The notes under the pieces: model-generated
Databases searched by the model: none
Told to the model about the DNA's origin: nothing
Seen by the model: only the letters and a program-made list of their open reading frames with translations
Position numbers and translations under genes: made by a program
DNA from: a bacterium
Lineage (GTDB): Bacteria; Zhuqueibacterota; Zhuqueibacteria; Oceanimicrobiales; Oceanimicrobiaceae
Direction of reading: 5' to 3'
Assembly: GCA_037446635.1 (NCBI GenBank)
Contig: JBBIIG010000003.1
Span: 130,735 to 167,740, forward strand
DNA: 37,006 nucleotides
Shown: positions 1 to 37,006 of the stretch, one piece after another
Layout of the letters: the number at the start of each line of letters is the position of its first letter
Numbering within the stretch: position 1 is the stretch's first letter

Positions 1-126
1 AGATTTTGGACTGCGGAAGCCATGCTTCCGCAAAAGGCGCGAGCACGGCTCGCGCGCACGCGCAGATTTTGGACTGCGGAAGCCATGCTTCCGCAAAAGG
101 CGCGAGCACGGCTCGCGCAGTCCAAA
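1..126. repeat. Two tandem copies (64-nt period) of a REP-like branched palindromic element
   Basis: agattttggactgcggaagccatgcttccgcaaaaggcgcgagcacggctcgcgca starts at 1 and 64. Copy 2 is closed by the inverted repeat tttggactgcg (68-78)/cgcagtccaaa (116-126), with inner hairpins gcggaagc/gcttccgc and gcgcgagc/gctcgcgc. It abuts the stop codon at 128. Confidence 0.85.
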
Positions 127-127
127 G

Positions 128-2443
128 TTAGTTGCCTTCGCGCAAAAATTTTTCGTAGCGCGCGCGGTACTCAGCTTTGTAGACTGCCACCGCATTCTCA
201 TAACTCAGAGCCAGCGTGTTCGGCCGGAGCTGCCAGGTCAACTCCAGCGTTCGCGTGTCCACTGGCAATTCGAGTTGCTTCGCATCGACTCGCACAACTT
301 TTTCGTCGGCCACAGCATTCGTCACTTCCATGAAGCAAGGCAGGTGCACAATCAGCTTCTTCGGCTTCTCGACAAACTTCGCGTTGAGATTAACCGTTGC
401 GCCAGATTCATGAACGTTCATCTCAAAATTCAACTCACCAAAATTCGTCGGCGCCTTCGAAACCGCGATGCGCTTGCCGGGTTGAATCCACTCCGGCGAG
501 AGACACGAAAACAGATGCAACTCATTCCCCTCTTCGCGCACCAGCATGTTGCGCAGCAGCGTGCGATACTTGGCAGCGAACCAGCCGTGCGGCGCGAGAT
601 TCATGCCGAAGTCGCGCGTGCGCCACGGCCAGATCGAAAACTCGAAACCGGCGTGGGTGGCGCTGGTGTGCAGCAGCAGCGCATATAATTCCTCGATGAC
701 CATCTGCTGATCGCCGCGGATGACTTCGGTCTCCGTGTTCTTCATCGTCAAATAGTGATGAAGGTAGCGGCCGTGGTCGTAGGTCATGATTCCTTCCTGA
801 TATTTTGCGCGGGTGGCCGCCAGCGTTGCCGTGACCATCGGATGATGAGGCTCAAGGATTTGCTCCGGGTACACCGCCAGCATGTTGCCCCAATCGCTTC
901 CGCCTGGCCCCTCGAGTCCCGGTGGAATGTAACCGCCGGTGGCTTTGGTGATTCTCGCGAGATGCTTCATCAGAGTTTTGTGAAAGTCATCGTATTCGCT
1001 GCGGAATAATTTGGCGTCCTCTTCTTGACCGAGAGCTTCTGCGAGAATGATAGCGTTTTTCAAACCGGTCAGCGCCCAAAAATTGTGGCCGGTGACGTGG
1101 CCGGTGATGTTCTCATTATCGCCGGGCGTGGTCACGGGAATCACCTTCAGCGGATCGCTGCGGCGGGCGTCCTGCAGCCACGCGAAGGCTTTTTTCACTG
1201 ACGGATAAACTTTCTCGGCAAACTCGTGATCGCGGGTGAGGCGATAATGCTGACCGTACGCCCACAGCGTTTGTCCCCAGCCATCGTATTGGCCACCCTG
1301 CGAAAGAAAGTTGCCGTCCTCGCGCTGCCAGCGTGAAAAAAAATCGAGGCATTGGCGGGCGATATCGTGATAGCCGGAGACGTCGTACATTCGCACAAAA
1401 TAGGCGGCATCGCGCAGCCAGAACGAATCGTATTGAAACTCGTTGACCTTTTGAATGAAGTGCTCGCCAATTTTGTCGCGCGCAATCAAAACATAAACCA
1501 AACTGGCTTTGAATGTGTCAACGACTTTTTGCTCCGGCAGAGAAATGTCAATTCCCGCGGCAAAGATTTTTTCCCAAAACGCCATCGTGCTTTTGAGATA
1601 ATCGTCGAAATTGGCTGCGCGCAGTTTTTCCAAATCTGACTTGGAAATGGGAAACGGCTCGTACGGCGCTTTGAAATCGAGAGCGCGCTCTTCGCCCGGC
1701 TGCAATTTCAAAGCATATTTGACGATACCCACCGGAGTTGTCGGCAAAATCGGGATGCGCATGGCGCCGAATTCCGGCTCTTCGTTGTAGCCGGTGTTGA
1801 GCACGATGCGGCGCTCCGGCTTCGGCTCCGTTTGAAAAAGGTACATGACGAGACTGTCGCGCATGAAGAAATCGTCGGCAAACTCGTACTCCCAATTCGG
1901 ATTGAATTCCACGCCGGCTTGTTCGTACTCGCCCAAAATCTTTGGCATCGCGGGTTTCAGAAATCGATGGTCGCCGATGCCCCAGTCGGTGTTGGCATCG
2001 TTTTGAAAACGCGTGGCCACGCCGAAATACGCCACCCGCGGCTCGCCGCTTTCATTGCGAATTTGCACGCGCACAAAATTCATCAGCGGACTTTCGGGCT
2101 GGCCATCGAGGGTGGCGGCGAACATCGTGAAGTGATAACGCACACCTTCGTTTTGAAATTGATATTGAATCACTGGCAAATAGCCAGCGCGCAGCGTTTT
2201 CACTCGTTGATTCACCGGCACCAACGGGTTGCCGGTGAAAAACATCACTTCGCCGAATCCGCTGCACAGGTAACCTTCGGGCGTGATAAGCGTGCCTTCG
2301 CGGCCGTCCATCACGCCGAGGACGTCGGTGGGTTTGCTGAAATAGCAGAACGGCTCGTCGTCGCGGTCGATGGCGGGATGGAGCATTTGCGCGACTGCAG
2401 ATGTCGTGCTAGTCAAAATGAGAATTATCAGTTTCAGTTTCAT
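128..2443 (-). CDS. Secreted six-hairpin (alpha/alpha)6-barrel glycoside hydrolase-like protein, family unassigned (GH15/GH78-like fold)
   Basis: The 779-aa ORF more likely starts at MKLKLIILIL (ATG 2443), with a signal peptide ending AVA-Q. Motifs YDSFWLRDAAY and GQYDGWGQTLWA are typical of six-hairpin glycosidases. Confidence 0.65.
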   Translation of the reverse strand: MKLKLIILILTSTTSAVAQMLHPAIDRDDEPFCYFSKPTDVLGVMDGREGTLITPEGYLCSGFGEVMFFTGNPLVPVNQRVKTLRAGYLPVIQYQFQNEGVRYHFTMFAATLDGQPESPLMNFVRVQIRNESGEPRVAYFGVATRFQNDANTDWGIGDHRFLKPAMPKILGEYEQAGVEFNPNWEYEFADDFFMRDSLVMYLFQTEPKPERRIVLNTGYNEEPEFGAMRIPILPTTPVGIVKYALKLQPGEERALDFKAPYEPFPISKSDLEKLRAANFDDYLKSTMAFWEKIFAAGIDISLPEQKVVDTFKASLVYVLIARDKIGEHFIQKVNEFQYDSFWLRDAAYFVRMYDVSGYHDIARQCLDFFSRWQREDGNFLSQGGQYDGWGQTLWAYGQHYRLTRDHEFAEKVYPSVKKAFAWLQDARRSDPLKVIPVTTPGDNENITGHVTGHNFWALTGLKNAIILAEALGQEEDAKLFRSEYDDFHKTLMKHLARITKATGGYIPPGLEGPGGSDWGNMLAVYPEQILEPHHPMVTATLAATRAKYQEGIMTYDHGRYLHHYLTMKNTETEVIRGDQQMVIEELYALLLHTSATHAGFEFSIWPWRTRDFGMNLAPHGWFAAKYRTLLRNMLVREEGNELHLFSCLSPEWIQPGKRIAVSKAPTNFGELNFEMNVHESGATVNLNAKFVEKPKKLIVHLPCFMEVTNAVADEKVVRVDAKQLELPVDTRTLELTWQLRPNTLALSYENAVAVYKAEYRARYEKFLREGN

Positions 2444-2548
2444 TTGTCCATCGATCACAAAATGCAAAAATCAGAATGCAATTGCTGGATTGAAATTGCT
2501 CAGGAGCCGCGTCTCCTCATTCCAAAACTTCAGGCCGTGTGAAACGCC

Positions 2549-2577
2549 CTCGTTCCCACGCAGAGCGTGGGAACGAG
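2549..2577. repeat. REP-like hairpin
   Basis: ctcgttcccacgc-aga-gcgtgggaacgag, a perfect 13-bp stem just downstream of the PIG-L gene stop. Confidence 0.85.
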
Positions 2578-2593
2578 AAAAAGGAGAGGAAAC

Positions 2594-3958
2594 TCACTGC
2601 GGCAGCGTCCATTCTTTTACCGTTACTTTCACGACAACCGAACCTATTATTTTGCCGGCAACCCGCGCTTGCCAAATCACCTCGCCAGTGCTTTCAACTT
2701 CCTCAGACGCAAAGAAAAATGTTTGGACCGGATAAACTTCTCCGGGAGCGAGACGATAGCGCGCCGAGCCGGATGATTCCTTCCAACCAGGGGGAGCTGT
2801 GGAAGTGAGATCGATCATCACGGTGTCCGGCGTGGCGTTGCGCAGCAGCAGCGGAATGTGCACGTAGCTGCCAGCGGCGACTTCCATCTCCGGCGCAACC
2901 AGTGGGCCGAGGTGTTCGATGTTATGCGCGCGCCAGAAATCGCGGTAGAAAGCAAATGCGCCGCCGAGCGACAATGTCACGCCCTGCGCGGCCGGCGGCC
3001 GGAAAGCGATTGCGCCAATGTGCGGAACCGGCTCGTCATGGATGCCATCGAAAACATCGCCTGTCGGCTGGCAGGGGACGACGGATTTCCCAAAGATGAG
3101 TTTGAAATGGGCGAGCCACGATTTCAGACCTTCGTAGTCGCCGCTTTTAATCGCTTTAGCGGCCTCGCCAGTGTTGGCGCCTTGCGTGAGGTAATAGGTG
3201 TGCAGCGGAGCGGCCAACTGATAATAGGGCACATTGCGACTGGAAGAAATTTCCGAAATGTCGAACGGCGGTCCCGGCGCGGCGATGGGATGCGAGGCGT
3301 CGGAGAAGTAGTAAATCTTTTTCGGCTGCCACGGCCGCAGACCTTCGGTGAAATTGTTGATATCGTACGCTTCGCGCGGCGCGGCGACCTGCGCCGGAAA
3401 AACCGTCGGGTCGCCAGCGAGATCGAAGGCTTCGGTGGCGATGACGCCGGCCGCTTGATGGTCGCCGTGGTTCTCACCCGCGACGTAATGAGGCAGCCAC
3501 GTCAAAATCACTTCCGGGCGCGTGAGGCGCACCAGCCGCACCACCTGTTCGAGCACTTCGCCGTGTCCCCAATTCTGCAGCGAGTGCAGCACGTCTTGTC
3601 CCGGCGTATCTTCGCCATCGACGAACCAGACGTTGTGAATGCCCAACTCGGCCACCGCGCGCCGGCTTTCTATTTCCCGCATCGCGGCCATCGCTTGCGA
3701 CTGCTCGACACCGTAAGAATTGCCTCCGCCGCTGCCTTTGGTGCAATAAACGATCGCCACGCGTTTCTGCAAATCAAAAATCGCTTTGGCGAGATAACTG
3801 CCGATGGCGGTTTCATCATCGGGATGGGCGACGATGAGCAGGATGTCGGCTTTGTAGCGATCATCCGGTTTTGGAAATGGCGGCGCAAGCAGCAACGACT
3901 GCCCATGCACGTTTTCCAGTATCGCCAAAGTTAGAAAAATGAGTAGAGCTTTTTTCAT
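2594..3958 (-). CDS. Secreted PIG-L/LmbE-family deacetylase with C-terminal Ig-like (NEW3-like) domain
   Basis: Metal-binding motifs AHPDDE and HGDHQA. Signal peptide MKKALLIFLTLAILENVHG from ATG 3958. The C-terminal beta-rich segment contains PPGW and RLAPGE. Confidence 0.85.
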   Translation of the reverse strand: MKKALLIFLTLAILENVHGQSLLLAPPFPKPDDRYKADILLIVAHPDDETAIGSYLAKAIFDLQKRVAIVYCTKGSGGGNSYGVEQSQAMAAMREIESRRAVAELGIHNVWFVDGEDTPGQDVLHSLQNWGHGEVLEQVVRLVRLTRPEVILTWLPHYVAGENHGDHQAAGVIATEAFDLAGDPTVFPAQVAAPREAYDINNFTEGLRPWQPKKIYYFSDASHPIAAPGPPFDISEISSSRNVPYYQLAAPLHTYYLTQGANTGEAAKAIKSGDYEGLKSWLAHFKLIFGKSVVPCQPTGDVFDGIHDEPVPHIGAIAFRPPAAQGVTLSLGGAFAFYRDFWRAHNIEHLGPLVAPEMEVAAGSYVHIPLLLRNATPDTVMIDLTSTAPPGWKESSGSARYRLAPGEVYPVQTFFFASEEVESTGEVIWQARVAGKIIGSVVVKVTVKEWTLPQ

Positions 3959-3975
3959 ATCAAGATCCAATCTTC

Positions 3976-4136
3976 TGGATTGAGGGATTGCGGGATTAAT
4001 GGATCAATGGATCGATGGATCGATGGATCAATGGATTAATGGATTGATGAATTAGTGAAAGAAGCTTTTCCATTGATCCATTAAATCCAATGATCCATCA
4101 CTCCACCACTCCATTACTCCACCACTCCATTACTCC
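3976..4136. repeat. Bipartite octamer-repeat element with inverted arms
   Basis: The left arm has about 10 units like tggatcaa/tggatcga/tggattaa. The right arm has about 8 units like tccattga/tccattac/tccaccac. A short spacer separates them. Confidence 0.85.
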
Positions 4137-4195
4137 TCTTGCGGTTATCAATATGAGCCAACCGTCCCACCTTAACATAATTCAAGCCTAACAGA

Positions 4196-5494
4196 CTACA
4201 CGTTGAGTTGCGGCCGGCGCACCACTACTTTCGCATCGAGCTTGCGCGGCTCTTCCACGCGTTTCCACAGCCAGATGGCGGAGGCCAGCGCGAACAGTCC
4301 CGCCATCATAAAAATCAAATTGTAACCCAGGCGATCCGCCAGCCAGCCGACGAGAATCGCGAACAGCAAAAATGGCGACGAGATCATGTTCGCGAGCGAA
4401 ACATAAATGGGGCGATCGCGCTCGCGACACAATTCCGAAATGATCGTCAACCGCGAGACGTGCTTGAGCGCCGTCACCAGCGAAAAGCAAACAAACGCTA
4501 AATAATACAGCCCCACCGAAGGCGCCGCAATGGCGATAATGCCGGCTAATACGGTGAAGACGGCGGCCAACACCAGATTTAATTTATGGCCATAGCGATC
4601 GGCCATCAATCCGAAAAATAGGTTGCCGACAATCGAACTGATCATAATCGTCACCGTGAACTGGCCAACGTAGCCGTCTGACAACGAGAAGCGCTCCAAA
4701 GCGTTCACCGTGTAAAAGGCGTCGCCAATCATGGCCAGCATCATCAGGGCGTCGGCGACCAGGTAATTGCGAAAGTTGTGATCGCCCTTCAAAATTTCAA
4801 GCAAGTGCGACAGGTAATCCTTCTGGCTCAGCAAGCTGGTGGCGTGGCTCGGCTCCTCTTCCTTCAAAATCACCAAAAAAATGTATGAAGCCATAAACGC
4901 AATGAAGGCCAGCAGAAACAGCAGCGCGAAGTTATTCGGAAACGGCACGGCGTCTAAAATCAACTTCACCAGAAACCCGCCGCAGACGCCGAGAATCGCG
5001 CCAAACAACGCGCGCAGAGCGAACAGCCGCCCCCGCAATGTCACCGGCGTCAATTTCGAAATTATGTCGAACCACGACGGCACCGTGATGCTGCCGCCAA
5101 ACGCCGCCAACGCGAAAATGAAAAAAAACAACGGCAGCGCCACGTTGCTGGACACGCTTACGATCGCAAAAGTCAACAAAGCCATCATCAGCCACGGCAG
5201 CCGCTGCAGCAGCGCGGTGATCAAAAAAATCTTTTTTTTGAACGGATAGCGCTGCACAAAATGGGCGACGAAAATCTGCGGAAAATTGGTGACGATATTC
5301 CAAATCACCACAATTAAAGCGATGGCCACGCTGCTGCCGCCGATGCGTTTCACGAACACCGGCAGCACCGTTGTCAGCGAAACCAGACTCAGCCCAAACG
5401 CGAATAGCGCGCCGTCCCAGATGTTGGCCTGGAAATTATGCTTAACTGTGCGGTTGTTGGCGTCGCGCGATCCCTTTAATAACCACTCAACCAC
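4196..5494 (-). CDS. MFS transporter
   Basis: 432 aa with about 12 hydrophobic segments and motif-A-like GLMADRYGHK and GWLADRLG. The start (GTG overlapping the upstream stop) is uncertain. Confidence 0.85.
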   Translation of the reverse strand: MVEWLLKGSRDANNRTVKHNFQANIWDGALFAFGLSLVSLTTVLPVFVKRIGGSSVAIALIVVIWNIVTNFPQIFVAHFVQRYPFKKKIFLITALLQRLPWLMMALLTFAIVSVSSNVALPLFFFIFALAAFGGSITVPSWFDIISKLTPVTLRGRLFALRALFGAILGVCGGFLVKLILDAVPFPNNFALLFLLAFIAFMASYIFLVILKEEEPSHATSLLSQKDYLSHLLEILKGDHNFRNYLVADALMMLAMIGDAFYTVNALERFSLSDGYVGQFTVTIMISSIVGNLFFGLMADRYGHKLNLVLAAVFTVLAGIIAIAAPSVGLYYLAFVCFSLVTALKHVSRLTIISELCRERDRPIYVSLANMISSPFLLFAILVGWLADRLGYNLIFMMAGLFALASAIWLWKRVEEPRKLDAKVVVRRPQLNV

Positions 5495-7628
5495 GAAATA
5501 CCTTCACCTCTTTGGGCGCGAGTTTCACCACTGCCGCGCTGCCTCGTTCGCGCCGCTTGAGCGAGAGGCGTTCGCCGATAAATTGCTCGTCGAGATTTTT
5601 GATGTCTGTGACCGGCAAATAAATTTCTGCTGCAATTTCTTGCGGTTCGAGATTCTGGAAAATGATCATGGTTTGATTTTGCGGCGCCGTCAAAATATCA
5701 ACGCGCACGTGCTCGTTTCCCGTTACGCGCGGCCGCTCGATGGCCGCGGCCCAGTCCACCAAACCGGCAATAAGATCGCCGTTGCCGTCGTAGCCGTGGC
5801 GGAAAAATCCCAGTGCAAGATAAGTTCCAACGAGAATCGCTTTGCCCTTGCCGTATTCGGCGCAGGTGATGGCCGGCTCGCCGCTGTCCCAGTGAGCCAG
5901 CGTTTCCGCGCCGTCGAGGAAAAACGTCTCTTTCACCATCGTTCCAAAAACTTGCGTGCCCTTTTTCATAAACGCCAAGTCACGATCGAGTTGAATCGTC
6001 GCCGGCTCGTGATGGTTGACCGGCGCAACCACGGCCTGCCGCGCTTTAAAAACTTTGTGCAATCCGTAACCCGGCACGGTGGTTTGATGATGTCCATTTT
6101 CAAAATGCCAACCGGCAAAATAACTCTCACCCATGAGCACGCCGCCGGCTTTCACCCAGGCTTCCAGCGTCGCGCAAATTTTTTCGCTCAAACAATAAGG
6201 AAACGGAATGACGATAACTTTGTACTGCTGCAGCAACCTGGCGTCAGCGAATTCGCGGGGATGGATGAAATCAATTTTGAAATTTTGGCGATAGAGCGCC
6301 CGATGCGTCCCCAAAAGCGAGTCCGTAGCAGAGTTTTCTTGACCGGTCGCCGCCCACGCGAAAATCTGATTTTCCGGCGAATAGAGCAGCGCGACTTCCG
6401 CTCTCGCCGGCGCCGCGTCGAGCAGAAACGCTGCGTTCTTCAGCAAAACTTTTCCAACTTCGGAAAACGATTTTAGCCACGGCGTTTCGCTGCCGTCGAG
6501 ATGGGTGAGTCCCCACGTCGGCGCTTCGCGTCCCAAAATCTCCGGGCGATATTGCCAAAAAATGAAGCCCTTTTGATTGGCGGCGACTCCGGTAAAAACA
6601 AAACGTTTAATATCATTCATTGCGATCGGCTTCGGCAAATCGAGCGTGCAGCCCGGCAGCATCAGCATTTCCGCGGAGATGATCGGCTTACCTTTGGCGC
6701 AGGAGCGCAGCACGTCGGACATCATGGCATCGTCCATCTGGGTGAAACCGTGCAGGTCGCCGTACTGCCCGACGTTCCACGGATCGTTGGCAGTGGAGAT
6801 GACCGGGAATCCCTGAATAAACACGTGATGGCACATCAGCGGATGCTGGCCTCTATCTTCCGACTTTGCCACCTCGAATCGCCGCCGCACATTTTCTCCC
6901 AGCGTGTAAACAAAAAACATGCGCCAGTCGATCACGTCGTTGAAGGTGTTGCGCGTTTTGGGAACTTCGACTTCATCGAACGATTTGTAATTGCGATTCC
7001 ACGATTGATTGAGCCGGTCGATGCTTTCATATTTTTGCGCCAACCAAGTTTTAAACGCGGCCTGGCAGTGATCGCAGTAGCACAACATGTCGCCCATTTT
7101 GCTGAGATCGTTGGCGTAAAGCCGCATCTCTGCCATGCTGCTGGTGAGCTCCGGCTCGCTGCCGACGTTCCAGATTTCCAGCGCCGGGTGATTTTTGTAA
7201 CGTTTAATTGTCTCCGCGAGAAAACGGAACATGTGCGCGATGGCTTCGCGGTGATTGAAACACAAACCGAGTCCGCCAATTTGCCGGTGCGGCTGCGTTT
7301 GCGGACCGATGCGCCGGCCATCGAGGGTGAGCATCGCGGCGTCGGGATACTTTTGATAAATCCACGCTGGCGCCACGTCGAAGATGGTGTTGAGCATCAC
7401 GCGCAGTTTATTTTGATGCGCAACGTCCATCAGGCGATCGATGTCGTCAAAATAGAATTCATTTTCTGCGGGATGATTCCAGCGCCACTGCACCCAAAAT
7501 TTCACGGTGTTGAAACCAAACTTCGCAAAATTCTGGAGGTCGCGTTCCCAGTCGTCTGGGTGCGGCGACGGCGCGCGGTAGTATTGCGAGCCAAAGGGGA
7601 GGTATTCGGAGGTTAAGAGTTTGCGCAT
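5487..7628 (-). CDS. GH42-like glycosidase (clan GH-A) with trimerisation domain, cytoplasmic
   Basis: N-terminal GSQYYR..W..D......GFNTVK, Zn-cluster CYCDHC, W+.++Y.SID.LN..W, putative acid/base WNVGSEP, putative nucleophile ISAEM, and a GATase-like C-domain (EVALLYS, YGKGKA). No signal peptide. Confidence 0.8.
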   Translation of the reverse strand: MRKLLTSEYLPFGSQYYRAPSPHPDDWERDLQNFAKFGFNTVKFWVQWRWNHPAENEFYFDDIDRLMDVAHQNKLRVMLNTIFDVAPAWIYQKYPDAAMLTLDGRRIGPQTQPHRQIGGLGLCFNHREAIAHMFRFLAETIKRYKNHPALEIWNVGSEPELTSSMAEMRLYANDLSKMGDMLCYCDHCQAAFKTWLAQKYESIDRLNQSWNRNYKSFDEVEVPKTRNTFNDVIDWRMFFVYTLGENVRRRFEVAKSEDRGQHPLMCHHVFIQGFPVISTANDPWNVGQYGDLHGFTQMDDAMMSDVLRSCAKGKPIISAEMLMLPGCTLDLPKPIAMNDIKRFVFTGVAANQKGFIFWQYRPEILGREAPTWGLTHLDGSETPWLKSFSEVGKVLLKNAAFLLDAAPARAEVALLYSPENQIFAWAATGQENSATDSLLGTHRALYRQNFKIDFIHPREFADARLLQQYKVIVIPFPYCLSEKICATLEAWVKAGGVLMGESYFAGWHFENGHHQTTVPGYGLHKVFKARQAVVAPVNHHEPATIQLDRDLAFMKKGTQVFGTMVKETFFLDGAETLAHWDSGEPAITCAEYGKGKAILVGTYLALGFFRHGYDGNGDLIAGLVDWAAAIERPRVTGNEHVRVDILTAPQNQTMIIFQNLEPQEIAAEIYLPVTDIKNLDEQFIGERLSLKRRERGSAAVVKLAPKEVKVFRG

Positions 7629-7652
7629 AAAATCTTGTCTCTCTAAAAATTA

Positions 7653-7785
7653 TCATTCCGAACCAGACGCTCTTCGTCTGGTGAGAAATCTGGCGTCACA
7701 GGTCATTCTGCCTCAATCAGTCGCGCGAATTCTCTGGAACTATTTTCCCTCAAATTCCTCGACTCGCTTCGCTCGTTCGGAATGA
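7653..7785. repeat. GTCATT...AATGAC-type miniature inverted-repeat element
   Basis: Terminal inverted repeat tcattccgaac/gttcggaatga (11 bp perfect), inner hairpin accagacg/cgtctggt, followed by gagaaatct. The layout matches the element at 15631-15727. Confidence 0.8.
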
Positions 7786-7815
7786 CCCATCGCAGTGACA
7801 CGCGTCATAACGCCA

Positions 7816-8742
7816 CTAAACCACAAACTGGGACAAATGCTTCAATCCCAATTGCAATCCGGTTTTGATTTTTTCTTCGGAGCCTTCCCAAACCGGATCT
7901 TCGTGTTCGATAGACAGCACGTAATCGTATCCAACTTCCTGCAATGTCGAGATAAATTTTCGCCAGTCGATTTCACCCAACCCGGGCATGCGATAGCGCC
8001 ACCAACCGGACTTCCACGGGGTGGGATTCAAACGCTGCGAGAGAATACCATAACGATACTGGCCTTCTTTGAGAATCTCCGCGTCTTTGGCGTGGGCGTG
8101 AAAAATTTTGCGGCCGTACTCTTTCACGCAGCGCAAATAATCGATGCCCAGCCAATACAAATGCGAGGGATCGAGATTCAACCCGAAGTTATCCGCCGGC
8201 ACCTCGTTGAACAGCGCGTCCCAAAGTTCTGGCGAGTAAGCGTAATTTCCCGGCAAGCCGAACCGCTGCCAGTTGTCCATCGGGCAATTTTCGATCATCA
8301 ATTTCACGCCGCGGTCAGCAGCAAACTTTGTCAATTCGCGAAATACTTTGCCAATCTCACGCATGTTTTCGTTCGGCGATTGGTCGGGCCGCGCACCCAC
8401 GAAGGTGCCCACTAAATTCACGTCCAGCAGCGCCGCCGTTTCGATCACTTTTTTGAGATGGGCGTGATGCGCGCCGCGTTTTTTCATATCCGCGTCAAGG
8501 TTGTTGTCGTAATACGCCAGCGCCGAAATCTGCATTTTATGTTCAGCAAAAAGATCTTTCACCCGCCGGGCGTCGTCTTTAGAAAACTTCGCGGCGTCGA
8601 TTTGGCGCGCCTGGTAGTCGCGGGTGGAGTCGACCGGCCACGCCGCCAGTTCGAGCGCTTGAAACCCCTGCTGCGCGGACCACTTCACCAGTTCGGCTAA
8701 TTCCACTTTCGGCAAGCAAGCGGTTAGAAAACCCAGTTTCAT
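7816..8742 (-). CDS. Sugar phosphate isomerase/epimerase family protein (AP endonuclease 2 TIM barrel; IolE/YcjR-like superfamily)
   Basis: Metal-ligand motifs LMIENC, NLDPSHL, FHAHAKD, PGLGEIDW and LSIEHED. Start MKLGFLT at 8742 behind a GAGG SD. Confidence 0.88.
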   Translation of the reverse strand: MKLGFLTACLPKVELAELVKWSAQQGFQALELAAWPVDSTRDYQARQIDAAKFSKDDARRVKDLFAEHKMQISALAYYDNNLDADMKKRGAHHAHLKKVIETAALLDVNLVGTFVGARPDQSPNENMREIGKVFRELTKFAADRGVKLMIENCPMDNWQRFGLPGNYAYSPELWDALFNEVPADNFGLNLDPSHLYWLGIDYLRCVKEYGRKIFHAHAKDAEILKEGQYRYGILSQRLNPTPWKSGWWRYRMPGLGEIDWRKFISTLQEVGYDYVLSIEHEDPVWEGSEEKIKTGLQLGLKHLSQFVV

Positions 8743-8768
8743 ATTCAACCTCACAATTTTTTTCTATT

Positions 8769-8796
8769 GTAGGGGCAATTCATGAATTGCCCCTAC
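8769..8796. repeat. GTAG-family REP palindrome
   Basis: gtaggggcaattcatgaattgcccctac is a perfect 28-nt palindrome. It overlaps the stop codon of the upstream oxidoreductase. Confidence 0.9.
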
Positions 8797-9950
8797 GCGA
8801 CCTCCATCCAGCGCTGCTCGCGATGGCTGCGTAAAATCGCTTCGACGATCAAATTTTCCCAGTGGCCGTCGGCAAAGGTTGGGAAATCCGCAGGGTCGCG
8901 GCGAGGGTCTTTGCCGGCGCGAATAAAATTATAGACCTCCATGAACAAATTTTTCGGGCCGTCGGGATAGCCCTCCGGATGGCCGCCGGGATAATGGGCG
9001 AAGCGCCGCGCTCCCTCCTCCAGCAACGACGGGTCTTTCATGAGAACCTCGTTGGGCTGATCGCGGCGCCCCAGCCAAAGTTGATTGGGTTCTTCCTGAT
9101 CCCAGGCCAGCGCTTTTTTGCTGCCATCAATTTCGAACCACAAACGATTCTTTCGCCCAGCGCTGACTTGTGATACCGTGAACACGCCCGGCGAGCCGTT
9201 ATCAAACTTTAGCAAAACCGTTCCGGTGTCTTCAGTTTGAATTGGCATCTCTTCCACGGCAGCCGCTGGCGTTTCTTTGCCTTTGAAGGTCTCGACTTGC
9301 GTCAGAGGCTTCTTCCGAGTTTTATGAACGGTTTGTAGATTAGCAAAAACTTGCTGAATTTTGAGCCCGGTGATAAACTGCACCAAATCACACCAATGGG
9401 AGCCGATGTCCGCCACCGCGCGCGACTCACCGGAAAGGTTGGTCTCCAATCGCCAGTTGTAATCGCTGGCGTAAAACAGCCAGTCCTGAATGTAGTGCCC
9501 GTGCACCAGATACACCTCCCCAACTTCGCCTTTTTGCCTCATCGCGCGGGCGTGTTGAATCAGCGGATAAAAACGGTAATTGAAATTGACGGCGTTGACC
9601 ACGCCCTTTTCTTGGGCGAGCTTCACCAGCTCCAGAGATTCCTTCGCAGTCATCGTCAGCGGCTTTTCGGAAACCACGTGTTTGCCGGCGAGAACGGCGG
9701 CTTTGTTGATTTCAAAATGGAGGTAATTGGGCGTGCAGTTGTGAATAACTTCGACGTTTTTATTTGCGATAACCTCCCGCCAGTCGCTGTAGAATTTTGG
9801 GATACCGTACTGCACGGCTAAATTCTGCGCTTTCTCCACCGAACGCGACGCCAACGCCATCACCTCCACGCCGCCGAGACGGCGCAGCGCTTCAAGGTGG
9901 GCCGGCCCGATAAACCCCGTACCAATTACCGCGGCTTTAATGGATTTCAT
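8793..9950 (-). CDS. Gfo/Idh/MocA-family NAD(P)-dependent oxidoreductase
   Basis: Rossmann motif VIGTGFIG, CTPN..H, GKHVVSEKP, and catalytic DIGSHWCD. Confidence 0.93.
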   Translation of the reverse strand: MKSIKAAVIGTGFIGPAHLEALRRLGGVEVMALASRSVEKAQNLAVQYGIPKFYSDWREVIANKNVEVIHNCTPNYLHFEINKAAVLAGKHVVSEKPLTMTAKESLELVKLAQEKGVVNAVNFNYRFYPLIQHARAMRQKGEVGEVYLVHGHYIQDWLFYASDYNWRLETNLSGESRAVADIGSHWCDLVQFITGLKIQQVFANLQTVHKTRKKPLTQVETFKGKETPAAAVEEMPIQTEDTGTVLLKFDNGSPGVFTVSQVSAGRKNRLWFEIDGSKKALAWDQEEPNQLWLGRRDQPNEVLMKDPSLLEEGARRFAHYPGGHPEGYPDGPKNLFMEVYNFIRAGKDPRRDPADFPTFADGHWENLIVEAILRSHREQRWMEVA

Positions 9951-10074
9951 ATTTCAACTCAACTCTTTCGTTCAGTTTAATTTCTACAAAATAAAATTTG
10001 AATTCAGCTTGCCCACGCAGGAAACAATTTCATTCATTCCGAGTTTTTGCACGAGCTTTCATTTCTTCAAAAGG

Positions 10075-10107
10075 CCTCACTCTCACCCTCTCCTTTCAGG
10101 AGAAGGG
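10075..10107. repeat. CCCTCACC...CCCTCTCC-type REP-like hairpin overlapping a gene end
   Basis: cctcactctcaccctctcctttcaggagaaggg. On the minus strand it encodes the last residues (PSPERRG) and the stop of the ORF ending at 10083. Confidence 0.7.
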
Positions 10108-11753
10108 AACGACGCCCGCGCGATCATCTGCCGCACCTCCGGCGTGTCCATCGCTTGCGAAGAATGGTACAGCACCAGCGCCGGCATCACGCCCAACTCC
10201 GCGTACGCCGCTTCCTGCAATTTAAACAGCGGATGCGACGGATGCTTCGTCAACAGATGCGGAGTGAAACGCGTGTATTTGCCAAACAAGTAAGTCGAAA
10301 CCGGATGCGCTCGCCGCCACGGGGTCACTCCTTCCATGCCGTGCACTTCGGTGATGCTGTCAATGCCGTGAATTTGCGCCATGGGCAGCGCGCTGAGCGT
10401 CTGCTCGTGCTGGCCTTCGCCGGCAAATAGAATGAGGGGAAACGCCTTCTGCAATCTTTGAATATGTGAACGCATTCCCGCCAAAAAATTCGGACCGCGG
10501 CTGACGTTGAACGCCAGCAGAGTTTGATCGAGAAAAACCGCATCGACTTTGAAGCGGTCAATCAACCCCCCGAGGACGCCGGTCATCAACTCGCCCCATT
10601 CCTTCGCGCCGGGGTTGATGTACGCAAAGTACGGCTCGGCCAGCCAGTCGCCGTCCATGTCCAGCCCCCAGCATTGCGGCCGGCCAAACACGTCCACCAC
10701 CTGATGCTCTTTGAATTTTGGATAAAGGCGATGGGTGAACGTCATCGCCAGAACATTGGTGTGAATCATCACGCGGTAGCCCATCGCGTGAGCGGCCTCG
10801 ATCAGCTCTTTGAATTTCTCATCGCCGCCGAGCGCAGAACTGGGATTGTAATCCGGCGCGTGGGAATCGATGCCGTTTTCCGCGAAGCCGGCGAGATAGA
10901 CGAGCGTGCGCTTCGGATCGTACAGCTTCGCCCACTGTTTGAGTCGCTCGATGGTTTCCGGAAACGTGTGCAGCGGCTGCGGCTTGTCTTTGCGCACGCC
11001 CCAAATTTCCAGCACGAATTTGATGTCGTTCGCCCAGTCGGGAAAGTGCGGATGGTTTGTCACCGGCGCCAGTCCAAACGCCTTCTCCATCCAACTGCGA
11101 TGCCGGTCGACGGCCAATCTCCAATCTCCTTCAAAACCATCGACCAACCATTCCGCTCGTATTTCATTGGATATCTGCTGCGCGTCTGCTTCAAAGCCGA
11201 AGGTCAATTCAAAAGCGCCGGTTTCTCTTTTCACCCGCAGCAATTTCAGATCAGGGTTGGCGTCCTCGCTGCGAATGCAAAATCCGCCGCGCGCGCTGCG
11301 GCCGATCACAAACTGGGCGCTCCACCAAAACGGGTATTTGTAACTCAGCGTGGTATCGACGGGCATTTGCGCCGTCAAAACTTGTCCGCCCAGGGCCGGC
11401 ACAATCACCTCATCGCACTGCCAGCCGCCGAGCCGCCACTCCACTAGCCAAACTGGATGCGATGACTGCACGTGCAGTTGAAATTGCAGGCCGTTTTCGC
11501 CGGGGGCAATCGTCAATCTCGCGCGATGTTCGCGACTGACATCGGCGAACTCGACGCGCCCCCCTTCTTGGTCGGATGCGATTTCCACCGGACTCAAAAC
11601 CTCCGGCTCCGAAACCGCCAGCGGCGAGCGCACCAGCAACGTCATTTGTGCGCCGCGGCACATCATTTCGCCGCTCGCTCGATTTTTTATTTCAGTGAGA
11701 TCTGCCGGCGAGCGGCCAGGTTGCAGTTCAATTTGTTCAGCTGCGATTTTCAT
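10083..11753 (-). CDS. Putative unclassified glycoside hydrolase (beta-sandwich plus TIM barrel; DUF6259-like)
   Basis: PDYNP...LGG...FK.LI..AH.MGYRVM.HTN, Y.NPG...W, VDAVFLDQ (candidate nucleophile Asp) and FAGEG. No signal peptide. Confidence 0.6.
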   Translation of the reverse strand: MKIAAEQIELQPGRSPADLTEIKNRASGEMMCRGAQMTLLVRSPLAVSEPEVLSPVEIASDQEGGRVEFADVSREHRARLTIAPGENGLQFQLHVQSSHPVWLVEWRLGGWQCDEVIVPALGGQVLTAQMPVDTTLSYKYPFWWSAQFVIGRSARGGFCIRSEDANPDLKLLRVKRETGAFELTFGFEADAQQISNEIRAEWLVDGFEGDWRLAVDRHRSWMEKAFGLAPVTNHPHFPDWANDIKFVLEIWGVRKDKPQPLHTFPETIERLKQWAKLYDPKRTLVYLAGFAENGIDSHAPDYNPSSALGGDEKFKELIEAAHAMGYRVMIHTNVLAMTFTHRLYPKFKEHQVVDVFGRPQCWGLDMDGDWLAEPYFAYINPGAKEWGELMTGVLGGLIDRFKVDAVFLDQTLLAFNVSRGPNFLAGMRSHIQRLQKAFPLILFAGEGQHEQTLSALPMAQIHGIDSITEVHGMEGVTPWRRAHPVSTYLFGKYTRFTPHLLTKHPSHPLFKLQEAAYAELGVMPALVLYHSSQAMDTPEVRQMIARASFPSPERRG

Positions 11754-11806
11754 TTGGTTAATCTAAACCACCAGGTAAGTGCACATTCATTTTGTGATAA
11801 CAACTT

Positions 11807-11876
11807 TGTCATTCAGGAGGAACCTTTTAGGAAGTTAAGCAAGTCTGTCAATCAAAAAGGTTCCTCCTGAATGACA
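11807..11876. repeat. 70-nt inverted-repeat element, copy 1
   Basis: tgtcattcaggaggaacctttt ... aaaaggttcctcctgaatgaca, with perfect 22-bp arms. Confidence 0.9.
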
Positions 11877-11886
11877 GCTCGAGCTT

Positions 11887-12360
11887 TTACAGCACGACTT
11901 CCATTTTCTGAATCTCCTTCTTCTCCACGTCCTCGAACGGCGTGCCTTTGCGGAAGATGACAAAGTAGGAAGCTTCCTTCTTCCCCACCGGTAGACACGC
12001 GCCGTGCCACACCGCATCAGCAACCACGACGGCCTCGCCAAGATCAACCTGGAACGCTTCGACGGCGGTGTCCGGCTGACCCTCCAGCAGCACCGGCAAA
12101 ATGAACGGCGCGTCGATCGGGATCAAAATCTCCGGCGTGCGCAAGTGGCGTTCCACTCCCGCGAGCTCCATTTTCGGCTGCTGATACACCGTGCAAATGC
12201 CAATCTCGGTTTCGCCCGCGATGTGATAGTCCGCGATATCCGACCAGAATTTGAATTCCTTGGCCTCGGCGGTGGGCTTGGCCGTTGGCCATTTCACCAC
12301 GCGGCCGAATTTTTTGAAGTTTTCCGGGGTGATGTCTTTTACTTTGATCATGGCGTTCAT
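11887..12360 (-). CDS. Ureidoglycolate lyase/hydrolase-like cupin protein
   Basis: ITPENFKKFG, VERHLRTPEILIP and VWHG motifs of the AllA-like cupin family. The start is likely ATG 12360 or 12351; the GTG at 12399 lies inside a hairpin. Confidence 0.7.
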   Translation of the reverse strand: MNAMIKVKDITPENFKKFGRVVKWPTAKPTAEAKEFKFWSDIADYHIAGETEIGICTVYQQPKMELAGVERHLRTPEILIPIDAPFILPVLLEGQPDTAVEAFQVDLGEAVVVADAVWHGACLPVGKKEASYFVIFRKGTPFEDVEKKEIQKMEVVL

Positions 12361-12390
12361 TTTTCCCGAATATCGATCGTGTTCATTAAA

Positions 12391-12409
12391 TCCGCCCACG
12401 AGGGGCGGA
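12391..12409 (-). terminator. Short GC-rich hairpin, possible weak terminator or stability stem
   Basis: tccgccc-acgag-gggcgga lies directly after the stop of the GH-A gene, with only a 3-U tail on the minus strand. Confidence 0.35.
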
Positions 12410-12411
12410 AA

Positions 12412-13854
12412 CTACTTCGAAATTTTGATGATAGCGATTTCGCCGCCAGCCAATTGCATGTTCTCGAGCAGCGTTTTGTCGTTTTTGATTTTGATGTTTT
12501 TGAACTCGCTTGCCGCGCCGAGTTCATTAAACAGTGTCGCCTTTTTCGACAACTTTATCGGTAGTTCAACGGACACCGATTCTTTGCGCGTATCCTTGAC
12601 GTTACCGCTGTTGTCCGCCCCGCGTTTTTCGGGTTGATGCGTCTTCAGCCAGCCAATGACCACCGCGTCGCCGTTTTCAAATTCGAAGGCGTGCACTTCG
12701 CTGTCGAACTGGGCGCTGCGCTTGATCGCCACTTGGTCATCGATGCCGCGGTATTTTCCACTGAAGAGTTGATTGAAAAATGCCAGCGCGTGCTGCGCCG
12801 GTTTGGGCGAGTAGTCCACATACGCCACGCCTAAGTTGCGATTGTTGACGTCGCCGATCACTTTTTCCATCGGCGGCAAATCTTTGATCTCGTACCACGC
12901 AATCGCCGCGAGCTGGTTGGTGGAGAGCAGCAGCGTCAAGGTGCGGACGAGCGCCACCGCCTGATATTTCGGCGTATGTTCGTAATCATAATACGCTTTG
13001 TAATGATCGGAAACGTGGGCGCCGTTGCGGAAGGTGCTGTAGCCTACTTCCGCCATCCAAAGAGATTGCCCGTTACCATATTTTTGGATGATGTCGTAAA
13101 TGGTGTTCACGTAGGGCACAATCATCTCCAGTGGATTGCCGCCCCAGGTTTCGTTGTAGTTGTGAATGTTGACCACGTCCACAAACTCGCTGACGCCGAG
13201 GTCGCGAAACAAGCGGAGAGTGAAATCGGTTTTGTGCGCCAGGCCGCCGAGAACCACGATGGCATCCGGATCGGCTTTGCGCACCGCGGCGGCGCCGATC
13301 TTCAGTAGCTTCGCGTATTCCTCAACCGTGCCCGACCAGTACGCGGTGATGTCCGGCTCATTCCAAATTTCCCACGATTTGATGCGGCCTTTGTAGCGGT
13401 TCACAATGTCTTCCACGAACTGGCCAAACTCGTCGTAATCAATCGGCGTGTGATCCCAGAAGTTGGTACTGTCGCCAGTGGAGTTCCACAGCGGGGTGTA
13501 GCAGATGTAGGGAATCAGCGTGATGCCGTATTCATCCACGGCCATCTTCACGTAGTCGTCCCAGAACAGCCAATCGTATTGATCCTTCGCGGTTTCGATG
13601 CCGTCCCAGCCGAATGAAATGCGCAATAAGTTGATGCCGCTGCGTTTCAGCAACTCCATGTCGTTGCGGATGATCTCCAGCGTAGTGGTTTCTTCGGGAT
13701 AATCTTCGCACAAGCCGAGGGGCACGTGATAAAATTTCGCGTCAGCCGGTCGCAGCAGTTGCTCGTAAATCAGTTTGTGATTTTGCTGTCCGCAGACCGC
13801 GACCGTGAAAACCCATGTGATCGCTAATCCCAATTTCATAAATTTCCCCAGCAT
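12412..13854 (-). CDS. Exported clan GH-A glycoside hydrolase (GH39/GH5-like)
   Basis: Hydrophobic N-terminus; RISFGW..IE...QYDW; acid/base WEIWNEPD; VNIHNY; nucleophile LWMAEVG. SD GAGGAG upstream. Confidence 0.8.
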   Translation of the reverse strand: MLGKFMKLGLAITWVFTVAVCGQQNHKLIYEQLLRPADAKFYHVPLGLCEDYPEETTTLEIIRNDMELLKRSGINLLRISFGWDGIETAKDQYDWLFWDDYVKMAVDEYGITLIPYICYTPLWNSTGDSTNFWDHTPIDYDEFGQFVEDIVNRYKGRIKSWEIWNEPDITAYWSGTVEEYAKLLKIGAAAVRKADPDAIVVLGGLAHKTDFTLRLFRDLGVSEFVDVVNIHNYNETWGGNPLEMIVPYVNTIYDIIQKYGNGQSLWMAEVGYSTFRNGAHVSDHYKAYYDYEHTPKYQAVALVRTLTLLLSTNQLAAIAWYEIKDLPPMEKVIGDVNNRNLGVAYVDYSPKPAQHALAFFNQLFSGKYRGIDDQVAIKRSAQFDSEVHAFEFENGDAVVIGWLKTHQPEKRGADNSGNVKDTRKESVSVELPIKLSKKATLFNELGAASEFKNIKIKNDKTLLENMQLAGGEIAIIKISK

Positions 13855-13916
13855 TTTCGTCTCCTCAATTTAGCCTTGAATAATTGTAAACTTCGATGAT
13901 AACCGTTGCATACCGA

Positions 13917-14066
13917 TTGGAGTAATGGAGTTTTGGAGTAATGAATGAAAAATGCAAATAGCCTGCCTGCGCCGATCGACAAAATCAAATTTCAAATTTC
14001 GTCTCAGGTTTCACGTTTGCCGTCTCACGACACAACACTCCACTACTCCATCACTCCAATAATCCA
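13917..14066. repeat. Bipartite octamer-repeat element enclosing other short repeat motifs
   Basis: Left arm ttggagtaatggagttttggagtaatg; right arm acactccactactccatcactccaataatcca. The interior holds gcctgcctgcg and heptamer-like runs (aaatcaaatttcaaatt; tttcacgtttgccgtctcacg). Confidence 0.75.
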
Positions 14067-15056
14067 TTAGTGATCCACTTCCTCATTCCAGAAATCCTTG
14101 CGCCAGGCAAATCGGCGCAGATCCAGCAGCTCGTCTGCGGGCAGCCCGTGGCCGTCGCTGGGCCGCACGTTGCTTTCGGCCTGCGCCGCGGTGCGGATGC
14201 CGGGAATCACCGTGCTCACCGCCGAATGCGAAAGGCAGAAACGCAGCGCGTACTCCGGCATCGACATTTGCGGGTGGCGCTGATTTTTGAAATGCTCGAT
14301 CTCTTTCACGCGCGCGATCACCGCCGGCAAATTTTTGCCGCGAAAATAGTGGCGGCGGACGTCGCCTTCCGCAAACGTGGTGTTGAGGGTGAACTTGCCG
14401 GTGAGCGCGCCTTCATCAAACGGCACGCGCACGATGATCCCCACGCCCAATTTCTCCGCCACCGGAAAGAGATTGCGCTGGGGGAACTGCTCGAAAAGAT
14501 TGTAAATCACCTGCACCGCTTCCACCCGCCCCATGGCCAGCGCGCCGATGATGCTGTCGGGTTTGGTGTCTGGCACCGAGACGCCGATGGCGCGGATTTT
14601 TCCCTGCTGCTTGAGTTTGCTCATCGCGTCGAACCACTCGTCGCGGATGTTGAAGGCGCTGACCCAGGTGTGGAATTGGTAGATATCCACGTAATCCCGC
14701 CTCAGCCGCTTCAAGGATTTTTCACATTCTTCAATGATATATTTAGCCGGGAAAACTTCGTTGAGATCGATGTCGTCGGGCGGCGGCCACTGCATGGTTT
14801 TGGGCGGCACTTTGGTCGCCACAAAAATCTCTTCTTTGCGTTCTTTGAGAACTTTGCCAATCAGGGTTTCGCTGTGACCGCCGCCGTAGCCCTGCGCCGT
14901 GTCAATGAAATTGACCCCGAGATCGAGCGCGCGGTGCAGCGCTTTGATGGATTCGCGGTCGTCCTGCGGCCCCCACATATCACCGCCGATGGCCCAGGCG
15001 CCGAAGCCGATTTCCGAAACTTGCCAATCCAATTTTCCAAATTTTCGATATTTCAT
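14067..15056 (-). CDS. Aldo/keto reductase
   Basis: VSEIGFGAW, GVNFIDTAQGYG, ATK, SLKRL..DYVDIYQFH, GKIRAIGVS and VIPG. Confidence 0.95.
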   Translation of the reverse strand: MKYRKFGKLDWQVSEIGFGAWAIGGDMWGPQDDRESIKALHRALDLGVNFIDTAQGYGGGHSETLIGKVLKERKEEIFVATKVPPKTMQWPPPDDIDLNEVFPAKYIIEECEKSLKRLRRDYVDIYQFHTWVSAFNIRDEWFDAMSKLKQQGKIRAIGVSVPDTKPDSIIGALAMGRVEAVQVIYNLFEQFPQRNLFPVAEKLGVGIIVRVPFDEGALTGKFTLNTTFAEGDVRRHYFRGKNLPAVIARVKEIEHFKNQRHPQMSMPEYALRFCLSHSAVSTVIPGIRTAAQAESNVRPSDGHGLPADELLDLRRFAWRKDFWNEEVDH

Positions 15057-15072
15057 TTACGTTCAGCTCCCG

Positions 15073-15474
15073 TCAAAAGGTCACGCCCGAAATCAAAATC
15101 ACGTTGGCGTAAGGCGAAGCTTCGCCGGTGCGCACAAACGCCGTGTTATAATTGGATGATGTAATTTGTTTGAATTCTTCGTGGGAAACGCGCTGCAATT
15201 TTACTTCGCCCAGCAGGCTCTGCAATTCTTTGAGAATGCCCGGGCTGCTGGTTTCAATCTCCTGAGCGATGATTGCGCCCTCCACCTGCAATTCCTGCAG
15301 CACCACCCGCAGCACGTCCAGAAAACGCGGGATATTTTTGGTGAGCGCCAGATCGACGCACTCATGATCGCGGGGAATCGGCAGACCGCTGTCGCAAATC
15401 ACCAGCCGGTCAGTGTGTCCCATTTTAGCGATTATTCGCGCCAGGCCGGAATTCAAGACGCCTAATTTCTTCAT
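15073..15474 (-). CDS. rbsD: D-ribose pyranase
   Basis: MKKLGVLNS...MGHTDRLVICDSGLPIP, DLAL, SHEEFK and VRTGEASPYANVILISGVTF. True start ATG 15474 behind GAGGAGG. Confidence 0.95.
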   Translation of the reverse strand: MKKLGVLNSGLARIIAKMGHTDRLVICDSGLPIPRDHECVDLALTKNIPRFLDVLRVVLQELQVEGAIIAQEIETSSPGILKELQSLLGEVKLQRVSHEEFKQITSSNYNTAFVRTGEASPYANVILISGVTF

Positions 15475-15534
15475 CGAATACTTCCTCCTCAAAACTTCAT
15501 CGTATCTGAATTGACAGCGACAGTAACGGCCCGC

Positions 15535-15783
15535 TGTCATTGCGACCCGACAATCTCACAATTCACTGGTGAGATTGCCTCCTTGTGCAGGCAGGCTTTG
15601 TCGCTTTTGCTCCTACTAAGGACAGCGGAGGTGTCATTTCGAACCCCGATGCTTTTCATCGGGGTGAGAAATCTGGTAAAGTACGAATTGTGCTATTTCA
15701 GATTTCTCGCTTCGCTCGAAATGACACTGGCGGATCTGTCCTCGCTAATAAAACGACTCGCCGATCATTAACTCGCAATGACA
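15535..15783. repeat. Cluster of nested/tandem GTCATT...AATGAC-type inverted-repeat elements
   Basis: Outer inverted repeat tgtcattgcga (15535)/tcgcaatgaca (15783). Inner inverted repeat gtgtcatttcga (15631)/tcgaaatgacac (15727), containing accccgatg/catcggggt and gagaaatct/agatttctc hairpins. A gcaggcaggc motif lies near 15587. Confidence 0.85.
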
Positions 15784-15808
15784 ATGCTACCTCTTACCAG
15801 ATTTCAAA

Positions 15809-16723
15809 TTACAAAAAATCCTGCAGCTGCTTCATCGTCGGCATGGAGCTTTGCGCGCCCATTTTGGTCACCGAGTACGCTGCTACTTGATTGGCAAAAC
15901 GAATCGCTTCCGGGATCGCTTGGCCATTTGCCAGAGCAAAGGCAAAGGCGCCATTGAAGGCGTCGCCCGCTGCAGTGGTATCCACTGGCTTGACCGGCCG
16001 CGCCGCAAACGTTTCAAAACCGCTTTCCCGAAACCAGGCGCATCCTTCATCTCCCAAAGTTACAATTAAATTTTTAACCCCAATCTTTAGCAGCGCCGCA
16101 GCCGCCTTGCCCACGCCATCCCGATCGGCGGTGGAGACGCCGCTGAGCTTTTCAAGTTCAGTTTCATTGGGTGTTAAAAAATCCACCCATGACAACAGAT
16201 GCTGCGGCAGCTTAGTCGCCGGCGCTGGATTAAGAATCACGGTCACGCCGCTGCGGTGGGCGATCTCCGCGGCGCGCGCCACACATTCCAAAGGAATCTC
16301 CAATTGCAGCAGCAACACTTTCGCCGATGCAATGACATCCTTCTTCGATTCAATGTCGGCGGCCGTCAACTTCATGTTGCTGCCGGAGACCACGACGATT
16401 TCATTCTCCCCGTTTTCTTCAACCAAAATCAACGCAATGCCGGTGGAGGCCGAAGAATCGATCAGCAGGTGCTGCAGGTTCACGCCGGCGCTGCGCATGT
16501 TGGCGCTAAGTTGATCGCGAAAAACATCGTTGCCCATTTTGCCGATGAAATCGACCCGCCCGCCCAACTTTGCGGCACACACCGCCTGATTGGCACCTTT
16601 GCCGCCGGGAAACATGCCGAACTGTTTTCCCAAAATGGTCTCGCCCGGCCGCGGAAAGGTTTCGGTCGTTGCTACCAAATCCATGTTAGCGCTGCCGACC
16701 ACCACAATCCCATCGTGCTTCAT
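15809..16723 (-). CDS. rbsK: Ribokinase
   Basis: VVGSANMDLV, PGGKGANQAV, LLQLEIP, LNPAPA, TPNETE and VDTTAAGDAF; adjacent to rbsD. Confidence 0.93.
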   Translation of the reverse strand: MKHDGIVVVGSANMDLVATTETFPRPGETILGKQFGMFPGGKGANQAVCAAKLGGRVDFIGKMGNDVFRDQLSANMRSAGVNLQHLLIDSSASTGIALILVEENGENEIVVVSGSNMKLTAADIESKKDVIASAKVLLLQLEIPLECVARAAEIAHRSGVTVILNPAPATKLPQHLLSWVDFLTPNETELEKLSGVSTADRDGVGKAAAALLKIGVKNLIVTLGDEGCAWFRESGFETFAARPVKPVDTTAAGDAFNGAFAFALANGQAIPEAIRFANQVAAYSVTKMGAQSSMPTMKQLQDFL

Positions 16724-16778
16724 TATTCACTCCATTTGTTGAAAAAACTCGAATGCGAAATATAAAGTTCAAATCGCC

Positions 16779-16847
16779 TGTCATTCAGGAGGAAACCTTT
16801 TTGGCAAATGGTGGGGATATCAATAAAAAGACCCCTCCTGAGTGACA
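16779..16847. repeat. Inverted-repeat element, degenerate copy 2 of 11807-11876
   Basis: tgtcattcaggaggaaaccttttt ... aaaaagacccctcctgagtgaca. Confidence 0.85.
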
Positions 16848-16877
16848 TAAAGATTCTCATCACTCAACTTCAAATTC

Positions 16878-19800
16878 TCATTTTGCCAACAACTTGTATT
16901 GATGCTCGTGCACAATTCGCGGCGGCGAAAATAGGCCGGAGGCTTGTTGAACTCCTTCCAAAATGTTGATAACCGTGTTGGTCACTTTGAGAGTAAAATA
17001 GTTTTTCCCAGCGCGAACCATGTCTGTGATATCAACACGATACGGATGCCACGGCACCACGCGCGTATGACCATTAACATTCACTTCGAGCACGTCTTCG
17101 CCGCAGTCGGCTTCGAGAAAGAGTTTGCCGCTTAAATACTTTTCCGGGATTTCCACTTCCGCGGAATACGACGCCGTACCCGAAAAGAAAGGATACCCCT
17201 GCCGCGTCCAATCGCCGATTTTCAAACGGCTTTTTGCGGCGATGATTTTGAAGTCCGCAGCTGGGAGGGATTTCGACTCCGTCCCAGCATTGGCAGCGGA
17301 CTTACCTCCTCCCTCCAAAGTAAAATCGCCGATGATTTTGAGCAAATCGAGGATGCCGTCGGTGCGGCGCATCGCTGTCAATTTCACCGCCACCAGGTTG
17401 CGGCCCACTTGCAGATACGGTTGAATATTCAGCTCTTTGATTTCCGCGTCGAGCTTGCTGCGCCGGCCCGGATCGTTCACGGGCTGGCCGTTCACAAACA
17501 GCAGATGCTCGCTGCCGCTGAAGCCATCAATCAGCAGGCGCGTGTTCGGAGGCAAATCGCCAATCAAAAAGCTGGTGCGATACCACAAGGTCACCGGATA
17601 GATTTCCTGAGCGCGCTCGTGCGGCAGCTGCATTTCCCACGCGCCCTGCGTGACGTTCAGCCAGCCGCTGTCATCGAACTCAGGCAAATGAAATCCGCTG
17701 GCGTAGCCATCACCATTTTCAATTGTCATTTTCCACTTGCCGATGCAGAGCGCATTGTCGTCTTCTAATTTGAAGTCGAGTTCCCGCCCAAAGTTAATCG
17801 GTTTGAGTGCCTTTTTGGTTGGAGATTTAAGTCGCTTCACGGCGCGGCCATTTTTCACCACAGCAAACGCGGTTGCCTGCGCCGGATTGCCGTAGCCGAC
17901 GATCCCGTTTTCATCAAACTGCTCAATCTGCAAATTGCTTGCGGAAATGAACGATTCCGGCAGCGGCTCTTTCATCACCACGAGGTGGGATTCACTGGCC
18001 GGAAAATCCAGCTCGATGACAACGCGGCCGTCTTTCACATCGAACACGTGAATCGGCAGAATCTCGCCGGTGTTGGGATTCCACAACTCGGGGCGCATTT
18101 TCTGCTCGAAGGTAATTTCAACCCGCCCGAGATCCTGCTGCCCGGTGTTGACGAAGAAATAAACGTCGCGGCCATCTTTCACACGGTGGAGATAAAACAC
18201 TTCTTCGCGGCTAATGGTAACATCCGGCGGCGCACACAAATTGAGGATGCGCTTCAGCTCCGCTTTTTTCTTCGCTTGATGCAAACCCTTCCCCTGCACC
18301 ACGAACACCTTGCCTTTGCCGCGTTTCTGCTTCACCGCGAAACGCGCGCCGTTTTGAAAATCGTCGAGCAGCTTGATCGGACTGGCGCCAAAAAGTTGCT
18401 GCACGTCTTTCACCGCTCCATCTTTTTGACTTTCGAGATACTCGATCGGCAGCAGCGTATCGGCGATGACATTGCCGCCTGCGGCGACGAATTTCCTAAT
18501 TTGCTGCAGCGTTGATTTTTTGATGTGCGTCACCGGCGGCAAAATCAGAATCGAGTAATCTTCATCTGCGATCCTAATTCTTCCCCCTTTAATTTGAACC
18601 CTTCCCCTCTTGAGCTGGGATCGAGGGGGGTGTTTACTTTGCACAATCTCCGCCTCTGCCAGCACGTCTTCATCGACATAATCAAAATCATAATGCAATC
18701 GCAGCAGCGTGTCCGTCAAATAATTAAAATCGGACTCAATGACGTTGCCGACGGCGCTGCGTTTTTGCGGCACGTAATTCGCCCAAATGCTGTTGATGGG
18801 ATACAACACCAGCGCCTTCGCCACGTGGCGTCCGCCGGAAAGAATGTGACTGAGTCGCGCGGCGTAGCTGGTGAATTGATCATAATACTTCCACCAGGTG
18901 TGATGATAAAACTGCGACGGCGGCCAATCGCGCTTGCGCTCGCCTTCGATGGAATAGTGATAGCCATGATTGTTGAAAAGATTGACGCCGAGCACGTACT
19001 CCCAATTCATCATCCATTTCATGCGCTCCAGCGAACAGTCCCAGTACGTGCCGCCCATCGATTCGCACAGCAGCCGCGTGCTGCCAAAATGGTGCGCCGC
19101 GGAGCTGCCGATTTTCAGCGCCACGTGCTGATCGGGCTCGGCTTCGGTGCCAATTTTGGGATAGAGATGATCGACGCCGATGATGTGCATGTGGCGGAGA
19201 TGCTTGAACAAATTTCCTTCGCAGCGCGCCGATAGCCGAAGCCATTCCTCAAACAGCAAATGGCCGGTGAAGAGCACGCCGTTGGCTTCGCACCAGTCGC
19301 GGATTTGTTTGTAATAGGTTTCGGAATATTGCTCGGTGAGCGTGCGCCAAAAATCGTAGCGAATCTGCGCGGTCTTTGCGCCGATGCTGGTATAGAGCGC
19401 CGGCAGGTGCGGACGCAAATCGTAGCCGCGGCGCTCGCGAAAAATTTTGAACATCTGGCTCGACCACGGCACCACGTAGTTGTCGAGGCCGACGTGATAG
19501 TAGTGCATGGCCGGCTCATCGGTATAAAAACCGGGAACGATAGTGCCGAAGTCCGCGCCCACCGCATTTTTGTAGCGCTCGTGGGTCACTTCCAAAAAGC
19601 GCTTCGTTGATTCCGGGTTGAGGGCGTCGATGTAATACGGCACTTCCTTTTCGAGAAAATAAAGCAGCTTCCAATCGCCGGCCGGCGCTTCCCACGGGAT
19701 GACTTTGTTGAACGAAAGATTGGGCGTGAGGTCGATGAGGTTTTTGATTTCGGTATCGAACTCCGCCGCCGTGCAAGCGAACGCCGCCACCGGCTTGGAG

Positions 19801-20243
19801 TCGCCGGTGTTGACGTAACGGTTGTCGGTGGCTTCCAAAAACGTGAACAGCGGCCCCGGCACGTGCAGCGCCACCAACTCCAAATAGCGCTGCGTGAGAT
19901 GGGGATACTGCGCCGGCACCTGCCGCTCCGCGGTGCCGCTGGGCCAGTTCATTTCATCATAAACCCAAACATCGATGCCAATCTCTTTGGCTTTCGCCAC
20001 CACGAACTTCGCGCGCTCGAACCACTGCTCGGAAAGATACGGCACCTTCAATCCAAAGCGGCCGTGGATAAAAATTCCGGGGATGCCTTTGCGGTGATAC
20101 TCGCGCAGCTGCCACTCCATTTCTTTTGCGTCCAACTCGCCGTTCCAAAACCAGAACGGCAGAATGCCCATTTCGCGCGGCGGGGTTTTGAAGTTTTCTT
20201 TGGTAAGGGTTACGCCAGTGAGCAAGTTTTTTGAAAACGGCAT
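16878..20243 (-). CDS. Large cytoplasmic glycoside hydrolase, GH106-related (alpha-L-rhamnosidase-like) with GH2-type sugar-binding C-domains
   Basis: PFWFWNG, YLS.QWF, WVYDE.NWPSG, GFYTDEP, R.DFW, TGHL..EE, SAAHHFG..R.LCES, PPSQFY and YPFFSG. No signal peptide. Confidence 0.75.
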   Translation of the reverse strand: MPFSKNLLTGVTLTKENFKTPPREMGILPFWFWNGELDAKEMEWQLREYHRKGIPGIFIHGRFGLKVPYLSEQWFERAKFVVAKAKEIGIDVWVYDEMNWPSGTAERQVPAQYPHLTQRYLELVALHVPGPLFTFLEATDNRYVNTGDSKPVAAFACTAAEFDTEIKNLIDLTPNLSFNKVIPWEAPAGDWKLLYFLEKEVPYYIDALNPESTKRFLEVTHERYKNAVGADFGTIVPGFYTDEPAMHYYHVGLDNYVVPWSSQMFKIFRERRGYDLRPHLPALYTSIGAKTAQIRYDFWRTLTEQYSETYYKQIRDWCEANGVLFTGHLLFEEWLRLSARCEGNLFKHLRHMHIIGVDHLYPKIGTEAEPDQHVALKIGSSAAHHFGSTRLLCESMGGTYWDCSLERMKWMMNWEYVLGVNLFNNHGYHYSIEGERKRDWPPSQFYHHTWWKYYDQFTSYAARLSHILSGGRHVAKALVLYPINSIWANYVPQKRSAVGNVIESDFNYLTDTLLRLHYDFDYVDEDVLAEAEIVQSKHPPRSQLKRGRVQIKGGRIRIADEDYSILILPPVTHIKKSTLQQIRKFVAAGGNVIADTLLPIEYLESQKDGAVKDVQQLFGASPIKLLDDFQNGARFAVKQKRGKGKVFVVQGKGLHQAKKKAELKRILNLCAPPDVTISREEVFYLHRVKDGRDVYFFVNTGQQDLGRVEITFEQKMRPELWNPNTGEILPIHVFDVKDGRVVIELDFPASESHLVVMKEPLPESFISASNLQIEQFDENGIVGYGNPAQATAFAVVKNGRAVKRLKSPTKKALKPINFGRELDFKLEDDNALCIGKWKMTIENGDGYASGFHLPEFDDSGWLNVTQGAWEMQLPHERAQEIYPVTLWYRTSFLIGDLPPNTRLLIDGFSGSEHLLFVNGQPVNDPGRRSKLDAEIKELNIQPYLQVGRNLVAVKLTAMRRTDGILDLLKIIGDFTLEGGGKSAANAGTESKSLPAADFKIIAAKSRLKIGDWTRQGYPFFSGTASYSAEVEIPEKYLSGKLFLEADCGEDVLEVNVNGHTRVVPWHPYRVDITDMVRAGKNYFTLKVTNTVINILEGVQQASGLFSPPRIVHEHQYKLLAK

Positions 20244-20281
20244 GTTTCAAGTTTCTCCGTTTATTAAGATTTTGATTCTCG

Positions 20282-20378
20282 TCCCCCAAATTTCGCCGTT
20301 TGGAAATTTGGGGGAGGCAGGGAGGGGGTTCTCCCCACCTAACCTCCCCCATTTTGAAAAGCAAAAAATGGGGGAGGA
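20282..20378. repeat. Two back-to-back inverted copies of a CCTCCCCC...GGGGGAGG REP-like element
   Basis: tcccccaaattt...aaatttgggggaggcagggaggggg followed by ccccacctaacctcccccatttt...aaaatgggggagga. Confidence 0.8.
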
Positions 20379-20384
20379 ATATTT

Positions 20385-21368
20385 TCAAAAATTCACAATC
20401 ATACTAAAGCGGTGCGGCGAATCCAAAAAATCATGGCTGACGAAGGCGTAATCAACGCGCAATTTCAAACCTGAGACTTTGGGTTGAAAGCCGGCGCCGA
20501 AAGAGATGTTGCCTTCCTCATGGTTGAAACGGTAGCCGCCGCGCAGCACGATAAAATTGCTGAAAGCATACTCGCCGCCAAGATGCAGCCGTTCTTTGTA
20601 ATCGTTGGTGTGGATGGCATCCATGTTGAAGGCGAAGCGGTGTTTTTCCGGACTGCCGCCGAAAAACAGCTTCTCGCCGCCCAACAGATCGATGGACCAA
20701 CCGATACGGAAAATCAGCGGCAGATCGAACTCCTGCTGCTCCTCCTCTTTGGTGTGCAGCCAACGCGCTTGTTTGCCAAAATTCTGCGCGCTCATGGCGA
20801 GCCGAATGCCGCGCCAGCCAGTGTGATAATACGTTCCAACGTCAAACGCCGCCACACTGCTGGAGAAATTGAACAACTCCTCGCGGACATACTTCACATT
20901 CACACCGATGGCGAGCTTGTCCGTGAACTTGCGTGAAAAAGCCAACCCGAGCGCGAGATCGTTGCCGCCAAAACTTTCGCCGGTGCGGGTGTCCACGCCG
21001 CCGCTGGGACTCGACACCAGGGCTTCATCAATATTGCCGTAATCGAGGGCAACGTAATTGAGCGACACTACGCCCAGCGTTCCAATTTGAAAACCCACGG
21101 CGCCGGCGGTGAAATTCAAATCGCCGAACCAGCGAGTATAATTAAACGCCGCCTCCGCACCGTCAATCTCGGCGATGGCGGCCGGATTCCAAAACACCGA
21201 GTTGATGTCTTCCATATTGGCTACGCCGGCTTCGCCCATGGCCGCCATGCGTGCGCCAATACCGATTTTCAAAAATTGCATGGCGGTGCGCCCGGCTTTG
21301 TTGAAATCCTGGGCGCGCACCTGAACAAAGGTCAAGGCGATCAGCAGTACAAACGTCCATCTTTTCAT
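20385..21368 (-). CDS. PorV/PorQ-family (UPF0164-like) outer-membrane beta-barrel
   Basis: Signal peptide; N-terminal FLKIGIGARMAAMGEA...SVFWNPAAIA; amphipathic beta-strands; RGGYRFN; DYAF..H..L...HRFS; C-terminal Phe. Confidence 0.85.
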   Translation of the reverse strand: MKRWTFVLLIALTFVQVRAQDFNKAGRTAMQFLKIGIGARMAAMGEAGVANMEDINSVFWNPAAIAEIDGAEAAFNYTRWFGDLNFTAGAVGFQIGTLGVVSLNYVALDYGNIDEALVSSPSGGVDTRTGESFGGNDLALGLAFSRKFTDKLAIGVNVKYVREELFNFSSSVAAFDVGTYYHTGWRGIRLAMSAQNFGKQARWLHTKEEEQQEFDLPLIFRIGWSIDLLGGEKLFFGGSPEKHRFAFNMDAIHTNDYKERLHLGGEYAFSNFIVLRGGYRFNHEEGNISFGAGFQPKVSGLKLRVDYAFVSHDFLDSPHRFSMIVNF

Positions 21369-21421
21369 GTTAGCCTCTCAATGAATGGCCTACCCTAAAA
21401 AAGGGGAGGAATTTTATTTCA

Positions 21422-23614
21422 TTAACGAATGATCATCAGCTTGCCGCTGAACTTCGATCCCACCGTGCCTTCGGTTTTCGATTCGACGACGTAAATGTAC
21501 AGACCCGGCGCCCCCAGCAAACCGGAGTCGCTGCGCTGGTCCCAGGCGGCGCTGCCAAACAGGTTGCCAATTTCATCCGGGCCGTGCTCGATGGTTTTGA
21601 TTAAATCGCCGGAAAGACTAAAAATTTTGATGGTGGCGCGCTCCGGCAAATTGCGAAATTCGATCTTTCGCGGCGTTGGTTCGCCGAAGCTGCGCAAGGG
21701 GTCGCCTTCAACATAGGGATTGGGCGCAACAAATACGTCCCAGCCCTGCGCAATTGAAACGGGGCCCGGCCGTGCGCCAATGAGGGGCGTGCGATTTTTA
21801 TCGCTGCTGACCAATTCGCCGAGATTGCTCACCACGCTGCCGTTGGCCGAAGTCCAGGTTCGTGGATCGCGGTTGTATGCCTGCACATAGTAGTAAAATT
21901 CAAACCCGAATTGCAGATCACGATCAAGATAAATATAGACCTGTTCATCTGCGTTCCAGTAGTTGTCAAACTCGGCGCACGGGATGTCTGCCACTAAATC
22001 CCACACGCCGCGCTTGTCGATCCCACGGTAGATGCGGTAGCCGTCGAGGTCGGTCGAGCCGTCGTAAAATATACCGCCGGCACCGTCGGTGATGACGGCT
22101 TCTTCCGCGCGCTTATCCCAACGCACCGAGATGATCGCCGAGTCGGAACTGACGGAGGCGTTAGCGGCATGGCAAGTGGGCGTGGGCGGCGGCTCGGGGA
22201 CATCGGCCGTCAATTGCAGGCCGTTCTCAACCGCACCGAAGCCCCAGGCCACGGCGTTGCGCGCCGCCTCGGCGTTGCGGCGGATGGCAGCAATCGAGCT
22301 GTCCGGGAACCAGTGATTGGGATCGCCTTTCACCACTTCATTCAAACTTAACATGCCAGCCACCTCCGCAAGGATGAGGCGAACGGAGTCGCCGGGCGCG
22401 AGGGTGTACGGGCCGAAAGAAGCGGTGTACCAGCAATACAAATTGCCATTATTGGGCGGCAGCTTATCGTGGCGCGCGAAATCGTAAATTTCCTGCGCGC
22501 TGAACCTTCCCAGACCAAACCCCTCGAAGTCCACGGTCTTGCCATTGAAGCGGTCGCCTTCATCGCTATAAATGTTGAAATAAGTTGGATCGGCATCGAA
22601 GGGATTGGGGCTGGCGCCAGTTGGCGGGGTGCGATATAAGAATACAAAACCAAAACAGGCCGGGTCTTGCAATTCGGGCAGCCATTCGGGCCGCAGGCGC
22701 AACAAATCCTGCCAGTTCTGTTTTAGGCCATATTGATCCCAGGGCACGGGCTCCCGGCCGCCATTGTAGTCGCGGCTGTAGAACAACAGTCCCTTGCCAT
22801 CTGGCCCCTGGTTTTCGACGGCGTAGTAGTCGGTATAGCCGCCGCCGGGATGCCAACCAAAGGCGCCGGCCGGGGCCGCGGAGGAAAGGAAGTCGGAATT
22901 GTAATGGAAGTTAATCATGCCTTTTGTGGAAACCTGCAAGCCGCTGTGAAAAACGATCCAAACTTCGTTGAGGGTTTGCTGGAGTTTTTCGACGCGATTG
23001 ACAGTGGGCAGCGCCATATCGCCGGTGTTCTTAAACACATAGTCAAAAATGATAAAGTCGCTAAAACCCGGAAAACTCCAGGCCATGGAGCGCTGTTTCA
23101 CGGTGATGCCGGTTGCCGTTTCAAAGCTGACGTAGTTCATCTCTTCGGGCAAAAGGGGATGATAGTCTGGCGACTCAATAAAATTCTCGGTGCGCACAAA
23201 CGGCTGAATGCTGGGTAACACGCCGTTATCGCCGGTATGCAAAGAAGCGTGGTAGATGAGAAAATCAGTGGGCTCTGGCGTAAAAGCCGGCGGCACCAGG
23301 GTCAGGGCGTCCTTGGCGATGATCCAGGGGCCACTGCGGAAATTGTGAAAATTGGCATCGGTGATGAAGCCGTTGGCGGTAATTTCATCGCTCGGAAAGG
23401 TGTAGCCGGAGAACCCGGGGTAAAAGCCGATCCCGGTAACCTGCAGATAATCCCACGCGCCGGGGTCACCGATGAATCCCCAATTATACAGCGTTTCCCA
23501 CAACCTGCCGCGGGTATGGGTTGCGGAATTCACCTGCGCTTGCAGCGGAAAAGTGATGCCTAACCACAAGACAAGCGCGGAGGCGGTGGACACTTTGGTG
23601 ATGATCTTTCTCAT
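21422..23614 (-). CDS. Exported protein of unknown function with FN3-like segment and CTD/FlgD-Ig-like C-terminal domain
   Basis: Signal peptide from ATG 23614. VPEPPPTP...W...E...DGYRIYRG...YYYVQAY (FN3-like). Tail VAPNPY...IEFRNLPERATIKIFSLSGDLIKTI...WD...PGLYIYVVE...KLMIIR. Confidence 0.75.
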   Translation of the reverse strand: MRKIITKVSTASALVLWLGITFPLQAQVNSATHTRGRLWETLYNWGFIGDPGAWDYLQVTGIGFYPGFSGYTFPSDEITANGFITDANFHNFRSGPWIIAKDALTLVPPAFTPEPTDFLIYHASLHTGDNGVLPSIQPFVRTENFIESPDYHPLLPEEMNYVSFETATGITVKQRSMAWSFPGFSDFIIFDYVFKNTGDMALPTVNRVEKLQQTLNEVWIVFHSGLQVSTKGMINFHYNSDFLSSAAPAGAFGWHPGGGYTDYYAVENQGPDGKGLLFYSRDYNGGREPVPWDQYGLKQNWQDLLRLRPEWLPELQDPACFGFVFLYRTPPTGASPNPFDADPTYFNIYSDEGDRFNGKTVDFEGFGLGRFSAQEIYDFARHDKLPPNNGNLYCWYTASFGPYTLAPGDSVRLILAEVAGMLSLNEVVKGDPNHWFPDSSIAAIRRNAEAARNAVAWGFGAVENGLQLTADVPEPPPTPTCHAANASVSSDSAIISVRWDKRAEEAVITDGAGGIFYDGSTDLDGYRIYRGIDKRGVWDLVADIPCAEFDNYWNADEQVYIYLDRDLQFGFEFYYYVQAYNRDPRTWTSANGSVVSNLGELVSSDKNRTPLIGARPGPVSIAQGWDVFVAPNPYVEGDPLRSFGEPTPRKIEFRNLPERATIKIFSLSGDLIKTIEHGPDEIGNLFGSAAWDQRSDSGLLGAPGLYIYVVESKTEGTVGSKFSGKLMIIR

Positions 23615-23647
23615 CTTGCACGCTCTCAAGTTAATCGTTTAAGAATT

Positions 23648-26512
23648 TCAAAATCCCAGGGCTAAACCAAACGCCCACACGCGCGGAAGATTACGAAACT
23701 GGATTTGGTCCGGAAACGGCGACCCGTCCGGGTTGCGCTCGGGAAACGCGGTAAAATTGGAGTTGATAAAACGCACCCGGTCTTCCGGCGACGCCGACTT
23801 CACGATGTTCAAATTCACCCACTTGTCGTTGAAGGCATTGCGCACTTCGACAAACAGCGCCGGGCGCAGATTCAGCCAGCGAAATTCTTTGCGCAGGCGA
23901 ATGTCGGCGTTGCGATCGGGCGGTCGTAAAAACTGCCGCCCGGCTTCGGAAAAGACATCGTTGGCGATCTGGCTGTGCGGGTAGTAAATCTGGTAATCCA
24001 TAGACAATTGCATGTTGGAAAGCAATCCGCCCAGCGGCGAGAAATCGCGCGGCGTGGCGATGATCACGCCAAATTTCAGGCGAATGGGATCGTAAAGGAT
24101 GAAGTCGCCGATATCGAAAACCTGCCCTACCTGGACATTGGAGCCTGGCGGGGCAATCACATCTGGATCGCCGGAACGGCCGCTAATGCCGGTGCTCCAG
24201 GAATAATTGAGATAGCCGCCCCAAATGCCGGTGAGGGGTTTGCGCAGCGAAATTTCCACGCCCTTGGCGTCGCCGTAATCGCCGTTGCCGGAGGTCAGGT
24301 AGCGGCCGCCGCTGCGCGTGATGACGGTGACCGTGCGCACGGTGTTGGTGATGTCTTTATAGAATGCCGTCACTTCGGCCACCAGGCCGCCGAAGTTGCG
24401 CTCGATGCCCAACTCGTACGCCACCGTTTTGCGCGGCTTCAATTCACGATTTCCTAAATTGAACGGCGCGGGTTGGCCAAAAGTCGGATTGGTGCGATAG
24501 GTGTTGAGAATGCCAAACACCTCGTAACCCTCGCCGTAATCGCCAAAACTGGCGCGTTGGAAAAAGTGGCCGTAGGAAAAATGCAGCACGGTGTTATCGG
24601 AAATCGGATGCGAAATGCCCAGGCGCGGGGATAGCTGCCCGAAGAGGGAAGTGGGCTTGGTTTCCGGATTCGGTTCCCGCCCTTCAATCGCCGAATCGTA
24701 CAAATCAAAAGGATCAAAAATATCCAAATAGATTTTGTTGTTGGGGTTGTAAAAATCATAACGCAGCCCCAAATTCATAATCAAGCCTTCAAATTCCAGC
24801 TTGTTCTGAAAATAGAGATTTCCTTCGTACGGGTGGTACACCTCGTCCTCGATCACATTGAAGGCTTTGGCCTCCTGTTGGCGATCAAGTATGTAATAGG
24901 TGAAATCACCGCCGGCTTTAATTTGCCAATATTTATTGAGCTGGCTGGTGAGGTCTGCGGAAAAAGTGAGATCGGTGTTTTTATCGCGGCCGCGATAGAA
25001 ATAGCCTGTGGTGTGCAAGCCCACAAAGTTACTGAAGGCTTCCGTGATGGGGTTGCCAAACGCGTCGCGGGCGCGCAGCCGATCCACCTGCGGCACGCCG
25101 GTTTCCCAGCCCGTGGAATCGCCGGGGAATACACCCTGAGAACGGAAGCGGTGCACGCGGGTCATTTGCAGTTCGTAGAAGGTATCTTTGTTAAGCACGT
25201 GCGTGAATTTCAGGGTCTGGCCATCGGTACGATTTTGTGGATAGCCCGGGAAGTCATAATGGGCATATTTGTTTCTAATGCCGTGGCCGGTCACCCAGTC
25301 CACGTCCATGAATTCCATGCCCTGATTGGTGTTGGCCTCGCTAAAGAAACCCGAAGCCAGCAGCTTCATATTTGAGCTGAAATTGTAGGTGAGCTTGGCG
25401 TTGGCGTCGTACCAGCTACCCATGTCGCGAATGCTGTTGCCAGTGATGGGCGGGGCGCTGCGGTACTTGCCAGAAATAAAGAAAAACATGTTCTTGATGG
25501 GAACCACTGGCCCGCCGATCGACATCTCGAGCTGATAGCTGCTGCGGTCGGTGTAATCGGTGAGCGGCTGATGGGTGTCGATGTAGTTCTGATAAGCTTC
25601 TTCCGGAGTCCAGATAGAGTTGGGATCGTTGCCGGGGGTGCCGTTGGGGTCCACCCACTGGTCGGGATTATCGATCCACCACTGCAGATGGCGGGCGTGC
25701 GTGTTTTCCCAGTAGCGCTCGGTGGAGTAGTCGTAAAGCGCGGTGCCCCAATGGCGTTTGCCGGGCGGCGTCCAGCGAAATTCGCTGTAGGCCTCCACGC
25801 GGCGGCTGCCTTCTTTGGTAACGATGTTAAAGATGCCGGATTGCGCTTCACCGTATTCGGCGTTGAAGCCGCCCGTGATCAATTCCAGTTCCTGAATTGC
25901 CGTGAGGTTGATGTTGGTGTAGGGCTCGAAATCGAGGGGATTGCGGGCACGAATGCCGTCGATCAAAAACGCCACTTGATCGAGGGTGCCGCGGCGCACC
26001 ACTAACTCGCCGGAGGAGCTGAGATCGATGCCGGGCAGGGTGGTCAAAATTTGTGTGAGCTGGGTAGTTGGGCGCGCCGCGATTTCCTCCGCCTGCACGA
26101 AATGGCGAGTGGAGGTGTTGTCTTTTTCGATTAGCGGGCGGTCAGCCATCACGGTGACGGTCTCGCCCACCTCCAGAATCGTTTCCTGCAACTGAAACTC
26201 GACGCGCGTGGTGTGGTCGCTGTTCACCACCACGCCAGTTTTGGTGATGGAGGTAAAACCGATCATCGTAACTTGCACCGCGTAGGTTCCGGGCGGAACA
26301 TTGAGGATATAATAGTCGCCCTCAATGTCGGTGGCGGCGCCCAGCGACGTGCCGGCAATGACTACGTTGGCGCCCGGCAGCGGCTCGCCGCGGGCGGCAT
26401 CGGTCACTCGACCGACGATTTTACCGGTGGTGCCAGCCCAAATGGAATGCGCGAAAGCGCCCACCAGCAGTAGTACAAGGTATTTATACAGGCTTGCTTT
26501 GTTAAACCACAT
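23648..26512 (-). CDS. TonB-dependent outer-membrane transporter with N-terminal carboxypeptidase-regulatory-like domain
   Basis: GTTGKIVGRVTD..GEPLPGANV; plug motif AIQELELITGGFNAEYG...SG..NIVTKEG; GLRYDF; SPRLGISHPI; GN.ELKP.KT.AYELG; C-terminal Phe. Confidence 0.93.
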   Translation of the reverse strand: MWFNKASLYKYLVLLLVGAFAHSIWAGTTGKIVGRVTDAARGEPLPGANVVIAGTSLGAATDIEGDYYILNVPPGTYAVQVTMIGFTSITKTGVVVNSDHTTRVEFQLQETILEVGETVTVMADRPLIEKDNTSTRHFVQAEEIAARPTTQLTQILTTLPGIDLSSSGELVVRRGTLDQVAFLIDGIRARNPLDFEPYTNINLTAIQELELITGGFNAEYGEAQSGIFNIVTKEGSRRVEAYSEFRWTPPGKRHWGTALYDYSTERYWENTHARHLQWWIDNPDQWVDPNGTPGNDPNSIWTPEEAYQNYIDTHQPLTDYTDRSSYQLEMSIGGPVVPIKNMFFFISGKYRSAPPITGNSIRDMGSWYDANAKLTYNFSSNMKLLASGFFSEANTNQGMEFMDVDWVTGHGIRNKYAHYDFPGYPQNRTDGQTLKFTHVLNKDTFYELQMTRVHRFRSQGVFPGDSTGWETGVPQVDRLRARDAFGNPITEAFSNFVGLHTTGYFYRGRDKNTDLTFSADLTSQLNKYWQIKAGGDFTYYILDRQQEAKAFNVIEDEVYHPYEGNLYFQNKLEFEGLIMNLGLRYDFYNPNNKIYLDIFDPFDLYDSAIEGREPNPETKPTSLFGQLSPRLGISHPISDNTVLHFSYGHFFQRASFGDYGEGYEVFGILNTYRTNPTFGQPAPFNLGNRELKPRKTVAYELGIERNFGGLVAEVTAFYKDITNTVRTVTVITRSGGRYLTSGNGDYGDAKGVEISLRKPLTGIWGGYLNYSWSTGISGRSGDPDVIAPPGSNVQVGQVFDIGDFILYDPIRLKFGVIIATPRDFSPLGGLLSNMQLSMDYQIYYPHSQIANDVFSEAGRQFLRPPDRNADIRLRKEFRWLNLRPALFVEVRNAFNDKWVNLNIVKSASPEDRVRFINSNFTAFPERNPDGSPFPDQIQFRNLPRVWAFGLALGF

Positions 26513-26551
26513 AATGTTACCCCAAGCTAAGGTTTAGCAACACGCGTAATA

Positions 26552-26584
26552 AACCTTGACAGGGTTGCGAACCCTGTCAGGGTT
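26552..26584. repeat. REP-like double palindrome (AACCCTGWCAGGGTT x2)
   Basis: aaccttgacagggtt-gcg-aaccctgtcagggtt. Confidence 0.85.
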
Positions 26585-26596
26585 GGCGAAAAACGA

Positions 26597-27547
26597 TCAA
26601 AACACCATCACTGATTTGATGAACCCCTTCGGCTTTACCTTCGCCGCCGTGAACGCCTCTTCGATCCTTTCCAAGGGAAAGGTGTGGGTGATGAGCGGCG
26701 CCATGTTCAACTGCCGCGCGTTGAGCAATTGCATGCCGACACGCGCGCCGTTAAGAATCGTTTGCAGGTTGCGAAAATGCGCGTTGATGATATCGAACGC
26801 CATCCAGTTCCAATAGCCGAGATGTTTGATCTGGCGCGGCCCGGGATGATAGCCGAAAATCACCAGCTTGCCTTCCATACGAATAATATCCGCGGCTAAG
26901 TCCAGCGTGGCTTGCACGCCGCCAACTTCAAATGCAACATCGGCGCCGCGGCCCTCAGTCAGGGATTTGATTTTTTCCACGACGTTATCGCGCTTGGGAT
27001 TGAAGACCACATCCGCGCCCAAGCGCTGCGCCAGTTCCAACATTTCATCGCGAACATCGATGGCAATGATCGGGCGGGCGCCGCGCAGTTTGATCTCCTG
27101 CAGCAGGATCAAACCCATGAAACCGGTACCCACCAGCGCCACGGAATCGCCGAGATGAATGTTCGCCTTTTCGACGCCGTTAACGGTGCAAGAGATCGGC
27201 TCGGCCAACGCTTGTTCAAACGGCACATGCTCAGCCATGGGAAACAACTGTGATTCCTTCACCGCCACTTCTTCGGCGTAGCCGGCGCGGTCGGTCCACA
27301 CCGCCACACGATCGCCGGGCTGGAAGCGCGAAACCCGTGAGCCGCACTGCCGCACTTCGCCCGCGACTTCGTGGCCGATGAAGCGCGGATAGTCCAGCCC
27401 CGCTTCTTTCACATCCCATTGGTGGATTTCGGAATGGCAGACGCCGCAAGCGCGGACTTGAATCAAGCATTCGTCGTCGGCCATTTTGGGCGAAGGCCGG
27501 TCTTCGATGCGGAAATCGTGTGGGCCGTGTAAAACTGCGATACGCAT
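26597..27547 (-). CDS. Zinc-binding (MDR superfamily) sugar/polyol dehydrogenase
   Basis: CGVCHSE, IGHE.AG, LAEP.SC and GTGFMG nucleotide-binding motif. The four-Cys structural zinc lobe is absent. Confidence 0.9.
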   Translation of the reverse strand: MRIAVLHGPHDFRIEDRPSPKMADDECLIQVRACGVCHSEIHQWDVKEAGLDYPRFIGHEVAGEVRQCGSRVSRFQPGDRVAVWTDRAGYAEEVAVKESQLFPMAEHVPFEQALAEPISCTVNGVEKANIHLGDSVALVGTGFMGLILLQEIKLRGARPIIAIDVRDEMLELAQRLGADVVFNPKRDNVVEKIKSLTEGRGADVAFEVGGVQATLDLAADIIRMEGKLVIFGYHPGPRQIKHLGYWNWMAFDIINAHFRNLQTILNGARVGMQLLNARQLNMAPLITHTFPLERIEEAFTAAKVKPKGFIKSVMVF

Positions 27548-27562
27548 ATTCTTGTTTATTAA

Positions 27563-27595
27563 AACCCTGTCAGGGTTTGAAACCCTGACAGGGTT
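27563..27595. repeat. REP-like double palindrome (AACCCTGWCAGGGTT x2)
   Basis: aaccctgtcagggtt-tga-aaccctgacagggtt, a perfect inverted repeat. Confidence 0.88.
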
Positions 27596-27603
27596 AGGTT
27601 CAA

Positions 27604-29556
27604 CTACTTCATCAACGTCATTTTCCTGGTTTCCACCACGCCGCCAGCTTCAATGCGATAGATGTACACGCCGCTGGAAAGATTTTCAGCGTTCCAGGTA
27701 ACTGAATAAGTACCGCTGGACAGGGTTTTGTTGTCAATGAGCGTCGCCACAAGCTGCCCCAACACGTTGTACACTTTCAGCGTCACCGGGCCGGTTTTGG
27801 CCAAATCGAAACGGATGGTGGTGCTGGGGTTAAACGGATTGGGGTAGTTCTGGCTCAGCGAGAACCGCACCGGTTGCGTGGTAGGGTCGGGTTGCAACTC
27901 AACTGAGGTGACATTTTCTAAGACGAAATTCAAGATAGCCCAGTATTGGGAAGTCACCAACGTATAATAGCCAGGGTCGTTCGCGCCCACCGGATCCCCA
28001 TACGGATCGTCCGGCACGTTCGGCTGCCAGCAGTAATACGCGTACGCATCCCCAAATTGCTCGTGCGCCTGCGTCGAACCCGTGCTGCCGCCGATGTTGA
28101 ACCCTATGCACGACTGCCCATTCACATGCGGATTATAAATCGCTAACTCCACGTCCCACACCCCATTCTCCAAATCAATCGTCGTCGCCATGCGCGCTAT
28201 CGCCCCAGCATCAAACACCCGCTGTGAATCCGCAAACGTACACCGCCACTCCTCCGGAATGTAGGTCTCATTCCCCGCGTTCAACGTCAACTGATCCCCC
28301 ATAATCAAAAAATGATACGGCCCATCCGGCGCCGCGTACACGTTGCCGTCGTACCAACCCTGCAAATCCACTCCCAAGCGATTCGACAAACCCACAAACA
28401 ACTGATCCCCACTCCACTGCCCCGGCCAAAATAAATCCGTCGAATCGTTCACAATCTCATCAATATGAATGAACACATACAGCGTGTCCTCCGACCACAG
28501 CATCCGCGCGTAGTACTCATCGTAGTCCGGCTCCGTCAACGACTCCCGATAGTACTTGTTCGTCCAGATCTCGTACCCCGACGCCGTGATCAAATTCGCC
28601 TGCGCGCCGGCCGACCAGACTTCCTCCATGAGGCCGTCAATGACAACCGTGCCGGGATCGACCATCGGCACATTGACTTCCTTGCGAATGACCACTTCTG
28701 GCGGTGGGACGAATTTCAAGATAGCCCAGTATTGGGAAGTCACCAACGTATAATAGCCAGGGTCGTTCGCGCCCACCGGATCCCCATACGGATCGTCCGG
28801 CACGTTCGGCTGCCAGCAGTAATACGCGTACGCATCCCCAAATTGCTCGTGCGCCTGCGTCGAACCCGTGCTGCCGCCGATGTTGAACCCTATGCACGAC
28901 TGCCCATTCACATGCGGATTATAAATCGCTAACTCCACGTCCCACACCCCATTCTCCAAATCAATCGTCGTCGCCATGCGCGCTATCGCCCCAGCATCAA
29001 ACACCCGCTGTGAATCCGCAAACGTACACCGCCACTCCTCCGGAATGTAGGTCTCATTCCCCGCGTTCAACGTCAACTGATCCCCCATAATCAAAAAATG
29101 ATACGGCCCATCCGGCGCCGCGTACACGTTGCCGTCGTACCAACCCTGCAAATCCACTCCCAAGCGATTCGACAAACCCACAAACAACTGATCCCCACTC
29201 CACTGCCCCGGCCAAAATAAATCCGTCGAATCGTTCACAATCTCATCAATATGAATGAACACATACAGCGTGTCCTCCGACCACAGCATCCGCGCGTAGT
29301 ACTCATCGTAGTCCGGCTCCGTCAACGACTCCCGATAGTACTTGTTCGTCCAGATCTCGTACCCCGACGCCGTGATCAAATTCGCCTGCGCGGCATCTCC
29401 CCAAGCCGGCTCATCCATCACGCCGTTGATGGTCATAGCAGATGGAGTGACATACGGCACTTCAACGACTTTGCGCTCGGTGGGCTGCGCCGTCAACAAG
29501 GCCGCCAACCCCAGAACGCAAACGCCGGTTAACGAAATTAAAATCAATTTTTTCAT
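27604..29556 (-). CDS. Secreted protein with two tandem CBM9/DOMON-like domains and a T9SS type-A-like C-terminal sorting domain
   Basis: Signal peptide. Two domains each begin I(N/D)G.M.E..W and contain ARMLWSEDTLYVFIHI.D. Tail FSLSQNYPNPFNPSTTIRF...LKVYNVLGQLV...SSGVYIYRI...TRKMTLMK. SD AGGAGG. Confidence 0.85.
   Translation of the reverse strand: MKKLILISLTGVCVLGLAALLTAQPTERKVVEVPYVTPSAMTINGVMDEPAWGDAAQANLITASGYEIWTNKYYRESLTEPDYDEYYARMLWSEDTLYVFIHIDEIVNDSTDLFWPGQWSGDQLFVGLSNRLGVDLQGWYDGNVYAAPDGPYHFLIMGDQLTLNAGNETYIPEEWRCTFADSQRVFDAGAIARMATTIDLENGVWDVELAIYNPHVNGQSCIGFNIGGSTGSTQAHEQFGDAYAYYCWQPNVPDDPYGDPVGANDPGYYTLVTSQYWAILKFVPPPEVVIRKEVNVPMVDPGTVVIDGLMEEVWSAGAQANLITASGYEIWTNKYYRESLTEPDYDEYYARMLWSEDTLYVFIHIDEIVNDSTDLFWPGQWSGDQLFVGLSNRLGVDLQGWYDGNVYAAPDGPYHFLIMGDQLTLNAGNETYIPEEWRCTFADSQRVFDAGAIARMATTIDLENGVWDVELAIYNPHVNGQSCIGFNIGGSTGSTQAHEQFGDAYAYYCWQPNVPDDPYGDPVGANDPGYYTLVTSQYWAILNFVLENVTSVELQPDPTTQPVRFSLSQNYPNPFNPSTTIRFDLAKTGPVTLKVYNVLGQLVATLIDNKTLSSGTYSVTWNAENLSSGVYIYRIEAGGVVETRKMTLMK
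27929..28606. repeat. 678-bp intragenic direct repeat, copy A
   Basis: Compared line by line with 28715-29392 (offset 786 nt = 262 codons); no mismatch seen. Confidence 0.95.
28715..29392. repeat. 678-bp intragenic direct repeat, copy B
   Basis: Identical by eye to 27929-28606. Confidence 0.95.
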
Positions 29557-29630
29557 GACAACTCCTCCTGAATAAAGGTTAGTTTAAAACATCACCCAAT
29601 ATTCACCGCTGTATCCGGAAACTTGCGTTC

Positions 29631-29641
29631 ATCACCTCCTT
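29631..29641 (-). promoter_or_regulatory. Extended Shine-Dalgarno-like site with no properly spaced start codon
   Basis: The minus strand reads AAGGAGGTGAT, an 11-nt complement of the canonical 16S 3' end, about 75 nt upstream of the start at 29556. That gene has its own SD. Confidence 0.45.
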
Positions 29642-29663
29642 CAGCAGTTGGTTCCCGAAAAGT

Positions 29664-30962
29664 TTAAAGGCGATAGCGGATGGCCACCACCGGCAGAATC
29701 ACATTCGAGTCGTAGGTTCCAGCCACACCGCTGTTCACGGTGGAATCAATCTCACGAGCCTGGCCGATGGCATAGGCCAATGCGGCATCGAGGGCGATAC
29801 GTCCGCTCTGGTAACCGATGCCCGCGGCAAACCAGTGTTGATGAACGCCGGGCAGCAATAAGCTGTACGTGGCAGCGCTGTTGGGGCTTTGGCTGAAGCG
29901 GTAGCTGGCGCGATAGCTCCACTGCTCATTATAAATGAATTCGTATCCGATTCCGAGCTCCAGCGTGTTGTCGAAATTCAGCGGCAGGCGATCGCCGCGG
30001 AAACCCGTCACGGTATCGGTTGCCGCCAAGCCGGTTTGCCAGACGGCGTCGCTGAAGGTGAAGCGTAGTTCATCCTGGGTGCTGCCCCAGAGATGGTAAG
30101 CGGCGTCGAGATTCAATTCTGAACGCGCGCCTATTTTGTAGGCCAGGCCGACGCCCATCACCCACGGCATCTCGAATTCGCTGGAGAGCGCAACTTGAGC
30201 CGGCGCGCCGTAGAGATCCGCAAGCAAGTTGCTCACGGCCTCGCCTTCCAGGTCGGCGGCGTAAGCCGTGCGCACCAATCCGCCCACGCGAAATTGATTT
30301 GAGAGCTCCGCGCTTAGGCCAACGTTCACCCCGAATGCCCAGGCGTTTTGATCATATTCAACCTGGTAGGCCGATAACCCGCGATTCTGATACCAGCCCG
30401 CGTTCGCCAAAGGAAAATCTGAACGCTGGGTGAAGCGATACAGGTTGGCGCTCAAGCCCACCGCGACGCGACCCAACTTGAATGCTGCCGCCGGCGTGAT
30501 AGCATCAATGGTAAGTTGGTTGAACAGGTCGAATACCAGCACCACCGAGCTGCCGGGTTTTTCGCGAAACATGGCAAACGGCCACTCGACGCGAAAGTCC
30601 GCGGCACGGTAGTAAGCCACACCCGCCGCCAGGCTCTCCGACATTCGCCAGAACGCGCCGCCGGCAAACGAAAAGTGATTGGCGCGAAACGAACGAAACA
30701 ACCCATCCGCGGGGGAGTCGAGATACTGGCGGCCGGCGCGATCCAAAACCGCGAATTGCAGAAAACGGCCGCTGCTACGCAACAGCGCTGCCGGATTGGC
30801 CGCCGCCGCGGCGAGGCCATCGCCGCCGGCAAAATAGAGGCCGTTGCGGGCGAAGGTGCGCGCTCCGAAGACCGGCAAAAAATTGGTATCGCCCGCGGGC
30901 AAAATTTCAGCGATGCCCAGAAGGCCAACAATCACAATTAAAAACCTCTTCTTGGCTGTCAT
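29664..30962 (-). CDS. FadL/OmpP1-family outer-membrane beta-barrel
   Basis: True start MTAKKRFLIV (ATG 30962, GGAG SD); signal peptide; GAR......FAGGDG.AAAAANPAAL hatch motif; amphipathic strands; C-terminal IRYRL. Confidence 0.8.
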   Translation of the reverse strand: MTAKKRFLIVIVGLLGIAEILPAGDTNFLPVFGARTFARNGLYFAGGDGLAAAAANPAALLRSSGRFLQFAVLDRAGRQYLDSPADGLFRSFRANHFSFAGGAFWRMSESLAAGVAYYRAADFRVEWPFAMFREKPGSSVVLVFDLFNQLTIDAITPAAAFKLGRVAVGLSANLYRFTQRSDFPLANAGWYQNRGLSAYQVEYDQNAWAFGVNVGLSAELSNQFRVGGLVRTAYAADLEGEAVSNLLADLYGAPAQVALSSEFEMPWVMGVGLAYKIGARSELNLDAAYHLWGSTQDELRFTFSDAVWQTGLAATDTVTGFRGDRLPLNFDNTLELGIGYEFIYNEQWSYRASYRFSQSPNSAATYSLLLPGVHQHWFAAGIGYQSGRIALDAALAYAIGQAREIDSTVNSGVAGTYDSNVILPVVAIRYRL

Positions 30963-30984
30963 GCTATCTCCCAGTCGCTCATTT

Positions 30985-31938
30985 TTAAAAAGTCCGGAAC
31001 GTGGCAAAGGCGTAGAAATTCGTTGACCGCAGCCGCGAAGCGCGATCCCAACTGTTGTTGCCGATCCAGATATAGTAGTTTTTATTTCGCTCCAGCCCAC
31101 TAAATTCGTTGAAGACGCGGGTTTCCGGAAAAGCTTGTCCAAGAATCAAGGGCGCGGAGATCACATTCTTCGTGCCATAGACAGGATTGCCGCCCACGAT
31201 TTCCTCCGACCACATTTCCCACACCACCTTGTTGGGATCGAACTGCTGCCCCTCGGTGATGCCAATGGCGGCGACTTGCGGATCCGTAACGCCGGCCTGA
31301 GTGATTTGCCAAGTCACCACCACGTCGGCGCTAAGGGTGGGCTGAATCACATCCAACACGCCCAGTCTTCCGAGAGGACGGACGTCGGCGATGTTGACGA
31401 AAACATCCAGCGCTTGATGGAGATGGGCAAAAACACTGGCGTTCACCAATACCGTGTCGTTTCGCACGCTTACCATGCTGCCGGTCAACGTTGGATCCTC
31501 CTTGAGCGTTTTGCCGGCGTTGGCCGCTGCCAGAGTCCAGGCGTCTTTTTTCATGAGCCAAAACGTATAAACATTATCCTCTTCGAGACGATCAGCGCTT
31601 TGACCGCCGTATTGCTGCGTCAAAACCTGCGCGCCGGCCGGCGCCTCGCCAAACTTAACGGGAAAGCGGATGTCATCTTCATCGGCAGCGATGAGCCAAA
31701 CGAGTGTGGAATCGAGGCGGGCGACACTGCCGCGATTGACACCCAACGCCGCAACGTACCCGCCCACCCAAGTTATTCTGGGAACGAAGCTTCCCGATTC
31801 CACTAAAATGCCGGACAACTCCCGCTGCCCCTGGTAGGGTGCGAGAGAATTGTCGTCGCTGCAGGAGAAGGCGAGTAAGAATCCGGCAAGGCACGTTGCC
31901 GCCCAACCCAATCGAAATTGCCCAAAAATCCTGCTCAT
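30985..31938 (-). CDS. Lipoprotein of unknown function with two homologous beta-rich domains
   Basis: Lipobox-like LAFS-C followed by SDDN; internal two-fold similarity (see findings). Confidence 0.75.
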   Translation of the reverse strand: MSRIFGQFRLGWAATCLAGFLLAFSCSDDNSLAPYQGQRELSGILVESGSFVPRITWVGGYVAALGVNRGSVARLDSTLVWLIAADEDDIRFPVKFGEAPAGAQVLTQQYGGQSADRLEEDNVYTFWLMKKDAWTLAAANAGKTLKEDPTLTGSMVSVRNDTVLVNASVFAHLHQALDVFVNIADVRPLGRLGVLDVIQPTLSADVVVTWQITQAGVTDPQVAAIGITEGQQFDPNKVVWEMWSEEIVGGNPVYGTKNVISAPLILGQAFPETRVFNEFSGLERNKNYYIWIGNNSWDRASRLRSTNFYAFATFRTF

Positions 31939-31979
31939 ATTTTAACCTCGACCTTTTTTAAGTATCCACTCTTTCGTGA

Positions 31980-33392
31980 TTAGAGCCGCTTTAGTAATTC
32001 CTGCCAGTGCGGATTATGCACCTCATCTTCTTTATTCGAATGCAGCAACACGTAACGGCCGTCGGAACGTAAATCCCCAAACACAAATTCATAGCGGCGA
32101 TCCCGGCGGTAAATCCAAATTTCGTAGGGCGTAGTCTCGGCCTCGCTGGCGTAGTGTTCGATCTCATCCGGCATGCCGTTTTGGATGAGCACGCGGCCGC
32201 GGTCGCTCTCCACGCCGTCATTTTTCCCCCAGCTAAAATATTGCTTGCAGTACTGCACCCGCTGCTGAATTTGTTCGAGGAATTCGTTGCGCAGCGTGCC
32301 GGGCGTGGGGTCGCGGTCGCGCCAAAAGCGCAGGAGAAAGTGCGCTTTAGCGGTTTTGGTCAAGTGTTCAAAAATTTTCAGCTCATCGGCGTTGGCAAGA
32401 TGCTTAAGAACTTTGGCGGCTTGCTGCGCTTGTTCCTCGCTGATCTCCGGCGGAGATGAAGCGTAATCAAGCTGAATCACCTCAAAAGCCCGCGTTCGAG
32501 TAGTGAGCAATCGTCCGCCGGCGTCTTGAATTGCGGCTTCCAGCTCGTAGATTCCGGAAGGGATTCGCGAGACGTCGAAGCCGTGCAAAACGCCCGCCTG
32601 CCAGTGGCCTCTGGCCTGCCTGTGCGGGGAGGCGAGCAGACCGGTGGTTGCGCTTGGCCGGCGCACCTCCATCGCGGGCAGGGATTTCACCGGCGCGCCG
32701 TCCATTTGGCGGATGGTGTACGCCGCTTTGAAACTCGACCCGAGCGATTCCGGCAGGTTGTAAATTTCATAATAAAAATAGAGGATGGAGTTCAGCGCGC
32801 CGTAGCGCCGCGCCGGATTGGGAATGACCGTGCGGTTGCCTTTGACGAAATGATCGCGAGCCGCGCCCTCTTCCGCATAAGAAACAAATTCGATCTCGCT
32901 GGCTGCGACTCCGGCTTCGTTAAATTCCGGCACATGCAAATCAAATTTCGCCAGTCCACTGGCGGCGCCCTTCAAATCTTTCACCGCCAGCTGACAGGAA
33001 TAGATGCCGGGGGAAAGCTCGGCGGCCCAAACGTCGTAAATCGCGAGCGCCTTCAAATCGGCGGAATCCTGCGCCACCACGGCGTCGGTGGTCCAGCGGT
33101 GCTGGCTGATTTGATAGGTGGCCAAATTTTGCAGCGTCAAGTTGGCCTCGTAGGTGGCCACTCTTTTTTCTGACTGCGTTGAGTATTGCAGTTGATCGCT
33201 GTACAGCATCAAATAAATTTCCTGATAGGTTTTATCCGACTGGCCGCGGAAGCCAGCGAAGTCAACATAGAAGCGCAACTCGCCGGTGGAAACCACCGGC
33301 GCGTCGTTGGTTTTCGCATGGCGGGTTATCGCCGTCATCCCAAAGATAAACGGGAAAACGACAGCGAAGAATTTTTTGCATGAACAGTTCAT
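31980..33392 (-). CDS. GWxTD-domain protein
   Basis: FW..RDPTPGT.RNEF.....QRVQY, signature variant DGVESDRGRVLI..G.PDEIE, and PYEIWIY...FVF.D....G.Y.L.HS. Hydrophobic N-terminus and Ig-like N-terminal region. Confidence 0.85.
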   Translation of the reverse strand: MNCSCKKFFAVVFPFIFGMTAITRHAKTNDAPVVSTGELRFYVDFAGFRGQSDKTYQEIYLMLYSDQLQYSTQSEKRVATYEANLTLQNLATYQISQHRWTTDAVVAQDSADLKALAIYDVWAAELSPGIYSCQLAVKDLKGAASGLAKFDLHVPEFNEAGVAASEIEFVSYAEEGAARDHFVKGNRTVIPNPARRYGALNSILYFYYEIYNLPESLGSSFKAAYTIRQMDGAPVKSLPAMEVRRPSATTGLLASPHRQARGHWQAGVLHGFDVSRIPSGIYELEAAIQDAGGRLLTTRTRAFEVIQLDYASSPPEISEEQAQQAAKVLKHLANADELKIFEHLTKTAKAHFLLRFWRDRDPTPGTLRNEFLEQIQQRVQYCKQYFSWGKNDGVESDRGRVLIQNGMPDEIEHYASEAETTPYEIWIYRRDRRYEFVFGDLRSDGRYVLLHSNKEDEVHNPHWQELLKRL

Positions 33393-33410
33393 GAACTATA
33401 ACGACCAGAA

Positions 33411-33506
33411 TTAATGGATTAGTGGATTAGTGGATTAGTGGATCAATGGATTAATTGTTTTCTTAGCCTGACATTGCTCCATGGATCCAACACTCCATTA
33501 CTCCAC
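33411..33506. repeat. Bipartite octamer-repeat element
   Basis: ttaatggattagtggattagtggattagtggatcaatggattaa ... tccaacactccattactcca. Confidence 0.8.
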
Positions 33507-33563
33507 TTCGATGATGATCAATTTTAAGATTTCGAAAATGCAAATGACTCAGATCATCTCAGA

Positions 33564-34397
33564 TCAGTCTTTGAGTCCGCTGAGCGTGATGCCGCGGATG
33601 AAATATTTTTGCGCGAAAAAGAACACCAGCAAAATCGGCAGCGTGGCGGTGACCGAGCCGGCCATCAAGTGATCCCACTCGGTGCGGTAGCGATCGCGGA
33701 AAATCGCCAATCCCAATTGCACGGTTTGCATCTCTTCGGAATTGACAACAATCAGCGGCCACAGAAAATCGTTGAAAAAAAACATAAAAATGAAAATGCC
33801 GAGGGTGGCAAGCGCTGGTTTGGAAAGCGGCAGAATGATCCGCCACAAAACCATGAAGCGGCTGCAGCCGTCGATGAACGCGGCTTCTTCCAATTCGCGC
33901 GGAATAGTCAGGAAAAATTGCCGCAGCAAAAAGGTGCCGAACGCCGACGCCAGCCCGGGCACGATGAGCGCGGCGTAGGTATCGATCCACCCCAGCCAGT
34001 GCATCACCATGAAAGTGGGGATCATCGTCACCTGGCCGGGGATCATCATGGTGCCGAGGAAGAGGAGGAACAAAACGTCGCGGCCCCAGAAACGCAGGCG
34101 CGCAAAAGCATACGCCGCCATCGAGCAGGTGATCAATTGCCCGAAGGTGCATGACAGCGCCACAATAAATGTGTTGAGATAAAATCTCCCAAACGGCGCC
34201 GCGCGAAAGGCATTCACATAATTTTCAAATTTGAAGGTTTCGGGCAGCCAGCGCGGGGGATAAACCAAAATTTCAGTGATGGGCTTTATTGAGGTCAACA
34301 CCATCCAGAGGAACGGCGCCACCGTGGCGGCCGCGGCGGCGTAAACCACGAGGTGCAGCAGGATCAATTTGGCTATTTTCAGAAACGGTGAACGCAT
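33564..34397 (-). CDS. Carbohydrate ABC transporter permease (MalG-like, CUT1)
   Basis: PFLWM..TS.K, AAYAFARL, EAA loop IPRELEEAAFIDG, NDFLWPL and QKYFIRG. Confidence 0.95.
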   Translation of the reverse strand: MRSPFLKIAKLILLHLVVYAAAAATVAPFLWMVLTSIKPITEILVYPPRWLPETFKFENYVNAFRAAPFGRFYLNTFIVALSCTFGQLITCSMAAYAFARLRFWGRDVLFLLFLGTMMIPGQVTMIPTFMVMHWLGWIDTYAALIVPGLASAFGTFLLRQFFLTIPRELEEAAFIDGCSRFMVLWRIILPLSKPALATLGIFIFMFFFNDFLWPLIVVNSEEMQTVQLGLAIFRDRYRTEWDHLMAGSVTATLPILLVFFFAQKYFIRGITLSGLKD

Positions 34398-34418
34398 ATC
34401 AGGTTCAAAAATTTTTTC

Positions 34419-34490
34419 ACCGCAAAGGCGCTAAGACGCTAAAAATGAATAGAGCGGTTTTTGATTTCTCAAACATTGCGTCTTTGCGGT
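34419..34490. repeat. Short inverted-repeat element (CGCAAAG...CTTTGCG type)
   Basis: accgcaaaggcgctaagacgctaa ... ttgcgtctttgcggt. Confidence 0.75.
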
Positions 34491-34501
34491 TAACGTTTAG
34501 C

Positions 34502-35482
34502 TTATGCCGCGTAGTGCACCCGCGATCTCATAAACCGGATTTGAATGAGCGTGAAAATAAAAATGATACCGAACAGAAAATAGGCGACCGCCGAAGCATA
34601 GCCCATGTCGAAAAATTTGAAGGCCTGCTCGTAGAGATAAAACACCAGCACTTTGGTGGCGCCCAGCGGCCCGCCTTCGGTCAAAACATAAACGATGTCA
34701 AAAACCTGAAACGAGCTGATGATGGACATCACCAAAATGAAAAACGTGGTGGGCGCCAGCAGCGGAATGGTGATGTTCCAGAACTTCGACCAACTGCCGG
34801 CGCCGTCGATGGCCGCGGCGTCGTAGTAATGTTCAGGGATGCCCTGCAGTCCGGCTAAATACAGCACCATGTTCACGCCGAAGGTTTTCCACACGCCGAT
34901 CATGATCAGTGCGGTCATGGCGAGCGTCGGATCGTTCGTCCAGTTGAGCGAGCGAAAACCGAAAAAGCTGAGAAAATAATTGAACGATCCGAAGTTGGGA
35001 TCTAAAAGCCAGCGCCAGATCACGCCCGCAGCCACCGCCGAAATGATCACCGGCGTAAAAAAGGCCGTGCGCAGAAATTTCTTGCCAATGATTTTTTGAT
35101 TCAGAAACAGCGCCAGCACCAGCGACAACACCATGTTGAGCGGAACGGTGCCGAGGGTGTAAATCAAAGTGTGCTTCAAAACCTGCCAGAATTCTGCCGT
35201 GTGCAGCATAGTGGTGTAGTTGTTGACTCCAACGAAGATGCGCTCGCTGCCGAACATGTTCCACTTGTGGAAACTCAAATAGAATGAAAAAATCACTGGA
35301 AAAAGAATGAACACCGAAAATACCAGCAGCGTCGGCGAGAGAAACAGCAGCGCACTCCATCCCTCCCGTTTAGTGAAGGGGTTGCCGCGCGGCGCGGATC
35401 GGGAGTTCTTGCCGTCTGGCGCTGGCGGGCGTGGAACCGCCACCGCAACCGCCGCTTGTTTGTCGGATGTGACGATGCTCAT
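34502..35482 (-). CDS. Carbohydrate ABC transporter permease (MalF-like, CUT1)
   Basis: FVGVNNY, RTAFFTP, LAGLQGIP..YYDAAAIDGA, TEGGP and MGYASA. The start overlaps the upstream stop. Confidence 0.95.
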   Translation of the reverse strand: MSIVTSDKQAAVAVAVPRPPAPDGKNSRSAPRGNPFTKREGWSALLFLSPTLLVFSVFILFPVIFSFYLSFHKWNMFGSERIFVGVNNYTTMLHTAEFWQVLKHTLIYTLGTVPLNMVLSLVLALFLNQKIIGKKFLRTAFFTPVIISAVAAGVIWRWLLDPNFGSFNYFLSFFGFRSLNWTNDPTLAMTALIMIGVWKTFGVNMVLYLAGLQGIPEHYYDAAAIDGAGSWSKFWNITIPLLAPTTFFILVMSIISSFQVFDIVYVLTEGGPLGATKVLVFYLYEQAFKFFDMGYASAVAYFLFGIIFIFTLIQIRFMRSRVHYAA

Positions 35483-36813
35483 TTATTTTCCTGCACAGAG
35501 GCCAGAAGTTCGTTGCATTTTTTTGCGGCGTCGTCCAAAGCCGTTTTCGCCGCCATCTTGCCGATGGTGGTTTTCTCAATGGCTTCGGCGATCAGGCGCG
35601 TGATTCGCAAGCCGTGGTGGTCGATCGGGGTCGGACTTTGACTAATTTCCATTTGTTCGACGTAAGCTTTGAAGGGCTGATTCGTTTCCAGATAAGCCTG
35701 AAACTCGGGCACTTGCAGCGCCGCGTGGCGGACGGGCAAATAGCCGGACTCCATCGCCCAAAACGCCTGCACCTCTGGGCGCAGAATCCATTTCAGAAAA
35801 GTCCAGGCTTCGTTGGGATATTGGCTTTGTTTGAAGATGGTGAGGTACTCGCCGCCGGCAATGGTCGCCCGTTTTTTCGGTCCCGCCGGCAGCCAGGCAA
35901 TTCCCCAATCGAGGTTTTTCAGCAGGTCTTTATAGCGCGGCAAATTCCACGGGCCATCCAGCGCCATCGCCAACGTTTGAGACGCGAAGGCGACGTCGTA
36001 ATCAATCGTGAACGAGCTGAGTTTGAATTCGTGAAAAATTTTGCTCCAGAACGTCAGCGCCTGAACCCCTGGCTCGCGATTGAACAGCACCTCCGTTTGT
36101 TCGAGATTGATGATCTCGCCGCCGGCCTGCCACAAAAATGGGTACCACTGCCACACCATCCACGAGCCCAGCGGTCCGGAGGCCGGGAAGACCGGTACTA
36201 AAAATCCCACTTGGTCAAAGCGGCCGTCGCCGTTTTTGTCGATGGTCATTTTTTTGGCAAAGGTGTAAAGCTCGTCCCAGGTTTGCGGGGGATGATGAGG
36301 ATCGAGTCCGGCCTGGCGGAACAGCTCGCGGTTGTAGATCAGCGCGAGGTTGGTGGCTTCCATGGGCAGGCTGTATAATGTGCCGCGCCAGGAGGCGGCC
36401 TGGATGAGCGAAGGGTAGATGTCATTTAAATCTTCCTGGGGAAGTCCGTTGTCGCCATTAATGAATTCGCTCATGGGATAAATCGCGTCGGCTTTCACGA
36501 GGTCTTCCAAAAAATCGGCGTGAATCCAGGAAATGTCGGGGGTGTTTTTGCTTTGAATGGCGGTGATCAATTTTTGAATGAGAGCGTCGCCGGTAGGAAC
36601 ATACTGGGCTTTGATTTTGATGTTCGGGTGCTCCTGCTCGAATTTGGCGATCAGGGCGTCGAGGGCGGGGACAGTGGAGGCGACGAAACTGTGCCAGAAG
36701 GTAAGAGTGGCCTTTTCTTGGGAGTTCTTCTTGTCTTTAGTGCATCCATTTGCGGCAACCAGTAACCACGCGCTAAGCAGGAGAACAATTTTTGATTTCA
36801 CATGCGACTCCAT
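35479..36813 (-). CDS. ABC transporter oligosaccharide-binding lipoprotein (SBP family 1)
   Basis: Lipobox-like ANG-C; LTFWHS; FEQEHPNIKI; PDI; YSLP; YNRELF..AG...PPQTWDEL; GYLP. The real start may be GTG at 36801 (GGAG upstream). Confidence 0.92.
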   Translation of the reverse strand: MESHVKSKIVLLLSAWLLVAANGCTKDKKNSQEKATLTFWHSFVASTVPALDALIAKFEQEHPNIKIKAQYVPTGDALIQKLITAIQSKNTPDISWIHADFLEDLVKADAIYPMSEFINGDNGLPQEDLNDIYPSLIQAASWRGTLYSLPMEATNLALIYNRELFRQAGLDPHHPPQTWDELYTFAKKMTIDKNGDGRFDQVGFLVPVFPASGPLGSWMVWQWYPFLWQAGGEIINLEQTEVLFNREPGVQALTFWSKIFHEFKLSSFTIDYDVAFASQTLAMALDGPWNLPRYKDLLKNLDWGIAWLPAGPKKRATIAGGEYLTIFKQSQYPNEAWTFLKWILRPEVQAFWAMESGYLPVRHAALQVPEFQAYLETNQPFKAYVEQMEISQSPTPIDHHGLRITRLIAEAIEKTTIGKMAAKTALDDAAKKCNELLASVQENK

Positions 36814-37006
36814 TTTTTATGAAATGGCTCTGGATTTTGGCCTGCCCCGAATAAAACACGCTCACGAACTAGCGCTAATCTAAATTTTTTGCATAACCCT
36901 CACTGATGTATCAATCCTAAAAAGCCCCGACCGCGAGGCGCTGCGCACCGGCCAGCGCTTGAACGGAATCTCGAATAATCAATTTTGGATTAAGAATAAT
37001 CATATT

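Follow-up and report, generated by a model that had tools for sequence, protein, structure and literature searches.

SusC/SusD pairs serve as a marker for finding glycan-uptake loci. In these pairs, and in utilisomes, SusD is described as capping the transporter (PMC11658791). Type IX secretion (T9SS) offers two further points of comparison. First, in the attachment complex of Porphyromonas gingivalis, PorQ is described as anchoring PorZ, and PorV as anchoring PorU, at the cell surface (PMC5562754). Second, PorP-like barrels are described as shuttling and anchoring type B cargo (PMC9143113; PMC12618676). Here, we describe a locus, within a 37,006-nt stretch of bacterial DNA (“the window”), that resembles each of these systems in part. 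Its core is a trio of genes encoding a TonB-dependent transporter, a secreted-type protein of 730 aa (“the partner”), and a PorV-family barrel. A literature search found no published description of the trio.

Gene content of the locus

An earlier note on this DNA had listed a TonB-dependent transporter, proteins with C-terminal domains (CTDs), barrels, a lipoprotein and a GWxTD protein. All are present, all on the minus strand, and Pfam, NCBIfam and the sequence itself bear out their identities; a zinc-binding dehydrogenase gene between the two groups had been overlooked (Table 1). In transcription order, the genes encode the GWxTD protein, the lipoprotein, the FadL-like barrel, the CBM9-like protein, the dehydrogenase, the transporter, the partner, and the PorV-family barrel, with intergenic gaps of 22–107 nt across this run. 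Counts from scans for promoters and for terminators are at chance level (8 versus 10.7 by chance, and 29 versus 26.2, respectively). The catabolic genes downstream encode GH106, a ribokinase-family kinase, RbsD/FucU, an aldo-keto reductase, and GH39-like, ureidoglycolate-lyase-like and DUF6259 proteins, together with Gfo/Idh/MocA, a TIM-barrel isomerase, GH42, an MFS transporter, a PIG-L deacetylase, and a six-hairpin hydrolase-like protein (128–2467) that has no solved relative by sequence. If the family names GH106, RbsK and RbsD are any guide, the target glycan might contain rhamnose or ribose. With a transporter and carbohydrate-active enzymes clustered in a conserved order, the locus looks, by its gene content, like a polysaccharide utilisation locus in the broad sense, and the partner sits at the position that SusD would take within the carbohydrate-enzyme cluster.

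Table 1. Features of the locus, with positions in the window
Feature	Position	Strand	Basis
TonB-dependent transporter, 954 aa, core gene 1	23648..26512	-	Pfam PF13620, PF07715, PF00593
Secreted-type partner, core gene 2	21422..23629	-	Start at TTG 23629 (735 aa) or at ATG 23614 (730 aa)
Beta-supersandwich domain of partner, model residues 23-471 (predicted)	22202..23548	-	VIA-align, Foldseek
C-terminal sorting-type domain of partner, V-x-PNPY class, model residues 618-730 (predicted)	21425..21763	-	VIA-align to PorZ
PorV/PorQ-family barrel, 327 aa, core gene 3	20385..21368	-	NF033709
Zinc-binding dehydrogenase, 316 aa	26597..27547	-	PF08240, PF00107
Tandem CBM9-like protein, ordinary type-A CTD, 650 aa, conserved accessory	27604..29556	-	TIGR04183
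FadL/OmpP1-family barrel, 432 aa, optional accessory	29664..30962	-	PF03349
Lipoprotein, two Ig/FN3-like beta-sandwich domains, 317 aa, accessory	30985..31938	-	Predicted model
GWxTD-domain protein, 470 aa, optional accessory	31980..33392	-	TIGR04514
Upstream part of cluster: sugar ABC transporter with its binding lipoprotein and two permeases	33564..36813	-	PF01547/PF13416, PF00528
Downstream catabolic genes	128..20243	-	Pfam, NCBIfam

Conservation and duplication of the trio

The true unit of the locus is the trio. We fetched 80 relative loci, 66 of which were testable for trio adjacency, and counted genes with tblastn. Transporter, partner and barrel genes are adjacent in 65 of the 66, meaning that the gene order is not due to chance. 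The surroundings are also conserved: GH106 lies downstream of the trio in 58/60 testable loci, RbsD does so in 48/50, and the zinc-binding dehydrogenase is found upstream in all 43 loci examined. At one locus (L077), the partner gene adjoins neither a barrel nor a transporter gene. We also considered 20 regions, 19 of them distant and one a close orthologue, that surround the top matches elsewhere in the window's phylum. In all 18 regions that extend far enough upstream, a transporter gene lies upstream of the partner gene. A PorV-family barrel gene adjoins a partner gene in 19 of the 20. The synteny survey that the earlier note had proposed shows that the trio is kept across Ignavibacteria, KSB1, Marinisomatota and Calditrichota, as well as in records from Rhodothermia and Kryptonia.

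The source genome has six copies of the trio, each with its own enzyme set, and the binding-type domain diverges between the paralogues. The same paralogues pair with one another for all three genes (C3 with C21, and C1 with C26), which argues that the trio duplicates as a unit. In the tree of barrels, the six trio barrels do not form one clade (2 changes; one clade in 32% of bootstrap trees). Over 49 loci, the distances of the three genes correlate at 0.76–0.94 throughout; shared descent accounts for this, and it is given no weight here.

The lipoprotein, FadL-like and GWxTD genes are optional accessories. The FadL-like gene is present in 31/43 loci. The lipoprotein gene is present in 40/43, and its Cys26 is invariant in all 34 aligned homologues. 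The two halves of the lipoprotein are related to one another (hhalign probability 90%), and its predicted model (pLDDT 91.4) resembles FN3 and Ig domains in a generic way (Z no higher than 7.1); it is likely a surface glycan-binding protein. The GWxTD protein scores 87 bits against TIGR04514 (cut-off 28), and five of the seven GWxTD copies in the source genome are at TonB-transporter loci, including SusC/D-type loci.

Transporter, barrel and the SusC/SusD comparison

The transporter has a carboxypeptidase-regulatory-like N-terminal domain, a plug and a barrel, but it does not belong to the SusC/RagA subfamily: it scores 88 bits against TIGR04056 (cut-off 368), compared with 401 and 590 bits for two SusC proteins of the same genome. 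The barrel encoded downstream of the partner is a member of the PorV/PorQ family (NF033709, 207 bits; cut-off 90) and matches Flavobacterium johnsoniae PorV (6h3i_F) with a phmmer E-value of 3e-11. It is, however, neither an equivalog of PorV (NF033710, 88 versus 250 bits) nor of PorQ (NF033711, 112 versus 220 bits), and it falls below the cut-off for PorP/SprF (PF11751, 15.9 versus 22.3 bits).

The locus shares with SusC/SusD loci the order of a transporter gene followed by a surface-partner gene among carbohydrate enzymes, as well as a nearby Ig-domain lipoprotein and CBM-type protein. It differs in that the transporter is not SusC, and in that the partner is a beta-rich non-lipoprotein with its own barrel and a tail of T9SS type, whereas SusD/RagB is a helical lipoprotein. 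The view that the locus lacks a SusD holds up: the partner has no Pfam match, a lipobox-like Cys is absent in all 95 homologues checked, and the sole PF07980 match of the source genome lies elsewhere. The fold matches listed for the partner include no SusD-family structure, an absence that by itself excludes nothing. The trio had also been put forward as an alternative to SusC/D in non-Bacteroidota FCB lineages. This is too narrow, because SusC/SusD-type pairs coexist with the trio in the source genome and because the trio also occurs in Ignavibacteria and Rhodothermia. GTDB puts both in or next to Bacteroidota.

Fold and tail of the partner

A profile search of the partner against sequences of solved structures gave nothing at E up to 1, and the nearest ESM Atlas clusters of both the partner and the lipoprotein are unnamed. 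Few proteins of this kind are as small as the window's partner, at 730 aa. Its predicted model is mainly beta-strand (pLDDT 92.4, pTM 0.89) and has three parts: a beta-supersandwich, an FN3-like domain, and a tail that resembles the PorZ sorting domain in shape. The predicted supersandwich matches 5nz7 (VIA-align Z 17.9, rmsd 3.9, 275 aligned residues) and 2cqs (Z 17.6), in agreement with Foldseek; it resembles the N-terminal domains of GH94, GH65 and GH15 enzymes and the galactose mutarotase fold. Unlike these enzymes, the partner lacks the catalytic helical barrel and has large insertions (~275 of 449 residues align), with 5–13% identity.

The partner has the two parts expected of T9SS cargo, i.e., a hydrophobic N-terminus that reads as a signal peptide and a C-terminal beta-sandwich sorting domain. 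The tail, in which the motif VAPNPY...PGLYIY...KLMIIR had been recognised earlier, superposes in the model on PorZ 680–776 (5m11; VIA-align Z 11.9, rmsd 2.3, 91 aligned residues), and its sole NCBIfam match is the tail of PorU. No type-A CTD was detected (no TIGR04183 or PF18962 match at E up to 0.05), nor any match to the type B tail family. A profile of the tail, searched against the source genome, returned the six trio partners as its top six matches.

The tail class goes with a neighbouring barrel. In the source genome, a barrel lies directly downstream of each of the five V-x-PNPY tails, whereas three of 93 ordinary type-A tails (N[YF]PNPFN) have any barrel adjacent, with both classes set by our own motif patterns after the data had been seen. 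Together with the likeness to PorQ–PorZ, this suggests that the barrel likely tethers the partner. Seven other barrel-adjacent tails in the source genome have no transporter alongside, so a protein paired with a barrel need not be a lid. The earlier proposal that each barrel exports or displays the CTD protein beside it is likely to hold for the PorV-family barrel and the partner, but is not supported for the FadL/CBM9-like pair (see below).

The trio differs from the described barrel systems in several ways. PorZ–PorQ and PorU–PorV each occur once, as housekeeping components of the secretion apparatus, whereas the trio provides many paralogous barrels, each encoded with a partner and a nutrient-type transporter, and scoring below both equivalog cut-offs in the window's case. 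As with SprB–SprF and PG1035–PorP, cargo and private barrel are encoded side by side; however, the barrel here is PorV-family, the partner has no type B tail match, and the transporter is part of the unit.

Secretion machinery

A genome-wide T9SS search, of the kind suggested earlier, recovered part of the canonical system: the SprA translocon and the PorU sortase score over cut-off in the source genome, but the GldL/GldM motor and GldK/GldN ring were not detected. None of the four Gld proteins gave a match over cut-off in this genome, which is 97% complete, in searches whose controls were detected; highly diverged forms are possible. Likewise, SprA was over cut-off in all 30 other trio-bearing genomes tested, and GldM was below cut-off in all 30. 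In F. johnsoniae, the motor is described as necessary for T9SS export (PMC10994853). The apparent absence of GldLM makes the energy source of T9SS in these organisms a separate question.

A possible mechanism and its alternatives

We think it probable, from the genomics and the predicted models, that the trio is a conserved unit in which the partner is exported via SprA, tethered by the barrel, and acts at the surface as the glycan-capture partner of the transporter. First, the partner would be exported by Sec as a non-lipoprotein, as its sequence reads. Second, the co-encoded barrel, rather than the general PorV, would very likely collect the tail at SprA, judging from the genomics and from the known PorV, PorQ and PorP pairs. 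Third, there is a good chance that the tail remains uncleaved and that the partner is displayed on the barrel in the way PorZ is on PorQ. Fourth, the variable supersandwich probably binds an oligosaccharide and hands it over to the transporter. Fifth, the remaining steps of utilisation would fall to the cluster's enzymes, both in the periplasm and in the cytoplasm, and to its ABC and MFS transporters. In this reading, the partner would capture glycan for the transporter or cap it; that it forms a lid seated on the transporter, as SusD does, is possible, if somewhat doubtful. A complex prediction with transporter residues 236–790 (a partial barrel) and partner residues 33–476 gave no answer (score 0.00 in two runs, of this pair alone) and counts neither way.

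The barrel might instead be a mere shuttle that takes the partner from SprA and then releases it or hands it to PorU, leaving the partner as a free or LPS-linked glycan binder away from the transporter. PorU is indeed present, and cognate shuttles are described as setting both the secretion and the final location of type B cargo in F. johnsoniae (PMC12618676). Moreover, at two loci (L127 and L133) one barrel is common to two partners, so the pairing is not strictly 1:1. However, PorZ and PorU, whose tails are similar to the partner's, remain on their barrels, and a shuttle leaves the retention of the transporter, and its co-duplication with partner and barrel, unexplained. We regard this as unlikely.

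An enzymatic role for the partner is improbable. In this case, a lyase-, mutarotase- or hydrolase-like enzyme, tethered by the barrel at the surface, would cleave or modify glycan beside the transporter. The supersandwich fold is catalytic in mutarotases; mutarotases and lyase domains are among the further fold neighbours of the supersandwich (Z 11–14), and H90, N91, E157 and E158 are invariant in the close family. By contrast, the best fold matches are N-terminal domains that we take to be non-catalytic, and several hydrolases are already encoded in the cluster. Among 112 distant homologues, in an alignment that is perhaps too poor to reveal catalytic residues, the tail is strongly conserved, but no catalytic-type supersandwich residue is invariant, with H90 kept in 17% and N91 in 33%.

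Export or display of the CBM9-like protein by the FadL-like barrel appears quite improbable. The FadL-like gene is directly before the CBM9-like gene in 32 of 43 testable loci, and the barrel does belong to the FadL/PorV fold family (PF03349, 61.7 bits; cut-off 29.7), although far under the FadL equivalog cut-off. However, the FadL-like gene is missing in 11/43 loci that have the CBM gene, 90 of the 93 type-A tails have no adjacent barrel, and the FadL-like barrel scores 20 bits against the PorV-family cut-off of 90. In a profile comparison, it matches the PorV-family alignment over only 26 columns. A candidate for a general PorV is encoded elsewhere in the genome (C5; NF033710, 242 bits, cut-off 250), and the CBM9-like protein, with its type-A tail (QNYPNPFNP; TIGR04183, 46 bits, cut-off 23), would take the general PorV/PorU route. 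Nine of 37 aligned members of the CBM9-like family match PF06452 (best E-value 5.6e-16), and the window's own scores 13.5 bits (cut-off 23.4); its gene contains a perfect internal duplication of 678 nt.

Finally, the trio might be structural or serve in assembly, acting as a surface layer, an adhesin, a chaperone of the transporter or a sensor, with no role for the partner in substrate capture; we regard this as highly improbable. In its favour, one genome has six trios whose partners, of ~700–1200 aa, share scaffold and tail, and the homologues fall into 1577 clusters (E up to 1e-10), of which many match largely through the tail region. Against it, the binding-type domain diverges between paralogues and the trios keep their own enzyme sets, as substrate-specific parts would.

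Implications

Tentatively, the trio may represent a second, lipoprotein-free architecture for assisted uptake across the outer membrane, widespread in FCB lineages: a complex of three proteins in which a beta-supersandwich lid, exported by the T9SS, would hinge on the cognate PorV-family barrel and close over a transporter from a distinct TonB-dependent subfamily. The T9SS concerned would have SprA, PorU and many PorV paralogues, but neither a GldLM motor nor a GldKN ring, and would be powered in some other way. SusC/SusD pairs are described as scarce in gene clusters of Ignavibacteriales (PMC10576277). If our reading of the trio as a glycan-capture unit is correct, it would explain how glycans are captured in lineages where SusC/SusD is scarce and would provide a new marker for the uptake loci of such lineages. 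The reading can be tested, since the same cluster is present in the genome of a cultured isolate, Rosettibacter primus strain 4148-Me (L024), and the partner is small. The reading would also assign a function to a large family of proteins that lack annotation, as well as to the many PorV paralogues, and would tie type IX secretion directly to nutrient import.

Conservation of the trio

A TonB-dependent transporter, a secreted-type partner with a T9SS-type tail, and a PorV/PorQ-family barrel are encoded side by side in the window. All window genes lie on the minus strand, with intergenic gaps of 22–107 nt, and the entire window is a single glycan-utilization cluster, with a sugar ABC transporter upstream. 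The gene positions in the earlier note were all borne out, with one omission, the zinc dehydrogenase.

Genes and sites in the window (in gene order) and in G000, the genome that holds it (C-numbers are its contigs)
Feature	Location	Strand	Remark
GWxTD protein	window 31980-33392	-	
Lipoprotein		-	two related Ig/FN3-like domains
FadL-like barrel	window 29664-30962	-	
CBM9-like protein	window 27604-29556	-	type-A tail
Repeat in CBM9-like domains	window 27929-28606 and 28715-29392		678-nt perfect DNA duplication
Zinc dehydrogenase	window 26597-27547	-	
TonB-dependent transporter	window 23648-26512	-	
Partner	window 21422-23629	-	730/735 aa
PorV/PorQ-family barrel	window 20385-21368	-	
13 downstream catabolic/transport genes		-	include GH106, RbsK-family kinase, RbsD/FucU, reductases, GH39-like, DUF6259, GH42, MFS, deacetylase, six-hairpin hydrolase-like
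Short tandem duplication	window 1-130		~60 nt, just downstream of the cluster's last gene; repeated peptide in open frames
GWxTD genes at transporter loci	C3, C6, C26, C31, C67		
Best general PorV candidate	C5:102983-107292 (L084)		then M6-like inactivated metalloprotease with type-A-like tail
1147-aa protein	C10:65217-68660		matches short SprA-model stretch (604-688); similar 1150-1260-aa frames in many related genomes
Non-canonical tails directly 5' of PorV-family genes, without transporter	C2:28004, C14:55456, C25:4310, C42, C53:16104, C62:21081, C93:3178		several barrels fused to long C-terminal extensions (~690-1150 aa total)

Scoring of 7,998 candidates gave 336 partner homologues at E ≤ 0.001; among the 120 listed, the majority are 60–80% identical, with Ignavibacteria, KSB1, Calditrichota, and Marinimicrobia as named sources. 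In the best 80 of 197 relatives confirmed by genome scan, the transporter is immediately 5′ of the partner in 72 of the 73 loci whose flanks are long enough, the barrel is immediately 3′ in 71/72, and both adjoin the partner in 65 of 66 testable loci, upholding the gene-order conservation on which the earlier note's reading depended. In the exception (L077:9869–12094), a partner gene with 50% identity has neither transporter nor barrel beside it; it stands between a LacI-like gene (label read from sequence) and lipoprotein and ABC genes.

Because the 80 close loci represent one inherited cluster, distant homologues were also sampled, as 20 regions, one per genome, taken from the best matches (one is a close orthologue). 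The transporter lies 5′ of the partner in all 18 regions with upstream DNA, being partial at the edge in L133 and separated by a barrel in L127; the contigs of the other two, L119 and L132, end before upstream DNA. A PorV-family barrel adjoins a partner gene in 19/20; in the remaining region, L123, a second partner-like gene comes next, and then the contig ends. Two partners accompany one barrel in L127 (transporter-barrel-partner-partner) and L133 (partner-barrel-partner). In the window's phylum, 37/41 genomes carry partner matches at E ≤ 1e-12, many of which span the tail region only.

G000 (97% complete) has six trios, one interrupted by a contig end, and 25 PorV-family matches, 16 of them over cut-off. 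By score, the closest paralogues are the same for all three trio genes (C3 with C21, C1 with C26). The barrel tree groups C3 with C21 at 96/92 and five of the six trio barrels at 94/96; one clade for all six was not recovered. The trio and SusC/SusD architectures coexist in G000: two transporters exceed the SusC cut-off, and a lipoprotein gene is next at three such loci.

The partner protein

The partner was modeled confidently (pLDDT 92.4, pTM 0.89). Residues 23–471 are predicted to fold as a beta-supersandwich, resembling the N-terminal domains found in GH94, GH65, and GH15 enzymes (Z 17.9, rmsd 3.9, 275 aligned; Foldseek concurs). An FN3-like domain follows (FN3 entries are among the Foldseek matches; we set its boundaries at 478–615), and residues 618–730 superpose on the PorZ sorting domain (Z 11.9, rmsd 2.3, 91 aligned). 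No lipobox was found in the 95 homologues checked. The partner is therefore not SusD by predicted fold and lipobox absence, in agreement with the earlier note, which had recognized no SusD.

A profile search returned 1,577 clusters at E ≤ 1e-10. In an alignment of 110 distant full-length matches and two close ones, scaffold Gly/Pro residues and the tail are conserved. H90 and N91 are invariant in the close family but reach only 17% and 33% in the distant alignment. This conservation pattern is consistent with a constant scaffold carrying a binding module that varies.

Tail classes and secretion machinery

In a search of G000 with a profile of the partner tail, the six trio partners took the top ranks. 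With the patterns defined post hoc and non-independent paralogues counted, V-x-PNPY tails in G000 have a barrel directly downstream in 5/5 cases; N[YF]PNPFN tails have an adjacent barrel in 3/93, the window's CBM gene among the three; and under a wider pattern the figures are 13/29 for non-canonical versus 3/87 for canonical tails. In the distant partner family, 91/110 carry a V/I-x-PNP-Y/F tail and 0/110 the canonical form.

SprA is over cut-off in G000 and in 30/30 genomes drawn from the 80-locus set, and G000 also has PorU and >100 type-A cargo genes. The T9SS of these genomes is apparently motor-less, with GldL, GldM, and GldN not detectable. GldM exceeds cut-off in 0/30 (one weak match) versus 9/41 in a phylum-wide control, and GldN and GldL were found in 0/11 trio carriers, including G000, versus 3/3 controls chosen for GldM presence, in searches where most assemblies are incomplete and diverged forms could escape detection. 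For GldK, G000 has no more than weak partial matches.

The FadL/CBM pair and accessory genes

All 43 loci whose upstream DNA extends to 8.8 kb or more have the CBM gene and the dehydrogenase, and the latter always separates the CBM gene from the transporter. Counted within a 10-kb flank, which may miss relocated genes, the accessory sets are (i) GWxTD, lipoprotein, and FadL in 27; (ii) lipoprotein and FadL in four; (iii) lipoprotein only in nine; and (iv) none in three. The suggestion that the FadL-like barrel exports or displays the CBM9-like protein fared poorly: FadL directly precedes the CBM gene in only 32/43 testable loci, the barrel scores 20 bits against the PorV family, and G000 has a shared route for ordinary cargo (a general PorV candidate, PorU, and 115 type-A tail matches).

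The internal repeats of relatives' CBM9-like genes are 70%–100% identical, versus ~55% orthologue identity to the window's protein; one-domain variants (L017, L034, L049, L079) and a longer 885-aa variant (L071) also occur. This suggests recurrent collapse and re-duplication or gene conversion, with assembly artefact as the alternative.

Two Ig/FN3-like domains, as in the accessory lipoprotein, are a build typical of surface glycan-binding proteins. Five of the seven GWxTD genes in G000 accompany TonB transporters, and every one of the three SusC/D-type loci has one, so GWxTD associates with transporters of both architectures and not with the tail system; the remaining two are a tandem pair on C5 amid housekeeping genes. 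The term GWxTD was absent from the full-text literature searched. By analogy, an oxidative route to glycoside cleavage may be encoded jointly by the zinc dehydrogenase gene and those of the Gfo/Idh/MocA, TIM-barrel, and aldo-keto reductase types. From family names alone, we would guess a rhamnose- or ribose-containing glycan as substrate.

Possible mechanisms

From the observed gene order, families, tail classes, and SprA presence, and from predicted folds, we infer the following. First, the co-encoded barrel would gather the partner tail at SprA, as PorV gathers type A cargo tails (PMC10994853). Second, it would retain that tail uncleaved, as PorQ retains PorZ (PMC5562754). Third, it would thereby display the supersandwich beside the transporter, where oligosaccharide would be captured. 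We consider this reading, in which the barrel gathers, holds, and displays a partner that captures oligosaccharide for the transporter, somewhat favored; its strict form, with the partner as a lid on the transporter, is more tentative. It is unlikely that the barrel is a pure shuttle, releasing a partner that it does not hold. Slightly less likely still is a surface enzyme: no catalytic helical barrel of GH94/GH65/GH15 follows the supersandwich in the model, and no invariant catalytic-type residue was found in it across the distant alignment, where alignment error could mask a catalytic site. A structural role for the trio is improbable. Of the earlier note's interpretation, the non-SusD partner, the dedicated PorV-family barrel, and the conserved trio stand, and the FadL/CBM pair does not.

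No description of the trio was found in the full-text literature searched, whose coverage largely excludes subscription journals, and T9SS and PorV go unmentioned in the part of PMC11658791 covered. In a xylan locus of Rhodothermus marinus, a SusC/D pair is flanked by Rmar_1070 (TonB receptor), a CTD-bearing hypothetical, a further hypothetical (Rmar_1072), and another CTD-bearing hypothetical, Rmar_1073 (PMC6987092, Table 1); Rmar_1070–1072 may be a trio already in print, unrecognized. The trio consists of known parts in an arrangement that we did not find described, a widespread and testable putative variant of assisted TonB uptake.
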